NCBI GenBank assembly: GCA_014687725.1
Contig: GCA_014687725.1_4094.1
DNA length: 64,000 nt
Strand: one strand, 5' to 3'
Source of the DNA: a phage
Shown: positions 1 to 64,000 of the stretch, piece after piece
Numbering within the stretch: the first letter of the stretch is position 1
Layout of the letters: the number at the start of each line of letters is the position of its first letter
Notes under the pieces: model-generated
The model's database searches: none
What the model was told of the DNA's origin: nothing
Seen by the model: only the letters and a program-made list of their open reading frames with translations
Translations under genes and position numbers: made by a program

Positions 1-1
1 A

Positions 2-190
2 GCACTGGTTAAATCTATGCGGGAACATGCCGACAAAATCGGCGTACAAGATCCAGCCGTTTGCTTCTGCGACGAATTGAATGATGATACCCTGGTAATA
101 GCAGAAGTCCAGGACGTTTCTAACTATTCCTCGCGTTACACTGGCGGCGTAGCAAATAAAGGTGACTTCTGTTTATACCTTACAAAATAA
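2..190 (+). CDS. hypothetical protein, C-terminal fragment (5' end outside window)
   Basis: Frame open from window edge to TAA 188-190, followed directly by a terminator hairpin; not in ORF track because no start codon in window. Confidence 0.4.
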   Translation, partial: ALVKSMREHADKIGVQDPAVCFCDELNDDTLVIAEVQDVSNYSSRYTGGVANKGDFCLYLTK

Positions 191-192
191 CA

Positions 193-226
193 ACGCGGGG
201 AGATAATAACTCCCCGTTACTTTTTC
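193..226 (+). terminator. rho-independent terminator
   Basis: GC stem ACGCGGGGAG/CTCCCCGT with 7-nt loop followed by T-run, right after stop codon. Confidence 0.6.
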
Positions 227-356
227 AGTACTGAATCATTTAATAGACGGATCTCGGCACCCGGTGGGTTAGTGACTGTTTCGTCTTGATGTAGTAATTA
301 TGCCAGTACTGGATGCACTTGTCAACAACTATTTTTCAAATACTTTTTATTAAAAT

Positions 357-412
357 ACTTGCAATTAGTTTTTAAACGCGTATAATGTTTTGCATAGGGG
401 GAGCGGTTCCCC
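357..412 (+). promoter_or_regulatory. class I early promoter + 5'UTR stem-loop cassette (PeSL-like)
   Basis: -35-like ACTTGCA 357-363, TATAAT 381-386, conserved TTTTGCAT, hairpin GGGGGAGCGGTTCCCC 397-412, then SD AAGGA. Confidence 0.6.
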
Positions 413-433
413 TGGTAACTAAGGAATAAGAAA

Positions 434-670
434 ATGGTCGAACAAATCAAATCAACGTCTTCGAATGTAACGGGAACGGTAGCACACTTTACTAGTGATG
501 AATCGCGGGGCGTTCCCTATTGTGCTGTACATGTAAACACTGAGGGTAACTACTGGTTTACGGTTTACGGATCATATTCATTTGGACGGCCAGGGCATCA
601 AAAAATTCTGGATAAAGTACAACCAACGGGTAAAAATATCACTGCCGAAATGTTTTATAAAAAATCATAA
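434..670 (+). CDS. hypothetical small protein (78 aa)
   Basis: ATG with SD AAGGA upstream; follows class I cassette. Confidence 0.7.
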   Translation: MVEQIKSTSSNVTGTVAHFTSDESRGVPYCAVHVNTEGNYWFTVYGSYSFGRPGHQKILDKVQPTGKNITAEMFYKKS

Positions 671-673
671 AGT

Positions 674-734
674 ACTTGATAATAGTTTTTAGTACTGTAT
701 AATATTTTACATCGCAAGGGGGAGCGGTTCCCCC
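674..734 (+). promoter_or_regulatory. class I early promoter + 5'UTR stem-loop cassette
   Basis: TTGATA 676-681, TATAAT 698-703, hairpin GGGGGAGCGGTTCCCCC 718-734. Confidence 0.6.
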
Positions 735-754
735 TGGTAACTAAGGATAATCAA

Positions 755-1054
755 ATGAAAATTGCAATCATCGCCCTGGCTTTATCTGTTTCCTCTTTCG
801 CTGTTAATGCGTCATTAGATGTAAGTAGTGAAAAATTCATTCAGTGCACTGTTGCAATGACCGATGAAAGTACTGGCGAGATTGTTTTAAAGGATTTAGA
901 GATCCAGCCAGAAGCATTTAAAAACGGGCCGTTCCATGAAGAAGACGAAAAAGGTAGCACGACAATTTATTACGATGCAAGTACTAAACGCGGTTCGGTC
1001 ACTGTTATGGATACTGAGAAAGTTACATTCACTGGCGTAATTAATTGTTTATAA
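755..1054 (+). CDS. small secreted/periplasmic protein (predicted signal peptide)
   Basis: N-terminus MKIAIIALALSVSSFAVNA = hydrophobic core + AxA-type cleavage motif; SD AAGGA. Confidence 0.7.
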   Translation: MKIAIIALALSVSSFAVNASLDVSSEKFIQCTVAMTDESTGEIVLKDLEIQPEAFKNGPFHEEDEKGSTTIYYDASTKRGSVTVMDTEKVTFTGVINCL

Positions 1055-1071
1055 TATAGTACTGAATCACT

Positions 1072-1100
1072 AGCCCACTATAAGAAGTGGGCTTTTTTTA
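1072..1100 (+). terminator. rho-independent terminator
   Basis: stem AGCCCACT/AGTGGGCT followed by T7 run. Confidence 0.8.
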
Positions 1101-1150
1101 TTGTAGTATTGTAGTACTGGTATACTTTGAAAATAGTTTTAAAAAAGTAG

Positions 1151-1178
1151 TTGACATTACCAGGGAAAAGCGTAGAAT
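1151..1178 (+). promoter_or_regulatory. sigma70-like promoter with ~115-nt leader
   Basis: TTGACA 1151-1156, 16-nt spacer, TAGAAT 1173-1178. Confidence 0.5.
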
Positions 1179-1292
1179 GTATTACATCAAGACGGGGAAC
1201 ACTAAGTAGACCGCCAGTAAGTCGAATGAAAAACTGGACACGTCAAACAAACTTTGATAAACTAACTTAAACTTTAATTGAGGATTTATAAA

Positions 1293-1775
1293 ATGGCTAA
1301 TGTAAAATCATTTCTGAAAGCACTGATTTCTAACGATACTGTTATTGCTGCTGAATTGCTGGCTGACCTGGATAATGATACCATGAAAGCAGTACGCAAC
1401 AATTTTAACATTGCTTACAGTGAAGCGAAAGAACTACAAGCCAAAAAGGTAGCAGAACTGGAAGAACAGAAAAAAGCCCGTGAAGCAGAACTGCAAGCAA
1501 CAATAGAAAGTATTCAGGCGGCGGTGTCTGGTTTAGATCTGGAAGTGGTTATTGAAATGGCACATAAAGCCCTGGCGGTTAAGTACGGTGAAGATAAGCC
1601 GGAATCTAAGCCTAAAAAATGGATTCAAGAACGTGTTACGGTTGTCCTTGATAACGGGGAAGAACATTTGATTCCTGTACGCGGTAACTGCATTGCGGTA
1701 GTACTGGATGCAATCAAAGAAAGCGGTATGACTCGCGAGGAATGGATCGAAGCTCACCGCAAAGTTGAAGCATAA
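1293..1775 (+). CDS. hypothetical protein (160 aa)
   Basis: ATG 1293 with SD GAGGA 8 nt upstream; track ORF began at in-frame TTG 1278. Confidence 0.75.
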   Translation: MANVKSFLKALISNDTVIAAELLADLDNDTMKAVRNNFNIAYSEAKELQAKKVAELEEQKKAREAELQATIESIQAAVSGLDLEVVIEMAHKALAVKYGEDKPESKPKKWIQERVTVVLDNGEEHLIPVRGNCIAVVLDAIKESGMTREEWIEAHRKVEA

Positions 1776-1796
1776 CAATTAAAGTACTGAATCACT

Positions 1797-1823
1797 AGCC
1801 CACTGTATAAGTGGGCTTTTTTG
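1797..1823 (+). terminator. rho-independent terminator
   Basis: stem AGCCCACT/AGTGGGCT + T-run; near-identical to terminator at 1072-1100. Confidence 0.8.
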
Positions 1824-1839
1824 TGTTTATCGTTTACCA

Positions 1840-1912
1840 GGCCACCAGCACCGCCTAGAATCGATTCTAACGCATTAAACTGATTATCTGATGCATCGCC
1901 CTAGCTGGTGGC
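1840..1912. repeat. inverted-repeat element with opposed Chi octamers flanking a perfect 14-bp palindrome
   Basis: CCACCAGC 1842-1849, palindrome TAGAATCGATTCTA 1856-1869, GCTGGTGG 1904-1911. Confidence 0.5.
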
Positions 1913-1975
1913 GTTAAGGTCGTTAGAATGCGATTGAGGACGTTTAAAGTATTTTGCAAAAAGTAATAAAAAGTA

Positions 1976-2036
1976 CTTGCACGATTAAGAGATTAGCGTA
2001 TAATGTTTTACATCGAGAGGGGGAAACGGTTCTCCT
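1976..2036 (+). promoter_or_regulatory. class I early promoter + 5'UTR stem-loop cassette
   Basis: -35-like TTGCAC 1977-1982, TATAAT 1999-2004, GGGGGAAACGGTTCTCC hairpin in leader. Confidence 0.55.
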
Positions 2037-2059
2037 TCCAAATCAAAGGAATCAAAACA

Positions 2060-2287
2060 ATGGCTATCGTAATCGCTTATGTAACTGGTACTACTGGCAC
2101 TTCTTCTACTGTTGCTGTAATTACCAACAAGAAAGGTGCGGAATTACATTCTGCAATGGATACCTGGGCGGTAAATGAGTTCGGTCAGTGGGCAAGTGTA
2201 GCATATGTTGAAACCTATCAAGTGCCAACCATTAGCTTAACGGATCTCGGTGTAGATCGTATCCTTTGCCTGGATGAATTAAATTAA
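2060..2287 (+). CDS. hypothetical small protein (75 aa)
   Basis: ATG 2060 with SD AAAGGA; track ORF start 2003 lies in promoter -10/leader. Confidence 0.7.
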   Translation: MAIVIAYVTGTTGTSSTVAVITNKKGAELHSAMDTWAVNEFGQWASVAYVETYQVPTISLTDLGVDRILCLDELN

Positions 2288-2373
2288 AAAAGTACTTGCA
2301 AAGTAAATCAGATAAAGTATAATACATTACATCAAGGGGAGAAATGGTTCTCCCTGATAATGAGGAAACTAAT

Positions 2374-2517
2374 ATGAAAACTTGTCAATGTGGTAAAAAA
2401 TCTATTACTGGTTTAAAGCGGGGCGTTGCTCTTTGCCAGTACCATTATAATTTACAAGTATGGGGTAAAGAATGGGCCGACCAGGTGGAAGCAGCAAAGA
2501 AAGCAAAAAGTAAGTAA
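2374..2517 (+). CDS. Cys-rich small protein (47 aa)
   Basis: ATG with SD GAGGAA behind class I cassette; C-x-C...C-x2-H pattern; below track size cut-off. Confidence 0.55.
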   Translation: MKTCQCGKKSITGLKRGVALCQYHYNLQVWGKEWADQVEAAKKAKSK

Positions 2518-2528
2518 AATTATTATCA

Positions 2529-2566
2529 CAGTACTATTGACATAGATTGATAGTACTGGCATAATA
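2529..2566 (+). promoter_or_regulatory. class II promoter with palindromic -35 region
   Basis: TTGACA 2537-2542, 17-nt spacer, CATAAT 2560-2565; -35 embedded in near-palindrome CAGTACTATTGA..TGATAGTACTG. Confidence 0.55.
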
Positions 2567-2598
2567 GATTTTATCAAGACAACTAAGAGGAAACAATA

Positions 2599-2811
2599 AT
2601 GGCTATCATCACAAAAATCAAAGTAAACAAATCACTGGTTAAGCTGGAAGAAGTGAAAGAAGGTTATAAAGTATCGTGGTGCGGCATGTATCGGATTTTT
2701 ACAGATGTTGACGATGCAATCAATTACTACACTGACACGGTAAAAAACTTTGTTCGTGCTGATGTGGTTATGGCAGTGGCAACACACAAAGCATCGAAAG
2801 AAAGTAAGTAA
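2599..2811 (+). CDS. hypothetical small protein (70 aa)
   Basis: ATG with SD AGAGGAA. Confidence 0.7.
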   Translation: MAIITKIKVNKSLVKLEEVKEGYKVSWCGMYRIFTDVDDAINYYTDTVKNFVRADVVMAVATHKASKESK

Positions 2812-2822
2812 AAATATTATCA

Positions 2823-2860
2823 CAGTACTATTGACATAGTTTGATAGTACTGGCATAATA
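2823..2860 (+). promoter_or_regulatory. class II promoter (duplicate of 2529-2566 block)
   Basis: TTGACA 2831-2836, CATAAT 2854-2859; ~80-nt block incl. leader nearly identical to 2508-2590. Confidence 0.55.
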
Positions 2861-2892
2861 GATTTTATCAAGACAACTAAGAGGAAATTAAA

Positions 2893-3237
2893 ATGGCTAA
2901 TATCAACACTATCGCAAAACAAAATATCAACCTGTCTTCTGTTGAAGTTGTACATATTGCCGCTCGGCGTTGGTTCCAGGCTTCATATGGTAACACTTAT
3001 TTCTCTTTAAGTGTAGACGTAGAAATTGATGGTAATTTTATTGAAGTAGTAAACGTGCCGTTCCAATATGGATACGGGGATCACTTTGACACTGTAGCAA
3101 TGGAAGAATTTAGCAAGGTTATTAATATGGAAGATAAAGAGTTTTTACGCGGTTCTTATCTTTCCCGTTTTTGCCGTGACAATAATATCACTGTTTACAG
3201 TTCGGTAACTGATGTTAAACGCAAAAAAGATCTTTAA
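2893..3237 (+). CDS. hypothetical protein (114 aa)
   Basis: ATG with SD AGAGGAA. Confidence 0.7.
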   Translation: MANINTIAKQNINLSSVEVVHIAARRWFQASYGNTYFSLSVDVEIDGNFIEVVNVPFQYGYGDHFDTVAMEEFSKVINMEDKEFLRGSYLSRFCRDNNITVYSSVTDVKRKKDL

Positions 3238-3317
3238 TTAGCTTTACTTTATGCAGATACTTTGATATAGTGTCTGCATAGGGGAAAGAAATTAAATTAA
3301 CTTAAGAGGATAGTATA

Positions 3318-3587
3318 ATGAAAAATATCAGTACTTTAATTGATGCAGGTACACATGTTCGGCGGTCTATGGTTGCAACCAGTACTACAAAACAAGTAGC
3401 GAGCGGTTATCTTGTATTTGTGCACGATGGTAAACTCCTGGAACGTTCAATCAATTTTGATGTTAAAAACAATTGCCGTTTTATTATCTTTAAGCGTGAA
3501 CAATATAAAATTGATTTACCAGCGAAGCCCATAAGCGGGGCGTATAACGTCTATTCATTGTTTGAGCGTCAACCATACACCTATTAA
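3318..3587 (+). CDS. hypothetical protein (89 aa)
   Basis: ATG with SD AAGAGGA. Confidence 0.65.
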   Translation: MKNISTLIDAGTHVRRSMVATSTTKQVASGYLVFVHDGKLLERSINFDVKNNCRFIIFKREQYKIDLPAKPISGAYNVYSLFERQPYTY

Positions 3588-3638
3588 TCAAAACATCGTT
3601 AGCGGTCGATTTAGGCCGCTTATATTGGGGATTATACC

Positions 3639-3911
3639 ATGAACGTTAATCAAGTACTGAATGAGATCGAAAGCATCATTAAACCGATGAAGCGTACTGA
3701 TGCTATGTTAACACCGGAAGAATGCCGCCTTTATGAGCGTTACAGCGTCGAACAAGTCCAGGCAATGGCTATGGCTACGCCAGCCGTTAAACCGCCTGAG
3801 AATGCGTTACAGGACGTTACAGGGGATTATATCATCAATCCAGTACTAGGGAAGATGGCTGCAATCACCGAAGATCAACAAGACTACTTAAGCCAGTACT
3901 TAAAAGGTTAA
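3639..3911 (+). CDS. hypothetical protein (90 aa)
   Basis: ATG preceded by G-rich SD-like TTGGGGA; hairpin upstream. Confidence 0.65.
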   Translation: MNVNQVLNEIESIIKPMKRTDAMLTPEECRLYERYSVEQVQAMAMATPAVKPPENALQDVTGDYIINPVLGKMAAITEDQQDYLSQYLKG

Positions 3912-3916
3912 TTAAT

Positions 3917-4126
3917 ATGCTTACTGTACAGGATAAGATCGACATCTTAAAGGTTAATATGTATGTGATTGATGCAGTACCTGGTAAAGTATTTGCATAC
4001 GATGACACCACTGTAAGCGATTTCTACTATAGCCAGGACGTGGGGGATCTTTCTGTACAGTCGGTTATTGAAAACGTAGTTAATGCAGCGTATGAGCATT
4101 TACTTTCAAATAGTACTTGCAATTAG
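3917..4126 (+). CDS. hypothetical protein (69 aa)
   Basis: ATG 6 nt after previous stop, SD AAAAGG. Confidence 0.6.
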   Translation: MLTVQDKIDILKVNMYVIDAVPGKVFAYDDTTVSDFYYSQDVGDLSVQSVIENVVNAAYEHLLSNSTCN

Positions 4127-4176
4127 TTTTTAAACGCGTATAATGTTTTACATGAAGGGGAGAAATGATTCTCCCC
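4116..4176 (+). promoter_or_regulatory. class I early promoter + 5'UTR stem-loop cassette
   Basis: TTGCAA 4117-4122, TATAAT 4139-4144, hairpin GGGGAGAAATGATTCTCCCC 4157-4176. Confidence 0.6.
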
Positions 4177-4195
4177 ACTAATTAAGGAATATGAA

Positions 4196-4342
4196 ATGAA
4201 AGCATCAAAAAAGAGTAATACTAAGAAAGCACGTTCACCTTTCGCTGGGGTATTCCCTTTACGTTTCGTTGATGAAGTGGTTTCCTACCCGCCTGGCCTT
4301 ACTCCTGAGATGGTAGAAAGTTTGCGTAAATCTAAAAAATAA
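4196..4342 (+). CDS. basic small protein (48 aa)
   Basis: ATG with SD AAGGAA; below track size cut-off. Confidence 0.55.
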   Translation: MKASKKSNTKKARSPFAGVFPLRFVDEVVSYPPGLTPEMVESLRKSKK

Positions 4343-4344
4343 TA

Positions 4345-4405
4345 CTTGCAATTAGTTTTTAGTACTGTATAATAGTTTACATGAAGGGGAGAAATAGTTC
4401 TCCCC
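4345..4405 (+). promoter_or_regulatory. class I early promoter + 5'UTR stem-loop cassette
   Basis: TTGCAA 4346-4351, TATAAT 4368-4373, hairpin GGGGAGAAATAGTTCTCCCC 4386-4405. Confidence 0.6.
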
Positions 4406-4423
4406 AATAACAGGAGAAACAAA

Positions 4424-4576
4424 ATGAAACAATATAATGCTCGGATGGATGTAACTATCGGTAACGGCAAAGGTCAATTCTCTTTCAGTACTCGCAAAAG
4501 TTATACAGAAAACTTCCTGCGTAATTGTGCACTGACCGCCGCACAAATTAAACATTACTTTCAGGCTAAAAAATGA
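4424..4576 (+). CDS. hypothetical small protein (50 aa)
   Basis: ATG with SD AGGAGA; below track cut-off. Confidence 0.55.
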   Translation: MKQYNARMDVTIGNGKGQFSFSTRKSYTENFLRNCALTAAQIKHYFQAKK

Positions 4577-4662
4577 AATCATTAGCTTATTACAGTTCGG
4601 CCCTGGTCGGTGCATTGATCGCGGCATTGTTAGTAACCTATCTATTCTTTATGGTGATTTAA
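4573..4662 (+). CDS. 29-aa hydrophobic peptide (one predicted TM helix)
   Basis: ATGA overlap with upstream stop; MKSLAYYSSALVGALIAALLVTYLFFMVI. Confidence 0.4.
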   Translation: MKSLAYYSSALVGALIAALLVTYLFFMVI

Positions 4663-4800
4663 ATGAATCCTAACGGTTTAATTTACAGTACTCCTAAAAC
4701 GAAAGCAGATAAAGCGAAAGCACGTAAAGCGAAAGTAAAGGAGTACATCAAGCAAGGCATGACGCGAAAGGCGGCAATTCTAAAAGCTAAAAATAAATGA
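4663..4800 (+). CDS. lysine-rich small protein (45 aa)
   Basis: ATG directly after upstream TAA; followed by R1 terminator. Confidence 0.45.
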   Translation: MNPNGLIYSTPKTKADKAKARKAKVKEYIKQGMTRKAAILKAKNK

Positions 4801-4808
4801 AAAAAAAA

Positions 4809-4895
4809 GTGGTTGACTTCGGTCAGCCATTTTGCTATTATGTATTCATTGAGAGATAGCTCACTAGCCCACAGGGTGCATAAGTGTATCTATTG
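4809..4895 (+). repeat. R1 terminator-promoter cassette, copy A (divergent)
   Basis: hairpin TGGTTGACTTCGGTCAGCCA 4810-4829 + T-run; TTGACT 4813-4818 inside hairpin, 17-nt spacer, TATTAT 4836-4841; 3' box AGCCCACAGGGTGCATAAGTGTATCTATTG. Confidence 0.55.
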
Positions 4896-4944
4896 TATAA
4901 TGATTGAGTACTGAAAACTATTTTAAAGTATTTGATAAAAAGTA

Positions 4945-5004
4945 CTTGCATACTATCTCAATAGGCGTATAATGTTTTACATCGCAAGGGGAAACGGTTT
5001 CCCC
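4945..5004 (+). promoter_or_regulatory. class I early promoter + 5'UTR stem-loop cassette
   Basis: CTTGCA 4945-4950, TATAAT 4968-4973, hairpin GGGGAAACGGTTTCCCC 4988-5004. Confidence 0.6.
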
Positions 5005-5024
5005 TGGTAATAAGGAAACGAATC

Positions 5025-5366
5025 ATGACTATTGCAATTGCTCAATCTAACTTTGAAAACGAAATCATCGCTCAGGCACTGCGTTTAAATGATGGTCGGG
5101 CCGAAATCAATTACGGTTTCAATAGTGGTGGATGTGAAAAATATCAGTACTTTATAACTGCTGATGGCGGTGTCCTGGGCATCAATACCGTTATTGTAAA
5201 CATTCAGAAAATTAATTTCAATGATCCAGACGATAGCCAGTTTTACATCACGGGCGTAGACGTGAACTATGAGGATGACTCACTAACTGATGATCACACT
5301 GGTGAGAAGTTAGAAAGTGCATACGGTGAAGATGATTATCAGTCCGGTCCAGAAGATTTCGAATAA
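5025..5366 (+). CDS. hypothetical acidic protein (113 aa)
   Basis: ATG with SD AAGGAA. Confidence 0.7.
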   Translation: MTIAIAQSNFENEIIAQALRLNDGRAEINYGFNSGGCEKYQYFITADGGVLGINTVIVNIQKINFNDPDDSQFYITGVDVNYEDDSLTDDHTGEKLESAYGEDDYQSGPEDFE

Positions 5367-5458
5367 TATTAAAAAATAGTTTGACAATAGTTTTTAGTAC
5401 TGTATAATAGTTTACATGAAGGGGAGAAATGATTCTCCCCACTAAGAGGAAAAACAAA

Positions 5459-5671
5459 ATGGCTAATATCCGCACTGTACTGAAAAATGCAAAACAAGTT
5501 TTATTTTCTGATCATGAAAATTTCAACAAGGATATCACAGGTGTTCGGAATATCAAAGATGTAAAAAGTGTTATGGGTATCTATTGCAATATGAAACGTG
5601 TTGGCACGTTCGGCGATAAAGTACTATACCAGGCAGGGGATTACAATTTTACACTGACTATCATTAACTAA
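5459..5671 (+). CDS. hypothetical small protein (70 aa)
   Basis: ATG 5459 with SD AGAGGA; track start 5429 lies inside leader hairpin. Confidence 0.7.
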   Translation: MANIRTVLKNAKQVLFSDHENFNKDITGVRNIKDVKSVMGIYCNMKRVGTFGDKVLYQAGDYNFTLTIIN

Positions 5672-5684
5672 AAATATTATCACA

Positions 5685-5720
5685 GTACTATTGACAACGT
5701 TTGATAGTACTGGCATAATA
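5685..5720 (+). promoter_or_regulatory. class II palindromic promoter
   Basis: TTGACA 5691-5696, CATAAT 5714-5719; CAGTACTATTGACA..TGATAGTACTG. Confidence 0.55.
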
Positions 5721-5762
5721 ACTTTTATCAAGACAACGCATATTAATTTAAGGAATACTAAA

Positions 5763-5942
5763 ATGGCTATTATCGCAAAAACTGAAATCATCGGCCTGGA
5801 TTCTATCATCATGACGTTTGAAGATCAAAAAGGGATGTATGTAGTTTCCTATGGTGATTATGTTCGGGAGTATGAAACGGTAGACGAAGCCTTTGAAAGT
5901 TACATTCGCCAGGTGAATAAAGCATACGACGACTACCGCTAA
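5763..5942 (+). CDS. hypothetical small protein (59 aa)
   Basis: ATG 5763 with SD AAGGAA; track ORF started in promoter. Confidence 0.6.
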   Translation: MAIIAKTEIIGLDSIIMTFEDQKGMYVVSYGDYVREYETVDEAFESYIRQVNKAYDDYR

Positions 5943-5961
5943 AATATATTACCAGTACTAT

Positions 5962-5997
5962 TAAATCTATTGACAATGATTGATAGTACAGTATAAT
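5962..5997 (+). promoter_or_regulatory. class II palindromic promoter
   Basis: TTGACA 5970-5975, TATAAT 5992-5997. Confidence 0.5.
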
Positions 5998-6041
5998 AAG
6001 TTTTATAAACAGTAGTTAACTTAACCTAAGAGAGAAACAAA

Positions 6042-6185
6042 ATGATCGCACTGGATTCATTCATCGACGCAGTACTGGCAAAAACTGGCGAGGATCTGAC
6101 CGCAGAACAATACGCGATGATCGAGCAATGCCAGCAAAACGGTAAATCGGTGAAAGATACTGTTAAGATTATCCGCAAGATGTAA
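6042..6185 (+). CDS. hypothetical small protein (47 aa)
   Basis: ATG with SD AAGAGAGA; below track cut-off. Confidence 0.55.
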   Translation: MIALDSFIDAVLAKTGEDLTAEQYAMIEQCQQNGKSVKDTVKIIRKM

Positions 6186-6191
6186 GAATAT

Positions 6192-6220
6192 AGCCCACTG
6201 GTTAACGCTGGTGGGCTTTA
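6192..6220 (+). terminator. terminator-like hairpin containing a Chi octamer
   Basis: stem AGCCCAC/GTGGGCT with 12-nt loop, weak T-tract; GCTGGTGG 6207-6214. Confidence 0.4.
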
Positions 6221-6290
6221 ATCATTTACCCTATACAATGCCAGTACTAAACCGTTTAACTCGTTAGAATGCATTACAGGACGTTTAACA

Positions 6291-6488
6291 ATGATTAGCA
6301 TGAAATCAGTACAAAAACAAATTGATACATTATCAAAAATTAAACGTAAACAATACTCATTAGAATATACAATCAATGGTAACTATCATCTAATGAAAGA
6401 GAATAATTTCATAGTCATTGATGAATCATTGCAAGTTATTAGTATAGTACTGAAAGCATTAATCAATGACAGAAAAAAGTTAAAATAA
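6291..6488 (+). CDS. hypothetical small protein (65 aa), weak
   Basis: Track ORF; poor SD, very AT-rich. Confidence 0.35.
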   Translation: MISMKSVQKQIDTLSKIKRKQYSLEYTINGNYHLMKENNFIVIDESLQVISIVLKALINDRKKLK

Positions 6489-6492
6489 TCTA

Positions 6493-6521
6493 TTGACAAA
6501 TTATGCCAGTACTGGCATAAT
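6493..6521 (+). promoter_or_regulatory. class II-type promoter
   Basis: TTGACA 6493-6498, 17-nt spacer, CATAAT 6516-6521. Confidence 0.55.
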
Positions 6522-6583
6522 ACTTACATCAAGACGAGAACGTCACTAACCCATAGGGTGCACAAATGTAGCTGTCTAATATT

Positions 6584-6614
6584 GATCAAAAAATGATCTG
6601 ATCAATACTTGATC
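6584..6614. promoter_or_regulatory. GATC cluster within repeated TGATCA motifs (4 GATC in 31 bp)
   Basis: GATC at 6584, 6595, 6600, 6611; sits in a 330-bp gene-free region. Confidence 0.5.
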
Positions 6615-6819
6615 AATTTGCGTAAAGTAGTATAATTCTATGCAGTTGGTTAGACGAAAGGTTATGATTAGTAGTGGAAGTGTATAAAAATTTTCATGGT
6701 GTGGTGATCCGCACATATGGGGATGAATATGTCGTGTCGTATGGATTGGAAAAAGTAAGAACAAGTAATATACTTGTCGCGTTACAGTACTATAGTATTT
6801 TTATAATGAGGTTAAAATA

Positions 6820-7077
6820 ATGGCTGTAGGATTCACGAAAGATGGGGCCGAGCAAGACGAGATTAACGCAGTGATTCAGGCCGCTGTTAACCACGCTAGA
6901 ACGCAAATTAACGCACAAATAGAATCACTGATACATTGCCTCGACTGCGGCGATATAATCCCTGAGAAACGACGCCAGGCCGTTAAGGGATGTAAGTACT
7001 GCATAACTTGCCAGGAGGATCATGATAGTACTTTTAAACGTCCCCCGCGTAATTGTTGGCATAGATCTATGAGATAA
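6820..7077 (+). CDS. DksA/TraR-family C4 zinc-finger protein
   Basis: CLDCGDIIPEKRRQAVKGCKYC matches the TraR/DksA zinc-finger signature (CxxC...GxxIPxxRRxA...CxxC). Confidence 0.75.
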   Translation: MAVGFTKDGAEQDEINAVIQAAVNHARTQINAQIESLIHCLDCGDIIPEKRRQAVKGCKYCITCQEDHDSTFKRPPRNCWHRSMR

Positions 7078-7083
7078 AAAGTA

Positions 7084-7111
7084 TTGACAGTACTGAAAGA
7101 TAGTGTATAAT
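7084..7111 (+). promoter_or_regulatory. sigma70-like promoter
   Basis: TTGACA 7084-7089, 16-nt spacer, TATAAT 7106-7111. Confidence 0.5.
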
Positions 7112-7140
7112 ATTTTATATCTTAACTGAGGATTGAAATC

Positions 7141-7497
7141 ATGGGAATACAACATATCACGCGTACTACTGACAATGGCGAGATCACTGGCTATCAAGTA
7201 CAGGGCAAAGTAGCACAATTGCAGTACTGGTTTGTTAAACGTGGAATCATTGCACCGGATCTTGATTATGACCGTGTAGCGTTTATTGATTCTCTTTATG
7301 TTGATCCTGATAGTCGGGGCAATGGTGAAGGTAACGAATTAATGAATGCCTTTATTGATGCCGCCGATGATTCAGATTGTATCATTTTAGAATGCGATAC
7401 GGGAGAAGATAACGCCTTTAATCTTAAAGAATGGTACGAAGGTTTCGGATTCGAGGTACTGATCGATAGTGAATATCCTATCATGATTTTATCATAG
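7141..7497 (+). CDS. GNAT-family acetyltransferase-like protein (118 aa)
   Basis: VDPDSRGNGEGNELMNAF resembles the acetyl-CoA-binding R/QxxGxG/A loop; family call tentative. Confidence 0.6.
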   Translation: MGIQHITRTTDNGEITGYQVQGKVAQLQYWFVKRGIIAPDLDYDRVAFIDSLYVDPDSRGNGEGNELMNAFIDAADDSDCIILECDTGEDNAFNLKEWYEGFGFEVLIDSEYPIMILS

Positions 7498-7575
7498 TAC
7501 TTGCATTTAGTTTTCAGTACTGTTATAGTACTTACATCAAGGGGAAACATCTTCCCCTACTAAGAGGAAATAAAA

Positions 7576-7764
7576 ATGGAAAACTTATCAAGTATTTTAG
7601 TACAAGATGATTTCGGTAATCCTGGAAGTGCTATCATTGTTCGGGGTAATAAAGCAACATTTGTTATTGCTGGTGGACCTGTACAGCGTAGCATTAAAAA
7701 TAATGCTGTTACCATTAATAATGTACGCTATCGCTTAGATAAAGAATTGATTCATAAACTTTAA
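7576..7764 (+). CDS. hypothetical small protein (62 aa)
   Basis: ATG with SD AAGAGGAA behind class I cassette. Confidence 0.65.
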   Translation: MENLSSILVQDDFGNPGSAIIVRGNKATFVIAGGPVQRSIKNNAVTINNVRYRLDKELIHKL

Positions 7765-7848
7765 AAAGTATTTGACAATAGATTATAGTACTGTATAATA
7801 AGTTACATGAAGGGGTGAAATGATTCTCCCCACTAAGAGGAAAGAAAA

Positions 7849-8061
7849 ATGCAAGGTCAACTAATCGTTCGTAAATGGTCTGATACTAACGAAAAACCGT
7901 GGGATGTACAATACATCGGACCGGATGGGGTATCACGTTATCAGCCTGGCGTAACGCATAGTACTGAGCAATTCGCAAACGCTCACCGCGAACGCCTGTT
8001 AGAATCCATGAAACAGGGATTCTGTGAAAAATTCATTCAAGATCATTGGCTGAAAGATTAA
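7849..8061 (+). CDS. hypothetical small protein (70 aa)
   Basis: ATG with SD AAGAGGAA behind class I cassette. Confidence 0.7.
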   Translation: MQGQLIVRKWSDTNEKPWDVQYIGPDGVSRYQPGVTHSTEQFANAHRERLLESMKQGFCEKFIQDHWLKD

Positions 8062-8078
8062 TATAAGGAGTACAGCTT

Positions 8079-8171
8079 ATGCAAATGAATCCGATGATTA
8101 TTGTTTTAGCTGTACTTATGATCATTCATGCAATAGTAGAAGTATTAACGCAATCAGGAGTAATAAAATGA
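8079..8171 (+). CDS. 30-aa hydrophobic peptide
   Basis: ATG 8 nt after SD AAGGAG; MQMNPMIIVLAVLMIIHAIVEVL...; below track cut-off. Confidence 0.45.
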   Translation: MQMNPMIIVLAVLMIIHAIVEVLTQSGVIK

Positions 8172-8341
8172 TTCAAGTAGAATTATCAGTACTGAAAGAT
8201 CTGTTTTATCGGTTAGGTACTACTGGCGAGTATCCTAAAAGTGATACCGCAAAACTTTTTGTATCACTCGACTTATGGCAACGCGAACAATTAGTAATGT
8301 CCTGGCGTAAAGGTAAAGCAGATAGCGAGGTGAAAGCATGA
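8168..8341 (+). CDS. hypothetical small protein (57 aa)
   Basis: ATGA overlap with upstream stop; below track cut-off. Confidence 0.5.
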   Translation: MIQVELSVLKDLFYRLGTTGEYPKSDTAKLFVSLDLWQREQLVMSWRKGKADSEVKA

Positions 8342-8487
8342 AAGAATTCTTATTCGAAGTAGTGTTTCAAGGTGTCGGTAGTAACCAACTGATTCGCTCA
8401 AGTGGTTACAATGTTAACCAGGCATGGAATAACATTAAACAAATGTACCCGAACGCTATCACCTATCGCAACCCGAAACAAGTTTAA
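8338..8487 (+). CDS. hypothetical small protein (49 aa)
   Basis: ATGA overlap with upstream stop; followed by R1 terminator. Confidence 0.5.
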   Translation: MKEFLFEVVFQGVGSNQLIRSSGYNVNQAWNNIKQMYPNAITYRNPKQV

Positions 8488-8494
8488 AAATAAT

Positions 8495-8585
8495 TGAAAA
8501 AGGGATTGACTCCGGTCAGTCCCTTTGCTATTATATACGCATAGAAACAAATCAGCCCACAGGGTGCATAAATGTATCTATTGTT
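8495..8585 (+). repeat. R1 terminator-promoter cassette, copy B
   Basis: A-run + hairpin GGGATTGACTCCGGTCAGTCCC 8502-8523 + T-run; TTGACT 8506-8511, 17-nt spacer, TATTAT 8529-8534; 3' box ..AGCCCACAGGGTGCATAAATGTATCTATTG. Confidence 0.6.
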
Positions 8586-8812
8586 TGCTGGTGGCTAGTA
8601 CTATCAAGTACTGAAAACTATTTTTAAAAAAGTACTTGCATTGTACTTAGAATCAAGTATAATGTTTTACATCAGGACGGGGAACGAAACAAGTAACCCC
8701 GTTAAGTAGTCCAGGAGTAAGACATAAGAAAACCTCCCCTGATAAAATAGTTTGACAATAGAAAGTAAACGAGTATAATACTTACATCAACCACTGATAA
8801 GGAAACATTAAA

Positions 8813-9088
8813 ATGCGGATTCTACTGACAGCTAACGAAATCGAACAAGTACTGACTACTAACCTGGAAGACTGGAAACGTGAAGCAGATATCCAGGCGG
8901 TTCAACGGCTTAACGATGAGTTAACGCCGGATGACTTAAGCAAGATTGTAGATCCTCAATTCTACGAAGATATCCACGACACCGCGTTAAGCGTCGAGGA
9001 TGTACTAGATAAGCACTACATTGATATTGATTTGCAGGTTTACGGTCGTAAAAACTTTATCACTATTCACGACATTTACAATAATTAA
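8813..9088 (+). CDS. hypothetical protein (91 aa)
   Basis: ATG with SD AAGGAA; two promoters upstream. Confidence 0.7.
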   Translation: MRILLTANEIEQVLTTNLEDWKREADIQAVQRLNDELTPDDLSKIVDPQFYEDIHDTALSVEDVLDKHYIDIDLQVYGRKNFITIHDIYNN

Positions 9089-9174
9089 GTATTGACAAAG
9101 TATCTTAGTACTGTATAATAGTTTACATCGAGAGGGGGAATGGTTCCCCTCCTAACAAAGAGAGAGAAATAAAA

Positions 9175-9357
9175 ATGGCTAAATGCACTATCTGTAAGAA
9201 AGAAATCGTATTAGTTCCAAGTGCCCGTGAACGTGCCGCTCGGTTCGGTGGCAAACCGTCAGACTATACAAAAATGTTTACTGTCCATGCAGCTTGCCAG
9301 GTAGCAAAACGTTCACAAGAAAGCGTAGAATTAATGCGTAAACTTTCCAAAAAATAA
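9175..9357 (+). CDS. hypothetical small protein (60 aa), Cys-containing
   Basis: ATG with SD AGAGAGA behind class I cassette. Confidence 0.7.
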   Translation: MAKCTICKKEIVLVPSARERAARFGGKPSDYTKMFTVHAACQVAKRSQESVELMRKLSKK

Positions 9358-9445
9358 GTATTGACAAAGTATCTTAGTACTGTATAATAGTTTACATCAA
9401 GTGAGGGGAAACGGTTCCCCTCCTAACAAAGAGAGAGAAATAAAA

Positions 9446-9769
9446 ATGGCTATGATCCTTGCCCAGAAAGTAGAACTGAAAATTGTAACCTCCTTTGACA
9501 TTAAAGTTAATCGGTGGACTGATTCACACGGCAATACTTACCACTCTTGCTACGTGTCTGCGTTAATTGGTGATCGTTGGGAAGACCTGGGACATGAAAC
9601 CTTTACATACGGTTACGGCACACAAGGCGAATACACGGGCTTGGAGATCATTAAAGAAACCGTTATAGGTTTCAACCCGAAAGAAACAGTTATTCACCGC
9701 ATCGAGGAAGAGATCAACAAAGAAATAACAGTTCGATACTACGATGTAAAACGTAAGAAAGATATGTAA
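9446..9769 (+). CDS. hypothetical protein (107 aa)
   Basis: ATG 9446; track start 9401 is a GTG inside the leader hairpin; cassette 9355-9445 duplicates 9084-9174. Confidence 0.7.
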   Translation: MAMILAQKVELKIVTSFDIKVNRWTDSHGNTYHSCYVSALIGDRWEDLGHETFTYGYGTQGEYTGLEIIKETVIGFNPKETVIHRIEEEINKEITVRYYDVKRKKDM

Positions 9770-9855
9770 TAGAATCCATTTAAAGTACTATTTGACATTG
9801 CCCAGATAGTACTTTATAATAGACTCTAACTTGTAGTACTAACTCAACTAATAGG

Positions 9856-10260
9856 ATGTATACCATGATTACTAAATTCTACGCTACCCGTGAAGCTGCC
9901 CGTATTGTTGCACGCGAGGAAGGAGCAGCATTTAAAGACATGGGCAAAGATGCACCGAAAGGCCAACGCTGGGCCGTACAGTTCAAAGAGATCTCTGATA
10001 TTGTGAATTCACCTGAGCCAGTACTAACAGCAGCAGAACTAAAACGAGCGGATTTACTGGCGTCAATACTTGATGCACAAGATGAGTTTATCGCTGATTC
10101 TGATATCAAAGTACAGACAAACCATACCGCTTGGACTCACGCGGATCACCTGGCAAACCTGAAGCGTCCAAGTGAACTGGTACGCAACCAGAAAGAGATC
10201 CGACACGACCGTAAGGGTAATCGTGTAACAGTATACAGTAAACGCCGCCAGGTTATCTAA
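9856..10260 (+). CDS. hypothetical protein (134 aa)
   Basis: Track ORF; alternative ATG at 9865; GC-richer than neighbours. Confidence 0.7.
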   Translation: MYTMITKFYATREAARIVAREEGAAFKDMGKDAPKGQRWAVQFKEISDIVNSPEPVLTAAELKRADLLASILDAQDEFIADSDIKVQTNHTAWTHADHLANLKRPSELVRNQKEIRHDRKGNRVTVYSKRRQVI

Positions 10261-10282
10261 TAACTTGCAGTACTAACAACAC

Positions 10283-10308
10283 GGCGGGATCAGTTCCCGC
10301 CTTTTTTA
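10283..10308 (+). terminator. rho-independent terminator
   Basis: stem GGCGGGA/TCCCGCC + T6. Confidence 0.8.
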
Positions 10309-10321
10309 TAGGACAAACAAA

Positions 10322-10576
10322 ATGATTAAGGTTCAACTATATAAAGATAATATCTTGCGGGTACACTATAAAGCCCCTCAGAGAATCATCACAAAGGCCG
10401 TACAGCTTGCTAATGAGTTTATTAATGGTAACCTATTACCAAGGAAGTTAAGCAACGGAAAACTGCGTGTAATCGATGTAGACACTAACAACAGAATAGT
10501 AATTGAGAACACAGGAAAGATAAACCTATATGAACACCAACAATATAATAAGAAAATAAAACTAATATCACGTTGA
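10322..10576 (+). CDS. hypothetical protein (84 aa)
   Basis: ATG with SD AGGA. Confidence 0.6.
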   Translation: MIKVQLYKDNILRVHYKAPQRIITKAVQLANEFINGNLLPRKLSNGKLRVIDVDTNNRIVIENTGKINLYEHQQYNKKIKLISR

Positions 10577-10629
10577 CAGTACTCAATTGTTTTAGTACTA
10601 TGTACATATACCAACACGGGAGAAACAAA

Positions 10630-10848
10630 ATGAAATTATCTAAAATCGAAAAGAAAACTATTGATGAAGCAGTTAAGCACGGTTATACCTTTCGTAATGA
10701 TTCACATTTTACCAATTTTCAACAAGGGTATCGTACTATTAAAAAACTCATTGACAAAGGTTTATTAGTTGAAGTCAATAACGGCAATGGTATTGAGTAT
10801 CAACCAACACAAGACGCATTTTATTTTAAGAAATATAATATTATCTAA
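10630..10848 (+). CDS. hypothetical protein (72 aa)
   Basis: ATG 10630 with SD GGGAGAAA; track start 10573 is the TTG of the promoter -35. Confidence 0.65.
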   Translation: MKLSKIEKKTIDEAVKHGYTFRNDSHFTNFQQGYRTIKKLIDKGLLVEVNNGNGIEYQPTQDAFYFKKYNII

Positions 10849-10905
10849 TTGACAGTACTCAAATGTTTTAGTACTATATGTACATACCAACACGGGGAAA
10901 ACAAA

Positions 10906-11148
10906 ATGATTACTTTAGAAAAACGTATCAAAGAAACTACATCGCTGGTGGAACTGTTAACAGTACTGAAATGCCGTACTACTCGGTTTAGTACACCGGA
11001 CTTTATTAATATGGTTGATGTTAACGGTCGTTATCGCATTGCAGTAGAACAAGGAACAGCGAAAGTATTCAGTACTAAAAACACTAAGGAAGTGATTCAT
11101 GCTGTAAGTGTTAAAAAAGTAGTTGCCATTGATAGTAAAGTACTGTAA
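10906..11148 (+). CDS. hypothetical protein (80 aa)
   Basis: ATG 10906; promoter/leader block 10849-10905 duplicates 10563-10629. Confidence 0.65.
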   Translation: MITLEKRIKETTSLVELLTVLKCRTTRFSTPDFINMVDVNGRYRIAVEQGTAKVFSTKNTKEVIHAVSVKKVVAIDSKVL

Positions 11149-11179
11149 GATAGTTTCATTAACTCAAGGAGAACATGCA

Positions 11180-11764
11180 ATGCGTAATTATACTAAATTC
11201 ATCCGTACCCTGTCAGAAATGGAAACCAACAAAGAGATCCTTTCAGCTTGTCGGTTAGCTGGTCTGGAGATCATCGGTGCGGGTTCTTCCCGTATTGTAT
11301 TCGCTTTAAATGATCGGTTAGTGATCAAGGTCGCGAATTGTGATGCGGGTGTAGAACAAAATGAAACTGAATGTAAGGTATGGAATTTTTTAGATTATGA
11401 CCGCCCTCAATTGAAACAGTACTTTGCAAAGGTGCATATGCATTTATGCGATCCTGATAATATGTTTATCGTTATGGATCGGTTGAGTACTGCAAGTAAA
11501 GGCAGTGTAAAGCACGTAAACGCGTGCAATGAATTAAAGTACAATATTAAACGTAATGCCATTGAACGCCAGCACCGCTTTGCTGATGCACTACAACACG
11601 TTGATGATACATTATCAACACTAACGATAAGAGATATCAGAAAACAGAATATCGGCCAGGATCGTAATGGCCTTATTAAAGTACTTGATTACGGTTTAAC
11701 CCGCAATATCTGGAATCAGTACTATAAAAAGCGTGATGTAGAAGCAAGTAAGGTAACACGATAA
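11180..11764 (+). CDS. protein kinase-like protein (eukaryote-type kinase fold)
   Basis: Gly-rich loop GAGSSRIVF, VIKVA lysine, catalytic-loop-like IRDIRKQN, DFG-like DYG; ATG with SD AAGGAG. Confidence 0.75.
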   Translation: MRNYTKFIRTLSEMETNKEILSACRLAGLEIIGAGSSRIVFALNDRLVIKVANCDAGVEQNETECKVWNFLDYDRPQLKQYFAKVHMHLCDPDNMFIVMDRLSTASKGSVKHVNACNELKYNIKRNAIERQHRFADALQHVDDTLSTLTIRDIRKQNIGQDRNGLIKVLDYGLTRNIWNQYYKKRDVEASKVTR

Positions 11765-11771
11765 AAAAGAT

Positions 11772-11862
11772 TAAAAAAGGGATTGACTCCGGTCAGTCCC
11801 TTTGCTATTATATATTCATTGAGAGATAACTCACTGACCCATAGGGTGCGGAAGTGTATCTA
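11772..11862 (+). repeat. R1 terminator-promoter cassette, copy C
   Basis: hairpin 11779-11800; TTGACT 11783-11788, TATTAT 11806-11811. Confidence 0.6.
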
Positions 11863-11984
11863 TTATATAAGTATTCAGTACTGAAAACTATTTTAAAAAA
11901 GTACTTGCAATGTACTTAGAATCAAGTATAATGTTTTACATAGAGAGGGGGAAATGGTTCTCCCTGGTAATAAGGAATAAAATC

Positions 11985-12206
11985 ATGACTACAATGACTT
12001 GCATTTACGCTTCCAATCTTCTGAATGATGCGGCCTTTAATGTTGATTCAGAATATCAATGTTATCGGGATGAAAATAAAAAAGTTTTTGTAGTTGATAA
12101 TAATGGTTTCCATATTGAATTACAATCCGGTTTCACTGGTGTTGATGGTAAATCAGTGTGGGGCGTACAGGATGATAAAGGCACATATCATTTTAAACGT
12201 AATTAA
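11985..12206 (+). CDS. hypothetical small protein (73 aa)
   Basis: ATG 11985 with SD AAGGAA; track start 11910 is inside promoter/leader. Confidence 0.7.
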   Translation: MTTMTCIYASNLLNDAAFNVDSEYQCYRDENKKVFVVDNNGFHIELQSGFTGVDGKSVWGVQDDKGTYHFKRN

Positions 12207-12290
12207 GTATTGACAAAGTATATCAGTACTGTATAATAGTTTACATCAAGGGGAGAATAGTTCTCCCCGATACTAAAAGGAAACAAAATT

Positions 12291-12563
12291 ATGTCCAGCT
12301 ACTCCGCTACTATGATCATTAAAGATATGAACGGTAATCCTACTTCTGCTGGTGGATCATTTGGAAACATTAATTTAGATGGTCGGTTATCCATGCAATC
12401 AGCCATCGATGCAGCGAAAGAAGTTTTTAAGAATGAATGTACTGTTAGTAAGCTGGATTATATGGGATTCGCTATCGAGAAAACTAATCGTTTTGTGAAC
12501 TACAAAAATCCACTGATGATTGATACTAACCTGAAAGCTAACGAAGTGGGGTACTTATTATGA
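12291..12563 (+). CDS. hypothetical protein (90 aa)
   Basis: ATG with SD AAAGGAA behind class I cassette. Confidence 0.7.
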   Translation: MSSYSATMIIKDMNGNPTSAGGSFGNINLDGRLSMQSAIDAAKEVFKNECTVSKLDYMGFAIEKTNRFVNYKNPLMIDTNLKANEVGYLL

Positions 12564-12751
12564 CAGTAGAAGAAGTTAAAAAAGTACTGGCAGTACTACG
12601 CTATCATAATCATTGCAAGGTGAAGAATGATCCTGATTATGTTGATTCATCCCTGGAGGAAGACACATTAAACGCAATAAGCCATATGCAAACATTAGCA
12701 AAGCGTATGACCGAAAAGAATAGACCGGACTATATCGGAAATAAAATTTAA
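12560..12751 (+). CDS. hypothetical small protein (63 aa)
   Basis: ATGA overlap with upstream stop. Confidence 0.6.
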   Translation: MTVEEVKKVLAVLRYHNHCKVKNDPDYVDSSLEEDTLNAISHMQTLAKRMTEKNRPDYIGNKI

Positions 12752-12837
12752 AAAGTACTTGCATTGTAGTTAGATTAACGTATAATGTTTTACATAGAGC
12801 GGGGGAACTATTCCCCCGCCAGTCCAGGAGATACACC

Positions 12838-13101
12838 ATGAACACTATCGAAATCACTATCAATGCACACGTATACGACAACGTAGTACTGCAAACTACT
12901 ATGACCGCTAATGATACCAGTACTTTGCGGAATACTGTTATTAGTGCCGTATGTGCCGCTATCGGTGATGTCGCCCTGGAAAATGCAGAACACATCAACA
13001 ACGGTTTCACTATGTGCAAACGTGATAACGCAAAACATATCATCGTAGAAGGTTACGGCGGTGTAGAATATAATCTTTATATGAAAAAAGTACTTGCATA
13101 A
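12838..13101 (+). CDS. hypothetical protein (87 aa)
   Basis: ATG with SD AGGAGA behind class I cassette. Confidence 0.7.
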   Translation: MNTIEITINAHVYDNVVLQTTMTANDTSTLRNTVISAVCAAIGDVALENAEHINNGFTMCKRDNAKHIIVEGYGGVEYNLYMKKVLA

Positions 13102-13168
13102 TAACTAAAACAAAGTATAATGTTTTGCATAGGGGGAGATATCCTCCCCCACTAAAAGGAGTAATAAA

Positions 13169-13393
13169 ATGGCTAACTTTGATGAACTGATGCGGGAAGT
13201 AGCTAACCTGGCAGAAGAGAAGAAATCATTCGATTCTATCTATAACACCGCTCACCGTGATTCAGTACTGGCATGTACTCAGGATCAAAAAGATGAACTA
13301 ATCGCCACATATCATGAAGCATGGAAGTACTACCGCCAATGGGAGAAAGAAGAAAGCGAGTCTACCATCAACGGCATCAATAATCTAATCTAA
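13169..13393 (+). CDS. hypothetical small protein (74 aa)
   Basis: ATG with SD AAAGGAG behind class I cassette. Confidence 0.7.
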   Translation: MANFDELMREVANLAEEKKSFDSIYNTAHRDSVLACTQDQKDELIATYHEAWKYYRQWEKEESESTINGINNLI

Positions 13394-13469
13394 AAGTTTT
13401 ATTTCAGTACTATTGACATAGCTTGATAGTACTGATGTAATAACTTTACTAACTACAAGGGGAAACATA

Positions 13470-13727
13470 ATGGAACAGTTCACACAATATCGGGTAAATC
13501 CTCAAGCTATGGCCTACGTAGAAGACCATAAAACGTTACCAGTACTAACACCAATTAAAGGCCATATCTATCGTGCAATGTCATGGAATACGGCCCAGGA
13601 TGGATATACTACCGCTGGCGTGGGTATGTATTGCGGGAATGGTGAATGGTTTGATCCAAATAATCCGGTAGCCATTGACAGTACTGAAAAAATGAAATGG
13701 GCCGACTACATCGAAGATATTTCATAA
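13470..13727 (+). CDS. hypothetical protein (85 aa)
   Basis: ATG with SD AAGGGGAA behind class II promoter (TTGACA 13413-13418). Confidence 0.7.
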   Translation: MEQFTQYRVNPQAMAYVEDHKTLPVLTPIKGHIYRAMSWNTAQDGYTTAGVGMYCGNGEWFDPNNPVAIDSTEKMKWADYIEDIS

Positions 13728-13816
13728 AACTATTTGACAGTACTAACCAGTAATGTATAATGTTTTACATAGAGCGGGGGAATAGTTCTCCCGCCAATAG
13801 TTTGGAGTAAAACATT

Positions 13817-14017
13817 ATGTCTATCGCTATCGCCCTGGTTGAAGTACTGAAAGAAGCTAAAGCCAACCTTATCGATGTACAGATTAAGGAATTACAAAAT
13901 GGTTTAATCGGCTGTACTTGTACCGCTGGTGGAGCGGCAGACTATCGGGAATTCGAATCACTTGAATCGATGGTCCGTTATCTTACCATGATCGTAGAAG
14001 ATTGGAGAATCATCTAA
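13817..14017 (+). CDS. hypothetical small protein (66 aa)
   Basis: ATG with SD TTGGAG behind class I cassette. Confidence 0.7.
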   Translation: MSIAIALVEVLKEAKANLIDVQIKELQNGLIGCTCTAGGAADYREFESLESMVRYLTMIVEDWRII

Positions 14018-14028
14018 CAAAAAAGAAT

Positions 14029-14115
14029 AAAAAAAGGGATTGACTCCGGTCAGTCCCTTTGCTATTATATACGCATAGACAAAAACTAGCCCACTGGGTG
14101 CAGGAGTGTATCTAA
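14029..14115 (+). repeat. R1 terminator-promoter cassette, copy D
   Basis: hairpin 14036-14057; TTGACT 14040-14045, TATTAT 14063-14068. Confidence 0.6.
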
Positions 14116-14263
14116 AATATATAGTTAATAACGGTGAGTAACTATCTGCTGGTGGGGTGAAAACTATTAATAAAAAAAGTATTGACAAAGTATATCAGTA
14201 CTGCAATAATGTATCTCGTAGGGCGGCAATGGTGCGACGGCCCACAAAGTTAGGAGATTCAAA

Positions 14264-14596
14264 ATGAGTACTTCAATCGCTATCGTTAAAGCTTTCATCC
14301 GTACCAATGTTTCATCTGTATTCATCGACGGTCTGGATCGGGAAGTAGAATACTCAATCATTATCGCACAGACTGCAAACGGTGCTCGGTATATCCTTAA
14401 TGATAGTGAAGCAAATCACTACTACTTCACTAAAGCTACTGGCTTTAAACGCATCGATGCTGACGTAGTATACACTAAGATGAATAAGCTGGTAGACAAG
14501 ATTAACGCGAAAGGTACTATCGATTTACAGTACTGGACCGAAACCGATCCAGAATATGGATCTCACCGCTACCTGAATCCAGGTATTAAAATGTAA
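14264..14596 (+). CDS. hypothetical protein (110 aa)
   Basis: ATG with SD TAGGAGA. Confidence 0.7.
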   Translation: MSTSIAIVKAFIRTNVSSVFIDGLDREVEYSIIIAQTANGARYILNDSEANHYYFTKATGFKRIDADVVYTKMNKLVDKINAKGTIDLQYWTETDPEYGSHRYLNPGIKM

Positions 14597-14685
14597 AAAG
14601 TACTTGCATAGTACTTAGAATCAAGTATAATGTTTTACATAGAGAGGGGGAAATGGTTCTCCCTCCTAAATTAAGGAGTTTTATC

Positions 14686-15087
14686 ATGACCTTCTCAATC
14701 AATTCCTTCGCTGACGTTTTAGTACTGGCTCGGACTTTCGGTAAAGATGCACTGGAGTACGCTGTAAGTAATGGTACTATCCAACCGGAACAGTGCCGCA
14801 TCATTGGAAACTGCAAACGTTGGGCGGTATCCAATACTATTGCACTGGAAAACTTCCACGATGGCAACAATGAATATTCTGTTGATGTAGTATTCGAAGC
14901 CGTTGATCTCGGCGGTATCTATAATACTAACCTGAATGATGTGCGTATCGTTCGCACGGGGTTCGGTGCTTATGATGTATCTATTCGTGAAGCTATGAAC
15001 ACCGGATACATTAGCAAGGACTTACTTGCTCACATCATGCAGCTGTGTACGGAACGTAACGAAGCACGCACTATCTTAGGACTGTAA
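14686..15087 (+). CDS. hypothetical protein (133 aa)
   Basis: ATG 14686 with SD AAGGAG; track start 14653 lies in leader hairpin. Confidence 0.7.
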   Translation: MTFSINSFADVLVLARTFGKDALEYAVSNGTIQPEQCRIIGNCKRWAVSNTIALENFHDGNNEYSVDVVFEAVDLGGIYNTNLNDVRIVRTGFGAYDVSIREAMNTGYISKDLLAHIMQLCTERNEARTILGL

Positions 15088-15155
15088 GCGTTACACATCA
15101 CCAAACATCATAGGCCGCCTTGTAGCGGCCTTAACTATATCAGGAGGGCATACAT

Positions 15156-15365
15156 ATGTTCTATACAGTATACAGCGTTCTAGGTACTATTGCAGGCGTA
15201 CATGATAACGTCAATGATGCTATGCGTACAGTACTGCAACAGGTTCCACTAAAGCCTAAGACCATTAAGCAGATGACAGCACGACTAACCAGGGCGACCG
15301 ATGGCGTGGAAGTATGGCAGGACTACGGGGATACACAGATAATCGTTAGCGTAACGAAGGATTAA
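15156..15365 (+). CDS. hypothetical small protein (69 aa)
   Basis: ATG with SD AGGAGGG. Confidence 0.65.
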   Translation: MFYTVYSVLGTIAGVHDNVNDAMRTVLQQVPLKPKTIKQMTARLTRATDGVEVWQDYGDTQIIVSVTKD

Positions 15366-15393
15366 TGCGTAAAGGGATCTAGTACTGATTCAG

Positions 15394-15459
15394 AAAAAAG
15401 TCAAGGCGTTTTTAAAATTATGCGTTAAAAAAATGCATAGGTAATCCCTTGACTTTTTT
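15394..15459. repeat. 13-bp perfect inverted repeat flanking a 40-nt AT-rich core
   Basis: AAAAAAGTCAAGG 15394-15406 / CCTTGACTTTTTT 15447-15459; in the 250-bp gene-free region before the array. Confidence 0.5.
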
Positions 15460-15556
15460 GAAATAAAAGGGATTGGACTATGGCAAAATGCGTAGGGGGC
15501 TAAAGGGCGGGTAACCTTAGCGACTTCGATAAAGGGGTATTACGAATAAAATGTTA

Positions 15557-15585
15557 TTGACTTTTTATATGAATCGTATAAAATA
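15557..15585 (+). promoter_or_regulatory. promoter at head of paralog array
   Basis: TTGACT 15557-15562, ~16-nt spacer, TAAAAT -10; then SD AAGGGAG. Confidence 0.5.
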
Positions 15586-15614
15586 TGATTGATATTAATT
15601 TTAAGGGAGTCCCT

Positions 15615-15812
15615 ATGCGTATTTTAACTAAAGAACAGCACCACGAAAGACTTATCAATAACATGGCTATGATAATGTATAAGTCCCATGACCGTGGTAT
15701 TGCCTATAAGCGTGAATTAATTATGGCACTATTCATTGGAACTAACTTTCAGGAAAGGTATGTCAACGATTGGATTTGGTATTTAATTGAAGATATAACG
15801 AGTAAACTATGA
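15615..15812 (+). CDS. family A paralog (LGTNYQ-motif small protein)
   Basis: motif FIGTNFQER; ATG 15615 with SD AAGGGAG (track start 15585). Confidence 0.65.
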   Translation: MRILTKEQHHERLINNMAMIMYKSHDRGIAYKRELIMALFIGTNFQERYVNDWIWYLIEDITSKL

Positions 15813-16009
15813 AAATGCGTATTTTAAATAAAGAAGAATATCAATCACTGTTACGTAAAAACTTCACAAAGATTTATAATACAGACACACACGTAGAACG
15901 AATGGAGTTATACCTTTTGATTACATTGGGAACAAACTATCAGGGTAGATGGGTGTGGCAATATATGGATACATTGAAAAATAAAATATTGTCCACGAGG
16001 AAACAATGA
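15809..16009 (+). CDS. family A paralog
   Basis: motif LGTNYQGR; ATGA stop/start overlap. Confidence 0.65.
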   Translation: MKMRILNKEEYQSLLRKNFTKIYNTDTHVERMELYLLITLGTNYQGRWVWQYMDTLKNKILSTRKQ

Positions 16010-16215
16010 AAACTATAACACGAACCCAATCATACGGTCTTATCTTGAAATACATGGACTTAATGGTGGATATCAGCAAAGACCTGCCTAAAACTGAAAT
16101 TGAAGTTGCAAGAGCAGAGATCCGCATGTTGGCTGTACTGAACACAAACCATCAGGAAGATTATGTTGAAGAATGGATTCGATTTTTAATAGAAGATATT
16201 AAGAGTAAACTATGA
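16006..16215 (+). CDS. family A paralog
   Basis: motif LNTNHQED; ATGA overlap. Confidence 0.65.
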   Translation: MKTITRTQSYGLILKYMDLMVDISKDLPKTEIEVARAEIRMLAVLNTNHQEDYVEEWIRFLIEDIKSKL

Positions 16216-16427
16216 TTATTATAGAAAACTCATATCAATATACTAAACGCATCGCTGCCAGACAACTTGAAATCCTCATAATATACGAAGAGACTTCTGA
16301 TTTAAACTTAGCCGAGGTATTGGAAAATGAAATACTTTTGGGTGCATTCTTGGGAACAGACTATCAGGAGTATTATGAGGAAAAGTATTTGTCATCTCTA
16401 GAGAAATACATCAGGAGCAAATTATGA
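16212..16427 (+). CDS. family A paralog
   Basis: motif LGTDYQEY; ATGA overlap. Confidence 0.65.
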   Translation: MIIIENSYQYTKRIAARQLEILIIYEETSDLNLAEVLENEILLGAFLGTDYQEYYEEKYLSSLEKYIRSKL

Positions 16428-16636
16428 TTATATTAACACCAGAAGAATATAAGAAACGTTTCAATTCTGTCCAGACTGAAATATTACTTATATACCTTTC
16501 AAATGCAGACCTTAACTTATCAAGGGCAATGGAGAAGGATTTACTTATGGGTGCATTTTTGGATACAGACTTTCAGGAGTATTATGTAGGGAAATACTTA
16601 ATTGAACTTCAGAACTACATTAAGAGTAAACTATGA
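16424..16636 (+). CDS. family A paralog
   Basis: motif LDTDFQEY; ATGA overlap. Confidence 0.65.
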   Translation: MIILTPEEYKKRFNSVQTEILLIYLSNADLNLSRAMEKDLLMGAFLDTDFQEYYVGKYLIELQNYIKSKL

Positions 16637-16860
16637 AACATTTAAGTAATATTGAGAAGATGAGAATTATCATTGATGCATTAAACAAATACGATACCCT
16701 TTTACAAATAAAAGGTTTAACTCGATTGGAACACAAGATAAACACCACCGATGTACGCATGTTGGCTGTACTGGGGACGAACTTTCAGGAAGAGTATGTT
16801 GTTGCACACATAGTTGCACTCACTAATTACATAATGGACAAATGTAATGAACATCATTAA
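16633..16860 (+). CDS. family A paralog
   Basis: motif LGTNFQEE; ATGA overlap. Confidence 0.65.
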   Translation: MKHLSNIEKMRIIIDALNKYDTLLQIKGLTRLEHKINTTDVRMLAVLGTNFQEEYVVAHIVALTNYIMDKCNEHH

Positions 16861-17071
16861 TAACTTTGAATACGAGGCCCGTGCTAAGAGTGCCAGAAAA
16901 AAAGAGAACACCATTTACTTCACTATGATGTACTTACAATGGACTGAAATTGAAGAAAAGGTTGCTGAAGTATGGATGTTGGAATTCATGGGGACGCAGT
17001 ATCAGAATAGGTTTGCGGGTGAGTATATCAATGTTCTTATGAAACAAATAGAAAGAAAGGAAAAGAACTAA
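16847..17071 (+). CDS. family A paralog
   Basis: motif MGTQYQNR. Confidence 0.65.
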   Translation: MNIINNFEYEARAKSARKKENTIYFTMMYLQWTEIEEKVAEVWMLEFMGTQYQNRFAGEYINVLMKQIERKEKN

Positions 17072-17229
17072 TGGTTTTCATTAACATATCTGACCAACTC
17101 GATACTAAACTAGAAGTCGAGCAGAGTGAGGGATGGATGCTGTACTTTCTTGGAACTTCTCATCAGAATTTTTATATCCATGAACACATAGTTGCACTCA
17201 AGAATTACATTATGGACAAATGCAAATGA
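17071..17229 (+). CDS. family A paralog, N-terminally shortened copy (52 aa)
   Basis: motif LGTSHQNF; C-terminus HIVALKNYIMDKC repeats that of the 16633-16860 copy; TAATG overlap; below track cut-off. Confidence 0.4.
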   Translation: MVFINISDQLDTKLEVEQSEGWMLYFLGTSHQNFYIHEHIVALKNYIMDKCK

Positions 17230-17483
17230 AATACTTAACACAAGATGAATATTCACTTAGAATTCGAAAGCTCACCCCAGAAGCAAGAGTAATCTACGAT
17301 GACCCCACCCTTACATGGAACCAAATGCGAGCTAAAGTTAATGAGCTATGGTTGCTGTACTTTATGGGGACTCAATATCAAGATAAGTTTTGCAAAGAAT
17401 TTGTCGATCAATTAATGAATGTTATACAGGATAAACTAGATGAATATTGGCTCGCAAAACATGAAGACTTTATCAGGAGTTGA
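17220..17483 (+). CDS. family A paralog
   Basis: motif MGTQYQDK. Confidence 0.65.
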   Translation: MQMKYLTQDEYSLRIRKLTPEARVIYDDPTLTWNQMRAKVNELWLLYFMGTQYQDKFCKEFVDQLMNVIQDKLDEYWLAKHEDFIRS

Positions 17484-17712
17484 GTATCAAACTGCCCTCT
17501 TCTCTCTTATTAACACCCTTAGAAAAAACAATGCATTACATGGTGCACCTGAAGTGGATGTTATCAACGGTGATGTTTATCTTATGAAATTCATTGGAAC
17601 AAACTATCAAGATCTGTTCATTCAACGATACTTGGCAGCATTAAGAAACCAAATCCAATATAAAACCCGTCAAGCCCAAAGAGAATGGAAGAGACAATGC
17701 GACAAAGACTAA
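17461..17712 (+). CDS. family A paralog
   Basis: motif IGTNYQDL; start uncertain (track 17440). Confidence 0.6.
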   Translation: MKTLSGVEYQTALFSLINTLRKNNALHGAPEVDVINGDVYLMKFIGTNYQDLFIQRYLAALRNQIQYKTRQAQREWKRQCDKD

Positions 17713-17945
17713 ATCACAAAATGTATTGTAAACTATTACAAACACTGGCACAGAAACACTATGACACCGTATCTGAAATATTACCCTATGATATCATGCG
17801 TTTAATTCATAGTGAGGCCGAGATGCTTGTACTGATGAGAGGGACTGATAAAACAGCAATAGCCAGATCGATTGAGCAATATATTGATGCACACTGCCAA
17901 CACATGAGAACCGAAATCTGGAGGAAAGAGAATGATAATCCTTAA
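17685..17945 (+). CDS. family A paralog (divergent)
   Basis: motif region MRGTDKTA; tandem position. Confidence 0.55.
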   Translation: MEETMRQRLNHKMYCKLLQTLAQKHYDTVSEILPYDIMRLIHSEAEMLVLMRGTDKTAIARSIEQYIDAHCQHMRTEIWRKENDNP

Positions 17946-18147
17946 TGAGTATCAGTATCATTGGAGGTTACAAACTATCAAATCAAAAGTGTATAGTATT
18001 GTGTTAAACAAATCTATTGCACAAGAGGACAAATGTGTTATAATAGCTGAAATGAAGTTGGGTGTATTCGTAGGGACAAACTATCAAAACATCTACACTG
18101 ACGTATTATTAAGTTCCTTACGTAACAAGGTGGTATCCAAAATATGA
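17932..18147 (+). CDS. family A paralog
   Basis: motif VGTNYQNI. Confidence 0.65.
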   Translation: MIILNEYQYHWRLQTIKSKVYSIVLNKSIAQEDKCVIIAEMKLGVFVGTNYQNIYTDVLLSSLRNKVVSKI

Positions 18148-18362
18148 GAAATTTACAAGGCTTTGAATACATCAGACTCCTGAAAACATGTGGAAGCAGA
18201 AGGAGAATGATATCAAGCGATAAGAGCATCCAAGCTAACCTTAAGCACGCACTAGTAACTGAACTCTATGTAGGTGCACTCTTAGGCACAAACTATCAAC
18301 AAATGTATGTAGATCTATGGATTGACGCTCTACAGAAAGAGGTTAAAAGTAAATGCAAATGA
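18144..18362 (+). CDS. family A paralog
   Basis: motif LGTNYQQM; ATGA overlap. Confidence 0.65.
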   Translation: MRNLQGFEYIRLLKTCGSRRRMISSDKSIQANLKHALVTELYVGALLGTNYQQMYVDLWIDALQKEVKSKCK

Positions 18363-18571
18363 TTAATTTAAGTAAAGACGAATTTTATGTTATACTGGCG
18401 AAAACTTATCCAGCACGTAAGGCCGTTTATGATAGTCACATTATTGAACCCTCAAAGAAGTTGATTTTAGTAAATGAGATAAAGATGCTTTCAGTCTTAG
18501 GAACAAACTATCAAGAGAATGCTGTACTGATGTTAATTGATGCCCTCCAGCGAGAGGTTAAACGTAAATGA
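18353..18571 (+). CDS. family A paralog
   Basis: motif LGTNYQEN. Confidence 0.65.
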   Translation: MQMINLSKDEFYVILAKTYPARKAVYDSHIIEPSKKLILVNEIKMLSVLGTNYQENAVLMLIDALQREVKRK

Positions 18572-18798
18572 AAATGATTCATTTAACTTACCATGAATAT
18601 CAAAAACGTTTAAATGCATCCAGAGATATAAGGATTCAAATATTCAATAACAAAAGATTGAAGCCTGATATCAGAAAAATCAAAATTATAGAAGCAGAGT
18701 TATGCAACTTTCTAGGGACCAACTATCAGGCAGGTAAGGTAAAAAACTATCTTAGAGAACTAATGAATAGTATTGAAAATAAATGTAAGGGTAATTAA
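18568..18798 (+). CDS. family A paralog
   Basis: motif LGTNYQAG; ATGA overlap. Confidence 0.65.
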   Translation: MKMIHLTYHEYQKRLNASRDIRIQIFNNKRLKPDIRKIKIIEAELCNFLGTNYQAGKVKNYLRELMNSIENKCKGN

Positions 18799-18799
18799 C

Positions 18800-19039
18800 A
18801 TGAAAATGATTAAATTATCTCAAGCAAAATATAAAGAACGCCTGGTGAAAATTGCACCTGGACTTAATGAAATCCATCACGGAGAAGTCATTAAACACGG
18901 AAATAAGATGATTATGAAACTTGAGTTAAAGGTGGGTGCATTCATAGGAACAAACTATCAGGAGTATTATGTAGATGAATACATAATCGCACTTAAGAGA
19001 TACATTGGAAGAAAACTATATCTACAAACTAAAGAATAG
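18800..19039 (+). CDS. family A paralog
   Basis: motif IGTNYQEY; ATG 18800 right after upstream TAA (track TTG 18773). Confidence 0.6.
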   Translation: MKMIKLSQAKYKERLVKIAPGLNEIHHGEVIKHGNKMIMKLELKVGAFIGTNYQEYYVDEYIIALKRYIGRKLYLQTKE

Positions 19040-19068
19040 TATTGAAAATAAATGTGAGGTTGATGAAC

Positions 19069-19332
19069 ATGCAAATGATCAATTTAAGTAAAGATGAATA
19101 TACCGAGCGTATGACAAAAATTACGCACAAACGTAATACAATCTATCACAACCCAGAAATTCAACACAGTAAGAAAATGATTATGATGCGTGAGTTAAAG
19201 ATGGGTGTATTCTTAGGAACAAACTATCAAGATACAGAAGTAAATCGCTTAATCGCGGAGTTACTACTGGAAATCAGAGGTAAGCTGTACTTTCATCAAA
19301 TGACCCAACCACTGAGGTGTACTAAGAAATGA
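19069..19332 (+). CDS. family A paralog
   Basis: motif LGTNYQDT; start uncertain (track TTG 19042). Confidence 0.6.
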   Translation: MQMINLSKDEYTERMTKITHKRNTIYHNPEIQHSKKMIMMRELKMGVFLGTNYQDTEVNRLIAELLLEIRGKLYFHQMTQPLRCTKK

Positions 19333-19544
19333 TCAACATCACATTGCAAGAAAGATTCATCCGAATCAACTATGCAATTACCAAATTAGATGCTACTATA
19401 GGATTCCAAAGTCTACCATACAAAACCAGATTGTTATTAGAGTGTGAAGCTAAGTTGGGTGTACTGTTAGGGACGCAACACCAACAACGATATGTGGAAA
19501 TCTGGATTGACCTTTTAACCCAAAATATATATGAGAGAATGTAA
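19329..19544 (+). CDS. family A paralog
   Basis: motif LGTQHQQR; ATGA overlap. Confidence 0.65.
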   Translation: MINITLQERFIRINYAITKLDATIGFQSLPYKTRLLLECEAKLGVLLGTQHQQRYVEIWIDLLTQNIYERM

Positions 19545-19775
19545 ATGCAAAATGAAATGATATACTTAACGAATGAAGAATTTCAAGAGAAGATGTTAAA
19601 AACCAAAAACATTACTCTTAAGTTCGTTCCAAATCAATCAATATCTGAAGTATCTGCAAATGTATTGTTTCAGAAGCTACCATACGTTCTTGGAACTGAT
19701 AAACAAGAATTTATGGTTCAAAATATGATTGAACATCTTATAATGAGTATTAAGGAAAAAGTTAATGCAAAATGA
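19545..19775 (+). CDS. family A paralog (long-N variant)
   Basis: motif LGTDKQEF. Confidence 0.65.
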   Translation: MQNEMIYLTNEEFQEKMLKTKNITLKFVPNQSISEVSANVLFQKLPYVLGTDKQEFMVQNMIEHLIMSIKEKVNAK

Positions 19776-20019
19776 AATGATATACTTAACCTATAATGAA
19801 TACGTCGAGAGATTAGTTCGTGCCAAGAGATATACCAATAAACGTCCAATTGACCTAAACCAAACCCCAGCAGAAAGGAGTGCAGAAGTATTATTCCAAT
19901 CACTACCATATCTTCTGGGAACTGATAGACAAGAGGAATATGTTGCACGTATGATTAGATATCTTAAAATCACTATTAAGGAAAAAGTAAATGCAAATGA
20001 AATACTTAACAGACGATGA
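19765..20019 (+). CDS. family A paralog (long-N variant)
   Basis: motif LGTDRQEE; first 33 nt identical to the 19545 copy. Confidence 0.65.
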   Translation: MQNEMIYLTYNEYVERLVRAKRYTNKRPIDLNQTPAERSAEVLFQSLPYLLGTDRQEEYVARMIRYLKITIKEKVNANEILNRR

Positions 20020-20242
20020 GTTAAAAGAACGACTAATTAAATCAAGAAAACATACAAATCAACTTCCAAACGACACAAACAAGTCTCCAGCGGAAAGGAG
20101 TGCAGAAGTTTTATACATTCAACTCATGTACTTTCTTGGCACTGACAGACAAGAGTATTACATTGAAAGTATGCTTCGATATCTTAAATTCTCTATAAAG
20201 GAAAAGATACATGATCAAGTATTTAAAAATCCTAACAGTTAA
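19991..20242 (+). CDS. family A paralog (long-N variant)
   Basis: motif LGTDRQEY. Confidence 0.65.
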   Translation: MQMKYLTDDELKERLIKSRKHTNQLPNDTNKSPAERSAEVLYIQLMYFLGTDRQEYYIESMLRYLKFSIKEKIHDQVFKNPNS

Positions 20243-20453
20243 TGAATATCATAAGATTGTAATGAAAACTAATAGTGCTTACGCTAAAAAATCAAACCCA
20301 AAGTACATACTGGAACACACATTTGAAGAACGTCAATTAGCTTTAGTTGAAGCAAAACTTCTTGCACTATTAGGAACAAACTATCAGGAAGAATACAATA
20401 GAAAACTAATATACCTTTTAACTAAACATATAAGAAAAAGAAAAAATGCATGA
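20211..20453 (+). CDS. family A paralog
   Basis: motif LGTNYQEE. Confidence 0.65.
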   Translation: MIKYLKILTVNEYHKIVMKTNSAYAKKSNPKYILEHTFEERQLALVEAKLLALLGTNYQEEYNRKLIYLLTKHIRKRKNA

Positions 20454-20680
20454 AACACTTGACAGATGATGAACATGGGCTTATAGTAATGGATGTAATC
20501 AACATCGAATACAAAAAGTTGATACGCTATCGTTGTTATGAAGATAAGCAACTCGTTCTAGCAGAACAGAAGTTGTTTCGACTCTTAAACACAAACTACC
20601 AAGCACAATACGAAGAATCGTATATGTACCTTTTGGCGAGGAAAGCAAAAAGAGATTATGAAAATTTTAAGCAAAGGTGA
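20450..20680 (+). CDS. family A paralog
   Basis: motif LNTNYQAQ; ATGA overlap. Confidence 0.65.
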   Translation: MKHLTDDEHGLIVMDVINIEYKKLIRYRCYEDKQLVLAEQKLFRLLNTNYQAQYEESYMYLLARKAKRDYENFKQR

Positions 20681-20879
20681 TTCAGTAATATTACTTATAG
20701 AGAGTTCAAGTAAATTCTTAAACATAACACTGTCTGATATAGATGAAGATGACAAAGAAGTACTGAGAGCAGATTTAAGAGTACTGTTACATATCGGAAC
20801 AAACCTACAAGAAGAATATGTAGAGTGCTACATCAATGAACTTAAAGAATCAGTACTGAGAAAATGCAAATGCAAATGA
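20658..20879 (+). CDS. family A paralog
   Basis: motif IGTNLQEE. Confidence 0.65.
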   Translation: MKILSKGDSVILLIESSSKFLNITLSDIDEDDKEVLRADLRVLLHIGTNLQEEYVECYINELKESVLRKCKCK

Positions 20880-21097
20880 AAATCATTACCGATGTAGAAT
20901 ACCTAACAATCATAAATGGACTGTTTTTGAAGCTCTTCGTCATTAACACATCAGATATACCAGATATGGATAAAATTATTAAGAGAAATGAAGTCTATGT
21001 TCTAGCTACCCTTGGAACGAACTATCAAGAACACGACATTAAAGATTATATTAATACACTTAAACGAGCTATTGAACTAAAATGCCAAAACCACTAG
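20864..21097 (+). CDS. family A paralog
   Basis: motif LGTNYQEH. Confidence 0.65.
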   Translation: MQMQMKIITDVEYLTIINGLFLKLFVINTSDIPDMDKIIKRNEVYVLATLGTNYQEHDIKDYINTLKRAIELKCQNH

Positions 21098-21297
21098 GAA
21101 CAGCAGAATACATTGAACTCATGGGATTACACTTCTCATCCTTTCAGAAACTTATGCGAGAATCAAAGAATGATTTAGAATATACCATCAGAGGTTCCGA
21201 TTTAAGAATGCTTCTCACCCTAGACACAGATTCCCAAGAGCGATTTGTCAATGAGCATATTAGAGCACTTTTAATGGAAATTAAAAGTAAACTATGA
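21082..21297 (+). CDS. family A paralog
   Basis: motif LDTDSQER. Confidence 0.65.
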   Translation: MPKPLGTAEYIELMGLHFSSFQKLMRESKNDLEYTIRGSDLRMLLTLDTDSQERFVNEHIRALLMEIKSKL

Positions 21298-21509
21298 AGA
21301 TAATATCAAACCAAGAGTACTTGGCACTATTCAGGAAGAATAATCACAAATATATGGCACTTGATTCAAGAACTGATATAAGTGAACTTGAAAAAAATCT
21401 TTTGCGTTCAGATATGATAGTACTGACACTCTTAGGAACACAGCATCAAGAGAGAACTGTTAATTCATACATAGGTATTCTTATACAGATAGTACAGGAA
21501 AAGATATGA
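21294..21509 (+). CDS. family A paralog
   Basis: motif LGTQHQER; ATGA overlap. Confidence 0.65.
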   Translation: MKIISNQEYLALFRKNNHKYMALDSRTDISELEKNLLRSDMIVLTLLGTQHQERTVNSYIGILIQIVQEKI

Positions 21510-21727
21510 GAATCATAACACAACAAGATATTCTTAAGTTCACAAGGGTTCATGCATCTGAATTTGATGCTATATTATCAAAAAGTTACAATGACCCTTA
21601 TACACAAGATGTACATTACAGTGAATTATGGATGTATATACTTTTAGGTACAAATAAGCAAGAGCAAGCCGTACAGAAGTATTTGACAGCTTTACGTGAT
21701 GCTACTGCTAATGGAGTATGTGTTTAA
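21506..21727 (+). CDS. family A paralog
   Basis: motif LGTNKQEQ; ATGA overlap. Confidence 0.65.
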   Translation: MRIITQQDILKFTRVHASEFDAILSKSYNDPYTQDVHYSELWMYILLGTNKQEQAVQKYLTALRDATANGVCV

Positions 21728-21728
21728 T

Positions 21729-21971
21729 ATGAAAGTACTGACAGAACTAGAAATGTATCATAGATTTAATAAGTACTATCATTTACTTAAGCCTATACAG
21801 AGGATTAAATGTCCATTTGAAGAGAAACAGGTTTTAATCTATGAGCACAAGTTCTTTGTATCATTAGGTACAGATCAACAAGAGTACTATTTGACGTTGT
21901 ACTTGATTACATTAATAGATTTAATTCACTATAAAACCAAACAAGCTAATAAAGAGAAATATGAAAACTAA
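21729..21971 (+). CDS. family A paralog
   Basis: motif LGTDQQEY; ATG 21729 just after upstream TAA (track 21696). Confidence 0.6.
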   Translation: MKVLTELEMYHRFNKYYHLLKPIQRIKCPFEEKQVLIYEHKFFVSLGTDQQEYYLTLYLITLIDLIHYKTKQANKEKYEN

Positions 21972-22305
21972 TATACAACTCAAGGTATATAAATCATTTG
22001 AACATACATATATCAAAAGTAGTCTATGTAGAGATGTAATGGATTACAAGGGTAAGCCATTCACAATTACCTATGATTCTTATGTTAGTGATTTATATAT
22101 ATCATTTGTTAATTACGAAAATAAAATATACAAGCACGTTGATATTAAAGATTTAAGTACTTTATCACCAGAGGAATACTTTCAGGAATCATTAGTATGG
22201 GATTTAGAGTTTCCTATGCCATTAGTACATAAGATGATAGTACTAATGAAAGAATCTAAACAGGAGCCTAATGGTGATTATGAAGAACACACAGTTGAGT
22301 ATTAA
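21961..22305 (+). CDS. family B paralog (EEYFQ-motif protein)
   Basis: motif LSPEEYFQESLVWD. Confidence 0.65.
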   Translation: MKTNIQLKVYKSFEHTYIKSSLCRDVMDYKGKPFTITYDSYVSDLYISFVNYENKIYKHVDIKDLSTLSPEEYFQESLVWDLEFPMPLVHKMIVLMKESKQEPNGDYEEHTVEY

Positions 22306-22675
22306 AAGTACTGATAATACTAAGAGTTATACAAGCTCAAGTACTGTGACAATCGAAGTGAATTCTATTAATGCTGGTAATGCAGTAGATAAGTTCTTTA
22401 TTGCTCAAGGGTACAGGAAAGATATTCATCAATATTGTTCAGTATATGGGGAGTACAATTCTACTGAAGATATAATTTATTGGTCAACACATCAAGATTA
22501 TATAACTAAAATTGGCGTTCCAGATGTTAGTACTTTATCTGAAGAAGAATACTTTCAGTACAGCTTAGTACATGATGTACCTATACCTTTAGGGTTAATC
22601 AAGGGTATGCAGGAAGAGGTTCATAAGCTTAAATCCATGAGTTCAGGTACTTTCATTAGAACAGTGCAATACTAG
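22271..22675 (+). CDS. family B paralog
   Basis: motif LSEEEYFQYSLVHD; start uncertain (alt ATG 22280). Confidence 0.6.
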   Translation: MVIMKNTQLSIKSTDNTKSYTSSSTVTIEVNSINAGNAVDKFFIAQGYRKDIHQYCSVYGEYNSTEDIIYWSTHQDYITKIGVPDVSTLSEEEYFQYSLVHDVPIPLGLIKGMQEEVHKLKSMSSGTFIRTVQY

Positions 22676-22676
22676 C

Positions 22677-22705
22677 TTGACAGTACTTTTCATTACTGAT
22701 ATAGT
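22677..22705 (+). promoter_or_regulatory. sigma70-like promoter inside array
   Basis: TTGACA 22677-22682, 17-nt spacer, TATAGT 22700-22705. Confidence 0.55.
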
Positions 22706-22734
22706 ACACTAACGTTAATCATAGGGTAAAAATT

Positions 22735-22980
22735 ATGTTAAATTTTTTAAATTTCCTTATCGTTTTGTGTATTGTTCTTGGGATTGCACCATTTGTATTG
22801 TATTTCATGGATTCAGATGAAATGCAGAAGATGAATTGCACAAGGACAGGACAGAGTAGAGAAGAGACGATTCTTATGCCTGTTACGGTTATTGTTAACA
22901 ACATGCCCATTACAAACATGGTCCCTACCCTAACGACAACGTACCAGTACTCTTGTGCTGACGGAGAGAGGTGGAGATGA
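22735..22980 (+). CDS. hypothetical small membrane protein (81 aa)
   Basis: N-terminal hydrophobic helix MLNFLNFLIVLCIVLGIAPFVLYF; own promoter. Confidence 0.55.
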   Translation: MLNFLNFLIVLCIVLGIAPFVLYFMDSDEMQKMNCTRTGQSREETILMPVTVIVNNMPITNMVPTLTTTYQYSCADGERWR

Positions 22981-23297
22981 AATTTAATATAGCAAAAACA
23001 TCGAGTATATGTATTTTTGGTTATGCAGAAGAGTTAGGTGATATTGACATTCTTTTGTACAAAAAGGATGGTGTTATGCATTTCAAGTACCAGGATGAAG
23101 AGGCAGACAATTATCCTTTACCTAATTTAGTACAAATGCAGGAAGATGAATTATTCCAGTACAGCTTAATATACGACATTGATATTTGCACGATGCCAGT
23201 ACTAATTAGTATTCAAAAAGTGATGCTCGATATGTATGATAAGCTAATACAAGGTACATCAGGGAGAATCATTGAAATCGATATACAAGACAATTAA
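22977..23297 (+). CDS. family B paralog
   Basis: motif MQEDELFQYSLIYD; ATG 22977 in ATGA overlap (track GTG 22971). Confidence 0.6.
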   Translation: MKFNIAKTSSICIFGYAEELGDIDILLYKKDGVMHFKYQDEEADNYPLPNLVQMQEDELFQYSLIYDIDICTMPVLISIQKVMLDMYDKLIQGTSGRIIEIDIQDN

Positions 23298-23490
23298 TCA
23301 AGAATGGAAGACCCAAAAGTACAGGGAATTCAACAGGAATTTTACAAAAGATGCATTGAATTTAAAAACAACAGAGTTTGATATGTTTATTTTTCTTGGA
23401 ACACGTTCACAAGAACAATTTGTTCATTATTATATAAATTCGTTGCGAACGGAGATAGTATGCAAAACACAGGGTATTATAAAAAGGTAA
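23272..23490 (+). CDS. family A paralog (island inside family B block)
   Basis: motif LGTRSQEQ; TTG start with SD GGGAGA. Confidence 0.55.
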   Translation: MKSIYKTINQEWKTQKYREFNRNFTKDALNLKTTEFDMFIFLGTRSQEQFVHYYINSLRTEIVCKTQGIIKR

Positions 23491-23726
23491 ACCAATATTT
23501 GTACGCTACAAAGTACAGGGATTTTTGTTTAAAGGGTGGTGATGAAGATTTTTCTTTGCGATTATCAGAATTTAATCTGTTATTTTATCTTGGTACAAAA
23601 GAACAAGAAGAAATGGCACAGAAATTTATCAAGCACCTTGTACAAAAAATTAATATGCAAATTTTGATGCTTAAGATACAGAATGAGATAAATGAATATG
23701 AATCCAGAAATAGTTCAGGATCTTAA
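23460..23726 (+). CDS. family A paralog (island)
   Basis: motif LGTKEQEE; ATG with SD GGAG. Confidence 0.6.
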   Translation: MQNTGYYKKVNQYLYATKYRDFCLKGGDEDFSLRLSEFNLLFYLGTKEQEEMAQKFIKHLVQKINMQILMLKIQNEINEYESRNSSGS

Positions 23727-24084
23727 AAAAGTAATATTTCTTTTGAATACCAGAAGTGAATTGTATACAGAGTTAAAAGAGATTAATGCATTTTATCAGA
23801 ATTTTGTAATCCAAGAGATCAGTGATTTAATTACAGATGCATTATTTGAATTATCGGAGAAATACAAAGGTTCAGAGTTCAGTGTTAAGAATGTTATTCG
23901 TCCAAGTGCAAGGAAAATTATATTATCACATTTTACATTTGACAATAAAGATTTATTCAGTCATAATCCAAGTACAGCTTTATATTTTATTCCTGATTCA
24001 GACAAAAATCATCCTATTCATTACGGATGGATTTTGTCATATATAGTACAAGGAAAGGAGTATCCTATTAAATGGAAAGATTAG
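23692..24084 (+). CDS. hypothetical protein (130 aa) with family A-like N-terminal segment
   Basis: FLLNTRSELYTELKEI resembles family A core; longer C-terminal extension. Confidence 0.55.
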   Translation: MNMNPEIVQDLKKVIFLLNTRSELYTELKEINAFYQNFVIQEISDLITDALFELSEKYKGSEFSVKNVIRPSARKIILSHFTFDNKDLFSHNPSTALYFIPDSDKNHPIHYGWILSYIVQGKEYPIKWKD

Positions 24085-24232
24085 GGCGATTAGATTATTA
24101 CACAATTAATACAAATTATTTGTTGCGTAATATAAAATCCGATTACAAAATATGGATAAAGAACAGAGATAGCATGTGTTATGAATTTTATTTAGATTAT
24201 GCTATCAAACGATTTTTAAGAGAAGAACATTA

Positions 24233-24436
24233 ATGCAAAAGATTAATACGATAACATTAAATGCATTACAGGATTCATTATTAGATAGTATTAAGATGTA
24301 TTACAATATACATTTGAAGGGTGGTATTGATAATTACGATTATTATTTGAGTTTAATTACATTTGAGCACCTTTCAGTACAGGACAGGATTTTACATCCT
24401 ACAAATCCTAGGTATCCATCGATAGGTAAATTATGA
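24233..24436 (+). CDS. hypothetical small protein (67 aa)
   Basis: Track ORF after 148-bp gap. Confidence 0.5.
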   Translation: MQKINTITLNALQDSLLDSIKMYYNIHLKGGIDNYDYYLSLITFEHLSVQDRILHPTNPRYPSIGKL

Positions 24437-24981
24437 ATGAGATAGAGTTATTAGCACACAAGATAAGTACAATAATGCTTATCCTCAATAACAACCATCC
24501 TATATCGCATATAGATGGAATCCTGAGTCAGAGGACAGGTGGTAGTTTATATTTGTCCATAAACGCAGATATCGCAAGGAAATACATTGATATTGATGTT
24601 GAAATCGAATATGATACAACGGGGATTGTTGATGTAGGTGCATTAATCAGTTCAAATCCAGTATCAGCATCCCCATTGACCAAAGATGTTAGTACAGGAT
24701 TCGAAGGATATTTGTGGTACAATACCAATGATGATTATTTTATATATCAGCATTCCAATACAAATTATGATGAAGACAAATTTCAGTTCATAGACCCTTA
24801 TGATGAAGCTGGCGTATTCCAACAATCATTAATCACAAAACCGCATGAGATGATGTATCTAATGTTATTCAGTACAATGCATTTGAATCCATTAATTAAA
24901 GGTTTAAAATTTTATATTCAATTAAATTTAGTCCATGTAGTTTATGATTTATTAATGCAAGGATATAGTTATGAAGTATAA
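24433..24981 (+). CDS. family B paralog (divergent)
   Basis: motif DEAGVFQQSLITK; ATGA overlap. Confidence 0.6.
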   Translation: MNEIELLAHKISTIMLILNNNHPISHIDGILSQRTGGSLYLSINADIARKYIDIDVEIEYDTTGIVDVGALISSNPVSASPLTKDVSTGFEGYLWYNTNDDYFIYQHSNTNYDEDKFQFIDPYDEAGVFQQSLITKPHEMMYLMLFSTMHLNPLIKGLKFYIQLNLVHVVYDLLMQGYSYEV

Positions 24982-25282
24982 AATGATGTATACCCCAGAT
25001 ATGATTTATGTTGAATTAGAAGATGATGACGATGGGTGGAATTTGATTTATTCAAGAAGTTCAGGTTGGTACATGGCACATTTAAATGATTCGATAGTTA
25101 CAGATTATTTTGTAGATTTCAATACATTATCCGATGAAGAATTGTTCCAACAGCAATTAGTGATTGACACGGGTGGTTATGATGTCTTATTATTAAAAAA
25201 GATACAGAAAGCTGTTATTGATTTTAAGCCCATGATATGGCAAAGGAAATATTATGACCTCGAAGTACCGTACCAGCAATGA
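24971..25282 (+). CDS. family B paralog
   Basis: motif LSDEELFQQQLVID. Confidence 0.65.
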   Translation: MKYKMMYTPDMIYVELEDDDDGWNLIYSRSSGWYMAHLNDSIVTDYFVDFNTLSDEELFQQQLVIDTGGYDVLLLKKIQKAVIDFKPMIWQRKYYDLEVPYQQ

Positions 25283-25820
25283 AATTCAGTACACCTACGC
25301 TAATGCAATCCTTATGGGACAAAAGTTAGCTTGTATTGTTGCAGCCTTATATAATGCCCAGAAATATCACAAGCGTCATTTCCACAAATGTATTGGTATT
25401 ATTCCATCGAAGTACAATACATATATTGCGTGCACGAGTCATTTTGATAAACGATTCAATACACCTGATACCCCAAATTCCCGTAGTGTTATTGGTCTTT
25501 TGGATTTCGCACCTGGTGCTGTTATTGGAAAGAATGATTTAGAGTACGCATGGTATAATAAAAATGCCCCATTAGTAATGGTAACATATGATAAAGAAAC
25601 GAACAAAACAATAGAGTACAATACATATAAATCAGAGGAAGAATTTTTCCAAGGTTCAATGCTTGTACCAGTGCGTTTGTTATTTTATAATGTCATAATG
25701 AGTACAGTACACAATAGTCCATTACACAAGAATCACAAAATTAATTTCAATTTTTGTGCTTATGCGATTGATGGTGTGTATGAGTGTTTAATGGAGGTAT
25801 TGAGTTATGAAGCTGAATAA
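25254..25820 (+). CDS. family B paralog
   Basis: motif KSEEEFFQGSMLV. Confidence 0.65.
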   Translation: MTSKYRTSNEIQYTYANAILMGQKLACIVAALYNAQKYHKRHFHKCIGIIPSKYNTYIACTSHFDKRFNTPDTPNSRSVIGLLDFAPGAVIGKNDLEYAWYNKNAPLVMVTYDKETNKTIEYNTYKSEEEFFQGSMLVPVRLLFYNVIMSTVHNSPLHKNHKINFNFCAYAIDGVYECLMEVLSYEAE

Positions 25821-26148
25821 TACATTTGATATTAATAAGTTAAGAGAATGGTTTTATAGTATTGAAATTGAAGCCATCCCGTATCATAGATATGAACAAT
25901 ATAATTTAACCAGTATTGATATCAGTGAGTTGTACGCGTATTATCAAAGTGCATTAGAGATGCATAAGTTATTTTTGAGTACAGATTTTGTTCTAAATTA
26001 CAATTTTGAGGAATTTAAAAATTATAATTTAGTACAGAAATATGTAGTAGCAAAGTACATGTACCTTCAAGGAATTACAAGTATAGTGGAATTCAATACA
26101 GTCCTTGCTTTAGTTGAGGTAATTTTATGCAGTACATGTATGATTTAG
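25807..26148 (+). CDS. hypothetical protein (113 aa), array member
   Basis: Track ORF; no clear family motif. Confidence 0.5.
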   Translation: MKLNNTFDINKLREWFYSIEIEAIPYHRYEQYNLTSIDISELYAYYQSALEMHKLFLSTDFVLNYNFEEFKNYNLVQKYVVAKYMYLQGITSIVEFNTVLALVEVILCSTCMI

Positions 26149-26633
26149 AGTTCAGCTTAGATGCTGCATTTAAATATGTTCACAAGATAGAAACAATATA
26201 CAGTACATTATGTGCAATAAAATCAGTAACAGAAGAGCTTGATGTTGGTGAAAAATATCAGGTATGGAATAATACATTTTTAAATAAAGAACGTTGCTCT
26301 ACGGGGTTTAATATTTTAACATTTAATCCCAGCAATTGTTACCCAGAGAAGCATGAACGTTATCCGAATGACGACATGTGGTTTGAGTACAAAGAAGATT
26401 GTGATATGTCGTTCATTGAAGTTCCTGATGATTTTAATGCACAAGATTTAACAGACGAGTGGTGGTTCCAGCAGAATTTAGTCCACGATGATATTGATTT
26501 ATTTTTTTATGTAGTATTTAAAATGCTTTATCACAACAATATAGTACAAGATAGTGTGTTTTTTTCATGTCTATATATTGATGATTTGTACAATGAAATT
26601 CAAATCAACATGCCCAGCACGCCTGTATCGTAA
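26127..26633 (+). CDS. family B paralog
   Basis: motif LTDEWWFQQNLVHD. Confidence 0.65.
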   Translation: MQYMYDLEFSLDAAFKYVHKIETIYSTLCAIKSVTEELDVGEKYQVWNNTFLNKERCSTGFNILTFNPSNCYPEKHERYPNDDMWFEYKEDCDMSFIEVPDDFNAQDLTDEWWFQQNLVHDDIDLFFYVVFKMLYHNNIVQDSVFFSCLYIDDLYNEIQINMPSTPVS

Positions 26634-26649
26634 GATATGGGCTTTTTTC
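26612..26649 (+). terminator. terminator-like hairpin + T-run
   Basis: 5-bp stem GCCCA/TGGGC with long loop, then T6. Confidence 0.4.
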
Positions 26650-26658
26650 GTTTTGGTA

Positions 26659-26687
26659 TTGACAAAGAAGTGCAAAGCTGTTATCAT
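26659..26687 (+). promoter_or_regulatory. sigma70-like promoter inside array
   Basis: TTGACA 26659-26664, 17-nt spacer, TATCAT 26682-26687. Confidence 0.5.
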
Positions 26688-26715
26688 GTGTAATCATTTT
26701 AAAGGAGAACATATA

Positions 26716-27228
26716 GTGAGTTTCATAATCCCAAGTACATACGAAGATGCATCAAGTGCAGTTCATAAGATTCATTATATTTTTAATTTAATTATTAGAT
26801 CTGCAAAAATTAAAATGTATGCACCTCTTGTGACAAATAATCGAAATGAAGAAATTTTTATTAGCACAGACAAAATTATTTTTCCATATTTCAATGAAGA
26901 TAGATTGTGGTTCATACATTTAGCTGCATTACAAAAATATAAGATGTCAATTCGTAATAATTTGGTTATACCGTTATATCATCCAGATATTGGAGAGGAT
27001 GAGTATTTTCAGTACAGTACAGTGCATCGCCATGAAGATATCTTTGTTGCTATGCTTATTGCTAAATTGAACACCGTTGATTTGGAGTACCACAAATACA
27101 ATAATAAATCATGTAAGATCATAATCCCTGCATTCATAGCTCTTTATGATTATGTGGTGCATAACAAAAAAGATGATACATATGCTTTCAATGAAGAGTA
27201 TTTGGATTTTTTTAAGGATAACATATGA
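26716..27228 (+). CDS. family B paralog
   Basis: motif IGEDEYFQYSTVH; GTG 26716 with SD AAAGGAG (track ORF began upstream at 26554; alt ATG 26683). Confidence 0.55.
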   Translation: MSFIIPSTYEDASSAVHKIHYIFNLIIRSAKIKMYAPLVTNNRNEEIFISTDKIIFPYFNEDRLWFIHLAALQKYKMSIRNNLVIPLYHPDIGEDEYFQYSTVHRHEDIFVAMLIAKLNTVDLEYHKYNNKSCKIIIPAFIALYDYVVHNKKDDTYAFNEEYLDFFKDNI

Positions 27229-27764
27229 GCAGTACAACAGTATCAAAAGTACAGAAAGCAATGTCATTCAATGAAATTGGTACATTTAAAGATAAGATCA
27301 TTGATTGCCTTGAATACATGATTTGTAGTAATATCGAAAGTATCGAGATATTTAACAAGACAAATCGCTCTTACCATATGATGTACATTGCAAACAATAA
27401 TGGTATCATTCCATTTATTTCGGATAGTACAATATGGTACGCATGTGATACGAAAAAATACACAGCAGGTTCGTATAGCTTAGGGTCACATACGGAATTG
27501 ATTATTCCTGAGCATTGTATGAAAGAAGAAGAATATTTTCAAATGCAATGTATACATTCACCATTAGTGTTGTTTAGTTTATATATTATACCTTATATCA
27601 CCAAATGTGTTCATGAGAATAAAGCTCCGTGGAATCATGAATTTGTATCGTTGAAGTTATTGTATAATGTATTAGTAGAATATTATGATTACAGGCACAA
27701 TGGTACAATCAGTGATGTATGGGATTTTGAATCGCTAAGGGTGAAAACATACACAGGTGAATGA
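27225..27764 (+). CDS. family B paralog
   Basis: motif MKEEEYFQMQCIH; ATGA overlap. Confidence 0.65.
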   Translation: MSSTTVSKVQKAMSFNEIGTFKDKIIDCLEYMICSNIESIEIFNKTNRSYHMMYIANNNGIIPFISDSTIWYACDTKKYTAGSYSLGSHTELIIPEHCMKEEEYFQMQCIHSPLVLFSLYIIPYITKCVHENKAPWNHEFVSLKLLYNVLVEYYDYRHNGTISDVWDFESLRVKTYTGE

Positions 27765-27765
27765 T

Positions 27766-28380
27766 ATGACCAGAATTAAAATGTATGATTTGATGCAGTA
27801 CAGTAAAATTGCCATTCCAGTGCTTAATAAAGTGCTGGATGCATTCATTGCCAAATACCCTGAGAATTCAGTGTTATGTATTCCATTTAGTGTTCCAGAT
27901 AAAGATGATATATTCCAAGTGAATGTCAGTACACGTGGTATTACATTACAGCAGAAATACATGGATACGGAATATTATGGAATAAAGTTGGATTCAGTAC
28001 AGGGTTCAAAATCAGCCTATGATTTTTTTGTTCCTAATAATATAGAGTCATGGGAAACAAACATTTCAAAGAAAGATGAAAATGATGTTCCTATTAGTGG
28101 TGTGTTCAACAATAAAGTTTTTTATTATTACGAAACCGACAAATTCCCTGAAGAGTTATATTACAATTCAGAAATGAATGAAGATGTAGATGCATTCATG
28201 TTTCAATTATCTTTAGTACATGATATCATTGATGTTCAAGAGTTAAGAGCAGAAATCAATTTAGCTAAAGAGTTATCGGACATGCTGCCACCGTTTAGTA
28301 TGCTTTTTTGTGAAGGTGGTTATTTTTCAAAAGAAGTGTTTGAACATTTCGTAGATGTTGTAAAAGGGTTGGATATATAG
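27766..28380 (+). CDS. family B paralog
   Basis: motif DVDAFMFQLSLVHD; ATG 27766 with SD AGGTGA (track GTG 27757). Confidence 0.6.
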   Translation: MTRIKMYDLMQYSKIAIPVLNKVLDAFIAKYPENSVLCIPFSVPDKDDIFQVNVSTRGITLQQKYMDTEYYGIKLDSVQGSKSAYDFFVPNNIESWETNISKKDENDVPISGVFNNKVFYYYETDKFPEELYYNSEMNEDVDAFMFQLSLVHDIIDVQELRAEINLAKELSDMLPPFSMLFCEGGYFSKEVFEHFVDVVKGLDI

Positions 28381-28381
28381 T

Positions 28382-28576
28382 ATGCTTACAGTTGATGTTA
28401 AACAAAAATACCGTAAGTTTGATTGGTTCACCGACAGTTTCCAGCTTGAATTATTACATTTGAATATCTGTGAAACATTATGTGCAGAAACACAAGATGA
28501 ATTTGATGATAGAGTGATGAACATAGTAATGCTTTCTTGCTTTAAACATTTTGGTTATTTTTTCGGACAGAATTGA
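28382..28576 (+). CDS. hypothetical small protein (64 aa)
   Basis: Track ORF. Confidence 0.5.
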   Translation: MLTVDVKQKYRKFDWFTDSFQLELLHLNICETLCAETQDEFDDRVMNIVMLSCFKHFGYFFGQN

Positions 28577-28584
28577 GGTAAAAA

Positions 28585-29100
28585 ATGCATCAACACAAGC
28601 ATCATTCATATGATTTTGCAATTAACATTATGAAGTTCATTCGAGCGTTGGAGGATGGGAAGCTTAGTCATAAGTACACCAAAGTGGGTGACAATTGGTT
28701 CAGAAATGATGATGAGTTCAGAAGTCATAAGATTGTTTACAGCAATAATTACAGTGCCAATTACCTACAAGATGTAGTGATGTGTTTTGAATACGTGTTG
28801 CAGTTCAGGGGTTCAATCCAGGATGAGTTGATGGAGCACATGTACATCCGATACCTTCCAATGCTCAAAGATGAAAATGTATTATTAAATTCAATATACC
28901 AACGAGTTCGTGAAATTGAGTGCAGGGATATATTAGATACAGAAGAATCGTATTTCCAGCAATCCCTGATTTATGCACCTGATTTATTACAGGTACATAA
29001 TTTGTTTAATACATTACGTCAAAACATCAGTACAGACATATTTTTGTCATTATCGGATTATGATACATTTGTCAAAGATTTAGAGGAAATAGGTTTATGA
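28585..29100 (+). CDS. family B paralog
   Basis: motif TEESYFQQSLIY; SD GAGG. Confidence 0.65.
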   Translation: MHQHKHHSYDFAINIMKFIRALEDGKLSHKYTKVGDNWFRNDDEFRSHKIVYSNNYSANYLQDVVMCFEYVLQFRGSIQDELMEHMYIRYLPMLKDENVLLNSIYQRVREIECRDILDTEESYFQQSLIYAPDLLQVHNLFNTLRQNISTDIFLSLSDYDTFVKDLEEIGL

Positions 29101-29441
29101 GTCGATTTTCGGTTTATATAGTAAACGTCAGTAAAGATGGTAGTTTAATTGAATTTGATGTAGTTGATAACAATGATAATTCATATGGTATTAAGGTACA
29201 GGACAATGATGTACAGTTCAGTACAAGGACAAATTTTGAGAATCCAGTCCAAGTTCCGAATTTCATAGAAGATGAAGCTGCACGATTCCAATACGAAACG
29301 GCATATGACAATGTACATATGCATATTATTATGCAAACGAGTTTAGTTCAATTAGTTCCTTTGTTCAGACAAAATATATATGTACATGAAGTGTCGATTA
29401 ATGGCATTCAAAGTTCCGTTTTGTTCGGTACAAATATGTAA
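29097..29441 (+). CDS. family B paralog (divergent)
   Basis: motif EDEAARFQYETAYD; ATGA overlap. Confidence 0.6.
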   Translation: MSRFSVYIVNVSKDGSLIEFDVVDNNDNSYGIKVQDNDVQFSTRTNFENPVQVPNFIEDEAARFQYETAYDNVHMHIIMQTSLVQLVPLFRQNIYVHEVSINGIQSSVLFGTNM

Positions 29442-29451
29442 GGAAAGTACA

Positions 29452-30003
29452 ATGAGTTCAATGAGTTTATTAGATACATTAGAAAAAGACAGAAGTGCAA
29501 TTAAGCGTTTAAAAGAGCAAGTACAAAAGATTGTATACAACGTTGATAAGTTTGAAGTCCCAGGAAGATTTGGTGATATTTCCCATACGGAGATCAAATC
29601 CCTTAAGTCAGATTTGTTGATTAAAAATAAAAATGGGTTGATTTTAGTTTTGAGTTCAGATATGATGGGGGCAACACATAGTTATAATGCAGTATCGGTG
29701 CGTTCAGAGTGTGAAGGTATATATCTATCACAGGGTTTCAATAGCGAGACACAGGTTTGTTTTTGTGATGCAGTACATGACCCTATGAAGTTCACGAGAA
29801 GTGAAGCCCAAGCGTTATTAGAGCTATCAGACGAGAGTTTGTTTCAGTACAGTACAATGTATGACAATGATAAGCTTCGTTGTATGTACGCTGTAAAGCA
29901 TTATACACAGGAGTTTTCTGGATTTGCATACCTTTTAGTTAGAACCAATACCAGATATATTGATATGTTAGAAGATTACATCGATAAAGTTGTTAATGTA
30001 TGA
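29452..30003 (+). CDS. family B paralog
   Basis: motif SDESLFQYSTMYD; ATG 29452 with SD AAGGAAAG (track 29380 overlaps upstream gene). Confidence 0.65.
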   Translation: MSSMSLLDTLEKDRSAIKRLKEQVQKIVYNVDKFEVPGRFGDISHTEIKSLKSDLLIKNKNGLILVLSSDMMGATHSYNAVSVRSECEGIYLSQGFNSETQVCFCDAVHDPMKFTRSEAQALLELSDESLFQYSTMYDNDKLRCMYAVKHYTQEFSGFAYLLVRTNTRYIDMLEDYIDKVVNV

Positions 30004-30185
30004 TGTATGATTATGTGATGGTATAATGCTGATGAAAGAGTTATTTGAAGATCAGTTCAATACATATGTGGATAATATTCTTTATTCCAGCCGTGCTAGT
30101 CAACGAGGAAATCGTGCTTACAATATAGATTACCTATTAGTGGTGCTGAGTTCACAGTACACCTACGCTGTACAGAGGACATATT

Positions 30186-30389
30186 ATGAATAATTTTAGA
30201 GATGTTGCTAAGGAGAAGTTCAAGTGCAGTTTAGATTTTGGGTTAAATGATTTTCTGACATGCACAATGTACAGGAATGATGATTATGAGCAATCCGTAA
30301 TTTCGTTGCACAGATATTTCGAAATAATTTACGCAAGATATCTTAGAAGGTTAGAGGGAATAGGGGATTGGAATTATGATTACGTTTGA
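30186..30389 (+). CDS. hypothetical small protein (67 aa)
   Basis: Track ORF after 180-bp gap with extended -10 TGGTATAAT 30020-30028. Confidence 0.5.
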   Translation: MNNFRDVAKEKFKCSLDFGLNDFLTCTMYRNDDYEQSVISLHRYFEIIYARYLRRLEGIGDWNYDYV

Positions 30390-30600
30390 AGAGCCGGAAG
30401 TGGCATATTGCTTTAGTGTGAAAGGTTTTGAATTCATGATGGATTCTATTTTGAAGGATACATATTTGGTTCAGATTGCAGTTGCAGATAATACAGATAA
30501 TGCATTACAGCGAGTATTGAATATATACGAGAGGACGAGTCGAAGGCTTTGTGCAATGAAAAGGATTGAAGAAATCAAGGTTTCTAGGCTGAATAAATAG
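30376..30600 (+). CDS. hypothetical small protein (74 aa)
   Basis: Track ORF. Confidence 0.5.
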   Translation: MITFEEPEVAYCFSVKGFEFMMDSILKDTYLVQIAVADNTDNALQRVLNIYERTSRRLCAMKRIEEIKVSRLNK

Positions 30601-30798
30601 AGACGTTTCATTTTGACAGGCCGCAGGGGGGGGTCAAAAAAATTTCCGCTGAAAAACATGCTAAGGTATATGTTTAATATAAAGTTTTATATTGTGTTTT
30701 TCAGAGTACAGTTCATGTTTCCTGAAACAAAAAATACCCCGCCGCCGAACGTTCTCCTTATATTGGAGTTTACCTTATTAATTATAGTAGAGATTAAG

Positions 30799-31176
30799 AT
30801 GGAAATAAAATATAATGAATTTTGTGCAAGGACATGGATGTACACTGGTGAGTTAGTTACGCACTCTAACTTATACAAGGGTGATTTAAACTACGCTAGG
30901 GACAAGATTTTAAAGTACTGGAATGCTGACTTTTATTTGATGGATTTTAGTACTGGGTTTAGGGGTAAAGCAACCGAGATGTTGGACTATACAGTACTTG
31001 ATGATGCTGCACTGTTTCAGGCGGCATTAGTATTTGATAAGAAGTACATCTGTACATTAGAAGAGATGATTGAATTACAGCGTAGAATTAAATGTATTCA
31101 CAGGGAATGTATAGATATCTGGTGCAGTACTGGTGAAGATGATTTTTGTAATCATTTCAATCTAGGGGAAGTGTGA
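30799..31176 (+). CDS. family B paralog
   Basis: motif LDDAALFQAALVFD; ATG 30799; track start 30613 (TTG) runs through a G8 tract and non-coding-looking sequence. Confidence 0.55.
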   Translation: MEIKYNEFCARTWMYTGELVTHSNLYKGDLNYARDKILKYWNADFYLMDFSTGFRGKATEMLDYTVLDDAALFQAALVFDKKYICTLEEMIELQRRIKCIHRECIDIWCSTGEDDFCNHFNLGEV

Positions 31177-31337
31177 TGGAATTTGATTTTTTAATATCAG
31201 TACATTCTTTTAAGCACAGTTATCAGTACTTTTGTAATTTAAACAAAGGTGATTTGATTATGGATACAGATACAGAGGCTGTATACAGTTCTAATATTCT
31301 GTACAAATTCAGTACTAATCTGAAGGAGATTTTATGA
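31176..31337 (+). CDS. family B paralog, truncated N-terminal duplicate (53 aa)
   Basis: first 27 codons near-identical to gene 31705-32061 (MEFDFLISVH(S/T)FKHSYQYFCNLNKGDL); likely recombination remnant. Confidence 0.4.
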   Translation: MEFDFLISVHSFKHSYQYFCNLNKGDLIMDTDTEAVYSSNILYKFSTNLKEIL

Positions 31338-31705
31338 AAAAAGAAATTAGAATTCAATTCGGTATGAGGAAAAAAGAGGTCATCTGTACACTGAATCATG
31401 CGGTCGTGGAAAGCCTTGGTGGTGCATTACAAAAATTCTCCCATTTTGTTCTTGTACTATATGAAAATGGGTCTTTTAAAATCTTCACATATGATGATTC
31501 AAAAAATTACCGTAATGATTTTGTAAATCTGACAGTACTGTCAGAAGAGGAATTCTTTCAGGAAAGTACTGTCTGGAATTTACCAGGAGCACCAATTGAA
31601 TACGTCCGTGCTACACAGGCAGAAATGATCAAAGTAATGCAGAACTATCCAGAAGATTATATGACTAAGTTTCCTGAATCTATTTATGTAGAGGTTGAGT
31701 ACTGA
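31334..31705 (+). CDS. family B paralog
   Basis: motif LSEEEFFQESTVW; ATGA overlap. Confidence 0.65.
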   Translation: MKKEIRIQFGMRKKEVICTLNHAVVESLGGALQKFSHFVLVLYENGSFKIFTYDDSKNYRNDFVNLTVLSEEEFFQESTVWNLPGAPIEYVRATQAEMIKVMQNYPEDYMTKFPESIYVEVEY

Positions 31706-32061
31706 TGGAATTTGATTTTTTAATATCAGTACATACTTTCAAGCACAGTTATCAGTACTTTTGTAATTTAAACAAAGGTGATTTAATGCACAGTGCAAAT
31801 GAGTATATTCATTACACTCAGGGTAAATTTACATTCATTGATTACAGTTCATTACAGTATCCACACCAAGATATGCCGGACTATACATTAATGGATACCG
31901 CAGAACTATTCCAAGAATCATTAGTATTTGATAAGAAGTACTTGTGTACATTTGAAGAAGTTATTGCAATACAAAATGAAATGAAAGAGTATGCTGCTTT
32001 GCATAAACCCAATGCAAGTATTAATCAAGAATACAAATTCAATTTAGGAATTCAAGAATGA
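31705..32061 (+). CDS. family B paralog
   Basis: motif MDTAELFQESLVFD. Confidence 0.65.
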   Translation: MEFDFLISVHTFKHSYQYFCNLNKGDLMHSANEYIHYTQGKFTFIDYSSLQYPHQDMPDYTLMDTAELFQESLVFDKKYLCTFEEVIAIQNEMKEYAALHKPNASINQEYKFNLGIQE

Positions 32062-32417
32062 CATATGATTATTCTATGTACTATTATAAGTTACCTAAAG
32101 GATGGGACTTGTGCTGTAATCTTATTAAGGGCGACTCGGAACATGAGTTGAGTTTATATATGCATTACAAAGATTCTTGTTTTAAATTTATTCATGTATC
32201 ACATGACGACTATGACTATGAATCTGAGAGTCTTATAGATTATACAGTACTGGACGATGGTGAACTATTTCAGGCTGCATTAGTGTTTGATAAGAATAAG
32301 TACTCCTGTACATTTGAAGAAATGGTTTCTTTGCAAAATGAAATGAAGAGATTTGAAAAAGAAAACGTATTTAATCCATCCCCATCAAGAACGAATAATT
32401 ATTATTTCAATATATGA
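32058..32417 (+). CDS. family B paralog
   Basis: motif LDDGELFQAALVFD; ATGA overlap. Confidence 0.65.
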   Translation: MTYDYSMYYYKLPKGWDLCCNLIKGDSEHELSLYMHYKDSCFKFIHVSHDDYDYESESLIDYTVLDDGELFQAALVFDKNKYSCTFEEMVSLQNEMKRFEKENVFNPSPSRTNNYYFNI

Positions 32418-32426
32418 GATTATAAA

Positions 32427-32918
32427 ATGACATTACAGAGTTCATTGGAAAAAGCAAAGAAGATTCATGAGTACATGAATATGGCAAAAGAAGGTTCAGT
32501 TTACGGTGTTTTCAAAGACACAAGTACTCAATATTATGTACCGGATAACCTCCTTTATAATGACTGCTCAGATACAGAAACGTGCGTACTGGATACAGAA
32601 ACGTGCATACTAGATACCGACCCTAATGATTATGAATGCTTCATTAATATGCATAATGAGTACATGGTCTATATTAATGATACAGATACCATCAACAGTA
32701 CTGACAGCGATTCCAATGACATTATAATTCCGAGTGAAGTACTGGAAGGTCCGTGGGATAGTGAAGAGTATTACTTCCAACAAAGTACTGTATATGATAA
32801 TGAAGTACTTGATGTTATTATAATTATGTGGTACTTTAAAAGTATTGGTTCTGGGAACTTCTATTTCGATTACAAATACGTAAAGAAAACTGTAGATAAC
32901 GGTATTAACAGGGGTTGA
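32427..32918 (+). CDS. family B paralog (WDSEEYYFQ subgroup)
   Basis: motif WDSEEYYFQQSTVYD; contains in-frame 21-bp tandem repeat 32571-32621. Confidence 0.65.
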   Translation: MTLQSSLEKAKKIHEYMNMAKEGSVYGVFKDTSTQYYVPDNLLYNDCSDTETCVLDTETCILDTDPNDYECFINMHNEYMVYINDTDTINSTDSDSNDIIIPSEVLEGPWDSEEYYFQQSTVYDNEVLDVIIIMWYFKSIGSGNFYFDYKYVKKTVDNGINRG

Positions 32919-32919
32919 A

Positions 32920-33390
32920 ATGAGTTTAGAAAGAGCATTAGAGATTGCGAAGTTAATTGATTTATGCAGCAAAGAAATTGTAGCAAATTGTCTTAATGGA
33001 TATCTATTCAAGGAAGGTAAATCATATTGTCGAATGAGATACGATGACAGTAGTGAGTACATTCACATGTATGAAGAAAACTTAGATTCTTCTGAAACAA
33101 CACTCAATGGGTGTGATGTTAATTTGGAAGATAATTACATGTACTTCTGTCGTGATGCTGATATTTTAATACAAGATTCTGACATTATATCTGGTGCAGC
33201 AGAGAAACATCTTCCGTATTCAGTACTGGATAATGACTGGGGAAGTGAAGAGTACTACTTCCAGCAGAATACTATCTACGAGGAAGATGTACTTGACAAG
33301 CTTGTCATTCTGTGGTACTTTAATAATACAGATTGTCCTAGCTTCTATTTGGACTTGGATCTACTACGAGTTATTAAAGAGGATATATGA
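32920..33390 (+). CDS. family B paralog (WDSEEYYFQ subgroup)
   Basis: motif WGSEEYYFQQNTIYE. Confidence 0.65.
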   Translation: MSLERALEIAKLIDLCSKEIVANCLNGYLFKEGKSYCRMRYDDSSEYIHMYEENLDSSETTLNGCDVNLEDNYMYFCRDADILIQDSDIISGAAEKHLPYSVLDNDWGSEEYYFQQNTIYEEDVLDKLVILWYFNNTDCPSFYLDLDLLRVIKEDI

Positions 33391-33830
33391 GTTTAGCAAG
33401 TGCACTTGAACTAGCACACAGAATACATCACTTCCACGATAACATAAAAAGTGGTTTCTATGGTGATAAAGTAAGTGCATTTGGTAATGAGTATTATCTA
33501 TCAGGTATAAAGACATACTCTGATGATATTTTACTTATGGGACAGGATAAAGACAATACTATACAGTACTCTTCATGTAGTCAATATACTAATTTTTTTG
33601 TATATATTCCAGGTACTAAGATTACTTTTGACACAACAAATACACCTGTTGACTTCGGGGTACTTGATGGCCCGTGGGGTACTGAAGAGTATTACTTCCA
33701 ACAGAGTCTCATTTTTAACCAAGAAATTCTTGATTCCTTGGTTGTGTTGTGGTACTTTAAGGAATTGAATTTTGAACCATTCTTTCTTGACTGGGGAGCA
33801 TGTGAATATTTAAGTACAGGGGATTTGTAA
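33387..33830 (+). CDS. family B paralog (WDSEEYYFQ subgroup)
   Basis: motif WGTEEYYFQQSLIFN; ATGA overlap. Confidence 0.65.
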   Translation: MSLASALELAHRIHHFHDNIKSGFYGDKVSAFGNEYYLSGIKTYSDDILLMGQDKDNTIQYSSCSQYTNFFVYIPGTKITFDTTNTPVDFGVLDGPWGTEEYYFQQSLIFNQEILDSLVVLWYFKELNFEPFFLDWGACEYLSTGDL

Positions 33831-34318
33831 TGTCATTACAAAGTGCATTGAAAGAAGCAAAGAAGATTCATGAGTACATGATTATGGTACAGGAAGGTTC
33901 AGTACCAGGTGTATATAAAACATCTGATACTGAATTTTTTGTAAAAGACCGTGACGATTATGACGAGTCCGAGATATGTGCAGAAACATTAGTACTGCAC
34001 ACTGATACTGGTGACAGTGATAACTGTGAATATCATATGTACAATCAGTACATTAGTTATTGCCGTAATGAAGATATTACCATCTACAACACAGATAGTG
34101 ATGCTGATGACACTATCATTCCTTATTCAGTACTGGAAGGACCGTGGGATAGTGAAGAATATTACTTCCAGAATAGTACGTTGTACAATGAAGAAGAATT
34201 AGATGTTATTGTAATTATGTGGTATTTCAAAAGTATTGACTCCAGTAGTTTCTATTTTGATTATGAATATGTAGAGAATACTGTAGGAGAAGGTAATGTC
34301 ATTACAAAGTGCTCTTGA
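33830..34318 (+). CDS. family B paralog (WDSEEYYFQ subgroup)
   Basis: motif WDSEEYYFQNSTLYN. Confidence 0.65.
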   Translation: MSLQSALKEAKKIHEYMIMVQEGSVPGVYKTSDTEFFVKDRDDYDESEICAETLVLHTDTGDSDNCEYHMYNQYISYCRNEDITIYNTDSDADDTIIPYSVLEGPWDSEEYYFQNSTLYNEEELDVIVIMWYFKSIDSSSFYFDYEYVENTVGEGNVITKCS

Positions 34319-34748
34319 AAAAGCAAAAGAACTACATGGATACTTTGACGATATAAAGGCAGGAAAGTTCAAAGAAGTGTACAAAGCCGAGAACGGCAAC
34401 TACTACAAGGATGAAATGTATAATAACTCCGTTGGTGTAAGGGTTATTCTTGGGTTGAATTCCAATAGTCCTATATCGTTTTCTGAATACAATAGAGATG
34501 CAGAATTTATTAGTTATGTTGAAAATGGTAGCATTCGTTTTATTAATCGCAAAAAACCATTAATTTTGAATTATGAAGTACTGGAAGGTCCGTGGGATAG
34601 TGAAGAGTATTACTTCCAAAACAGTACTGTTTACGATGATGAAGTACTTGAAGCATTAGTTATTATGTGGTACTTAAAGAGTGTTAACTGTCCTCGATTT
34701 TATTTGGATTTCGAAGAACTTCGTAAAGATCCAGAAGGTATAGAATGA
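34296..34748 (+). CDS. family B paralog (WDSEEYYFQ subgroup)
   Basis: motif WDSEEYYFQNSTVYD. Confidence 0.65.
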   Translation: MSLQSALEKAKELHGYFDDIKAGKFKEVYKAENGNYYKDEMYNNSVGVRVILGLNSNSPISFSEYNRDAEFISYVENGSIRFINRKKPLILNYEVLEGPWDSEEYYFQNSTVYDDEVLEALVIMWYLKSVNCPRFYLDFEELRKDPEGIE

Positions 34749-35059
34749 AAAACTTATTCAGTGTTCAGTACGTCCCTGGTGAAATTAGTTTATTGTATCT
34801 GTTTGATCATGATAATTCATTATTACTAGTAGTAAAGAAATGCCAAGCTAGTTCGTTTGTTGAATACATTCACGATAGTGAATATATACCTGATTTTTTA
34901 GAGTGTGATTATTACGATGAACATGAATCATTTATTTTCCAGGAATCTCTCGTATGGGATAAATCGATCAACTTCTTTACGTTAATTGAATTACAAAAGC
35001 AGGTGAAGTATCATTGGGATTATTTAATCACACAGGATTACATTGAGATAGAAATATAA
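34745..35059 (+). CDS. family B paralog
   Basis: motif DEHESFIFQESLVWD; ATGA overlap. Confidence 0.65.
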   Translation: MKNLFSVQYVPGEISLLYLFDHDNSLLLVVKKCQASSFVEYIHDSEYIPDFLECDYYDEHESFIFQESLVWDKSINFFTLIELQKQVKYHWDYLITQDYIEIEI

Positions 35060-35367
35060 TGACTAAAAATGAATTTGATTCACTTTGTACGGTTTATAAT
35101 TCATTGACAGAAATACCTGACTTTATTAATTACATTTCAGCTTTAAATCAAATTATGCATAGTTTTGAACAATCGTTTGAAGAGAAATATGCTGGTAGAA
35201 AAGTTCTATGTCATATGTCAATGTACTTAGGAGATGGTGAGCCTTACACTACAAGTACTACATGTGAAATAAAAAAATATAATATATTATTGGGGACAAT
35301 AGAATTCACAGTATCCAATGGTGGTAGTTATATGTACTTTAGAGATGGAGTGGTTGAATTATTATGA
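35059..35367 (+). CDS. hypothetical protein (102 aa), array member
   Basis: Track ORF; no clear motif. Confidence 0.5.
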   Translation: MTKNEFDSLCTVYNSLTEIPDFINYISALNQIMHSFEQSFEEKYAGRKVLCHMSMYLGDGEPYTTSTTCEIKKYNILLGTIEFTVSNGGSYMYFRDGVVELL

Positions 35368-35813
35368 GTTACGAAAGTGCAATCAAGAAAGCAAATGATA
35401 TTCTACGCGTCGTTAAATTCTTCAAAGAAAATCCTGAATACTTAGCTGATGAAAACCATGATCACGATGAGAGATTGAGACGAAAAATTGTCGCTTTATT
35501 TGACACTAATGCGGATAATTATAGTCTAATTGAGTTAGCATACGATTATATTTCATTGAACCGAAACGGCAATATAGTTAATATAGAAAGACATGCAACT
35601 GAAGAATCTTTTAAAATTTCAGATATTTTATCCCTGAGTACTGAAGAAGGGTACTTCCAGGGTAGTACTGTTTATGAACAAGGAACACTTGACAATCTAT
35701 GCACATTCAGTGTAATATATCAGAAATCTGTATTAGATGTATTTTATCTTGACACTGCTGAACTGGATACACTAACCAATTTTGTTACTACTGAAGAGGC
35801 TACATTCGAGTGA
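35364..35813 (+). CDS. family B paralog
   Basis: motif LSTEEGYFQGSTVYE; ATGA overlap. Confidence 0.65.
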   Translation: MSYESAIKKANDILRVVKFFKENPEYLADENHDHDERLRRKIVALFDTNADNYSLIELAYDYISLNRNGNIVNIERHATEESFKISDILSLSTEEGYFQGSTVYEQGTLDNLCTFSVIYQKSVLDVFYLDTAELDTLTNFVTTEEATFE

Positions 35814-36346
35814 TGAAAGTTAACATCAATGACTTTGATGCATTACAAGATTTATCAAAAAAGATTCGCACCATTGTACCAGTACTCAAAAAATGCAGTA
35901 CTGGTTTAATCGATCCTAGTACTGTTGTTAATGAGAAGTACAATTTTCATTATGTATTACAGGGTACTGGGGCATTCCAGAAGTGTGAGGTGCGTGAGAC
36001 ACACGTAATTGATACATCATTGTTTTCTATTGGTGCACCTGTGTCGAATAATACTATTTTCCTAGACAACGCTGGAAATATTCAACAATTAACATTTAAG
36101 AAAAGGAAAAAGAACAATAACATTGGTGTGTATGCGATGAAGTGGGGTCAACCTGATTTGAAGCGTGAAATTCACATCCCTAAGTACAATTACAATGCAT
36201 TTGACGAACAGTGTTTTCAACTATCGTGTACTGACCCTGACTATGCTATCATTCAGTTCTATATGGAATTGCAGATAGCATTTAACAGTAATTTGTATAT
36301 TAACTTATTGGCGATTAACATTGATGAAGTATTCAAAAACATTTAA
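35813..36346 (+). CDS. family B paralog (divergent)
   Basis: motif FDEQCFQLSCTD; ATG 35813 (track GTG 35810). Confidence 0.55.
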   Translation: MKVNINDFDALQDLSKKIRTIVPVLKKCSTGLIDPSTVVNEKYNFHYVLQGTGAFQKCEVRETHVIDTSLFSIGAPVSNNTIFLDNAGNIQQLTFKKRKKNNNIGVYAMKWGQPDLKREIHIPKYNYNAFDEQCFQLSCTDPDYAIIQFYMELQIAFNSNLYINLLAINIDEVFKNI

Positions 36347-36542
36347 TCGAATTGAATACATGAGAACTGTGAGTGCAGTGTGGGACATATGGTTCACTAC
36401 TAAACCAAAAATGGATTACCATGACTTTAAGCTCTTGTTCTTCGTTGGCTCTAACAAACAGGATGTTGCAATGAAGGGTTATATTCAGCACTTACAGGAA
36501 CTAATCCAGAAGAGAATATATGAAAATAATAGACCAAAATGA
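36324..36542 (+). CDS. family A paralog (island inside family B block)
   Basis: motif FFVGSNKQDV; ATG 36324 (track TTG 36321). Confidence 0.55.
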   Translation: MKYSKTFNRIEYMRTVSAVWDIWFTTKPKMDYHDFKLLFFVGSNKQDVAMKGYIQHLQELIQKRIYENNRPK

Positions 36543-36711
36543 CATTGCTAAACTATTCAATATATATTCTACTAGAATGATGCAAACAGACTCATATAGT
36601 ACTGAATTCAAAGAGTTGAAAGTCCTGATGTACTTGGGAACCCAATATCAGGAACAAGTTATTTTGGAATATATTAATTCGCTGAAGAAGGATATCCGTT
36701 ATGTACGATGA
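36520..36711 (+). CDS. family A paralog (island)
   Basis: motif LGTQYQEQ. Confidence 0.6.
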   Translation: MKIIDQNDIAKLFNIYSTRMMQTDSYSTEFKELKVLMYLGTQYQEQVILEYINSLKKDIRYVR

Positions 36712-37261
36712 TTTAGATATTGCGTTTGAACGTATGGTAATTTTAATGCAATGTGCAGAAATGCATGAAACAATCCGTCGCACCAAAGGGATTGAATATA
36801 CAAGTAAACTATTCTCATACGAAAGTCGTCGAGGGATGGATCATTTTTACTGCACTGATTGTTCAAAGTTTTCAGTACTGAAATATTATCATCCTACTGT
36901 TTCCAATAATAGTTTAATATCCACATATGACGGTGATCTGTTTAGTGTAATGTATGACACATTACATCCATCAATTTCAATCTATAAAGATTGCGATAGT
37001 AGTTTATCGTATATAATTGAAGATTACTTATCTCCTAATACTGAAGAGAATATTTTTCAGAACAGTGTGTTGCATGATGAATTAAGTATAAAATGCATCT
37101 ATATGTTCAATAAGTTAAAAGAGTACGCCGATAATAATTACTTAATTGATAAGTTAGCAGTATTGTCTGTTTCCGTTTTTAATACAAATGACATTGATAT
37201 GAAATACTATAATGAGATTTGTAAAGTACATCATATGTATAAGGAACTATTATGTCAATAA
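36701..37261 (+). CDS. family B paralog
   Basis: motif NTEENIFQNSVLHD. Confidence 0.65.
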   Translation: MYDDLDIAFERMVILMQCAEMHETIRRTKGIEYTSKLFSYESRRGMDHFYCTDCSKFSVLKYYHPTVSNNSLISTYDGDLFSVMYDTLHPSISIYKDCDSSLSYIIEDYLSPNTEENIFQNSVLHDELSIKCIYMFNKLKEYADNNYLIDKLAVLSVSVFNTNDIDMKYYNEICKVHHMYKELLCQ

Positions 37262-37854
37262 ATGCAAATAAATGTTGTAGTGCAGATGTGCATTTGTTTT
37301 TTAAGAAATTAGCAAATGATATTATATATATGCAGGAAATGATTTATCACAAACGAGCGGATTTAGAAAAAGCATTAGTACAGTTCTCATTTATGCTTGA
37401 TGGTGATATATTTCTAGAGAGTGATGCATTGCGAATAGTATTAGACAAAAATGCTAAAAGATTTTTATTTCATATAGATAATAAATTATGTTCCTCCGTA
37501 TGTCGTACTTTTTATAATCGTGATTCGGACTTATATCAATTCCTTTATTCTAAAGGTGCAGTAGAAGCATCATATGGTGATGGTTATGCCCTAGGAAAGA
37601 GTATTCCATTTATGAAATCATTTAAAATAGAACACATCAGTACTGATGAAGATGCAATGTTCACAAATGATATAACTATGGGACGTGAAGATGCAATGCG
37701 ATATATTACAAATTCTATGCATACATTCTTTCAACGAACAGAATTTGATAATGTATATATATCAAATGTAAATATTTTCAATGACCTGTGTCAGTACTTG
37801 AGAAGTGTTTGTGATTTTGATGAAAGCTATTGTAAGCTTTATACTGAGGTATAA
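37252..37854 (+). CDS. hypothetical protein (200 aa), array member
   Basis: Track ORF; no clear motif. Confidence 0.55.
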   Translation: MSINANKCCSADVHLFFKKLANDIIYMQEMIYHKRADLEKALVQFSFMLDGDIFLESDALRIVLDKNAKRFLFHIDNKLCSSVCRTFYNRDSDLYQFLYSKGAVEASYGDGYALGKSIPFMKSFKIEHISTDEDAMFTNDITMGREDAMRYITNSMHTFFQRTEFDNVYISNVNIFNDLCQYLRSVCDFDESYCKLYTEV

Positions 37855-37859
37855 AACAA

Positions 37860-38222
37860 ATGAACACATTAAGTATTACATACTATACAACTAAAAAATT
37901 AGTTACTTGTTTAATATCATTGAAGACAAACCATGATGATATGTTTGATATGGCTGCATATGAATTAGAATTATCAGAAGATGGCTTCAAGAGCTATGAA
38001 GTATATAGCTATGTTCGTGAAGATGTAATTGACACTACACTAATGCAAGAGGATGAGTTATTCCAAGAAAGTTTAGTATGGGATAATAAGTACGATTGTA
38101 ACTTTGATTTCTTATGTTTAATCCAGAAAGAAATGAAAAGAATCTTTGATAATTATCCAGTGAAGAGATTGAGTACTGGACCGGAGCAGTACAGGAGAAT
38201 TTTATTCCGTTATGAAGACTGA
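37860..38222 (+). CDS. family B paralog
   Basis: motif MQEDELFQESLVWD. Confidence 0.65.
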   Translation: MNTLSITYYTTKKLVTCLISLKTNHDDMFDMAAYELELSEDGFKSYEVYSYVREDVIDTTLMQEDELFQESLVWDNKYDCNFDFLCLIQKEMKRIFDNYPVKRLSTGPEQYRRILFRYED

Positions 38223-38547
38223 ATTAGTTAAAGTAATGTACGCTACTCATATTAAACTACTACTTGTTAAATTTGATTATAATAAAAAACATAATGATTT
38301 CTATACTTTAATTCGTGATGAAAATACATTCTCCTTGCGATGCAACAATATACCCTTGAAGATAAATGATTTTACTTCACTTGACGAGGGGGAATTATTT
38401 CAAGAATCATTAGTTTTTAATAGTAATATAAAAATTGATATAGAAGTTATTAAAAAATACCAGATTCTATTGAACAAAATTATGAATTGTTATCCATGTG
38501 AAATAGGTGGTCATATGCAGTTCAAATCAAAAATGTATGAATTATGA
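38212..38547 (+). CDS. family B paralog
   Basis: motif LDEGELFQESLVFN. Confidence 0.65.
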   Translation: MKTELVKVMYATHIKLLLVKFDYNKKHNDFYTLIRDENTFSLRCNNIPLKINDFTSLDEGELFQESLVFNSNIKIDIEVIKKYQILLNKIMNCYPCEIGGHMQFKSKMYEL

Positions 38548-38554
38548 GGTTTAT

Positions 38555-39091
38555 ATGTTAGATAAAAAAATGAACTCTGGAACCCAATATAATCATCTTA
38601 AGTTGGATACATTCGAATCAGCTATCAGTACAGCACAAGATATAATTGATATTATCAAGTTCATTAAAGAAGATAAGTTCAAATGTTTGAAAATACTAAA
38701 TCGTTCAATGTACCGTGATAAAAATATTCATGTATCAGTACGTAGACCGAAAGATCAAGAAAGTGGGAGAGATTTCTATAACAACAGTGAGCAGTTCGAA
38801 TGTGAATATGATCCAGAATTTAGAGGTGGTTTCATGTGTTACAGTATGAAGGATACCTCACACATTGAGATACGTTCATCGAAAGGTGGCATACGTACAT
38901 TAGAGTTTATTGATATAGTTTTAAATCAGGAATACTACTTTCAACTATCATTATTGTTTCCTGCATACGATTTAGGAGTTCTATTCATGTATAAGTACTT
39001 TCATGAGCACTGGAATGAAGACTTCTATCTGGACTTAGAAGATTACCAATTAGTTTGGGAAGAAATGGTAGAACTTCGCAACCACTCTTGA
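38555..39091 (+). CDS. family B paralog
   Basis: motif LNQEYYFQLSLLF; ATG 38555 with SD GAGG (track GTG 38507 overlaps upstream gene). Confidence 0.6.
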   Translation: MLDKKMNSGTQYNHLKLDTFESAISTAQDIIDIIKFIKEDKFKCLKILNRSMYRDKNIHVSVRRPKDQESGRDFYNNSEQFECEYDPEFRGGFMCYSMKDTSHIEIRSSKGGIRTLEFIDIVLNQEYYFQLSLLFPAYDLGVLFMYKYFHEHWNEDFYLDLEDYQLVWEEMVELRNHS

Positions 39092-39117
39092 CACCCACCG
39101 ATTTTTTGTGATATAAT
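39088..39117 (+). promoter_or_regulatory. sigma70-like promoter with extended -10, inside array
   Basis: TTGACA 39088-39093 (overlaps upstream stop), TG-n-TATAAT ending 39117; hairpin CCCTTTA..TAAAGGG downstream. Confidence 0.55.
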
Positions 39118-39150
39118 CCCTTTATATTAATTGTAAAGGGTTATAACACA

Positions 39151-39627
39151 ATGTCCAAAGACCTATCATTTAGCAATGCACAAAAAATAGCAAAAGACAT
39201 TATCAGGGTTTATAAATTCCTTGCGAATGTTACTGAAGATTTTTTAATTGATAAAAATAAAGTTATTAAACGAAATGGATATCTTTCCTTTATGGATGGG
39301 TTACTCTATAGCTCAGATGAATCAACTTGTAGTATTAGAGTGCTTGATGAAGTACCAAGTGGTGATTTTATTTCATACCATTTCCCAAGTTCAGATAATT
39401 TCAAATACTACAATCATCTTCTTATAAATGAAGCATTTGATACGATTGTAATTAACACTGAAGAAGAGTTCTTCCAGTACAGTACTGTGTATCCAGAGAG
39501 GATTGTTTTCAGTTCAGTGATTTTAACAGCCCTTAAAAATGAACTAAATTCCGATAGTGATCATTTCTACTTGGACCTGAACAATGTCGATTGTATTATT
39601 GAGTACCTGGAGAAAAATGGTTTATGA
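39151..39627 (+). CDS. family B paralog
   Basis: motif NTEEEFFQYSTVY. Confidence 0.65.
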   Translation: MSKDLSFSNAQKIAKDIIRVYKFLANVTEDFLIDKNKVIKRNGYLSFMDGLLYSSDESTCSIRVLDEVPSGDFISYHFPSSDNFKYYNHLLINEAFDTIVINTEEEFFQYSTVYPERIVFSSVILTALKNELNSDSDHFYLDLNNVDCIIEYLEKNGL

Positions 39628-40094
39628 TTACTACAGAATATGATTACGATGGTGTTTTAGAATTTGCAGAAAATATCTATCGCATTGCAAAGGAGTTCAG
39701 AAGTCCTAAACCTTTTGGTGGTATGTTTCAATACGATGAGTTCAGTTCATCTAAAGGAAGACTAGCATTTACTAATGGTAGAGGTAATCAAATCTACGCG
39801 GAGTACTTTGATGATAATGACTTTCATTACAAAGCAGAATACATTTCATATTGCCCTGGGTCTGATTTGAAGATTAATATTGATACATTTAGAGAAGCAG
39901 TACAAGTTCCATATAATGATTTAGTATTCATGTCAGAGGAAATGTACTTTCAGAAATCATTGATTAATGATACAAAAGTACTTAATGCTATGTTATTTTA
40001 TGGTGCACTACTTAATCATTACAAATACAATCAACGATTCTTTTTAGATTTAGCAGTATACTATAAATGCGTGGATTATTTGAATGCAAAATAA
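39624..40094 (+). CDS. family B paralog
   Basis: motif MSEEMYFQKSLIND; ATGA overlap. Confidence 0.65.
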   Translation: MITTEYDYDGVLEFAENIYRIAKEFRSPKPFGGMFQYDEFSSSKGRLAFTNGRGNQIYAEYFDDNDFHYKAEYISYCPGSDLKINIDTFREAVQVPYNDLVFMSEEMYFQKSLINDTKVLNAMLFYGALLNHYKYNQRFFLDLAVYYKCVDYLNAK

Positions 40095-40446
40095 GAAAAC
40101 AATTCAGTACATGACTGATGGTTCTGAATACTTTGTTTCAAGATATGTAATCAACTACAACCATTATGTAACCTATATTCCAGAGTACAATCAATTTTAT
40201 ATTCAGATTTATCAAAATAATGGAAAGATAAATGATATATATTCAGAAATAAAAATCCCTGATTATAGTACTTTATCAGAAGAGGAATTGTTTCAGGAGA
40301 ACACTATAAGTACTGAAGATGTGTACGAAATAATGGAATACCAGAAGGTACTTAAACATTTTCATGAAGCAAATGATATACAAATAGATATTGTTAAACC
40401 GTGGTGTTACAATACATATGAGGTAAATTATGTTAGAAATGATTAA
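40084..40446 (+). CDS. family B paralog
   Basis: motif LSEEELFQENTIS. Confidence 0.65.
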   Translation: MQNKKTIQYMTDGSEYFVSRYVINYNHYVTYIPEYNQFYIQIYQNNGKINDIYSEIKIPDYSTLSEEELFQENTISTEDVYEIMEYQKVLKHFHEANDIQIDIVKPWCYNTYEVNYVRND

Positions 40447-40843
40447 AATTATGCAACGCTGTCTTGTTGATCAACACGGGGTATATGGATATCGTTTAAG
40501 TGCTCCTATTGACAAAAATAAAACAACCTATGTAAGCTATAATGCTGTACATGGATTTGATATATTCATTGATGCCAACAATAAAATCAAACAAGCTAAG
40601 GATGTGTCTATAATGACCCCTGATGAGTTATTCCAGTACAGCTTAGTTCTTCCTACATGTATCGATTTACAACGTCTAGGAGCGATACAGAAGGTTTTAC
40701 GCGAACATAAAGTACAACCCAATAAAGTCACACACATTCCAGAAACAATCTTCAAAACCATAGAAGTAGAAACTCCTGATTATATGTTAAGTGATGATGA
40801 GTACTACGAAAAACACTTCCCTGGTAAAGTTTGGAGAGACTAA
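40430..40843 (+). CDS. family B paralog
   Basis: motif MTPDELFQYSLVL. Confidence 0.65.
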   Translation: MLEMIKIMQRCLVDQHGVYGYRLSAPIDKNKTTYVSYNAVHGFDIFIDANNKIKQAKDVSIMTPDELFQYSLVLPTCIDLQRLGAIQKVLREHKVQPNKVTHIPETIFKTIEVETPDYMLSDDEYYEKHFPGKVWRD

Positions 40844-41334
40844 TGAACCGAAAGTACAGAGAAACTATGAAGTTCGCTAAGGAGTGTTTAGAAGTGTTTG
40901 AGTTCATCAATGCTCATAAAGATTTACTCCATAGATACATTGCAATCAGTGAGACAGATGACCATAGGTACATATGTTCTCGAATTCAAGATAAGATATA
41001 TAAGATTGTGTTCTCGGAAACATACACAGATACATCTAATTCACTATATGATTTTGCACGTACTGATTACGTTTCATACAAATCTTGGTCTGATAGTATT
41101 AAAATTGTGCACAAGCAAAATACATTTTATTCTTTTCTTACGGACATTTCCGAAGAAAGTTACTTTCAAAACAGTTTAATTTATACAGAAAAAGAACTCA
41201 AAATGTTATTCATAATGTCGTACTTTAAAAAGTACTGCAAATTTAATACATTATCTTTTGAGATTTCTGCAATGAAAGTATTCATTAAAAATGTAAAAGA
41301 ATTAAAGAGGGCTTTTAATGTACATAGAAAATGA
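40843..41334 (+). CDS. family B paralog
   Basis: motif ISEESYFQNSLIY; ATG 40843 (track TTG 40831). Confidence 0.6.
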   Translation: MNRKYRETMKFAKECLEVFEFINAHKDLLHRYIAISETDDHRYICSRIQDKIYKIVFSETYTDTSNSLYDFARTDYVSYKSWSDSIKIVHKQNTFYSFLTDISEESYFQNSLIYTEKELKMLFIMSYFKKYCKFNTLSFEISAMKVFIKNVKELKRAFNVHRK

Positions 41335-41860
41335 GAATGTAAAATGCATTACTGACATTTGTATAAAATTAATGAAAATTTTCATTAACCCAAAATACAA
41401 GACTCGTTCTTTACGTCATAATATTGATGAGCATTGTACCATTAATATACTAGGTAGTATTCTTGATGTAAAATATGATGGTAAAATGTTATTCGGTATA
41501 AGAGAAGAGAAGATAGATGATGCATTCTTTTCTTCTAAAGATAAATTTGAACCTTCTGATTATAAAGTGATTATTCGTGATGATAGCATCTATATTAGTA
41601 GTGATTATTCAAATTACTTCGATAAAATATACACTGAAAACGTTGACTACCATTATGAAATGATTGATTTACCAGTAACAGACATTGATATGGAGAGAAT
41701 CAAATTTTCATTATCAGATAATGAGTACTTAGGTATACAAACATATTATTCACTACAAGGAAAGATTCCACCTGCTATGTATATAAGGATTGAGATTGGT
41801 AATGTATTCAATGATAAGGTTATATCAATTGCTGATAAAATATTGGGGGTTGAATTATGA
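41318..41860 (+). CDS. hypothetical protein (180 aa), array member
   Basis: Track ORF; no clear motif. Confidence 0.55.
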   Translation: MYIENENVKCITDICIKLMKIFINPKYKTRSLRHNIDEHCTINILGSILDVKYDGKMLFGIREEKIDDAFFSSKDKFEPSDYKVIIRDDSIYISSDYSNYFDKIYTENVDYHYEMIDLPVTDIDMERIKFSLSDNEYLGIQTYYSLQGKIPPAMYIRIEIGNVFNDKVISIADKILGVEL

Positions 41861-42420
41861 ATATCAATGATTACCAATTTCATAGGCTTGAATTTCGTCA
41901 TTGTGTTGCATTTGCAAAAACATTGATGTGCATCATTGACACTCTTTCATCCAAACAATTTCGTAAGGATAATGATTTATTTCTGAAAAAAGGTCGTGTA
42001 ACATCATCCGATATCTGTGTTGAACTATTTGTTGATATCAGTGTTGATACCGGAGACAGTACAAGGGTTGGTTGTATAGGTCATATTGGTACACATTGCT
42101 TCACATGGAATCCAAATACAAGTCAAGTACGAATTGATTATAGAAATTCACGTTGGGTTGATCTTAGTACTGAATCAGATTTAGAATCAGCTATGTTCCA
42201 GCTAAGTTTAATTCACAATCCTAATGAACTTCTTTACATTATTACTTTCAGTTATCTGTTACAAAACTACGATAAACCATCAGGGTTTTTCATAGAATCG
42301 GATATAGAAGAAATTATGGAAGAGTTTCCTAGTTTAAAGGATATTCTGGTAGAAAAAGATTTCTATGAAGACTTCAGAGATTTATACGACATGCACTTGG
42401 AGTTATTTAAGAATGGATAA
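41857..42420 (+). CDS. family B paralog
   Basis: motif SDLESAMFQLSLIHN; ATGA overlap. Confidence 0.65.
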   Translation: MNINDYQFHRLEFRHCVAFAKTLMCIIDTLSSKQFRKDNDLFLKKGRVTSSDICVELFVDISVDTGDSTRVGCIGHIGTHCFTWNPNTSQVRIDYRNSRWVDLSTESDLESAMFQLSLIHNPNELLYIITFSYLLQNYDKPSGFFIESDIEEIMEEFPSLKDILVEKDFYEDFRDLYDMHLELFKNG

Positions 42421-42931
42421 AGATGATATTCTAATTAGACTAATCAACAGTCTGTTAAATTTCGTGAATAGTGCCAGTGATACACACAATATAGGTGACA
42501 TTGAATTCAAATCATTTGGAATGTACGGTGAGGAAAAAACATATTATGCATCAATGAAATTCCAAGATTATTATGAAATGTTAGTTTCATTATCATACGA
42601 AGATGTGGACCCAAGATGGAGTTCCAGTATTTCACTATCGAGAATGGTAATTCGTAGTAAACATCGTTACATTTCGTCAAAGAATACTCCCAACTTGTTT
42701 GATATTGTTTTAAATGAAAATACCAATCCTATATCTAAACATGATATCGTACCTTTAACTGATGAAGTACTTTTTCAATTAAGTACCATTTGTGATGAAG
42801 ATGTGATATCATGTATGAAAATTTATGAGAAGGTTGGGAGTGATATTCCCATGAACTATTACCTAACGATAGATGGAACATACCTCAGAGATGAAGCTCT
42901 AGCGTACATTGACAGTGTTTTACCAAAATAA
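42413..42931 (+). CDS. family B paralog
   Basis: motif LTDEVLFQLSTICD; ATG 42413 (track 42365 overlaps upstream gene). Confidence 0.6.
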   Translation: MDKDDILIRLINSLLNFVNSASDTHNIGDIEFKSFGMYGEEKTYYASMKFQDYYEMLVSLSYEDVDPRWSSSISLSRMVIRSKHRYISSKNTPNLFDIVLNENTNPISKHDIVPLTDEVLFQLSTICDEDVISCMKIYEKVGSDIPMNYYLTIDGTYLRDEALAYIDSVLPK

Positions 42932-42953
42932 AGACCCGTATTGGGTCTTTTTG
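42932..42953 (+). terminator. rho-independent terminator
   Basis: stem AGACCC/GGGTCT, 5-nt loop, T-run. Confidence 0.7.
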
Positions 42954-42963
42954 TGTTTACGTC

Positions 42964-42992
42964 TTTACAGTAGCATTCAGATGTGTTATAAT
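42964..42992 (+). promoter_or_regulatory. promoter with extended -10
   Basis: TTTACA 42964-42969, 14-nt spacer, TG-n-TATAAT 42984-42992. Confidence 0.5.
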
Positions 42993-43019
42993 CGCTTTTA
43001 ATAGAGTACAGGAGAAGAT

Positions 43020-43586
43020 ATGAGTACTGAATTAATTAAAGAAGTTACCTTACTTCTGAAGCATTGTTTTAAGTTCATTCCTGATACTGGTTCACGCCAG
43101 TACATTAAAGTTAATGAGAAATATAACATCAATATCCTTGTATCTGAAACTGCGAGCAGTTATGCTAACATTGAGTTGGATTCTGAAGAAAAATATACAG
43201 TATTACAAATCATAGCAGATGTACAACGTAAACAAGATTATCGTTCTTCATTTTACAACGATTATCTGTGTGTTTGCTCAAACTTCAGTGAGAATAAAAT
43301 TGTGTATAAGAATTTATACACACATGAAGTGATTGATACATATAATTATAAAATTTCATCTGATGAATACAATGTGCTAATGTTCAACGCAAACCTTTTG
43401 TATGATACCAGTACTGTACGCTGTTTAGAGTTAGCATATAAAATTCCAAAGATCATGGAAAGAAAAGATTTGATTCACTTTAAAACTATTTTAAAATACA
43501 GTACAAAAGAATTAGAGGATTTAGTACAGGCTCTTAAGAATTTCATTAATGAACATGTACCTGTTAAATTCGAGGATGCACAATGA
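43020..43586 (+). CDS. hypothetical protein (188 aa), possibly very divergent family B
   Basis: weak motif-like segment VLMFNANLLYD; SD AGGAGAAG. Confidence 0.6.
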   Translation: MSTELIKEVTLLLKHCFKFIPDTGSRQYIKVNEKYNINILVSETASSYANIELDSEEKYTVLQIIADVQRKQDYRSSFYNDYLCVCSNFSENKIVYKNLYTHEVIDTYNYKISSDEYNVLMFNANLLYDTSTVRCLELAYKIPKIMERKDLIHFKTILKYSTKELEDLVQALKNFINEHVPVKFEDAQ

Positions 43587-44167
43587 ACCATATCAGAACT
43601 AAAATTTTGAGACTCATGCATGACATTGCAGAACTTTCAGAGATTCATGACATTACAGAAATTGTTGAATTTGGTGATTATCGACTGAAAATTGAAAACA
43701 AATCCAAACATCGTTTTGGTTCAGTTCAGTTGGATGTATATAAAACTTATGAATTTTCTAAAAAAATTAAAAGTTCATGGGATACGATTACTATGTACAT
43801 TCGCACATCCAGAAATCGTGAACGTATTGGTTCTATTTCTTCTAATATGGTATTTGCGAATGCATTACATGAAAAAATGAATAAAATTGTAGAATCTGAT
43901 TTCAGTGAAGATGATGGTTTTATTGGGTTGGATGTTCCACCAGAATTAGACCAAAGTGAAGATATTCGAGATGCATTCATTTTCCAGAAATCATTGTTGG
44001 ACAATTACAAAGAATTCGAGTACTTAATGCTTTGTTACGATACTGCAAAAGTTCTTGATTGTGGTGAACTAGTTATGTACAATGATTTTATCAATTACAA
44101 GACTGATGTTCTGAATACACTACTTCAAAATATAGAATCGGTTAAGGAAAAATATGAACGCTTATAG
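43583..44167 (+). CDS. family B paralog
   Basis: motif IRDAFIFQKSLLDN; ATGA overlap. Confidence 0.65.
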   Translation: MNHIRTKILRLMHDIAELSEIHDITEIVEFGDYRLKIENKSKHRFGSVQLDVYKTYEFSKKIKSSWDTITMYIRTSRNRERIGSISSNMVFANALHEKMNKIVESDFSEDDGFIGLDVPPELDQSEDIRDAFIFQKSLLDNYKEFEYLMLCYDTAKVLDCGELVMYNDFINYKTDVLNTLLQNIESVKEKYERL

Positions 44168-44732
44168 TTATATGACAGAACGCCATCAGTTATTATATGA
44201 TATCAGTACAAAAATGTTATCAATTGTTAGTAGTGCAAAAGAAATTGAAAAACAATACCTCATCCGTGATGTAGCAATTTCATCTAAATGTTGGTCCAAT
44301 GAATATTACGATCACGGTATTCTTACTATTTCTGGGGCTAGAAATATTTGTATTGTAAAAAATAAAAATAAAAGTAATGAAGAGTGTGAGATTAGAACCG
44401 ATATACAAATTAAGGATGATGGGAGTTTTTCACACCACCCATTCCATATTAGTACTATTAGTGTTTTATATAATATTAAAGTACTATTCGGTGATGAAGA
44501 GTATGTGTTAAAAGCTATCAATCCAGAATCAAGTACAGTTGAAGAAGAACTGTTCCAGATGAGCACTGTTATACATGAAGAGGTTCTTAGTACTGTTATT
44601 TTTTGTAGTTTAATTTATCATGAATACAAAAAGTTCCAGTTCGATTTCCACATGTTAGGAACATACATCTTCAATAATTTGAATGTAGATCGTTTAAAAG
44701 CATTAAATGCAGCAATGGATAAGGTGCTATAA
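44154..44732 (+). CDS. family B paralog
   Basis: motif VEEELFQMSTVIHE. Confidence 0.65.
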   Translation: MNAYSYMTERHQLLYDISTKMLSIVSSAKEIEKQYLIRDVAISSKCWSNEYYDHGILTISGARNICIVKNKNKSNEECEIRTDIQIKDDGSFSHHPFHISTISVLYNIKVLFGDEEYVLKAINPESSTVEEELFQMSTVIHEEVLSTVIFCSLIYHEYKKFQFDFHMLGTYIFNNLNVDRLKALNAAMDKVL

Positions 44733-45160
44733 TGACAAGAGATGATTGTTTGTACATATGGGATATAATTGAAACTACACTTTCAAATCCAGAAAATTAT
44801 AAAACAAAAAAAAGACAACGACACAAAATATGGATAGATTTGTTCGTTGAGGGCATACACGCAGTGACTATTTGGCATTCACCAAGGGCATCAGCATCTA
44901 CTCTATTGGACAATGAATGCATTGATTGCATTAATTCCACTTTTCATCTCCACGGTACTACAATTTTCGGTACATTTCTGGATATTGAAAGTAAAGATGA
45001 TATTGATTCACTTGCGTTACAATACCAAGTACTATATAATACTAAATTAATTTACGATTTAGTACTAGCTTCTTATGTGTATAAATTAATGATGAAATAT
45101 AATCATATTTCTGTTTCAGTTTATACTAAGGATATTCTTTCATTAAGAGACAAAACATGA
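44732..45160 (+). CDS. hypothetical protein (142 aa), array member
   Basis: Track ORF. Confidence 0.55.
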   Translation: MTRDDCLYIWDIIETTLSNPENYKTKKRQRHKIWIDLFVEGIHAVTIWHSPRASASTLLDNECIDCINSTFHLHGTTIFGTFLDIESKDDIDSLALQYQVLYNTKLIYDLVLASYVYKLMMKYNHISVSVYTKDILSLRDKT

Positions 45161-45666
45161 GTTTATTAAATGCACGAGAATTAGTTGAGATGTATGAGAT
45201 CTTATCTTCATATAAAAATTCTCCAAAAGATGTAATTCTAAACAAAAAGTTCCATGTCAGTGTTGAACATATAACAAATATAGATATGATTTCTTTGGTG
45301 GAAAGTAATAAGTCAGGTCTGGAGCGTGATATCATGCGTTTGATTTATATTCCTAAACCATCATATACTAATGATAGTACTATTAGCAATGAGACATTCA
45401 TGTATAGTCCTGGTACGGATTCTACTATAGTATCGCTGTCCAATAAATCAATGGATACTTTACAATTCATCAATACCAGTACTGATAACATTGAAGAAAT
45501 TGAATTTCAAAACAATACATTAAGTCCATGTAGTAGTGTTATAACCTTTATGTCATATCTATGGTCAACTAAAACAAGTGCTGTTGTATATAGTTCAAAT
45601 TATACACAAGATAGTATTGTTGAATCATATAAAGTTCTAAAGGAATACTATGAAAATAACAAATGA
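45157..45666 (+). CDS. family B paralog (divergent)
   Basis: motif NIEEIEFQNNTLS; ATGA overlap. Confidence 0.55.
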   Translation: MSLLNARELVEMYEILSSYKNSPKDVILNKKFHVSVEHITNIDMISLVESNKSGLERDIMRLIYIPKPSYTNDSTISNETFMYSPGTDSTIVSLSNKSMDTLQFINTSTDNIEEIEFQNNTLSPCSSVITFMSYLWSTKTSAVVYSSNYTQDSIVESYKVLKEYYENNK

Positions 45667-46231
45667 TTTTATTAAAAGTGTAGTACACCCTATGCTTAGT
45701 ATTATGAAAAAAATACAGAATCTACCGGAAGATAACGATTACAAGTTTAATCGTTTTGATTCAGATGTGTTTTGTATTGAAATTGAAATTAATAACAATC
45801 GTAATTTACATTTAAAATTCAAAGAATCTTCGAGTCCGTACTACAACTTTGATATGAATTTTAAAATAGATACTGACATTGAAGAAAACATAATATCAAA
45901 TCATACTAGCAAAAATGGTTTTATGCATAGAACTACTATGTACAATAATAAAAATAGTATTATATCTAAATGGAATCAACAATTCACTAAAATTTGTGAA
46001 ATTGAATATAATGATTTTGGTGAAGAACATTACTTTCAGTTAAGTACAATTCATGAACTTCCACCATATGATTATGTTAAAACATGGTTTGATATTCATA
46101 ATATAATTGATGATGCAATCAAACTTCCATTTGGTGTGTCAATATCATATACTGCTCCTAAAACATTTGTTTTTACTGAAGATATGATTATGAAAAAGAT
46201 ATGGGCAATCATCCCACTTATGATGGATTAA
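45650..46231 (+). CDS. family B paralog
   Basis: motif FGEEHYFQLSTIHE. Confidence 0.65.
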   Translation: MKITNDFIKSVVHPMLSIMKKIQNLPEDNDYKFNRFDSDVFCIEIEINNNRNLHLKFKESSSPYYNFDMNFKIDTDIEENIISNHTSKNGFMHRTTMYNNKNSIISKWNQQFTKICEIEYNDFGEEHYFQLSTIHELPPYDYVKTWFDIHNIIDDAIKLPFGVSISYTAPKTFVFTEDMIMKKIWAIIPLMMD

Positions 46232-46237
46232 ATTTGT

Positions 46238-46263
46238 ACCAGGGGTTGACTCTGGTTTTTTTG
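46238..46263 (+). terminator. rho-independent terminator (contains TTGACT)
   Basis: stem ACCAG/CTGGT, loop GGGTTGACT, T7 run. Confidence 0.65.
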
Positions 46264-46292
46264 TATGATACATTGTTCTCAAGGAGAATTTT

Positions 46293-46844
46293 ATGAACTA
46301 CAATCATGATCTTTTTACATTATGTGCATCCAAATGTGTTGAAGGATGGGCAGATAAAATCAATACCATAATTCATCGATATCTCGTCTTTAGTTCCCGT
46401 GCACGAAGTGAGGGGGCTATGGATTTCAAATATACACTATCTATTGATGGTGTAACTATCCATGCAGACGAAGAACGTCTGAACATTAATTTGTATGATT
46501 CCTGTGTATTTGCTATTCACCAAAAGATGGGGAAAGGATGGGGTTGTAATAACATTAACTCCAAAGCTATCTTTTGGGTTGGTCACCATCAGACAGTACT
46601 TGATCCTTCAATCAAATCTAATCTTTTATCCGATAATATGGTTTATGATTTATTGTACTCCGAAGAACAACATTTTCAGTTAAGTACATTGCATGTTCTG
46701 GCACAGTACGAGGATTGTTACAAAACATTAGAACTATGCCATTCCCTTGAACTTAAAGATAAATTAATACAAGTTTACCCTTCATTCTTTCATGAAGAAG
46801 TCCAAAGTACACTAGATCATATTTTATATGGATACGATAAATGA
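46293..46844 (+). CDS. family B paralog
   Basis: motif SEEQHFQLSTLHV; SD AAGGAGAA. Confidence 0.65.
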   Translation: MNYNHDLFTLCASKCVEGWADKINTIIHRYLVFSSRARSEGAMDFKYTLSIDGVTIHADEERLNINLYDSCVFAIHQKMGKGWGCNNINSKAIFWVGHHQTVLDPSIKSNLLSDNMVYDLLYSEEQHFQLSTLHVLAQYEDCYKTLELCHSLELKDKLIQVYPSFFHEEVQSTLDHILYGYDK

Positions 46845-47443
46845 GAAAAAGTTATCAAGAAGCTATTGACTTAATTCGTGAAGTTATCAAGGTGGCTCCT
46901 GCTGCTATTGAGTTCAAGAAGTCCATATACAAGAAGTATGGGTCAATGTCGAGTATGTGCTTTCAAAAGAAACGTAGAGCATTCACTACCCAGTACTGGA
47001 ATGATTCTATCATCCTGAGCAATGAGACTCAGCGTATTTTAACACTAGAATCTGAACCTAATGAGTACGGGGAAGGGAACATTTGTGTACCTGATTATGA
47101 TGAAATTAACTTCAACTGCGGTGATTTTGAAACAACATTATTACTTCATGAGGGTTATCCAGAAGGTGATGTATTAGCTGAGTACAATCCAAAAACTAAA
47201 ATTCTCAAAAGAGGAATCCAGTTCACTATTAATAACAAAGATGATGTTCAAGCAGCACTGATGCAACTGAGTACAAGTGAACCTATCACTATTAGTGTAG
47301 AAGAGTTATGGGGAATTATTTCAGTACTCAATGAGTGCTACAAAGTAAAATCATTGCGTAAACACAGCATTATATTACATACCAATATGGCAAATATAAA
47401 ATGTAAGCACATTCAAGAAATGGTGGTTCCAGATGGACTTTAA
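46841..47443 (+). CDS. hypothetical protein (200 aa), weakly family B-like
   Basis: segment AALMQLSTSEP; ATGA overlap. Confidence 0.55.
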   Translation: MRKSYQEAIDLIREVIKVAPAAIEFKKSIYKKYGSMSSMCFQKKRRAFTTQYWNDSIILSNETQRILTLESEPNEYGEGNICVPDYDEINFNCGDFETTLLLHEGYPEGDVLAEYNPKTKILKRGIQFTINNKDDVQAALMQLSTSEPITISVEELWGIISVLNECYKVKSLRKHSIILHTNMANIKCKHIQEMVVPDGL

Positions 47444-48017
47444 AGAAATTGAAAGTAAATTAAAGTACTTCAAAGATATCAAACTTCTTTGGAAAAAGTA
47501 TAAAGTTGATTACAATTTCAGTGATGATGAGACAATAAAATACATTGAGATTAATATCAAAATCAAGTTCAAGAATAATAATTATGGTGAAGTAACCTTA
47601 AATCATACTGGTATATCACTCAAGGACTATGATGGTACAACACTCGCATATTTTGACTTCACACCAGAACCAGGTGAAACACTACTTAGTGAGATAAATT
47701 CCTATGACATGGAAGTGTTCGGCGGGAATCCGTTACTGTTCCGACTTTCTGAAGAGTGGAGTGAAGAGTACTACACTTACAAAGATGGTGTAGTACTTGA
47801 TATTCATGGAGAAGTTGTGAATGACTTGGAAGAACGTTTGTTCCAAGAATTGTGTGTTTCAAATACTTCATATGCATACAATCATATCCTTGACATGTTT
47901 GATTTATATAGTAAAATAGATGCTGAAATGAAGGCACATGGTATTCATTACCTTACAATTAACGACTATGCTCAACTCGAAACCGCTGTGAAAGCATTGA
48001 CTAAAGTACTGAAATAG
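47433..48017 (+). CDS. family B paralog (divergent)
   Basis: motif LEERLFQELCVSN. Confidence 0.55.
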   Translation: MDFKEIESKLKYFKDIKLLWKKYKVDYNFSDDETIKYIEINIKIKFKNNNYGEVTLNHTGISLKDYDGTTLAYFDFTPEPGETLLSEINSYDMEVFGGNPLLFRLSEEWSEEYYTYKDGVVLDIHGEVVNDLEERLFQELCVSNTSYAYNHILDMFDLYSKIDAEMKAHGIHYLTINDYAQLETAVKALTKVLK

Positions 48018-48026
48018 GAATGAAAT

Positions 48027-48440
48027 ATGAAACTGTATCATGCGAGTACTGTAAAAATTGATAACTTTTATATCCCGTATGGTGGTCTTCATATGGGAGG
48101 TAAACACAGTGCTTTGGAAGCTGCATTACGCAAGCTGAGAAGCCCACTGAACGTAGTAGACGCATGTACAGTATACTTGCATACCTTAGAAGTTGATGTT
48201 GATAACGTGCTTCTGTGTGAAGATTTAGGCAGTGATGATGAGTGGCGTTCACTTATTGAGAATTGCACTGCTCAAGGTTATGATGCTGTTCAGTACAAAA
48301 ATGATTACGAGCCAGACAATGTTCCTAGCTTTATGATTTGGGATGCATCTAAAGTTCGCATCATTGAAGTTGATGCTATGCATATGGATGAAGCTGAAAT
48401 GATTATCGAAGATTTTCTTGATGAATATGAAGGTGTATAA
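48027..48440 (+). CDS. hypothetical protein (137 aa)
   Basis: Track ORF; distinct from families A/B. Confidence 0.6.
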   Translation: MKLYHASTVKIDNFYIPYGGLHMGGKHSALEAALRKLRSPLNVVDACTVYLHTLEVDVDNVLLCEDLGSDDEWRSLIENCTAQGYDAVQYKNDYEPDNVPSFMIWDASKVRIIEVDAMHMDEAEMIIEDFLDEYEGV

Positions 48441-48976
48441 TGTCTGAACCGATGGTAGCACTGGCACGTACAAAATTACTATTAAAGATTGGTGAGATTT
48501 TTACGGTTCTTCTGTCCAATAATATTGATATCACTGAGCTAGATATTAAGCAACCGTGGGAAGTGACTATGTTCTCGGCGTTCCACCGATTGTCATATAA
48601 AGGTGAAAGTGTTCTTGATTTTAACCCTAAAGCAAAATTCATAGATTATGCTGCGTTGTACAGAGAGTTGCACAGAAATATTTATTCCGGTTGTATAACC
48701 AATAACTTCAAAGAAATTAAAGTTCAAACTGCATCACATGAGTTCAATGATTTACTTTATCCAGAATTTAATCTAACGGAAGAATTACTCTTTCAGTACT
48801 CGTTAATTCTCACAAATCTCGAAACGCTAGAGTACTACAAAGAGTTAGTAGATATTTTTATGAATACACGACTTTCAAAAGATATTGTGATATTCTGGTA
48901 TACAGAGCATGTTACGGAGGAATTGCTTACTGAATTTCTTCTAAATATGACAGCTATAAAGGAGAAGTTATGTTAG
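48440..48976 (+). CDS. family B paralog
   Basis: motif LTEELLFQYSLIL; TAATG overlap. Confidence 0.65.
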   Translation: MSEPMVALARTKLLLKIGEIFTVLLSNNIDITELDIKQPWEVTMFSAFHRLSYKGESVLDFNPKAKFIDYAALYRELHRNIYSGCITNNFKEIKVQTASHEFNDLLYPEFNLTEELLFQYSLILTNLETLEYYKELVDIFMNTRLSKDIVIFWYTEHVTEELLTEFLLNMTAIKEKLC

Positions 48977-49443
48977 ATATTTTAGGAAACATCGATACTG
49001 CAAATTATTTTATCCAGGACGCACTGTTCAATACAGTTCAACAAGGATTAGAAGTTCGTCATAACGTTTACCAAGGTGATGGTTATTTCGTTGATATTGT
49101 TGAGGCACGAAAGAATACGTTTAATGTTAACATTACAACACTGGGTAGACAGAACATTGCACGAATTTTAGTAAGTAAAGATGAAATTGTATTGAGATAC
49201 AGTGCTAAGTTTATGTTGACTTATAAGAAAAAAACTGATATGTTCAGTACTAATTTATTTGATGAACCATTTGACCTTGATGATATTGAAGCTACTTTCT
49301 TTACTCAAAGTACTATGGTAAAATACACTGATGTTCAATTTTCTGCTGATGTAATGTCAGAAACATTACAAATGATCAAGGTATTATTTTATGCATTTGA
49401 GCAATTTAGAGAAGAAAGAAACAAGGTTAACAACCACAGATGA
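48970..49443 (+). CDS. hypothetical protein (157 aa), weakly family B-like
   Basis: segment IEATFFTQSTMV. Confidence 0.55.
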   Translation: MLDILGNIDTANYFIQDALFNTVQQGLEVRHNVYQGDGYFVDIVEARKNTFNVNITTLGRQNIARILVSKDEIVLRYSAKFMLTYKKKTDMFSTNLFDEPFDLDDIEATFFTQSTMVKYTDVQFSADVMSETLQMIKVLFYAFEQFREERNKVNNHR

Positions 49444-49804
49444 ACTAATAGAGGCGATCACTAAGGAGTCAAAATACCACAAAGGGATTCGTCTATATTT
49501 TATAGATATTGGTTCAATGGAAGGCATATACATTTATGGTTCACAATCTTTATCTTATGATGTAATGCCAAAAAAACATGTAAAAATCTTTTTAGGTTCA
49601 AATAAAAAAACTTTCTTGACAATTAATGATAAAAACGTTATTATGAATTCGTTGGGTCATGATAAGGTGGAAATTGATCTAAACACACTGGAGGATATTG
49701 ATTTTTTTCAATACGAGTGTTTAGGTGTTGACTTACATGGCATTAGTAGCGATATGATAAAATCATTAATCAAATATTTCGAAGGTGTTCATAAATGTAT
49801 CTAA
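49391..49804 (+). CDS. family B paralog (divergent)
   Basis: motif LEDIDFFQYECLG; 53-nt overlap with upstream gene, start uncertain. Confidence 0.5.
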   Translation: MHLSNLEKKETRLTTTDELIEAITKESKYHKGIRLYFIDIGSMEGIYIYGSQSLSYDVMPKKHVKIFLGSNKKTFLTINDKNVIMNSLGHDKVEIDLNTLEDIDFFQYECLGVDLHGISSDMIKSLIKYFEGVHKCI

Positions 49805-50292
49805 CTAAATCAATGAAAAATTCATTTGATAAAATCAAGAGTTGTCTTGATGGGGAAAATATTACAAGTGTTACACAAACTGCTGACCAAATTCAAAGCA
49901 GTTCAAGTGATTGTACTGTTATTTTAGGTTTACATAGTCTACGTTTATCAATAGTAAATAATATTGACAACACTGCTATTGTAATCACACCATGCCATAT
50001 TCAAAATGAGAATGGTGTATATCTTCATCACATGGGAACAGTATTTCATATTTTCAATACAAACGAAAACATTGTTAAGGAATACAAATCTCTTAATATT
50101 GATTCAGGTGAATTATTTCAAATGAGTACTTTGTACTCATGTAATTTTACAGATACTTCATGTATTTTGCCATTTTTCTTGGAAATTATTAAGAAAATGG
50201 AAAATTTAAAACGTGAATACAATAAAGAAATGGTTCCTGAAGCTATATTAAATATTACTAATGCTATAGAGAAGTATAATGCAGTGACTTAA
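49795..50292 (+). CDS. family B paralog
   Basis: motif DSGELFQMSTLYS. Confidence 0.65.
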   Translation: MYLTKSMKNSFDKIKSCLDGENITSVTQTADQIQSSSSDCTVILGLHSLRLSIVNNIDNTAIVITPCHIQNENGVYLHHMGTVFHIFNTNENIVKEYKSLNIDSGELFQMSTLYSCNFTDTSCILPFFLEIIKKMENLKREYNKEMVPEAILNITNAIEKYNAVT

Positions 50293-50334
50293 TAAAAACG
50301 CACATGGAGTGCATTAGAAGATCAAGGATAGATC

Positions 50335-50808
50335 ATGGAGATTAAAACTGTTGAAAATGGGAAAATTGATGACATTTTAGAGTTGGACGCATTCAAAGTT
50401 CATGATATAATGTTTAATGTGAAGGACATTATTCAATGTCTATTTTTGTGTAGCAAGACAATGCATGATTTTTTTCACAACCCAAATACTAACGTTTTTA
50501 TACTAACAATCAGTACTGAAAACTCGTTTATCATGGGTATGCCTATGAGTACAAATGAACAATATATTGATTGTGTTATTCGTAATAACGATAGTATTAC
50601 GCCACAATCTGAAGTACGTAAAAAGAAAAACACCTACACAATCAAAGATGATAAAATTATGATGTGCTGTAGTAAAGGGTTTATATTAGATAATTTTATC
50701 GTCAAAGACAGTTATCACGACTTTAAAGTGTCTGAAAATCAATCCAATGTAGTTCTTTATGCGAGTGACATAGAAAGTCTAACAGTTAAAGATCCCAGTT
50801 TGGAGTAA
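50335..50808 (+). CDS. hypothetical protein (157 aa)
   Basis: Track ORF; SD AAGGA. Confidence 0.6.
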   Translation: MEIKTVENGKIDDILELDAFKVHDIMFNVKDIIQCLFLCSKTMHDFFHNPNTNVFILTISTENSFIMGMPMSTNEQYIDCVIRNNDSITPQSEVRKKKNTYTIKDDKIMMCCSKGFILDNFIVKDSYHDFKVSENQSNVVLYASDIESLTVKDPSLE

Positions 50809-50810
50809 GT

Positions 50811-50942
50811 ATGGCTAAGAAAGTAAACAATTTCGTACAGAAACACATGAATGAGTTTAACAAGCCTCAGACACATGTGGATCGTAAAAAAGAAATGAAA
50901 AATGGTAAAGTAAAACACAAGTCGAGATTTATTCTCGACTAA
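50811..50942 (+). CDS. basic small protein (43 aa)
   Basis: ATG with SD GGAG 7 nt upstream; MAKKVNNFVQKHMNEFNKPQTHVDRKKEMKNGKVKHKSRFILD; below track cut-off. Confidence 0.45.
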   Translation: MAKKVNNFVQKHMNEFNKPQTHVDRKKEMKNGKVKHKSRFILD

Positions 50943-50971
50943 TTTTTTGTCTAAATTTATGAGGATTGTAT

Positions 50972-51820
50972 ATGTTAGATATTTCAGATTTTCTTAATTT
51001 TAAAAAGTATTCAGTACTTGAACATATCAACGAATTTCTGAATTCTACTACACCATTTGGTATCAGTACATCAGATGCATACGATGGATATACAATCTTC
51101 CCATACAATGACTTTCAAATTTCCGTCAAAAAAGGTTTTACAAAAGAAGTTGCAATTCGTGATGTAGTAATGTATAGCGATTCTTCTATTTCTTACTGTC
51201 ATGACGTGAACAAGTTTGAATCTCTTTCAACACCTAATTGTTCATACTACAAATCCCATGACACGATGATGTATAAAGAACAACATATCAATGGTGTTTC
51301 GTTCTATAAAACTAGCAGTGATAAATCATATACATCTAGAGATGATTTTGGAAAATACACATGTACTATGCACACGGATAATGAAAAAACAAATTACACT
51401 CATTCATTCGAGTCCAAATTCCAAGAGAGTGAAGTTTCAAATATCACTATACAAGAACAGGTTTCAGAAGGCATTGTATATCGTAGTACTGCATTCTTTC
51501 GCATGAAAGATATTGCCACAGGCAGACCAATGATGTACAATATTGACATATACATGAAAGGTGATATATCCGAAGTAGTGATTAGTACTGGTTATCGTGA
51601 AAAATATACAGTTACAATGGAATCACCAGATGCATCATTAGTTCACCTCTTTAACAATTTATATACATTCCAATTCGAACTTAGTTTCGATCCAAATGAA
51701 TATCAAATATTTGATATATTAAAAAGTAATATTATTAATAAGTTAGAATATTACTACAAGTTAGGTGGTAAGATGTGCATAGTTAATACTATGTTACATA
51801 ACATAAAAGAAACATTATAA
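50972..51820 (+). CDS. hypothetical protein (282 aa)
   Basis: ATG 50972 with SD GAGGA (track TTG 50966). Confidence 0.7.
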   Translation: MLDISDFLNFKKYSVLEHINEFLNSTTPFGISTSDAYDGYTIFPYNDFQISVKKGFTKEVAIRDVVMYSDSSISYCHDVNKFESLSTPNCSYYKSHDTMMYKEQHINGVSFYKTSSDKSYTSRDDFGKYTCTMHTDNEKTNYTHSFESKFQESEVSNITIQEQVSEGIVYRSTAFFRMKDIATGRPMMYNIDIYMKGDISEVVISTGYREKYTVTMESPDASLVHLFNNLYTFQFELSFDPNEYQIFDILKSNIINKLEYYYKLGGKMCIVNTMLHNIKETL

Positions 51821-51836
51821 ATCTGGAGGATTTGGT

Positions 51837-52130
51837 ATGGATACTAAATTCAAAATTATTTTTAAAACTAAGCCGTATATTCCACATACAGCAGAACGTT
51901 TTATACCACATGGTGCTGAGGAAATTATTCACCAAGATGGTACTAAGTTATACCTTGTTCCTTGTTCTTATGAACGTGCAGTAGAAATGTTACTAATGAA
52001 TGCTAGACTATGCAAAAACAAGTACATTAGTTACCTATACAATGAACATATTTTAGATTTCAATGATGAAAATATGTTCATTCTAGCAATTGAGGATTTT
52101 GATAACTGGTACAATATTATTAAAATCTAA
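51837..52130 (+). CDS. hypothetical protein (97 aa)
   Basis: ATG with SD GGAGGA. Confidence 0.65.
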   Translation: MDTKFKIIFKTKPYIPHTAERFIPHGAEEIIHQDGTKLYLVPCSYERAVEMLLMNARLCKNKYISYLYNEHILDFNDENMFILAIEDFDNWYNIIKI

Positions 52131-52140
52131 TGAAAATAAT

Positions 52141-52175
52141 GTGAACATATTAGATTCTTGTGATATAATGTTCAC
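52141..52175 (+). promoter_or_regulatory. extended -10 promoter bracketed by 8-bp inverted repeat (operator-like)
   Basis: GTGAACAT 52141-52148 / ATGTTCAC 52168-52175 flank TG-n-TATAAT 52161-52169. Confidence 0.45.
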
Positions 52176-52201
52176 ATCTTTTTTTGATAACGGAGATATA
52201 G

Positions 52202-52588
52202 ATGAATACAAGTTCAGTCCTAAAAGCAATTGGTGGTGTTTTACTCATTGAAGTAAAAGGTGAGCCAAAGCTATGCTGTTTAGAAGATATGAAGAATACA
52301 AAACACTTCAGTACTGGTCAGATTTTCAATGCCATTCGTATTCTAAATGACAAATCCATTGCTGATTATGGAAAAGTTTGGCCTGTATATCAAAATGCTG
52401 ATGGTGATATCAGTACTGATTGGAAAACAATTGAGGCGGTACGACAAAGTTGTGAGAGTGATTGGGACTTCATTGTTGAAGTTTGTGATCAACTACAAGA
52501 AGATGTTCCAGAAATTGTTGAACGAAAAGAAGTTCTAGCACGACTTGAAAAATTCCGTCACGGAACACTACAGTATGACACAATCTAA
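52202..52588 (+). CDS. hypothetical protein (128 aa)
   Basis: ATG with SD GGAGA. Confidence 0.65.
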   Translation: MNTSSVLKAIGGVLLIEVKGEPKLCCLEDMKNTKHFSTGQIFNAIRILNDKSIADYGKVWPVYQNADGDISTDWKTIEAVRQSCESDWDFIVEVCDQLQEDVPEIVERKEVLARLEKFRHGTLQYDTI

Positions 52589-52637
52589 TCTGCTTATTAA
52601 AAATATCTAATTAACATTATATAAAAGGAATTTAAAA

Positions 52638-52943
52638 ATGGAAGACAATGGAATGAAATTTGATATGTTTGAAGGTGTACCAGAGTTCGATTTCAACAAA
52701 CTTGAAGAAGGTGAGGAATCAGAACTAGTTAGTGTTACACTTAAAGCAGATTCTAAAAAGAAATATTCATCATCAGTACGTTCACGTTCACAAGAAGAAT
52801 ACGAAACATTTATTGAAAGTATTCATTATGAAACATTCCATCACGCAGATGGAACTCCATATGAAGTACGTGTAACAGTACTGAAGCCTGAAGTAAATCC
52901 AATGGAAAATCTACGTCCTGTTTACTGCTGGGCAAGTCACTAA
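52638..52943 (+). CDS. hypothetical acidic protein (101 aa)
   Basis: ATG with SD AAAGGAA. Confidence 0.65.
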   Translation: MEDNGMKFDMFEGVPEFDFNKLEEGEESELVSVTLKADSKKKYSSSVRSRSQEEYETFIESIHYETFHHADGTPYEVRVTVLKPEVNPMENLRPVYCWASH

Positions 52944-52951
52944 TAAACCAA

Positions 52952-52983
52952 AGGACGGGATTTGTTATCTCGTCCTTTTTTTG
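52952..52983 (+). terminator. rho-independent terminator
   Basis: ~10-bp stem AGGACGGGAT/ATCTCGTCCT + T7. Confidence 0.75.
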
Positions 52984-52994
52984 TCTGGAGATGT

Positions 52995-53849
52995 ATGAAA
53001 CTTTATCTAATCGTTGACTACAATAAGGATTATGCTGGTAACTTCACCGAAGATTCGGATGGATATTGCACATCGACTAATGTCAATGTACGTAGCAGTA
53101 GTGCTCATGAACATGAATCTTGTAAAAATCTAAAAGATTTTATCGCATACCGAGCATTTGAAAAGAACTTCTGCCGCAGTAGATATTCGAAGTTTGAGTA
53201 CCCGTTAATTGATGTTCCTGATGATTTAATGTTCCAGTTAATGCTGACTGGAGTTCAAGATTATGATTACATAGCGTATAATCATATTACTAAGAAAATT
53301 TATATTGGTACATCATCACATGACACTTCTATGTATGCATCATGCCCAGATGATCGAATGAATGATAGAAAATCATACTATAGTGGGTCAGTTGGTTTAA
53401 ATGATTCATTAAATAAAAATTCATTCTTTGAGTATGTTTATGATTACCATCATGAGAAAAAAGAACGTGAAGATTACTGTATAGCAATTGATAGTACTAA
53501 TGGTTATGAAGACGTGAAAGAAGCACTTATGCCGTACATTATTGAAAAGTACTACAAAGATTTTCAGTACTGTAGTAATTTTCTAATCAGAAATTCTATT
53601 ATAATCGGTCGCCAATCTAGTGCATACTCTCAGTACTATAATGATTCACCAGTAGCATCGGCAAATGAAATGTGTGATATTTTACAAATTCCACGTGAAG
53701 ATATGGCATTCATTTTTACATCTTTTATTGAAGATGATGAGTTGTATATTAAAAATAAACACCGTTTCATGCCAAGCAAGATTGAGGTTATTCGAAGTTT
53801 TAGTGTTGATATACTAACAAATTTCACAGAAAAAACCGAATATAACTGA
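52995..53849 (+). CDS. hypothetical protein (284 aa), weakly family B-like
   Basis: ATG 52995 with SD GGAG (track 52962 overlaps terminator); segment DDLMFQLMLTG. Confidence 0.65.
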   Translation: MKLYLIVDYNKDYAGNFTEDSDGYCTSTNVNVRSSSAHEHESCKNLKDFIAYRAFEKNFCRSRYSKFEYPLIDVPDDLMFQLMLTGVQDYDYIAYNHITKKIYIGTSSHDTSMYASCPDDRMNDRKSYYSGSVGLNDSLNKNSFFEYVYDYHHEKKEREDYCIAIDSTNGYEDVKEALMPYIIEKYYKDFQYCSNFLIRNSIIIGRQSSAYSQYYNDSPVASANEMCDILQIPREDMAFIFTSFIEDDELYIKNKHRFMPSKIEVIRSFSVDILTNFTEKTEYN

Positions 53850-53878
53850 GACAAATGATAAGTTAATGATATAATATA

Positions 53879-53912
53879 AGGTGACAACATAATATGTTGG
53901 TCACCTTTTTTA
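53879..53912 (+). terminator. rho-independent terminator
   Basis: 12-bp stem AGGTGACAACAT/ATGTTGGTCACCT + T6. Confidence 0.8.
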
Positions 53913-53913
53913 A

Positions 53914-54527
53914 TCCTGAAAGGTTCCCATAAGGAAATGATTAAAAGCCTAATCCACTCGAAAATGTAGAGGGTAGATGAGTAGTCCTTTCAGTACGAAC
54001 AGCAGATGAAACCCGTTAGATGATGGCATAGTTTGAACCACTCACGGCAATGCGGCTGTATAAAGAACTCCAATAGGATAAAGAGAGTTCCTCGATAGAC
54101 ATATAAGGATCGCACCTTACCAATTATCTAAGGGAGATTTCATAAGAAATATGCGGTCGGAATTATACAATATAGTTGCGTCCAAATTTTGTGAAATCAA
54201 ATACAAGTACTGGTCATATGGTATTTGTATTATGTGTCGGGATGTTTAAGACCGACGACCGTTGCTACAAGAACCGCGATAGAGAGAAACAGAGCAACCC
54301 GCTTTCGTCTCGTAAGAGAATTCGTGATATGAACTATGTGAAGGCCACCAGCGTCAAATTTTTTTGTTCTTTCCCCTGCGGGGGGGATGAAATATGCTCA
54401 AGCAAACCCCGTCAATATTAATTAAAAGAAAATAGTACTTGTAGAATTAGACATGCGTAGCATGATAATTCTACTGATGTTGATGCAATCAACGTCACGT
54501 ATATTCATTGATGTTTCCATAGGAATA
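53914..54527. other. ORF-poor, GC-richer intergenic region (candidate structured RNA / origin-type element)
   Basis: ~600 bp with no convincing ORF on either strand; multiple short hairpins; G7 tract 54380-54386; minus-strand Chi 54345-54352. Confidence 0.4.
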
Positions 54528-55073
54528 ATGATGGCATTTATTAGAAAAGAAAAAACTGTTACTTATAAAACTTTGAATTTTGATGATTGCATTAATCAAT
54601 CACAAGACGAAGATATCTTTACTGGATATGTGGTTATTAAAGAAAAAGGATGCATTTCTTATATAAAGGAATTACAAAATGGAATTGAAGTGACTTCAGT
54701 TAAATTACTTCCTACTCAAAAACCAACAATATCAAAAGCCCAGTATGGTAATTATTTTGAAGAAAGATATAGTAATAATTCAATAAGTGTTAAGGCTCAT
54801 ATTATTAAAGGAGAACTAGAAGGAGAATATAGAAAATACAACCCACAAGGAAAATGTGTTTGGGTTAAATACTTCAATTCAGGATATGATGTAACATCTG
54901 AAATTATAGAATTCTTGGGTTTAAAATGTACCCCTGAGACTATTCATGATTACAAGTTCAATACTGAAGAAGAGTTTAATCTGATGATGCGTTACGGTTC
55001 ACATTTTAAATTTTTATATGAATATAACATTGACAGTAGTACTTTTGATAAGATAGTACACAACTGTCTCTAA
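54528..55073 (+). CDS. hypothetical protein (181 aa)
   Basis: ATG 54528 with SD AGGAA (track start 54453 upstream); repeated G-x-Y/W-x-Y-N-x-G-like units, weakly MORN-like. Confidence 0.6.
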   Translation: MMAFIRKEKTVTYKTLNFDDCINQSQDEDIFTGYVVIKEKGCISYIKELQNGIEVTSVKLLPTQKPTISKAQYGNYFEERYSNNSISVKAHIIKGELEGEYRKYNPQGKCVWVKYFNSGYDVTSEIIEFLGLKCTPETIHDYKFNTEEEFNLMMRYGSHFKFLYEYNIDSSTFDKIVHNCL

Positions 55074-55089
55074 CAAAAGGAATTATATA

Positions 55090-55611
55090 ATGTCGAAGAA
55101 GGATGCTTCGAAAAAACATTCAGTACATTTCAGTACTGGAAAGGACAACTGGACAACTCCCAAAGATTTCTTTGAAGATTTGGATGAGTTATGGGGATTT
55201 ACACTTGATGCTGCTTGTGTTGATGAGACTGCATTGTGTGATAACTATTTTACACCTGATGATAATTCTCTTGAACAAGACTGGGGAAAAAATATTGTTT
55301 GGTTAAATCCCCCATATAGTGATTTAAAAACTTGGTTAGCCAAGGCAGTAGATGCGTATAATAAAGGTGCTACAGTACTGATTCTAGTACCATCCAGGAC
55401 TGATACAATAGCATTTCAGGAATATGCAGCCAAAATATGTGATTGTATTTGTTTTATCAAAGGTAGATTACGTTTTGGTATTCCAGAAGAACCTGATAAG
55501 AAAACAGATTCAGCACCATTTCCTTCGTGTCTTATAGTCCTTGATAAGTACCTCACTACTGCTAAAATTAATTATCTTAAATCTCTCGGATTGGTGATGA
55601 AGAATCTATGA
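55090..55611 (+). CDS. DNA N6-adenine methyltransferase (phage Dam-type, NPPY family)
   Basis: WTTPKDFF, LNPPYS, VPSRTDT, GRLRFG blocks; SD AAAGGA. Confidence 0.85.
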   Translation: MSKKDASKKHSVHFSTGKDNWTTPKDFFEDLDELWGFTLDAACVDETALCDNYFTPDDNSLEQDWGKNIVWLNPPYSDLKTWLAKAVDAYNKGATVLILVPSRTDTIAFQEYAAKICDCICFIKGRLRFGIPEEPDKKTDSAPFPSCLIVLDKYLTTAKINYLKSLGLVMKNL

Positions 55612-56141
55612 AAGAAACATGTGTATTAACGTTTGGTCGTATTAATCCTGTACATCGTGGACATGGTTTAGTTTTTGAAAAGGCCAAAACATTACAAGAA
55701 CAGTACAATGCTGATTTAAAAATATATCTAAGCACCAGTACTGACAATATAAAAAACCCACTCCCACCTGAACTAAAAATGTATTATACAGAGGGATTCT
55801 ATCCTTCAGTGCAAGAGAACATCTACACAGAAGACAATCTATTTGATATAATGAGAGAACTGGATGGAAAGTACTTAGATGTTCTTTTCATTTGTGGTTC
55901 TGACCGTATTGATTCTTTTCAAAAAACTCTTGACATGTACAATGGTAAGTTGTATAATTTTTGTAGTATAAAAGCAATTCAGGCAGGTATTGACCGTAAT
56001 GTAAGTCAATATAGCTCAACACAAATGCGTAACTTCGCAAAAAATGAAGATTTTGATAGTTTTCGTGAGTTTTTACCTGGAAATGACGAGGACTTAAAAA
56101 TACAATTATTTGAAGACGTTATAAAATACATGAGGAAATAA
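55608..56141 (+). CDS. HxGH-motif nucleotidyltransferase (cytidylyl/adenylyltransferase superfamily, NMN adenylyltransferase-like)
   Basis: N-terminal TFGRINPVHRGH = (T/H)xGH signature; ATGA overlap with methyltransferase gene. Confidence 0.7.
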   Translation: MKETCVLTFGRINPVHRGHGLVFEKAKTLQEQYNADLKIYLSTSTDNIKNPLPPELKMYYTEGFYPSVQENIYTEDNLFDIMRELDGKYLDVLFICGSDRIDSFQKTLDMYNGKLYNFCSIKAIQAGIDRNVSQYSSTQMRNFAKNEDFDSFREFLPGNDEDLKIQLFEDVIKYMRK

Positions 56142-56143
56142 TT

Positions 56144-56437
56144 ATGTCAGTACTGTTCAAAACCAATCCAGTACTTTGGGTTCAAAATGAGCAATCAGGA
56201 TTTCGTTCCATCCATGTTGAATACAAAGGTAATACTGTAGTTGCAATTATTGCTAACAAAACTCTAGGAAACTGGACTGCACAGGTTGTTCCTATGGGAT
56301 ATTCTTACACATCTGATGAGGTACAATTCCTGGCTGAACTATATCGCCAAGTGCCGTTTATCATTAATGTACTAGAAGGTAATGATACATTATCACATGC
56401 AGATGTGATTAATTTTCTTGGAAACTTGCATGTGTGA
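56144..56437 (+). CDS. hypothetical protein (97 aa)
   Basis: ATG with SD GAGGAA. Confidence 0.65.
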   Translation: MSVLFKTNPVLWVQNEQSGFRSIHVEYKGNTVVAIIANKTLGNWTAQVVPMGYSYTSDEVQFLAELYRQVPFIINVLEGNDTLSHADVINFLGNLHV

Positions 56438-56717
56438 TGAAATAAATCTTACAGGATATTTTTTACAAGAATCAATGATTAAATTTAGTGAAAAATTTTC
56501 AGTACTGGATGGTATCGAAATGTGGCATGTCAAACCACTGTTCCACACTTTCAGTAAAGAGCACAAAATGTTATTGACTGAAGCGAGTAAATCAAATAAC
56601 ATATGTGAAATCAAAATTGGTGTAAATGTCTATAAAGGGATGGTTATCTTTTTTGACAATAACAGCAACTACTTTTATATTGTTAAGGAGCATTACGTTG
56701 ACAAATACAAATACTAA
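56430..56717 (+). CDS. hypothetical protein (95 aa)
   Basis: ATG 56430 (track TTG 56418). Confidence 0.55.
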   Translation: MCDEINLTGYFLQESMIKFSEKFSVLDGIEMWHVKPLFHTFSKEHKMLLTEASKSNNICEIKIGVNVYKGMVIFFDNNSNYFYIVKEHYVDKYKY

Positions 56718-57312
56718 TACATACTTCCGTTATCTTCGCTTAGGTCTTTCCCTACGTCCGATCCGTGGAAAGTGCGATTCACTCGCTGACCTTGACTATG
56801 CATATGCATTACATCATGAAGGTGTACAGTATGTATTGGGTGATTATGGTGAATTTGAAGAAACAAATGACAGTACTGGAATTAATGCTGGTGTAGAAAA
56901 TCTTAACAACATTGCTAACAGTTCTCGCCATGACATTGTGTTACAGATTCAAAACTTTATTGAGCAGCACACAGGTAAACGTGTTTGGTGCTATGTCGGC
57001 ACTGATGCACAAATGTCAATTTCATTCGGTAACGATGAAGGATATGTTGCACAGCTTATTATGGATTTTGAATCTGAAGAGAAGTTTTTAGAATTCAAAG
57101 AAAAGATTATTCAGTCACTTGTTGATATGGGTATCCCCGAAGATAAAATGCCAGAAGTTCAAAACATTGATGAATTTGTTTTGATTCCATCTGATGAGAA
57201 ATATGATGCAATGTTTACTGCTCTTAATATTCCAGGAGTTATTGTGGAGTACTTTGATGATGGTGATGATAGTATCTATATCGATCTAGATGACGATGAC
57301 GACGATGAATAA
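56698..57312 (+). CDS. hypothetical protein with poly-Asp C-terminus (204 aa)
   Basis: TTG 56698 with SD AAGGAG 7 nt upstream (track ATG 56626 would overlap upstream gene by 90 nt); tail DLDDDDDDE. Confidence 0.55.
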   Translation: MTNTNTNTYFRYLRLGLSLRPIRGKCDSLADLDYAYALHHEGVQYVLGDYGEFEETNDSTGINAGVENLNNIANSSRHDIVLQIQNFIEQHTGKRVWCYVGTDAQMSISFGNDEGYVAQLIMDFESEEKFLEFKEKIIQSLVDMGIPEDKMPEVQNIDEFVLIPSDEKYDAMFTALNIPGVIVEYFDDGDDSIYIDLDDDDDDE

Positions 57313-57318
57313 TGTACA

Positions 57319-57347
57319 TAGCCCGACATAAGTTCGGGCTATTTTTG
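57319..57347 (+). terminator. rho-independent terminator
   Basis: stem TAGCCCGA/TCGGGCTA + T5. Confidence 0.8.
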
Positions 57348-57358
57348 TAAGGGGATAT

Positions 57359-57634
57359 ATGAATTATAAAGTTCTACAATATACATACAGTGTTTTGTTT
57401 GATTTACATCACAATGGAAGATATCTCAATACAATACGAGAAAACACATTCACTCATACTATCTGGATTAATCACTTAATAATGATACGTGAATATTTTG
57501 TTAATAGTGAGATAATCATTCGTGGTAAAAAACAGAAGATAGAACAAGTTAATAGTTTTGGTGGTAAATTAGTGCTATCATTTATAGATAGTAATACTAA
57601 TGAAAGATATAGTATAGATTTGGTGGACATATGA
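57359..57634 (+). CDS. family C paralog
   Basis: N-terminus MNYKVLQYTYSVLFDL; SD GGGGA. Confidence 0.65.
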   Translation: MNYKVLQYTYSVLFDLHHNGRYLNTIRENTFTHTIWINHLIMIREYFVNSEIIIRGKKQKIEQVNSFGGKLVLSFIDSNTNERYSIDLVDI

Positions 57635-57897
57635 ATTATAAAGATTTCCTACTAACATACAAGATTATTCAAGATTTAGCACACGACAATGATAGCCCTA
57701 GTCTAGAAGACACATGCACTGAAATGATTCATACGATTCGTGGTAAGATTAAAAAAAAATTCAGTACTGTTATTATTGGTGATGACCATGCAGAATTTTC
57801 TGATATAATCATTAGACGTGATGGTAAAGTTGAGGTTCAGTACTACACTGATTTTGGATTTACCAGTATTCCGTTGGAGATATTCCCTTGGGATTAA
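57631..57897 (+). CDS. family C paralog
   Basis: N-terminus MNYKDFLLTYKIIQDL; ATGA overlap. Confidence 0.65.
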   Translation: MNYKDFLLTYKIIQDLAHDNDSPSLEDTCTEMIHTIRGKIKKKFSTVIIGDDHAEFSDIIIRRDGKVEVQYYTDFGFTSIPLEIFPWD

Positions 57898-58199
57898 ATT
57901 TAAATGATATACAATTCACTTATAAGATCCTATATGATTTGTATGATGTATACCTTGTTAGTAACAACATAGGTTCACATAACCGATCCAAAGAACAACC
58001 ATTTATTGATTTATATATTGAGTACTTAGATTCAGTAGGTGAATATATAAAAAAGAATTACAGTACTTTTATCGATGGAAATGATAAATTCGATTTCTAT
58101 GGTGTGCAATCATATAATGGTATAATCCATGTTCAATTTCAGGAAATAACCGATAGGGGATTTATCGAGATTAAAGTTGTGAAGTTGGTGAATTTATAA
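57888..58199 (+). CDS. family C paralog
   Basis: LNDIQFTYKILYDLYD; TTG start with SD GGAGA, no in-frame ATG nearby. Confidence 0.5.
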   Translation: MGLNLNDIQFTYKILYDLYDVYLVSNNIGSHNRSKEQPFIDLYIEYLDSVGEYIKKNYSTFIDGNDKFDFYGVQSYNGIIHVQFQEITDRGFIEIKVVKLVNL

Positions 58200-58209
58200 G
58201 AGGTTACAT

Positions 58210-58521
58210 ATGTTATTAAATGATATACAATTCACATACAAATTTTTGTATATCCAATACGCTACGGTTGATGCTGGAGAATATCTCTACAGTGAAATCT
58301 ATCGTTCGGTATGGATAAAGTTTTTGGATGAATTACATGAATATTACCATGATTTGTGTATAGTTCGTGATAATAAAATATACAAATTCCGCGATATTGT
58401 TAGTCATAGCGGTAAGCTACGATTGGAATTAAGTACTGATAGTGATGTTGATTGGATTGGTGTAAATTTACTGGAGTTGGAGAATGAAAAACAACTTAAA
58501 GGAAATACAAGTATTTTATAA
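58210..58521 (+). CDS. family C paralog
   Basis: MLLNDIQFTYKFLYIQY; SD AAGAGG. Confidence 0.65.
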   Translation: MLLNDIQFTYKFLYIQYATVDAGEYLYSEIYRSVWIKFLDELHEYYHDLCIVRDNKIYKFRDIVSHSGKLRLELSTDSDVDWIGVNLLELENEKQLKGNTSIL

Positions 58522-58768
58522 ATTCTTATACTTATCATATGTAAAAGATGAGTACTATGAAAGTGTGTATTATTTTTTATGGCAACATTACCGTACTATA
58601 GTAAGAGATTTATATATAGGAAAATCTATCATATACAATGGTGAAAAATGTATATGTACTGATGTCGTTAGTTTTAATGGTTCTTTAACACTGTGTTTCA
58701 GATGCGATAATAATAGTGGGTCATTTTCATTAAACGTATATCAGTTAGAAGGAATAAATTTTGAATAA
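58484..58768 (+). CDS. family C paralog
   Basis: LKEIQVFYKFLYLSY; 38-nt overlap with upstream gene. Confidence 0.55.
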   Translation: MKNNLKEIQVFYKFLYLSYVKDEYYESVYYFLWQHYRTIVRDLYIGKSIIYNGEKCICTDVVSFNGSLTLCFRCDNNSGSFSLNVYQLEGINFE

Positions 58769-58961
58769 ATGTCCATATTGTAACAGTACTCAATTAGCTC
58801 GTTTCCGTTTAGATTCAGACTGGGCGACTGGTGCTGGTGATTTCTTCCCTATTAATGATGATGCGGAATACACCGAAGAACAGCACAAAGATTTTGATAA
58901 ATCATGGCGACCTGACATTGAGTGCATTTATTGCCTTAATTGTGAGCGTGTTCATGACTAA
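58761..58961 (+). CDS. zinc-ribbon small protein (66 aa)
   Basis: CPYC...CLNC pattern; TTG start with SD AAGGA. Confidence 0.5.
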   Translation: MNKCPYCNSTQLARFRLDSDWATGAGDFFPINDDAEYTEEQHKDFDKSWRPDIECIYCLNCERVHD

Positions 58962-59217
58962 AGCTGAACTAATAGTTCATACATATAAAATGATATCAAG
59001 TACTGAGTTATCATATAGTGCAGATAATCCAGTACTGGATTATTTTGTTGAATTATTGAAAGAGCATTATATTGGTAAATCACTGAATATTAATAATATT
59101 AATTTCACTATAACGGATGTGGGACCAGGAAAAAACGTACTAATTGTATGTATTACTTCAACTGGTAACCCATTATACCCAATATCAGTAATTTTTGAGG
59201 TATTAGGTGATTTATGA
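58954..59217 (+). CDS. family C paralog
   Basis: ATG 58954 (track 58831 is out-of-frame overlap of zinc-ribbon gene); shares layout with 59214 copy. Confidence 0.55.
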   Translation: MTKAELIVHTYKMISSTELSYSADNPVLDYFVELLKEHYIGKSLNINNINFTITDVGPGKNVLIVCITSTGNPLYPISVIFEVLGDL

Positions 59218-59504
59218 ATATCATATTAATACAAAAAACATATACTCTACTGATGAAAGAATATACTAATACTTATGATGAAAAGTGCAGTGCAAATCAT
59301 AATATGTATGAATTCATTACTCAAGAGTACAGGGATTATATATATGCTGTGTTAGTTGGTAGATATTTCAGTACTAGAAAATACCCAAAACTTCAAATAG
59401 TTGATGTTTCTTTTTATTTCAATGGTCATATTACTATTCATAGTTTAGACCAAGATTCAACAACGTACTTAAACTTTTCATTTGATGAGGTAATATTTTT
59501 ATGA
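59214..59504 (+). CDS. family C paralog
   Basis: MNIILIQKTYTLLMKEY; ATGA overlap. Confidence 0.65.
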   Translation: MNIILIQKTYTLLMKEYTNTYDEKCSANHNMYEFITQEYRDYIYAVLVGRYFSTRKYPKLQIVDVSFYFNGHITIHSLDQDSTTYLNFSFDEVIFL

Positions 59505-59677
59505 GAACAGTATTTTTTATCTGGAGTCTTTTTTCATTGGCAGTACTGACAGTATGTGGGATTTGTTTCCTTTCATCAATTAATACTTGGTATATCAATT
59601 TACTATTTCCATTTGTCGGTGTTGGTTTAGGGTTTACTTTGCATAGTGTATGTAAGGATTACAATGAGAACAAATGA
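59501..59677 (+). CDS. small membrane protein (58 aa, two predicted TM helices)
   Basis: ATGA overlap; FFIWSLFSLAVLTVCGICFL and INLLFPFVGVGLGFTL segments; below track cut-off. Confidence 0.45.
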   Translation: MRTVFFIWSLFSLAVLTVCGICFLSSINTWYINLLFPFVGVGLGFTLHSVCKDYNENK

Positions 59678-59942
59678 AGTACTTATTGCTGAAACAATGA
59701 AGATGATTTACAATATCACGTCAGCACAGAATATGCCCTATCCAACTAAGTCTTTATTGAGGACTGTGTATCTGGGGATAGTACAGGAGTACTACAAATC
59801 CAAGCACCGAAGCATTATTAGTGTTTATCGTGATTATGAAAGGATTCGTATTTTATTCTGGAACAAGAATCGAGTACGTTCTGAATGTGACCTAGTGGAC
59901 TTTAAATTAGAGAATCTTTATTGCTATAAACAGGGACAATAG
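59664..59942 (+). CDS. hypothetical protein (92 aa)
   Basis: ATG 59664 with SD AAGGA (track GTG 59646). Confidence 0.55.
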   Translation: MRTNEVLIAETMKMIYNITSAQNMPYPTKSLLRTVYLGIVQEYYKSKHRSIISVYRDYERIRILFWNKNRVRSECDLVDFKLENLYCYKQGQ

Positions 59943-60000
59943 TTTAATTCATGATATAATAATGGGTAAGGAACAATAATTAACACAAGGAGTGTGTGAA

Positions 60001-60729
60001 ATGCTTGACCGTATCCGTTTCGCTACAGAGATGGCGAATGAATTAAACATGGCAAATTTCCAAATGTTAACATCAGTAATGGCTGAACATGCATGTGCTT
60101 ATTCTGTAAGTGGTGTGCAGTGTGGTCAGGAGAATATGTTAGCAGATGTTTATAGTGAAGTGCAAAGTAAGCAATATAGTGTAAAGACATATAAGGATAA
60201 GTTTGTTAGTCTTTATATGAACGAAGATATTGCCGAAGACCGTAAATTCACTGATTTTATTATTGAACGCCGAGTATCAGGTGTATCTAATCCTAATGCA
60301 TCAAGCGAGGAAGTTTTTGCAGAAGTACTGAAAGATATATACGAAAATGAATTAAAAAGTAAGAATCATTACAATGTACGTGAAACGAACACAGTGCTCT
60401 TGGGATATGATGAAGACGAAGAATACTATTATTTTCGTATGACTGAAGTTCCTTTTGAATACAAATCTCCATATACAACTACAGTGAAAGAATTTACTGA
60501 AAAAAGTAAAAACTTCATGAAGCATGAAGGAAATCGTTGTAGTATAAATGGTTATGACGAAAATGGCATTCACATTTATGAATGGGTTCACCCAAATTGT
60601 CAGACATACACTCGTTGCTTGAAAAAACGTTATAATTTAGAAGAGCATGAATCATTCTATTTTAAAGTTAAGAAGCAAGGTTATACTCGCCCCGCCGATT
60701 CTGAATTGATGGGTATGATATATTTCTAA
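60001..60729 (+). CDS. hypothetical protein (242 aa)
   Basis: ATG 60001 with SD AAGGAG (track GTG 59992). Confidence 0.7.
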   Translation: MLDRIRFATEMANELNMANFQMLTSVMAEHACAYSVSGVQCGQENMLADVYSEVQSKQYSVKTYKDKFVSLYMNEDIAEDRKFTDFIIERRVSGVSNPNASSEEVFAEVLKDIYENELKSKNHYNVRETNTVLLGYDEDEEYYYFRMTEVPFEYKSPYTTTVKEFTEKSKNFMKHEGNRCSINGYDENGIHIYEWVHPNCQTYTRCLKKRYNLEEHESFYFKVKKQGYTRPADSELMGMIYF

Positions 60730-60739
60730 GGAAACTTCT

Positions 60740-61021
60740 ATGGATTTTTATCTACACACATGGACATACGAACAATATATTACATTATATCTTGAAATTA
60801 TTAACACAGAACCTAGGTGTGGTTGTAGGTTCGCAGATATCATAAAAGAGTATGCTGACGAGTTCGAGTTTGTGTATCTTGGGTCTGATATATTTGTAAA
60901 AAGTGTAGGTAAAACCGGACGAATCACTGATATAGATTACGACACTGTTAGTGTGAATTTCTATGTTGATTTTCCTGATGCTGGCGTTGATGGTGTATAT
61001 TGTCTTTATGAAATAATTTAA
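60740..61021 (+). CDS. hypothetical protein (93 aa)
   Basis: Track ORF; followed by terminator. Confidence 0.65.
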   Translation: MDFYLHTWTYEQYITLYLEIINTEPRCGCRFADIIKEYADEFEFVYLGSDIFVKSVGKTGRITDIDYDTVSVNFYVDFPDAGVDGVYCLYEII

Positions 61022-61027
61022 ATTCTT

Positions 61028-61053
61028 AGGCCAGCGTTTGCTGGTCTTTTTTC
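61028..61053 (+). terminator. rho-independent terminator
   Basis: stem AGGCCAGC/GCTGGTCT + T6. Confidence 0.75.
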
Positions 61054-61065
61054 GCAGGTACAAAG

Positions 61066-61368
61066 ATGTTCAGTATAGATTTAATTAACAGTACTATCAA
61101 AATGTTGGCTGATTTGGTGAGACAATCCAATGGAACTTTATATCCATCAATGTATAAAATGTTTGACCGATACATCAAGGATTGTAACATATCATTATAT
61201 GGACTTGCTGTTGATATAGACGATTACTATGGAATTAATACTTCATATAAAACAGGAATTTTAATTGGTATTAATATAAAGATGGGGTATTTACCTTATT
61301 ACTGTATAGGATTACCAGATAATACTTTTGTAGAATATCCAGCCAGTACTATTAAATTAAGAGGATAA
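61066..61368 (+). CDS. hypothetical protein (100 aa)
   Basis: Track ORF. Confidence 0.6.
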   Translation: MFSIDLINSTIKMLADLVRQSNGTLYPSMYKMFDRYIKDCNISLYGLAVDIDDYYGINTSYKTGILIGINIKMGYLPYYCIGLPDNTFVEYPASTIKLRG

Positions 61369-61375
61369 AACTAAA

Positions 61376-61954
61376 ATGAATGTATTAGAATTAAGTACTA
61401 AGCTGATTAGTATGCGTAATGAGTGGTACGATTGGTTTTATAATGGTACTGATATGGATTTTTCAAAATATCCATTTATGGAATCAGGATGTGATGCAAG
61501 ATACCGCTGGTTGAGCAAAGATTGTTCTGGTTTACATATTCTAGTTGACGATAGTGGTCAGGGAATTATAAAAGATTTACTTCAAGTTGAACAACTCGTC
61601 CATGATAATTGGTGTGATAACGATCCATACCTTGGAAATATGATTTATGTAAGTGAAGATGATTGCATATTCGTTATCCAGCGTCATGGTAATTCTATGT
61701 TTTATGTAGCAGATAGCAGTACTCCAGAAGGTGCAGCAGCCGATGGACTTATGCCTAAGATTGATATATTGGAATTTGGATTACCTGAGCACTTCCAGAT
61801 TAGTACTTTATACGATATTCCACCACTTGAGTTCTTTGAAGAATTTAAATTGTACTACAATGATCTTCAAAAATTGAGTACTGATCGACGCATTGAAATA
61901 ACTGTTAAGTACATGGACGGAACGAAATTAACTGATACGGGGATAGAATTTTGA
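61376..61954 (+). CDS. family B paralog (outlier copy)
   Basis: motif GLPEHFQISTLYD. Confidence 0.6.
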   Translation: MNVLELSTKLISMRNEWYDWFYNGTDMDFSKYPFMESGCDARYRWLSKDCSGLHILVDDSGQGIIKDLLQVEQLVHDNWCDNDPYLGNMIYVSEDDCIFVIQRHGNSMFYVADSSTPEGAAADGLMPKIDILEFGLPEHFQISTLYDIPPLEFFEEFKLYYNDLQKLSTDRRIEITVKYMDGTKLTDTGIEF

Positions 61955-62640
61955 TTAAAGATTTAGATAGAATTTTATATGTACTAAGGGGTGTAATTAC
62001 ATTACATCCACAAATCAATCGAATTGAAAGTACATTTCAGTTGGAGTCAAGAGAAACTCCATATTCACATATATCAAATGTAGTTGGTTCACTCAGTACT
62101 GAAGACTCGTCTTACGATATTTGTGTATGTGAAGTACAACCAAGTTCGGATCTTGGATTTGCTATTTTTGATAAAGATCAAAATCTCATTAGTATGTTTC
62201 AGTGCAATAATCCTTTTTGGAAAACATGCCTGTATCCAGAGTGGGCTATGCTTGATCCAACCAAGAGTACCATTAAAGTTTATGACTCTAAAAATGATGA
62301 AGTCGTTATTGATTTGGATGAGTCAATGTCAGAGGAAGAACACTTTCAGCTAATGATGATGCGTGCTATGCCGGAATACAATGCAATGATTAACACTGTG
62401 CAATACATTAAGGATACCATGCCAGCGTTGCGTACACATGAGTTTTGTCATCCGGTATTGTATGAACATCTAGATTTAGACTTCAGTACTATTAAATTTA
62501 AAGATAGTGTTAAAAAATATATTCAAGAGAATGTTAAATTTGATTTTATTAGTACTATGAACAATAATCCAAAAACTAATTTTAGGCATCAGTACAATGA
62601 ATCTTTGTCTAATGGACGTGATACAAGTTGGTGGAAATAA
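61951..62640 (+). CDS. family B-like paralog (outlier copy)
   Basis: motif MSEEEHFQLMMMRAM; TTG start with SD GGGGA. Confidence 0.5.
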   Translation: MIKDLDRILYVLRGVITLHPQINRIESTFQLESRETPYSHISNVVGSLSTEDSSYDICVCEVQPSSDLGFAIFDKDQNLISMFQCNNPFWKTCLYPEWAMLDPTKSTIKVYDSKNDEVVIDLDESMSEEEHFQLMMMRAMPEYNAMINTVQYIKDTMPALRTHEFCHPVLYEHLDLDFSTIKFKDSVKKYIQENVKFDFISTMNNNPKTNFRHQYNESLSNGRDTSWWK

Positions 62641-62641
62641 T

Positions 62642-62905
62642 ATGAATATTAAAGATAGATTACAATTACTATACACTATTGAACAGGCTGCTTATGATCT
62701 TGTTCGAAAAATCTCAGATGAACTACCTAAAGGAACTAAAGTTCGTGTACGTGAGATGAATTATTTTTCTGGAAAATTTGAAGAACAAGTACTAACAGTG
62801 AATAAAGTAACATACTATGAATCTGAGTTGTCTATTCAGTGTGAATCTGATCATGGATTAATATCATATTATGGAACTGATGTAGATATAGAGGTAATAA
62901 AATGA
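62642..62905 (+). CDS. hypothetical small protein (87 aa)
   Basis: ATG 62642 just after upstream TAA (track 62597). Confidence 0.55.
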   Translation: MNIKDRLQLLYTIEQAAYDLVRKISDELPKGTKVRVREMNYFSGKFEEQVLTVNKVTYYESELSIQCESDHGLISYYGTDVDIEVIK

Positions 62906-64000
62906 CCCTTTTGCAAATATATGAAGATTTAATGCACTTATGTAATACAAACGATGCATTCTTTTATGTGGATCATAAAAGCCCTGCTGGTGGCACGTAT
63001 CGTGTATTCAGTTATCGTCTAGCATCATACACTGATTTCATGCAACCAAATGCGTTGGAAACCCGTGGCTCTATGTGGGAAATTGATGAAGAAGGTGAAA
63101 TGATACGTTGTGCAGCACGTACAATGAAAAAGTTCTTCAATGCTTACGAGAATCCTGCTACAATGTTCCCTGCTAACACCACATTCGATGACATTGCGGT
63201 AGTGATGCCTAAGTTGGATGGTTCGATTATCAGTACTTACCGTGATAATGATGGTGAGATTCGTTGTAAATCACATACTGCATTGTATTCTGACCATGCG
63301 ATTAACAGTACTCGACTTATTAACGAGAACCAGAATTTGTATCAGTACATCGACGAAGCGGAACGTTTAGGTTACACAGTTAATATGGAGTATACAAGCC
63401 CAGAGTACCGAATTGTATTACCATATCAGGTAGAACAACTGTTTGTACTGAACGTTCGTCATCGTGTGAGTGGTGAGTTGCTATGTGGTAAAGCACTACG
63501 TGATAAGTTTCCATGTCTTGCACAGTACAGTACTAATATGACTGGAAAAGATATTCATCACACTTTTCCGGTACGAAATACCTTCCGTGAAAGCGTGGAG
63601 GAAGTTCATAAAATGCTTGATATTGAGGGTTTTGTGTGCATCCTAAATAATGGGACAATGTGTAAAATAAAGACTGACTGGTACAGTTCATTACATCTTA
63701 CAAAAGATAGTATTATTATTGATTCTCATTTATATGAAGCAGTATTAAATGGTTCAAGTGATGATTTAAAACAATTGTTCAGTACTGATGAATATGCTAT
63801 GCAAAAGATATTAAGAATGGAACAATTGGTATTTTCGTGCTATAATGCATTACAAGATGAAGTAGAAAGCTTCGTCAAGGAACACAAGCACTTGGAGCGA
63901 AAGGAATTCGCAATGAAGGTTCAGGAGTGTTTAACTAATGAACTGAATCGTCAGGGCTTGGCCTTTGCAATGTATAACAATAAGAAAGTTGATTACAAAG
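62902..64000 (+). CDS. rnlA: RNA ligase 1 (T4 gp63/Rnl1-like), 3'-truncated by window end
   Basis: ATGA overlap start; blocks TYRVFSYRLASYTDF, ALETRGSMWEID, nucleotidyl-lysine motif KLDGS, IEGFVCILNNG..KIKTDWYSSLH parallel T4 Rnl1; not in track (no stop in window). Confidence 0.9.
   Translation, partial: MTLLQIYEDLMHLCNTNDAFFYVDHKSPAGGTYRVFSYRLASYTDFMQPNALETRGSMWEIDEEGEMIRCAARTMKKFFNAYENPATMFPANTTFDDIAVVMPKLDGSIISTYRDNDGEIRCKSHTALYSDHAINSTRLINENQNLYQYIDEAERLGYTVNMEYTSPEYRIVLPYQVEQLFVLNVRHRVSGELLCGKALRDKFPCLAQYSTNMTGKDIHHTFPVRNTFRESVEEVHKMLDIEGFVCILNNGTMCKIKTDWYSSLHLTKDSIIIDSHLYEAVLNGSSDDLKQLFSTDEYAMQKILRMEQLVFSCYNALQDEVESFVKEHKHLERKEFAMKVQECLTNELNRQGLAFAMYNNKKVDYK

Follow-up and report, generated by a model that had tools for sequence, protein, structure and literature searches.

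A pair of GATC-ended palindromes at an early promoter in an optional cassette of an Asteriusvirus phage: a probable promoter operator that may respond to Dam methylation

In phage P1, pac carries several TGATCA/G hexamers within tens of bp, in two clusters that flank the cleavage site; pac is essential for packaging, and Dam methylation of the hexamers controls a phage DNA transaction. At the inside end of IS50, Fis reportedly binds only if the DNA is not Dam-methylated, a finding attributed to Weinreich and Reznikoff in 1992. T4-type phages are said, in work attributed to Arbiol et al. in 2010, to carry PeSL cassettes, small early genes with their own σ70 promoter and a stem-loop, which reportedly lie in a hyperplastic region and are gained and lost as units by short-repeat recombination. 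At the mom promoter of phage Mu, Fis sites centred at -49, -38 and +3 exclude RNA polymerase, and the promoter is under Dam/OxyR control as well (PMC3378877). In E. coli rsd, five GATC sites lie between tandem promoters and methylation directly increases polymerase binding (PMC3089606). Early promoters have been described in the related phage CBB, where they are RpoD-like and carry UP-like elements (PMC5259590).

The DNA analysed here, a stretch of 64,000 nucleotides that we call the window, belongs to an Asteriusvirus (121Q/PBECO4-like), a jumbo coliphage. To our knowledge, regulation in the early regions of Asteriusvirus is almost unstudied. The initial annotation had pointed to four GATC sites within 31 bp, lying between two promoter-like elements, and both observations are borne out: the sites start at 6584, 6595, 6600 and 6611, with spacings of 11, 5 and 11 bp, and the two elements, P1 and P2, are both σ70-like. 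It had also placed each site inside a TGATCA hexamer, which is true of three of the four but not of the remaining one, where positions 6594-6599 read TGATCT. Together the four GATCs form a pair of abutting 15-bp inverted repeats, 1 bp apart and with the half-site GATCAA, which we call sites I and II (Table 1). The cluster is most likely a promoter operator pair, and it is possibly sensitive to Dam methylation.

Table 1. Positions of the cassette, its promoters and palindromes, and the associated genes in the window
Feature	Position	Strand	Description
Direct repeat GTTAAAATAAT, left copy	6479..6489	+	Includes stop codon of upstream 65-aa ORF; left cassette boundary
P1	6493..6521	+	TTGACA, 17-nt spacer with CCAGTACTGG, TG-extended CATAAT (6521); 11/12 matches
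Leader element, ~55 nt, core CACTAACCCATAGGGTGCACAAATGTA	6523..6580	+	Transcribed from P1; nearly invariant across 10 phages
Site I, 15-bp palindrome GATCAAAAAATGATC	6584..6598	.	GATC #1 and #2; centre ~-52 of P2
Site II, 15-bp palindrome GATCAATACTTGATC	6600..6614	.	GATC #3 and #4; centre ~-36; overlaps P2 -35
P2	6609..6636	+	TTGATC, 16-nt spacer, TATAAT (6636); 10/12 matches
48-aa protein gene (121Q gp293 family, PHROG 38664)	6674..6820	+	GTG start; stop overlaps next ATG (TAATG)
Direct repeat GTTAAAATAAT, right copy	6811..6821	+	Right cassette boundary
TraR/DksA-like C4 zinc-finger gene	6820..7077	+	PF01258, PHROG 54; DksA-like in relatives' annotation; distal gene of P1/P2 unit
Dam-family N6-adenine methyltransferase gene	55090..55611	+	PF05869; predicted possible trans-acting modifier of GATC sites

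Each of the described systems shares part of this arrangement. As at Mu mom, a phage promoter is found with clustered GATCs just upstream and closely spaced sites of Fis consensus, the palindrome centres lying at ~-52 and ~-36 in the window clade, and at ~-52 and ~+4 in that of 121Q, versus -49, -38 and +3 in Mu. In contrast to Mu, where the GATCs lie in the OxyR site, the OxyR consensus does not fit here and the GATCs themselves end the Fis-like cores. Moreover, Pmom is weak, activator-dependent and late, whereas P2 is a near-consensus σ70 promoter and early, the likeness on our side being one of sequence. The IS50/Tn5 inside end GATCAGATCTTGATC, whose sequence we confirmed in 234 plasmids, also spans 15 bp with GATC at both ends and is identical to site II at 12 of 15 positions, but it is a transposon end bound by transposase and no promoter operator. 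Having several GATCs near tandem promoters, whether between or around these, recalls rsd P1/P2 and λ pR, although the GATCs of those systems are spread over 100-350 bp and form no abutting palindromes. P1 pac likewise has several TGATCA hexamers close together, in a stretch of a few tens of bp; unlike pac, the locus has one cluster, which sits on a promoter, inside the terminal repeat and in a cassette that sister phages lack. The 332-bp unit of promoter and small gene bounded by an 11-bp direct repeat resembles a PeSL cassette, but in a different phage lineage and with different motifs (AGTACT-bearing promoters).

This unit is an optional cassette, in which P1, the conserved leader, the palindromes, P2 and the 48-aa gene follow one another directly 5' of the TraR/DksA-like gene. 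The whole 332 bp is missing from the viable sister phages ph0011, phAPEC6 and UE-S1, and the empty site of ph0011 is a single copy of the repeat, ...AAAAAGGTTAAAATAATGGCAG. A promoter with a small ORF is thus present or absent among close relatives and bounded by a short repeat, as in an optional early-gene cassette. Since the cassette is dispensable, any function of the GATC palindromes would be accessory. The locus lies among early genes ~11 kb inside a ~21-kb direct terminal repeat, not at the repeat end.

The region had been taken for a gene-free stretch of 330 bp, a description that does not hold, as positions 6674-6820 encode a conserved 48-aa protein that is annotated in 121Q, PBECO4, WPEC3 and others. 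This leaves 185 bp (6489-6673) as genuinely non-coding DNA, an ordinary length for a pair of tandem promoters. The 48-aa ORF is in frame in 11 phages, with 10, 7 and 24 substitutions at codon positions 1, 2 and 3, and matches PHROG 38664 end to end (E 6e-33); its sole homologue in 5.8 billion proteins is from PBECO4. The protein is weakly paralogous to the neighbouring 59-aa protein (E 0.006), with no paralogy to the 65-aa protein, and its AlphaFold model (pLDDT 88.5) has four β-strands and one helix. The DksA/TraR-like assignment of the downstream gene is supported by a zf-dskA_traR domain (Pfam PF01258, E 1.6e-10), and that of the Dam-type N6-adenine methyltransferase family at 55090-55611 by the Pfam Dam domain (PF05869, E 6.6e-32).

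P1 is a member of a repeated early-promoter family with paralogues at 257-325 (minus strand), 2534, 2828, 5688, 9090, 9359, 12208 and 14180. The leader that follows it also belongs to a family, which is confined to the early/terminal-repeat region: nhmmer found six copies in the window and ~10 in the sister phage TH47, all within ~16 kb. We set aside the leader as a structured RNA, since its consensus fold is weak (-4.4 kcal/mol, with one covarying pair). Rfam gave no RNA family in 6000-7300 in a permissive scan, nor in the whole window at the gathering threshold. P2 appears to be a near-consensus, σ70-type early promoter that would drive the 48-aa gene together with the TraR/DksA-like gene from a start near 6643, and its -10 is invariant in all phages compared.

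The GATC cluster exceeds chance. GATC occurs 124 times in the window against 207±13 expected. Four GATC starts fall within 27 bp, with P=0.0024 under random placement window-wide and P=0.012 when the early region, where GATC is denser (63 sites in 15.4 kb), sets the local background. Across the whole TH47 genome (complete, 352 kb), the locus is the only place with at least three GATCs in 31 bp, and also the only one with five in 100 bp. A BLAST search of 50,697 phage records with the 47-bp cluster as query matched the orthologous locus only, with no second copy per genome. The cluster holds two of the three occurrences of TTGATCAA in the window. The extended motif is absent at the other window GATC pairs spaced 11-13 bp (2243, 11312, 14546 and 50320), three of which by eye are apparently coding and the last just upstream of a start codon. 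TH47 has one other GATCA-N5-TGATC, at 26415 and intergenic, with no clear promoter there and no counterpart in the window. An exact scan of IMG/VR for TGATCAATNCTTGATCA gave 30 hits, about the chance expectation, which by eye are seemingly unrelated and not promoter-associated.

The two palindromes are conserved to different extents. Site I is an exact match to GNNYAWWWWWTRNNC, and its GATCs (#1 and #2) do not vary in any of the 11 aligned phages, nor in a metagenomic haplotype. Site II as a full palindrome is specific to the window/PBECO4 clade, and GATC #3 occurs only in that clade, while GATC #4 (6611-6614), inside the -35 hexamer TTGATC of P2, is invariant everywhere. Thus GATC #1, #2 and #4, each with the AA that follows, are invariant in 11 phages, and the same three GATCs are invariant in the third, recombinant haplotype from metagenomes (L053 and L055). 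The non-coding DNA around the palindromes is 46-77% identical between the window and 121Q clades, and the changes within the palindromes are restricted to the central 5 bp, so that the outer half-sites are constant across diverged clades. Within the window clade the cluster is 100% identical in 15 genomes. The 121Q clade is without site II but has, immediately past the -10, a palindrome that is nearly the same, GATCAA(A/T)TCTTGATC, with its centre at ~+4, a position that again would occlude the promoter. The metagenomic haplotype has site I and the -35 GATC only (three GATCs), indicating that the arrangement can do without a second full palindrome. Differences in A-tract length shift site I relative to the -35 by 0-2 bp within the 121Q clade, which argues against strict helical phasing.

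Two 15-bp palindromes on an early promoter in a small optional cassette look like ordinary protein-binding operators. Among the three functions that had been put forward for the cluster (methylation-sensitive switch, SeqA-bound origin and regulator operator), the last is best supported, by the abutting inverted repeats, the overlap with the P2 -35 and the constant half-sites. The reading to which we give most weight, though tentatively, is that the palindromes are an operator pair on P2 in the optional cassette, bound by a dimeric protein for which host Fis is the leading candidate. A dimeric DNA-binding protein, with Fis the foremost candidate, would occupy sites I and II and occlude RNA polymerase at P2, and it could also block read-through from P1. 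The result would be tuned expression of two proteins, the 48-aa one and the translationally coupled TraR-like one, which is predicted to bind RNA polymerase. The outer half-sites are also Dam sites, so occupancy may differ between methylated and unmethylated DNA. The sequences show how the locus is built, that it is conserved, that the cluster is unique in TH47, that the cassette can be lost and that the sites fit the Fis consensus; that a protein binds, that it represses, which protein it would be and whether methylation plays a part we infer.

For Fis we used a published consensus (PMC6907758), a core of 15 bp that has G at -7, C at +7, a pyrimidine at -4 followed by A at -3, T at +3 followed by a purine at +4, and an A/T-rich centre (GNTYAAAWTTTRANC). 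Both sites match it in sequence. Site I agrees at 11/11 positions of the loose pattern, a score reached by 0.3% of random 101-bp windows, and sites I and II each score 11/13 against GNTYAAAWTTTRANC, as do 3.3% of random windows; site II has one C in the centre. These matches are to a degenerate consensus and were noticed after the fact, the loose pattern occurring ~5 times per 64 kb, which is the chance level. Fis alone stands out of the ten E. coli consensus motifs scored, and we rejected OxyR, IHF, CRP, FNR, LexA, DnaA and Fur as binders, with consensus scores at background, and SlmA, with a score below background. Fis does not need A at -6 or T at +6, nor C over T at -4, yet every half-site is GATCA: the palindrome centre varies, while ±6 (A/T) and -4 (always C) are constant in every half-site. 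There may be an extra constraint beyond Fis, on the GATC itself, through Dam, SeqA or another protein. We considered a more elaborate version, in which GATC-ended palindromes are Dam-gated Fis sites that sense both the age of the DNA and the growth phase of the host and time the TraR-like modulator of host RNA polymerase, to be very unlikely. Occupancy would then differ between methylated injected DNA and unmethylated or hemimethylated replicating DNA, and between fast- and slow-growing hosts.

Among the alternatives to an operator pair, the foremost, although unlikely, is a methylation switch in which the Dam state of the GATCs sets P2 firing on parental versus newly replicated phage DNA, through an altered affinity of σ70 polymerase for the GATC-containing -35 or through SeqA on helical-turn-spaced GATC pairs. 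Three of the GATCs are invariant in full, even at bases on which Fis makes no demand, which hints that the Dam sites matter, and GATC #4 overlaps a core promoter element. The 11-bp spacing sets paired sites on one helix face, as SeqA prefers (PMC2691817), with at least two GATCs on the same face no more than ~31 bp apart, and SeqA activates λ pR through GATC sites (PMC2777414). The phage encodes a Dam-family enzyme, and ten restriction enzymes all cut normally when given DNA of its sister fEgEco12 (PMC13070987), indicating no global hypermodification. However, Dam and SeqA need GATC only, yet conservation extends to the flanking AA and to the inverted-repeat geometry, and the spacing of GATC #2 to #4 is not fixed in the 121Q clade, where it differs by 0-2 bp. 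Furthermore, the phage Dam-family gene, a candidate modifier of these sites, does not co-vary with the cassette, being present in all clades, cassette-plus and cassette-minus alike, and the hemimethylated state would be short-lived in a phage that makes its own Dam. A switch of the OxyR type was rejected, the best consensus match (13/20) being reached by 7% of random windows and lying off-centre of the cluster. The suggestion of a SeqA-bound origin is disfavoured by the dispensable cassette, the lack of a DnaA-box signal (the best box, at 6/8, is background) and the location of the locus ~11 kb inside the terminal repeat; we also saw no direct-repeat iterons. A pac of the P1 type was rejected on similar features, namely a single, dispensable cluster with three TGATCA at that depth in the ~21-kb repeat, and an origin or pac role is unlikely.

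Next in probability, and again unlikely, comes the absence of any dedicated function, with the cluster arising as a local TGATCAA duplication in AT-rich, UP-element-like DNA and kept by hitch-hiking and recent ancestry. Such upstream elements are normal for these promoters, the cassette is dispensable and one haplotype has three GATCs only. Likewise, GATC is not depleted in the early region (P=0.012), which makes clusters less improbable there, and the window-clade copies, all identical, count as a single observation. Against this, three GATCs and their flanks are invariant despite the divergence of neighbouring non-coding DNA between the clades (to 46-65% identity), two clades independently hold a second full palindrome, nearly the same in sequence but placed differently, each time where it would occlude the promoter, and the cluster is the only such one in the 352 kb of TH47. 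Somewhat less likely again would be operators for a dedicated phage-encoded repressor or another non-Fis host dimeric repressor, possibly the 48-aa product autoregulating P2. Half-sites of 6-7 bp that are perfectly conserved around variable centres are a usual feature of specific helix-turn-helix or ribbon-helix-helix operators, and the palindromes and the 48-aa gene travel as one indel unit. The palindrome is essentially nowhere else in the genome, as an autoregulatory site predicts; this near-uniqueness is in keeping with local control but provides no regulon that would back a dedicated phage regulator. However, the confident 48-aa model has no significant match to solved PDB folds, DNA-binding folds included (best E 0.43), the protein sequence differs by ~40% between clades while the half-sites are unchanged, and no regulator gene was identified nearby. 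To an RNA element we give the least weight of all. The palindromes in P1 transcripts would fold as two adjacent hairpins that pause, terminate or stabilise the leader, or, in the 121Q clade, the palindrome would be a 5' hairpin of the P2 mRNA. The MFE fold of 6528-6645 does have both hairpins (-24.7 kcal/mol, z=-2.05), other early mRNAs of the phage start with a stem-loop, and the 121Q downstream palindrome is located exactly at the 5' hairpin position, making an RNA role possible in that clade. Nevertheless, any DNA palindrome folds as RNA, and there are no compensatory changes by which to test the pairing. The stems are AU-rich with no U-tract, Rfam gives no match, and a terminator scan of 5800-7600 found none, so the palindromes are not a classical terminator. 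The other 5' hairpins of the phage are GC-rich and unrelated in sequence; RNA structure alone would therefore not demand GATC.

If the sites are bound as proposed for the operator pair, a lytic jumbo phage would place a TraR/DksA-type factor, which would in turn reprogramme host RNA polymerase, under the control of a host nucleoid protein and possibly of adenine methylation. Given the good precedents (Mu mom, IS50, rsd and λ pR), this would be one more example and no new principle. The practical value of the analysis is corrective, in that the region is not gene-free, is an optional cassette and is unlikely to be an origin.

Separately, we observed that AGTACT is 13-fold over-represented genome-wide, an over-representation common to RaK2-like phages; a literature search on AGTACT in these phages found nothing. 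This excess of AGTACT and the repeated leader of the early region may merit more attention than the GATC cluster.

The four clustered GATC sites are present as first described, starting at 6584, 6595, 6600 and 6611, and three of them lie within TGATCA as claimed; the site at 6595 reads TGATCT instead. They pair up into two 15-bp inverted repeats that abut one another and carry a GATC at either end: site I (GATC #1 and #2) and site II (#3 and #4). The promoter-like elements said to flank the cluster are real matches (P1 and P2 in the table), and if the P2 start lies near 6643, as its -10 position suggests, sites I and II would be centred at about -52 and -36. The stretch 6489-6819 had been considered gene-free, but several independent lines of support indicate that it contains an ORF for a conserved 48-aa protein. 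The ORF is annotated in 121Q (gp293), PBECO4, WPEC3, CMSTMSU and Turkey3, its product matches PHROG 38664 over the full length (E 6e-33), and its frame holds across 11 phages, the TH47 record ('unverified') showing the one premature stop. Substitutions between the window and 121Q number 10, 7 and 24 at codon positions 1, 2 and 3, a third-position excess typical of coding sequence. The non-coding part of the stretch is 6489-6673 (185 bp). The stop of the 48-aa ORF and the start of the TraR-like gene share bases (TAATG), so the two genes are probably translated as a pair. Pfam confirmed both the zinc finger of this DksA/TraR-like product and the family of the Dam-type methyltransferase. AlphaFold gives a confident model of the 48-aa protein (pLDDT 88.5), with four predicted β-strands and a C-terminal helix; we found no significant structural neighbour in the PDB and a single homologue in a large protein database. 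The eleventh-ranked entry was P7 of phage Xp10, a protein that binds RNA polymerase, but this likeness is weak and non-significant.

Features of the cassette region and related early-region elements
Feature	Position	Remarks
Promoter P1	6493-6521	11/12 matches, TG-extended
Leader element	6523-6580	~55 nt, invariant core CCCAYAGGGTGC
Possible lost promoter	6572-6579	TGTCTAAT in window
Site I	6584-6598	GATCAAAAAATGATC
Site II	6600-6614	GATCAATACTTGATC; overlaps P2 -35 hexamer
Promoter P2	6609-6636	10/12 matches
48-aa protein ORF	6674-6820	GTG start
TraR/DksA-like gene	6820-7077	
Direct repeat bounding the cassette	6479-6489, 6811-6821	GTTAAAATAAT
Leader paralogues	4843-4899, 8537-8586, 11813-11868, 14071-14114; 237-294 (minus strand)	
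Promoter-plus-leader module	190-325 (minus strand)	
Early promoter/stem-loop units	9090-9180, 9359-9450, 12208-12300	
Dam-family gene	55090-55611	

The promoters, leader, palindromes and 48-aa gene belong to an optional cassette. In ph0011 the upstream 65-aa gene abuts the DksA-like gene (CDS 1591-1788, then 1788-2045) and the alignment to the window shows a clean 332-bp gap; phAPEC6 and UE-S1 give a two-piece match identical in kind. The direct repeat that bounds the gap in the window is present as a single copy at the empty site. The cassette is dispensable, whether gained by insertion or lost by deletion, which argues against any indispensable role in cis, as an origin or packaging site would have. 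In the phages that carry it, the TraR-like gene gains two promoters immediately upstream.

Conservation of the cluster was followed in an alignment of 11 phages from two clades, the PBECO4-type copies (including the window) and the 121Q-type copies. Between clades the flanking non-coding DNA shares only 46-77% identity. GATC #1, #2 and #4 and the following AA are invariant, and differences within the palindromes are limited to their middle positions. GATC #3 is missing from the 121Q clade, leaving site II incomplete; this clade instead has a near-identical palindrome, GATCAA(A/T)TCTTGATC, directly after the -10, centred near +4. A third, recombinant haplotype, found on two metagenomic contigs (OERM01000014.1 and OERD01000139.1), has only site I and the -35 GATC, so the constant core consists of site I plus a GATC in the -35; a further complete palindrome placed to occlude the promoter is frequent but not universal. 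The recombinant Asteriusvirus cassette is 121Q-like in its upstream half and window-like downstream of the -35, with the breakpoint at GATCAATTT and three GATCs left. The most conserved part of the region is P1 and the leader, not the GATC cluster. At the end of the leader, all ten relatives with sequence there read TGTATAAT, an extended -10 whose start would hit GATC #1; the window alone differs, so a third promoter may have been lost.

To look for a binding factor, we scored ten E. coli consensus motifs on the region against random 101-bp windows of the same sequence. A loose Fis pattern, GNNYAWWWWWTRNNC, matched site I at 11/11 positions (0.3% of random windows as good) and a strict Fis consensus, GNTYAAAWTTTRANC (PMC6907758), matched both sites at 11/13 (3.3%). 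OxyR reached 13/20 (7%) with its best match off-centre relative to the cluster, IHF, CRP, FNR, LexA, DnaA and Fur were at background (13.5-94%), and SlmA was below it (100%). The window holds five instances of the loose pattern, as many as chance predicts, so the Fis match is suggestive, not proof. The layout closely resembles that of Mu Pmom, the classic Dam/OxyR-controlled phage promoter, where Fis sites at -49, -38 and +3 exclude RNA polymerase (PMC3378877). A sequence in the IS50 inside end, GATCAGATCTTGATC, verified in 234 plasmids, agrees with site II at 12 of 15 positions. There, Weinreich and Reznikoff reportedly found in 1992 that Fis binds unmethylated DNA only.

The most likely of the readings weighed, which we put forward tentatively, is that the cluster is a protein operator on P2, with host Fis as the best candidate and possible Dam sensitivity. 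Two dimers would bind on and just upstream of P2, and the candidate operator would control the 48-aa and TraR-like genes of an accessory early cassette; such an element would have clear precedents and be one more example of its type. Fis alone does not readily account for one observation: the ±6 bases, which Fis does not read, and the C at -4 never vary although Fis has no need of them. GATC as such therefore seems constrained, so Dam methylation or SeqA may still play a role. The preference of SeqA is for GATC pairs on one helix face (PMC2691817), and it activates λ pR via GATCs (PMC2777414); at the rsd tandem promoters methylation of a GATC cluster between them directly increases polymerase binding (PMC3089606). 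The 121Q clade has 4 to 6 A in the tract that separates site I from the -35, so strict helical phasing is not conserved. We regard a methylation or SeqA switch with no sequence-specific binder as rather unlikely. The initial annotation had named base modification precluding GATC methylation as a refuting condition; ten restriction enzymes digested DNA of the sister phage fEgEco12 with the predicted outcome (PMC13070987), which makes global hypermodification unlikely.

That the cluster has no dedicated function is less likely again. A specific regulator other than Fis ranks lower still. The palindrome is essentially unique, with a one-mismatch version in the window only at 50320, in a ribosome-binding region, and one other GATCA-N5-TGATC in TH47; the Dam-family gene is found in phages with and without the cassette; and the modelled 48-aa protein has no significant structural neighbour and a single homologue. 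None of these supports a dedicated phage regulator. RNA hairpins formed by the palindromes are a highly improbable explanation. Across the window GATC is depleted (124 vs 207±13 expected from dinucleotide shuffles), and the depletion is regional: the early region is about as expected (63 in 1-15400 vs 52-73), whereas 15401-64000 holds 61 vs 143-166 (~40% of expectation). GATC density in TH47 likewise peaks in the early region. Four GATC starts within 27 bp have a probability of 0.0024 under uniform placement and 0.012 at the local density. We reassembled the complete 352-kb genome of the sister phage TH47, and in it at least three GATCs in 31 bp, or five in 100 bp, occur at this locus only.

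A 1-kb query around the locus matched 37 phage records at 88-96% identity, all jumbo coliphages or Salmonella phages of the Asteriusvirus group (121Q, PBECO4, SHEFM2K, SP27 and others). Records that cover the terminal redundancy contain the locus twice, and in vB_Ec-M-J it falls under a feature labelled 'Direct Terminal Repeats'. In fEgEco12, whose 20,993-bp direct terminal repeats were experimentally verified (PMC13070987), the match lies at 10.9-11.9 kb, placing the cluster ~11 kb inside the repeat. In the surrounding region small genes follow one another, every one with a near-consensus σ70 promoter in front; the equivalent region of the related phage CBB was interpreted as early and transcribed by host polymerase (PMC5259590). 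Against deposited Asteriusvirus sequences the Dam-family gene reaches only 86-89% identity, and the cassette region is 96% identical to SHEFM2K and SP27, so the source phage is a mosaic absent from the phage collection so far.

The most over-represented hexamer family in the window is AGTACT (preferred form CAGTACTG), with 233 copies vs 17±4 expected (e.g. 6508-6513, 6786-6791). Within long ORFs the motif occupies all three reading frames. TH47 has 917 vs about 119 expected, genome-wide and densest in the early region, and enrichment is equal in 12-kb samples from other genera, Klebsiella phage RaK2 (27 vs 3.9) and Cronobacter phage GAP32 (28 vs 4.0). In P1-type promoters two copies, 22 bp apart, flank the -35 hexamer. 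We found no description of this enrichment in the literature searched; that AGTACT may be what a nucleoid-type protein recognises is only an idea. The leader, downstream of an early promoter, has six copies in the window and about ten in TH47, all in the ~16-kb early/terminal-repeat region, and most are followed by a second promoter. It is near-identical between clades that differ by 25% in adjacent DNA; evidence for RNA structure is weak, with no Rfam match. In the minus-strand module, a GC-rich hairpin with a T-run (CGGGGAGTTATTATCTCCCCG...TTATTTTG) takes the place of the second promoter and ORF behind promoter and leader, and the module looks like a stand-alone small-RNA gene of ~110 nt. 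Behind three further early promoters come a conserved TTACATCAAG start region, a 5' stem-loop rich in GC and a Shine-Dalgarno sequence, recalling the promoter-early stem-loop cassettes of T4-type phages.

Follow-up and report, generated by a model that had tools for sequence, protein, structure and literature searches.

The open reading frame (ORF) at 6820–7077 of the 64-kb stretch of phage DNA analysed here (the window) is a real gene under purifying selection, and sequence comparison places its 85-residue product in the YbiI subfamily of the DksA/TraR superfamily of C4 zinc-finger proteins, and not with TraR proper. The protein keeps the residues that correspond to the RNA polymerase rim contacts of TraR, but the motif at the tip of the TraR N-terminal helix is replaced. 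The reality of the gene, its family and subfamily, its predicted fold, the conservation of its rim contacts and its promoter context are documented below. I favour, with a probability of about 0.55, a reading in which an early YbiI-type protein docks on RNA polymerase's secondary-channel rim and reprograms host transcription initiation without ppGpp, while sparing phage promoters.

The ORF starts with an ATG at 6820 and ends with a TAA stop at 7075–7077, on the + strand (Table 1). Across the four Asteriusvirus alleles compared, its dN/dS is 0.05–0.18. The start codon at 6820 can be considered fixed, because the N-terminal MAVGF is kept as far as E. coli YbiI, where it reads MASGW. Three ORFs on the opposite strand (6925–7218, 6876–7004 and 6790–6918) were dropped, since selection on the + frame and homology account for the conservation. 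No second DksA/TraR-type ORF was found in the 64-kb window, where the only other CxxC...CxxC piece lies at 14308–14385.

Table 1. Coordinates of the zinc-finger gene, of the elements of its product and of neighbouring features in the window.
Feature	Position	Strand	Basis and remarks
CDS, 85 aa, YbiI-like phage-clade DksA/TraR-superfamily C4 zinc-finger protein	6820–7077	+	ORF, Pfam, PHROG, homology, dN/dS
Shine-Dalgarno GAGG	6808–6811	+	8 nt 5′ of ATG 6820, read from sequence
N-terminal motif MAVGF-x-KDGAEQ-x-E, codons 1–14, in place of the TraR DxxDxA tip	6820–6861	+	Conservation
Long N-terminal helix (predicted), codons 7–29, TraR-N equivalent	6838–6906	+	AlphaFold2; Foldseek match to TraR 6n57_M, 5w1s
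First zinc knuckle C40-L-D-C43	6937–6948	+	Invariant columns; aligns to TraR C37, C40
I47-P48-E49-K50-R51-R52, equivalent to TraR I44-P45-E46-A47-R48-R49 (rim-helix and Si3 contacts)	6958–6975	+	Register n to n-3 (HMMER, hhalign)
Second zinc knuckle C61-I-T-C64 (CITC)	7000–7011	+	C61, C64 invariant; align to TraR C58, C61
C-terminal helix (predicted), codons 62–71, TraR-C equivalent	7003–7032	+	AlphaFold2; hhalign coverage reaches residue 73
Clade-specific tail FKRxPRNCWHRSMR, codons 72–85	7033–7074	+	Conservation; PHROG 25948 matches residues 59–85
48-aa ORF, GTG start	6674–6820	+	TAA overlaps zinc-finger ATG (TAATG); gp293 in 121Q
Candidate promoter TTGATC-16-TATAAT (10/12), nearest to the 48-aa ORF and zinc-finger pair	6609–6636	+	Consensus scan; -35 contains GATC
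Second candidate promoter TTGACA-17-CATAAT, upstream TG (11/12)	6493–6521	+	Consensus scan; conserved in 121Q, CMSTMSU
GATC/GATCAA cluster, four GATC in 31 nt	6584–6614	.	Overlaps -35 of the 6609 promoter
GNAT acetyltransferase gene	7141–7497		3′ of the zinc-finger gene; own perfect promoter 7084–7111

The first-pass annotation had called the product a DksA/TraR-family zinc-finger protein, and had named a Pfam zf-dskA_traR profile search as a check. The search is positive: PF01258 (zf-dskA_traR) scores 41.2 bits, where the gathering score is 24.9 (E = 1.6e-10), with residues 39–68 of the protein on profile positions 5–34 of 36. PHROG 54, 'DksA-like zinc-finger protein', matches residues 12–76 (E = 1.3e-18). 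The peptide that had been singled out as similar to the TraR/DksA signature (CLDCGDIIPEKRRQAVKGCKYC) is indeed present, at residues 40–61, and these two E-values place it far above chance. Together with the homology to YbiI and TraR and the TraR-like fold described below, the Pfam match upholds the family call.

Within the family, the top NCBIfam models are NF008243 (PRK11019, YbiI type) and then TIGR02419, with TraR proper and DksA progressively lower. The NF008243 match places residues 1–72 on profile positions 1–71 of 88, and its score of 79.7 bits lies under the equivalog cutoff of 96, so that the phage clade counts as YbiI-type but diverged, and the protein is no equivalog. The score for NF033459 (DksA_like), 13.9 bits against a cutoff of 105, sets the protein apart from the equivalogs of DksA proper. 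Among proteins of solved structure, E. coli YbiI (2KGO) is closest in sequence, matching at full length over query residues 1–74 (E = 7e-12), followed by the F-plasmid TraR (5W1S, 6N57; E = 2e-5). Profile-profile comparison (hhalign) against aligned TraR-type sequences, namely TraR, lambda Orf73 and five others from phages, gave a probability of 99.3% (E = 1e-20), with only residues 18–73 of the query aligned, on TraR 15–70; over this span the homology is certain.

A profile of the phage clade, searched against 1.84 billion representatives, retrieved 2,488 relatives at E ≤ 1e-3, of which 269 reach E ≤ 1e-10. The best 150 relatives are YbiI-type, with consensus ends MAxG[WF]xxDGAVQDQID at the N-terminus and [YF]NRRGSKDSQLR at the C-terminus. 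The signature of the YbiI subfamily, MA-x-G-[FW]-x-x-[DE]-G-A and, at the end of the tail, [LM]R, is present in the phage protein as MAVGFTKDGA and ...RNCWHRSMR. By these sequence comparisons the protein is a member of the YbiI subfamily, a coherent subfamily set apart from TraR at both ends.

Cysteines C40, C43, C61 and C64 are invariant in the 43 homologues, with the spacing CxxC-x17-CxxC, and are the predicted zinc ligands. The second CxxC had initially been read as CKYC (C58-K-Y-C61), which is three residues off; the true knuckle is CITC, and C58 is not conserved, many homologues, and YbiI and TraR as well, having a Val there. Lambda Orf73 likewise possesses an extra Cys at the position of TraR V55, as does the phage protein with C58.

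An AlphaFold2 model derived from the 43 homologues is of moderate confidence (mean pLDDT 71, pTM 0.40). The predicted architecture consists of a helix at residues 7–29, a zinc globular domain, a helix at residues 62–71, and termini of low confidence, with a pLDDT of ∼51 at residues 1–14 and of 50–58 at residues 72–85. When compared with the PDB using Foldseek, the model matches YbiI (E = 4e-5), and RNA-polymerase-bound TraR (6N57_M, 5W1S) with an RMSD of 2.8–3.0 Å over 67 columns and a TM score, normalised to TraR, of 0.64–0.69. Matches to DksA are weak (E = 0.08–0.7); the phage protein is predicted to have a single N-terminal helix in its 85 amino acids, whereas DksA has a two-helix coiled coil in ∼150. 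TraR is divided into TraR-N (residues 2–27), TraR-G (28–57) and TraR-C (58–73) (PMC6970531), and the modelled phage protein shares its size class and its N-helix, zinc globular domain and C-helix architecture. Like TraR, it is carried by a mobile element whose host is an enterobacterium. The predicted helix 62–71 aligns to TraR 59–68, shorter than TraR-C, and is followed by P75-P76 and a tail unlike anything in TraR. According to this model, a TraR-type C-terminal helix is probably present in the phage protein, but shorter.

The residues of TraR that contact the rim and Si3 have been described (PMC9239242, PMC6970531): in the globular domain, R48 contacts the rim helices, while R49 and E46 contact β′ Si3 (PMC9239242). 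In the phage clade, I47, R51 and R52 do not vary among the 43 homologues, at least 90% of which also have P48 and likewise E49. The equivalents of TraR R48/R49, P45/E46, I44, G54 and Q62 are kept in the phage protein, but that of P43, which is needed for binding in TraR, is not conserved (I46 or K46). Secondary-channel binding is plausible because I47, P48, E49, R51 and R52 are conserved.

The N-terminus is where the two proteins part. TraR-type regulators possess three functional elements, namely DxxDxA at the N-terminal helix tip, the zinc globular domain, and a C-terminal helix that contacts β Si1 (PMC9239242, from the Gourse laboratory). The DxxDxA motif is described as critical to the function of TraR and lambda Orf73, and DksA needs it too (PMC9239242). 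No D..D.A pattern occurs in residues 1–39 of the phage protein, and DxxDxA is found in none of the 43 clade members and in 4 of 157 family representatives. The nearest acidic pattern in the phage protein is D8-x-x-E11-x-x-E14. In an ungapped register TraR D3, D6 and A8 fall on T6, G9 and E11, and hhalign leaves the first 17 residues unaligned with the TraR-type proteins. What stands there is itself strongly conserved, with M1, A2 and G4 invariant and V3, F5, K7, G9, A10, Q12 and E14 conserved in at least 90% of the 43 homologues. The segment that precedes the zinc finger is three residues shorter in TraR than in the phage protein, and TraR S2 is already 4.3 Å from the catalytic Mg2+ (PMC6970531). 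Assuming the same docking, I infer that the conserved N-terminal peptide must reach the active site, or fold at it. With this other conserved peptide in place of the DxxDxA tip, the protein may not affect the active site as TraR does.

At the C-terminus, the tail is basic, and R74, R77, N78, C79, W80, H81, R82, M84 and R85 are conserved in at least 90% of the sequences. TraR has no such tail, whereas YbiI has a homologous one, [YF]NRRGSKDSQLR, and intermediate sequences join the two forms, for example P0097, which ends in ...HNRKVWHRSMR.

On sequence grounds, the source phage is an Asteriusvirus (121Q/PBECO4-like) jumbo coliphage, the region 5000–9000 of the window being 90–96% identical to Asteriusvirus SHEFM2K, UB, SP27, 121Q and PBECO4. 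The Asteriusvirus records label the orthologue 'DksA-like zinc-finger protein', 'C-4 type zinc finger protein' or 'TraR/DksA C4-type zinc finger protein'. The exact 85-residue protein is found at NCBI as HAN3822088.1, on a 349,928-bp contig, and its 90% cluster contains members named TraR/DksA. The family assignment is therefore correct but already public, and not new. Full-length orthologues (84–87 amino acids, 62–97% identity) are present in Asteriusvirus, in other enterobacterial jumbo phages (fENko-Kae01, SE_PL), and in T4-like Straboviridae, among them Moon, Merlin, vB_EcoM_RZ, fHe-Yen9-01 and Klebsiella T4-like phages. In Moon, the gene lies among small genes in the tk-rI accessory region. 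More broadly, tblastn finds DksA/TraR-type matches in 956 phage records. Literature searches returned no experimental study of PHROG 54 members or of the jumbo-phage/T4-like clade.

In several relatives the gene falls in a long terminal repeat. The vB_Ec-M-J orthologue (12349–12606) is inside an annotated direct terminal repeat of 21,525 bp, and two accession numbers for the same protein are consistent with two copies; the fENko-Kae01 homologue is within a 19.7-kb terminal repeat. For fEgEco12, restriction digestion bore out the terminal repeat, of 20,993 bp (PMC13070987), and positions 6480–7140 of the window match positions 11141–11799 of that phage. In the related, Rak2-like phage PA5oct, most of the genes in the long terminal repeat are early ones, and the phage depends on the RNA polymerase of its host (PMC7318152); in phage CBB, the region presumed to be early and to serve host takeover is marked by RpoD-like promoters (PMC5259590). 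Literature searches on Asteriusvirus transcriptomics returned no direct experimental data. By analogy with these phages, it is reasonable to propose that the zinc-finger gene is expressed early by the host polymerase.

The local promoter landscape is in line with that proposal. Perfect TTGACA-N16/17-TATAAT sites number 8 on the + strand of positions 4000–10000, and 12 in the whole window, of which 10 lie within 5381–13761 (+ strand); those of this last interval have conserved spacer and start-site sequences, and discriminators of 26% GC. An early host-takeover role fits, because in the relatives the gene lies in a direct terminal repeat of ∼21 kb, among small genes with consensus σ70 promoters. 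The first-pass annotation had proposed an early host-transcription modulator. The early role gains indirect support from the consensus σ70 promoters, the terminal repeat of the relatives and the early expression in PA5oct, while channel binding and modulation were extrapolated from TraR and DksA.

The two nearest credible promoter candidates upstream of the gene are listed in Table 1; a TATAAT at 6802–6807, 12 nt away from the ATG and lacking a usable -35, was dropped. The 48-aa ORF that overlaps the zinc-finger ATG shows the same 1-nt overlap in 121Q (gp293), with a dN/dS of 0.15 against 121Q at a dS of ∼1.5. It has no Pfam match, and is likely the first cistron of the zinc-finger transcript. 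Downstream, no terminator was predicted between the zinc-finger and GNAT genes. A functional link to GNAT was considered and set aside: the two are adjacent within Asteriusvirus but not in fENko-Kae01 and Moon, and GNAT has its own promoter.

A cluster of GATC sites had also been remarked upstream of the gene, and is real. With 124 occurrences against ∼196 expected, GATC is under-represented in the window, and 6584–6614 is its densest cluster; five GATC/GATCAA sites are kept in 121Q despite sequence divergence. An Rfam scan of 6000–7600 at permissive E-values found no RNA family. The folding of the leader 6526–6680 is unremarkable (z-score −1.66), leaving a structured RNA unsupported in the long 5′ region, and a repeat search found its 100%-conserved part (6526–6563) in a single copy in the window.

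The reading that I favour can be spelled out as follows. The host σ70 RNA polymerase would make the protein early, from the promoters of the terminal-repeat region. The conserved IPExRR patch would then dock on the rim of the secondary channel, the N-terminal helix (residues 7–29) entering the channel, and the short C-terminal helix (62–71) facing the β lobe/Si1. Occupancy of the channel would alter host transcription initiation without ppGpp, such that promoters with unstable open complexes (rRNA, r-protein) would be disfavoured, while the phage consensus promoters, with their AT-rich discriminators, would be spared, and polymerase and resources would move to the phage. Promoters are known to become sensitive to DksA and TraR through GC-rich discriminators and short-lived open complexes (PMC6970531, PMC9239242), and I apply this rule to the phage protein by analogy. 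The binding to RNA polymerase, the early timing and the direction of the regulation are thus the inferred parts of this explanation. The mechanistic claim is plausible, but it draws on relatives from a different branch, whose defining DxxDxA motif was looked for here and is absent. It is therefore too early to transfer the label 'TraR-like regulator of rRNA promoters' automatically to these phage genes, because the YbiI branch lacks the motif of the TraR/DksA mechanism.

The replaced tip motif, next to retained rim contacts, would also fit a plug or competitor, whose zinc-domain patch binds the channel without TraR-type allostery, and which excludes DksA/ppGpp, GreA and GreB, or uses its longer N-terminal peptide to block the active site generally. 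I consider this unlikely overall, although it is an alternative of some weight. The 14 N-terminal residues, including two near-invariant glycines, are among the most conserved of the clade, and their low-confidence prediction is as expected where a segment takes up its fold on binding a partner. Some known channel binders, Rnk for example, are non-regulatory and compete with Gre factors and DksA (PMC9239242). Two observations point instead to a positive, DksA-like activity. Overexpression of YbiI was reported, as data not shown, to overcome the amino-acid auxotrophy that a dksA-null mutation causes (PMC2613031), this statement being the only one on YbiI function that literature searches returned. 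In addition, P2 Orf82 and X. bovienii Gp34, whose DxxDxA motifs are imperfect, are still active, if more weakly (PMC9239242). A protein that excludes DksA/ppGpp would block the host stringent response during infection.

A related and rather doubtful proposal concerns the whole branch, namely that YbiI-type proteins, including the phage clade, are mechanistically distinct secondary-channel factors, with the TraR rim patch kept, a MAVGF-x-KDGAEQ tip reaching the catalytic centre, and a basic tail. If this were true, lytic jumbo and T4-like phages would shut down host transcription early, or shield it from DksA/ppGpp and Gre, by a route other than TraR allostery.

Both termini are specific to the subfamily and unrelated to TraR, and the basic tail FKRxPRNCWHRSMR is very highly conserved. 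This could mean that the resemblance to TraR is one of fold only, and that, instead of RNA polymerase, the protein binds a nucleic acid, the product of a nearby phage gene, or a factor of the host related to stress or iron. The TAATG overlap suggests translational coupling to the small upstream ORF, and the TraR homologue of VP882 works in complex with QisA, the product of a neighbouring gene (bioRxiv 10.64898/2026.07.27.740977). It has also been cautioned that not all C4 zinc-finger homologues act like DksA, some of those without DxxDxA and the C-terminal helix having no DksA-like activity (PMC9239242). I nonetheless regard a target other than RNA polymerase as improbable. The equivalents of the TraR rim-helix and Si3 contacts are invariant across the whole YbiI family, and most of this family occurs in Proteobacteria and in phages that infect them, the lineage bearing Si1 and Si3 (PMC9239242). 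As to the 48-aa ORF, considered as an obligate partner by analogy with the QisA-TraR pair of VP882, it is missing in ph0011-type phages and was dropped from that role. Finally, the notion that the gene is decaying or without function, a passenger in an accessory region that varies, to which the mosaic surroundings, a 332-bp indel directly 5′ of the gene and the chimeric remnant that is all some Mosigvirus phages retain might point, is effectively refuted by the low dN/dS, by the full-length orthologues across Asteriusvirus, other jumbo phages and T4-like Straboviridae, and by the invariance of the zinc ligands and of both termini.

As an annotation, the result is a routine confirmation: the gene is one of many phage 'DksA-like zinc-finger' (PHROG 54) genes. 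The copies in virulent jumbo and T4-like coliphages belong to the YbiI branch, and are without the motif that explains the action of TraR and DksA. The residual interest lies in the YbiI-type termini, and what is at stake is whether lytic phages too use secondary-channel factors for host takeover, as well as a function for E. coli YbiI.

Among known systems, DksA (1TJL, 5VSW, 7KHI) has the Pfam zinc-finger domain in common with the phage protein; the 151 amino acids, two-helix coiled coil, DxxDxA tip and ppGpp-site residues of DksA have no counterpart in the phage protein. E. coli YbiI (2KGO) shares the N-terminal MA-x-G-[FW]-x-x-D-G/D-A, the CxxC-x17-CxxC spacing, IP-x-x-RR and the homologous tail ending in [LM]R. 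It differs in being a chromosomal, σS-associated gene, whereas the gene described here belongs to a phage early region. Other differences are a V in YbiI-type proteins where the phage clade has E11, the DQID at positions 13–16 of the chromosomal YbiI family that the phage clade lacks, and the phage tail RNCWHRSMR, which is shorter than the NRRGSKDSQLR of the YbiI family. The PHROG 54 proteins of T4-like and jumbo phages (Citrobacter phage Moon gp109, 121Q gp294) are direct orthologues, with the same length and termini, encoded among small early-region genes, and nothing substantive distinguishes them from the protein described here.

The zinc-finger gene falls within a stretch of the window where ten perfect consensus promoters were located, all with a common spacer, TAGTACTG, and a common start region, AGTTTACATCAAG, and each followed by a small ORF. 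The rest of the window (∼50 kb) has just two more perfect TTGACA-N16/17-TATAAT sites. Judged from its sequence, this stretch looks like the early-gene array of a terminal repeat. Two near-identical hairpins, AAAG[TG]G[GA]TTGACT[TC]CGGTCAG[CT]C[AC][TC]TTT, each have a promoter-like site of the form TTGACT-17-TATTAT contained in the hairpin plus tail, and each may serve as terminator and promoter in one unit, placed between early genes.

Coordinates of the features, in the window unless another locus is named
Feature	Position	Strand	Description
Promoter array	5381-13761	+	ten perfect TTGACA-N16/17-TATAAT promoters; consensus scan
Hairpins	4806-4833; 8499-8526		two, near-identical, terminator-like
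Indel module	6479-6821		332 bp; upstream of the zinc-finger gene; flanked by an 11-bp direct repeat
Direct repeat copies	6479-6489; 6811-6821		11 bp, GTTAAAATAAT
Conserved leader	6522-6573		∼50 nt; directly downstream of the 6493-6521 promoter-like site
GATC cluster	6584-6614		4 GATC within 31 nt, 3 of 4 being GATCAA; site count
GNAT acetyltransferase	7141-7497		118 aa; downstream of the zinc-finger gene; Pfam PF00583, E=4e-9
Chimeric ORF	L003 1432-1626; L002 1390-1581		63-64 aa; loci from Mosigvirus phages AV110 and TH58

Immediately upstream of the zinc-finger gene lies an indel module containing the 48-aa ORF, the GATC cluster, the conserved leader and two promoter-like sites. Sequence comparison found this module in the window, 121Q and CMSTMSU, and missing from ph0011; as judged from the limits of their matches, UE-S1, G17 and Sharanji also do without it. 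In these four phages, the TAATG overlap with the zinc-finger gene is supplied instead by an upstream 65-aa gene. The leader is nearly fully conserved across the window, 121Q and CMSTMSU, and its flanks diverge. It contains no ORF, has no Rfam match and shows no notable fold. Query positions 1–94, which correspond to 6480-6573, also have matches of 78–84% in further jumbo phages of Klebsiella and E. coli, and the terminal-repeat region of phage Muenster is among these matches.

The window as a whole is depleted in GATC, with 124 sites observed vs ∼196 expected, and the cluster within the module is the densest. It overlaps the -35 element (TTGATC) of the promoter-like site at 6609-6636. Since 121Q retains five GATCAA-type sites around the counterpart of this promoter despite the divergence of the surrounding sequence, the comparison suggests that these sites are under selection. 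Possible roles for the cluster are Dam/SeqA-sensitive control of the promoter, or an operator.

The downstream GNAT gene possesses its own perfect promoter, at 7084-7111, and the two genes remain neighbours throughout Asteriusvirus; Moon and fENko-Kae01 lack this adjacency. In CMSTMSU (locus L006, MH494197.1, an 'UNVERIFIED_ORG' record), the zinc-finger gene was left unannotated and shows four single-base deletions vs its relatives, which are probably sequencing errors rather than the mark of a pseudogene. Across all frames of the window, the sole other CxxC-x(14-20)-CxxC stretch is at 14308-14385 on the + strand, CFICIHRRSGSGSRILNHYRTDCKRC. In the Mosigvirus phages AV110 and TH58, an unrelated N-terminus (MLYDYTGKSEDGV...) is joined to the second zinc knuckle and tail (YCVGCQSMHDEIFKREPRNCWHRSMR); this chimeric ORF, whose counterpart is PHROG 25948, appears to be what recombination has left of the zinc-finger gene.

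Follow-up and report, generated by a model that had tools for sequence, protein, structure and literature searches.

The kinase-like gene and its surroundings

An open reading frame of 585 nt with an ATG start codon encodes a kinase-like protein in the 64-kb window, a term used here for the whole stretch of phage DNA that was analysed (Table 1). The frame was present as the preliminary description had placed it, with a Shine-Dalgarno sequence ahead of the ATG, and coding sequences of identical length are annotated in orthologous phages. An alternative TTG-started frame from 11123 (213 aa) is annotated in none of the related genomes, and the opposite strand carries only short open reading frames of 46 and 51 aa at this place. 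Among five Asteriusvirus orthologs, dN/dS was 0.04-0.18. The gene is real and under selection. Its annotation in phage PBECO4 is 147 aa long, a mis-start because the full reading frame is intact there. The copy in phage CMSTMSU is frameshifted, in a record flagged UNVERIFIED.

The window shares 95-99% identity with Escherichia/Salmonella jumbo phages (350-385 kb) in the genus Asteriusvirus, including PBECO4, 121Q, G17, Sharanji and CRJP21. The kinase-like gene thus lies at the terminally repeated, predicted early end of an E. coli jumbo phage of 350 kb and of the Asteriusvirus/RaK2-like type. Given the match to Asteriusvirus, the T4 context was dropped; the preliminary description had been mistaken in taking T4 as its frame of reference.

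Terminator-like hairpins at 10283-10301 and 11776-11803 delimit a unit whose final member is the kinase-like gene. The unit opens with a ParE-like gene, followed by two small open reading frames with leaders (10630-10848 and 10906-11148), a weak promoter-like site and the kinase-like gene itself. The ParE-like gene lies upstream of the kinase-like gene in five lineages at distances of 4 bp to 3.2 kb: 4 bp in a metagenomic relative, about 0.6-0.7 kb in the studied phage and Muenster, and 2-3.2 kb in Hallingskeid and Munch. No ParE-like gene was present within 3.5 kb of the kinase-like gene in XbC2, EJP2, CBB or fHe-Yen9-04. With its spacing variable and the gene missing from four lineages, the ParE-like gene was rejected as a functional partner and attributed to ancestral synteny; the arrangement is better read as gene order kept by descent than as a closely coupled pair.

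Table 1 Features of the kinase-like locus, in window coordinates.
Feature	Position (nt)	Strand	Details
ParE-like toxin-domain gene	10322-10576	+	PF24732, E=6.4e-11, above cutoff; first in unit
Two promoter-bearing leader cassettes (span 10573-10877)	10573-10601, 10849-10877	+	TTGACA-17-TACTAT; repeat family D5
Weak sigma-70-like promoter	11123-11151	+	TTGCCA-17-TAAGAT; 9/12, consensus match only
Shine-Dalgarno sequence	11166-11171	+	AAGGAG, 8 nt 5' of ATG; read from sequence
Kinase-like coding sequence	11180-11764	+	194 aa; phrog_4301 family; ortholog of Sharanji gp063 / fEgEco12 g044 / Muenster gp043
Gly-rich loop	11273-11302	+	IGAGSSRIVF, residues 32-41 (G33, G35, S36, R38)
Beta-3 strand motif	11321-11335	+	VIKVA, residues 48-52; K50 codon 11327-11329
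Helix C signature	11348-11371	+	G57-x-x-Q60-N61-x-x-E64; from family conservation
Catalytic-loop equivalent	11627-11656	+	IRDIRKQNIG, from residue 150 (D152, N157, G159)
IRDIRKQN within it	11627-11650	+	Residues 150-157
DFG-equivalent metal-binding motif	11687-11695	+	DYG, residues 170-172 (D170, G172)
Short C-terminal helix	11702-11725	+	Residues 175-182 (W178, Y181, Y182 conserved aromatics)
Terminator-like hairpin	11776-11803	+	AAAGGGATTGACTCCGGTCAGTCCCTTT; 12 nt after stop codon

Orthologs and family assignment

The protein is the ortholog of Sharanji gp063 (WNN14351.1), which has been given as "another protein kinase ... function unknown" (PMC11895373). Orthologs of equal length, 36-41% identical, are present in further phages of the RaK2-like jumbo type, namely the Alcyoneusvirus phages RaK2, K64-1 and Muenster, the phages Munch, 7t3 and EJP2, the Erwinia phages Hallingskeid and Kaldavass, and the Xanthomonas phage XbC2; members of about 27% identity occur in fHe-Yen9-04 and CBB. 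GenBank labels for the orthologs vary: "protein kinase domain-containing protein" in ph0011, "serine/threonine-protein kinase PRP4" in fEgEco12, "PknA" in Turkey3, "protein kinase" in K64-1, "putative protein kinase" in Munch, Muenster, fENko-Kae01 and SE_PL, and "hypothetical protein" in most remaining records. Since several of these records carry a kinase label, the basic kinase call is not new.

When searched in PHROGs, residues 3-187 matched phrog_4301 (E=1e-41), the only family matched and one to which PHROGs assigns no function. The divergent relatives P0007, P0194, P0241, P0169 and P0237 likewise matched phrog_4301 and no other family. Literature searches returned no study of the phrog_4301 family and no published assay of it, and the family is not covered by the copy of Pfam searched. 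As a single sequence, the protein had as its top Pfam match Pkinase, at E=0.0024 and 17.8 bits against a cutoff of 31.7 bits and thus below it, with the alignment ending at profile position 152 of 263. PK_Tyr_Ser-Thr was also among the top Pfam matches. Protein kinases made up nearly all weak PDB matches of the single sequence, with the catalytic loop and DFG as the aligned part. A profile built from 14 family sequences aligned query residues 29-183 with residues 21-172 of MKK7, a stretch that begins at the Gly loop and ends shortly after DFG. A profile of 55 sequences matched MKK4 at E=1.2e-5 among solved structures and reached 562 PDB sequences at E<=1; all 60 among the matches listed were kinases. 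Searched singly, 12 of the 55 relatives reached Pfam Pkinase at E<=0.1, the best at 5.7e-6, and five matched ABC1. A search of NCBIfam with the kinase-like protein gave nothing significant. The PADLOC defence models showed only a weak generic kinase likeness (PD-T4-6, E=2.4e-4, 18.9 bits), and none matched the relatives tested. The preliminary description had named, as evidence against its call, profile searches that do not place the protein in the protein-kinase-like superfamily; these searches did place it there.

Conservation of the catalytic residues

The Gly-rich loop, VIKVA, IRDIRKQN and DYG, listed in that order in the preliminary description, were all four found, in the order given. 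Residues were counted over 260 near-complete domain copies from 233 proteins, which were collected with the family's own profile and are thereby biased towards conserved columns. R38, K50, E64 and D170 were each kept in 260/260 copies, Q60 in 259, G172 in 258, G159 in 257, and N61 and G57 in 256 each. D152 was present in 256 copies, with Glu in the remaining four. The combination of K50, E64, D152 and D170 was found in 256/260 copies, every unit of the tandem arrays included. The correspondence of these four with the beta-3 Lys, helix-C Glu, catalytic Asp and DFG Asp of kinases is taken from HMM alignments. With the low dN/dS and this conservation, the occurrence of the motifs is beyond chance. 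The family signature can be written GxGSxR...K...GxxQNxxE...D-x4-5-[NHS]-x-G...D[YF]G-x-[TNS]...[WYF]xx[YH]Y.

Several positions depart from the textbook kinase pattern. The GxGxxG of the Gly loop is present as the variant G33-A-G35-S-S-R38, in which Arg replaces the third Gly, and the middle position of DYG is Tyr in 198 and Phe in 27 of the 260 copies. The reading of DIRKQN as a catalytic loop held in part: the motif is present and its Asp is the near-invariant D152, but the Lys is poorly kept (Lys in 70 and Arg in 55 of 260 copies) and sits at +3, not +2; the HRD His is missing, with I150 in its place; and the column of N157, Asn in this protein, holds H/N/S/T/Q across the family. Across the family the residue ahead of the catalytic Asp is mostly Gly rather than a conserved Arg, and the protein is therefore a non-RD kinase by type. 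In helix C, one HMM alignment to MKK7 puts D72 (of LDYD), not E64, in the column of the helix-C acidic residue of MEK-type kinases. D72 is restricted to the close clade and E64 is invariant; for this reason E64 was taken as the functional helix-C residue, and it is the probable partner of K50.

The preliminary description had left a choice between a minimal kinase and a pseudokinase. The latter would be a non-catalytic scaffold or decoy that binds only a partner or a nucleotide. The protein is very short, the HRD His is missing, the Asn column is variable, and the best HHpred match of the Muenster annotators, cited in that record at a probability of 99.9%, was 6J5T_M (6J5T chain M), from an entry for a plant resistosome that includes a pseudokinase. 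In pseudokinase families, one or more of the four catalytic residues are typically lost. Against such a loss, K50, E64 and D170 are invariant and D152 is kept in 98% of the 260 copies, tandem units included, and a pseudokinase is accordingly disfavoured as very improbable. That the kinase-like protein is an active ATP-using enzyme is, on the same residues, a claim to which we give good confidence.

Predicted structure and the minimal domain

AlphaFold given 14 close homologs returned a model with a pLDDT of 52 and a poor C-terminal half. With the 55-sequence alignment, pLDDT rose to 93.5 and pTM was 0.89. The structure prediction proposed as a check in the preliminary description thus yielded a confident model, and its fold was protein-kinase-like. 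Helices were predicted at residues 4-12 and 17-26 (N-terminal), 55-73 (long), 109-120, 130-145 and 175-182 (short), and strands at 30-34, 38-42, 47-52 and 96-100, with short strands at 158-160 and 166-168 just before DYG. The model shows a predicted bilobal kinase fold, with an N-lobe and helix C, helix E, and the catalytic and metal-binding loops, and in structure searches it matched protein-kinase-like folds. We regard a protein-kinase-like fold as nearly certain. In this layout, two N-terminal helices would lead into a normal N-lobe (Gly-rich loop, K50, and helix C with E64), and little of the C-lobe would remain: helices D and E, a catalytic loop with D152 and N157, DYG with D170, and a single short helix.

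Past DYG the model contains just helix 175-182, and the chain stops at residue 194. With no more than 24 residues beyond D170, the activation segment with its APE motif, helix F and helices G-I are absent. Subdomains VIII-XI are correspondingly lacking, including the APE segment, the helix F Asp, helices G-I and the subdomain XI Arg; relative to a normal kinase, about 100-120 residues are missing.

An exhaustive profile search at E<=0.001 returned 2,072 representatives of clusters at 50% identity; with a cutoff of E<=1e-10 the number was 244. Most representatives were 180-250 aa long, and the median tail after the DFG Asp was 36 residues in single-domain members. At least 20 long relatives were tandem arrays of 2-4 complete copies, each copy ending at about profile position 181-187, from which it follows that the unit of about 190 aa is an autonomous, complete domain. 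Searches for fused domains in N-terminal extensions and long relatives gave no significant Pfam match. Of the two options in the preliminary description, the minimal kinase is thus the one that fits, with the chain ending 24 residues past the DFG-type Asp and the same boundary repeated in the arrays.

Distant members of phrog_4301 were found in varied settings, all in large phage-like contigs. Some adjoin RNA-repair genes, some sit inside tRNA clusters, some are a lone opposite-strand gene within replication modules, and others lie near structural genes. A general RNA-repair/tRNA neighbourhood was considered for the family and rejected, being seen for some distant members and missing for most contexts examined. 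Scans of the 64-kb window for tRNAs and Rfam families gave no match.

Predicted early expression

In two genera the kinase-like gene lies inside the annotated direct terminal repeat, at a nearly equal distance from the genome end. In the Asteriusvirus vB_Ec-M-J the terminal repeat spans 1-21,525 and the gene 16,690-17,274; in the Alcyoneusvirus Muenster the corresponding positions are 1-20,030 and 17,325-17,909. Records with both terminal repeats carry two copies of the gene. The + strand of the window contains 12 perfect promoters of the form TTGACA-N16-18-TATAAT, where 0.08 were expected from composition, and the - strand contains no perfect sigma-70 promoter. Ten of the 12 fall between 5,381 and 13,734, around the kinase-like gene. 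The weak promoter-like site lies directly 5' of the gene and overlaps the end of the preceding open reading frame; each of the leader cassettes precedes one of the small open reading frames, and transcription from their promoters could read through into the kinase-like gene. The hairpin downstream of the gene has identical copies at 8499 and 14033. In the paper describing phage CBB, the region with that phage's two paralogs was a predicted early, host-takeover block. No transcriptome or phosphoproteome of the Asteriusvirus/RaK2-like phage group was found in the literature. Early expression of the kinase-like gene is, as a prediction, well supported computationally, and the placement of the gene in an early region by the preliminary description has computational support from the terminal-repeat position together with the cluster of perfect sigma-70 promoters.

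Proposed function and significance

The reading that we favour, with a little more confidence than doubt, is that of a minimal, protein-kinase-like phosphotransferase, competent in catalysis and belonging to the phage-specific family phrog_4301, that is made early and phosphorylates host proteins. Enzymatic activity, a protein rather than a small-molecule substrate, timing and biological role are all inferred here. Given the terminal repeat and the consensus promoters for host RNA polymerase, the protein would probably be made within minutes of infection, and the direct terminal repeat would supply two gene copies per virion genome. Lacking an activation segment, a P+1 loop, helices F-I and the His/Arg pair of HRD, its active site should be open. 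Such a site would be constitutively active, not switched by phosphorylation. Most likely, the protein would use ATP to phosphorylate host proteins on Ser/Thr with little sequence specificity, and protein substrates as such are slightly favoured. By analogy with the T7 gp0.7 kinase (T7K), low-specificity phosphorylation might aid host takeover or disarm defences; a role of this kind is plausible, at somewhat less than even chances.

The phage kinases T7K and JSS1_004 were recently shown to be broad anti-defence weapons, and they represent the one family studied. phrog_4301 is a second, much larger phage kinase-like family. With its catalytic core intact and almost no C-lobe, it offers a natural test of the minimal fold needed for catalysis and substrate choice. 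For therapeutic jumbo coliphages, in which over 80% of the genes lack an assigned function, it also supplies a specific candidate for an early gene of host takeover. A broader and rather doubtful picture would be that the more than 2,000 clusters of phrog_4301 consist of self-contained kinase domains of about 190 residues with a signature of their own, among the smallest known protein-kinase-like units that are catalytically complete; that large phages deploy them as a second, constitutively active kinase, at double dosage through the terminal repeat and beside a T7K homolog, rewiring the host or disarming its defences; and that some lineages have built tandem multi-kinase proteins from the same unit. 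What is new here is the definition of the family, its boundaries (about 190 aa as the full domain) and conservation signature, its separation from the coexisting T7K family, and its conserved place in the early terminal repeat. The label "putative protein kinase" was already present in several GenBank records, and the practical value is moderate. We consider the gene a reasonable and not a startling target for study.

Comparison with known kinases

Eukaryotic protein kinases (PF00069/PF07714; best matches MKK4, MKK6 and MKK7) share with the phage protein subdomains I-VII in canonical order, and its 'DYGL' and 'D-x4-N-I-G' motifs are of their type. This likeness bears on the possibility that the protein is a small-molecule kinase in the style of APH, choline kinase or Kdo kinase, acting on a metabolite, a nucleotide or alarmone, an antibiotic-like compound, a sugar or a lipid. 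Pfam APH, Choline_kinase and Kdo gave no matches to the kinase-like protein even at E<=10, whereas the profiles match classical Ser/Thr and Tyr kinases. APH(2'') enzymes, at about 300 aa, bind their substrate with a large helical subdomain at the C-terminus, which the phage protein lacks, and APH enzymes carry the Brenner HxDxxxxN motif where the phage protein, with 'DYGL' and a loop ending in 'NIG', follows the eukaryotic protein-kinase style. T7K, the closest relative of proven function, is itself a protein kinase and shares the truncated layout. A small-molecule kinase is therefore unlikely.

The atypical kinases Bud32/PRPK and RIO, both small, and Lpg2603, an atypical effector kinase of Legionella, were weak structural matches to the model (E 1e-4 to 2e-3, TMq <=0.47), with no sequence similarity to the kinase-like protein; they keep more of the C-lobe helices and are cellular or effector proteins. 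Bud32 and RIO are mainly ATPases, with roles in modifying tRNA and maturing ribosomes. By analogy, the phage protein might be an ATPase or nucleotide-dependent switch, possibly in an RNA or translation process, and the RNA-repair and tRNA neighbours of some distant phrog_4301 members would suit such a role. Those neighbours are missing from most contexts examined, the window included, RNA ligases and tRNAs occur in large phages for reasons that have nothing to do with such a role, and at the level of sequence nothing connects the protein with Bud32 or RIO; we rate the ATPase reading as quite unlikely.

T7K is an experimentally hyperpromiscuous anti-defence kinase with a kinase domain at 1-242 and DPV at 213-215, and diverged homologs with a "DP-" motif and without the shut-off domain were reported in the jumbo phages G17 and Munch (PMC13645617). 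These phages belong to the same group as the one studied here, and a remote profile-profile similarity exists, so the kinase-like gene might be the jumbo-phage ortholog of T7K. The equivalent of these homologs in Sharanji, picked by the DP- motif and from the Sharanji paper, is another gene, gp144 (WNN14432.1), which matches T7 gp0.7 by BLASTP at E=4e-8, has the motif DPL and matches phrog_15752 at 1e-97. T7K and gp144 match PHROGs 2828/15752/18305, and no counterpart of gp144 was found in the 64-kb window. The kinase-like protein matched only phrog_4301, with no match to the T7K PHROGs at E<=1, no pairwise similarity to T7K by BLASTP, and no match of a T7K HMM built in this analysis at E<0.01; it has DYG, not DPV. 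Given the separate T7K homolog gp144 and the failed T7K searches, orthology is rejected: it is refuted at the level of family membership, and we regard it as extremely improbable.

At greater distance the two families do meet. Aligned with hhalign, phrog_4301 and the T7K family matched over 136 columns (81.5% probability, E=1.1e-5), covering the Gly loop, VIKV, the catalytic D...N and the metal-binding Asp (D170 corresponding to T7K D213). In a viral structure library, the best named neighbours of the model were T7K-type kinases of Autographiviridae (E 1e-6 to 4e-5, TMq 0.5-0.59), from Pantoea SK1, Yersinia fPS-53, Pectobacterium Q19, Ralstonia RSB1 and Xylella Cota. These viral kinases were closer to the model than any solved cellular kinase. 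Both kinds are phage-encoded, predicted or known to be early, and have helices N-terminal to the Gly loop and a core that ends about 20-30 residues past the DFG-equivalent Asp without an activation segment. They differ in that T7K has DPV (DPL in gp144) in place of DYG, and lacks the invariant Gly-loop Arg and the QNxxE helix-C signature of phrog_4301. The C-terminal shut-off/DNA-binding domain of T7K is absent here, as it also is from the jumbo-phage T7K homologs. The T7K family, PHROG 2828/15752, takes in JSS1_004 and Sharanji gp144, and the same genomes carry a phrog_4301 gene as well as a genuine T7K homolog. T7K is thus taken as the closest functional analogue of the kinase-like protein and a remote relative of it, not a member of the same family.

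Promoters and gene organization around the kinase gene

The plus strand of the 64-kb window has twelve perfect sigma-70 consensus promoters (TTGACA-N16-18-TATAAT), where composition predicts 0.08; the minus strand has none. Ten of the 12 lie within 8.4 kb around the kinase gene (5381-13734). These promoters are part of several families of near-identical intergenic cassettes of 43-95 nt (D1, D3, D4 and D5). A composite intergenic module also occurs in three copies, all of which contain an identical 28-nt hairpin, AAAGGGATTGACTCCGGTCAGTCCCTTT. A -35-like hexamer, TTGACT, is located inside the hairpin stem and is paired with a -10-like hexamer (TTGACT-17-TATTAT). About 60 conserved nucleotides follow this promoter-like pair, and in two of the three copies they are followed by a second promoter cassette. 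The module, which had no Rfam match, may be a junction between a terminator and a promoter, or it may specify a small RNA.

Upstream of the kinase gene, and within the same terminator-bounded unit, is a gene for a ParE-like toxin-domain protein, next to which no recognizable antitoxin was seen. ParE-like orthologs are also found upstream of the kinase ortholog in the jumbo phages Muenster (annotated there as a "YafQ-like ribonuclease toxin"), Munch and Hallingskeid and in one metagenomic relative, where only 4 bp separate the two genes; none was present near the kinase-family member in XbC2, EJP2, CBB or fHe-Yen9-04. The two genes are adjacent in the related contig L009. In the window, two small ORFs (10630-10848 and 10906-11148) are each preceded by one of two similar leaders, and these look like promoter-plus-small-gene cassettes that were inserted between the ParE-like and kinase genes. 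Elsewhere in the window are two paralogous gene arrays, and ORFs of at least 150 amino acids are on the plus strand in almost all cases.

Features of the window and of related phage loci
Feature	Location	Strand	Details
Composite module, three copies	8486-8684, 11763-11953, 14020-14114		
ParE-like protein	10322-10576	+	84 aa; PF24732, E=6.4e-11
71-nt leaders	10563-10633, 10839-10909		85% identical; each TTGACA-17-TACTAT
Two paralogous arrays	30658-41334	+	
Five-member paralogous family	30658-32417, 37860-38222	+	
Eight-member paralogous family	32427-35813, 39624-40094, 40843-41334	+	~150-165 aa each
Perfect promoters outside the cluster	39088, 55930	+	TTGACA-N16-18-TATAAT match
CBB_444/445, Pectobacterium phage CBB	L022 2874-3458, 3477-3983		Tandem kinase-family paralogs inside tRNA gene cluster
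g442, fHe-Yen9-04	L023 3462-3971		Distant kinase-family member inside tRNA gene cluster
gp144, Sharanji	OR545507.1 66182-66856 (L005 26183-26857)	-	224 aa with a DPL motif; E=4e-8 against T7 gp0.7; phrog_15752

Relatives of the kinase gene

The public records of two orthologs have problems of annotation or sequence. The annotated PBECO4 coding sequence (KC295538.1, 136219-136662; L029) begins at an internal methionine, giving 147 amino acids, despite an intact 194-aa ORF. The CMSTMSU copy (MH494197.1, 116446-117023; L028) is interrupted by several frameshifts and is not annotated as a CDS; its record carries the flag UNVERIFIED.

Among distant members, those in contigs L006-L008 and L011 adjoin genes for a P-loop polynucleotide-kinase-like protein, NUDIX, T4 Rnl1 or RtcB, and others lie among tRNA genes; an association with RNA repair or tRNA is possible but inconsistent. 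In three metagenomic contigs of 110-210 kb (L013, L014 and L015), a member of about 300 amino acids holds a conserved position as the sole plus-strand gene within a minus-strand replication module encoding a DnaB-type helicase, 5'-3' exonuclease, ribonucleotide reductase, RecA, a gp32-like protein and DNA polymerase A. In the representative library, P0021, P0023, P0027, P0030, P0032 and about 15 other relatives are single ORFs of 420-970 amino acids with two to four complete tandem copies of the ~190-aa kinase-like unit, catalytic residues being kept in every copy. These may be real multi-kinase proteins, or neighboring paralogs fused through a misread genetic code.

The Asteriusvirus relative Sharanji encodes a second kinase-like protein, gp144, which has no counterpart in the window. 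This protein is a true T7 gp0.7 homolog, unrelated to the kinase gene of the window, and these jumbo phages therefore have, within one group, two distinct minimal kinases.
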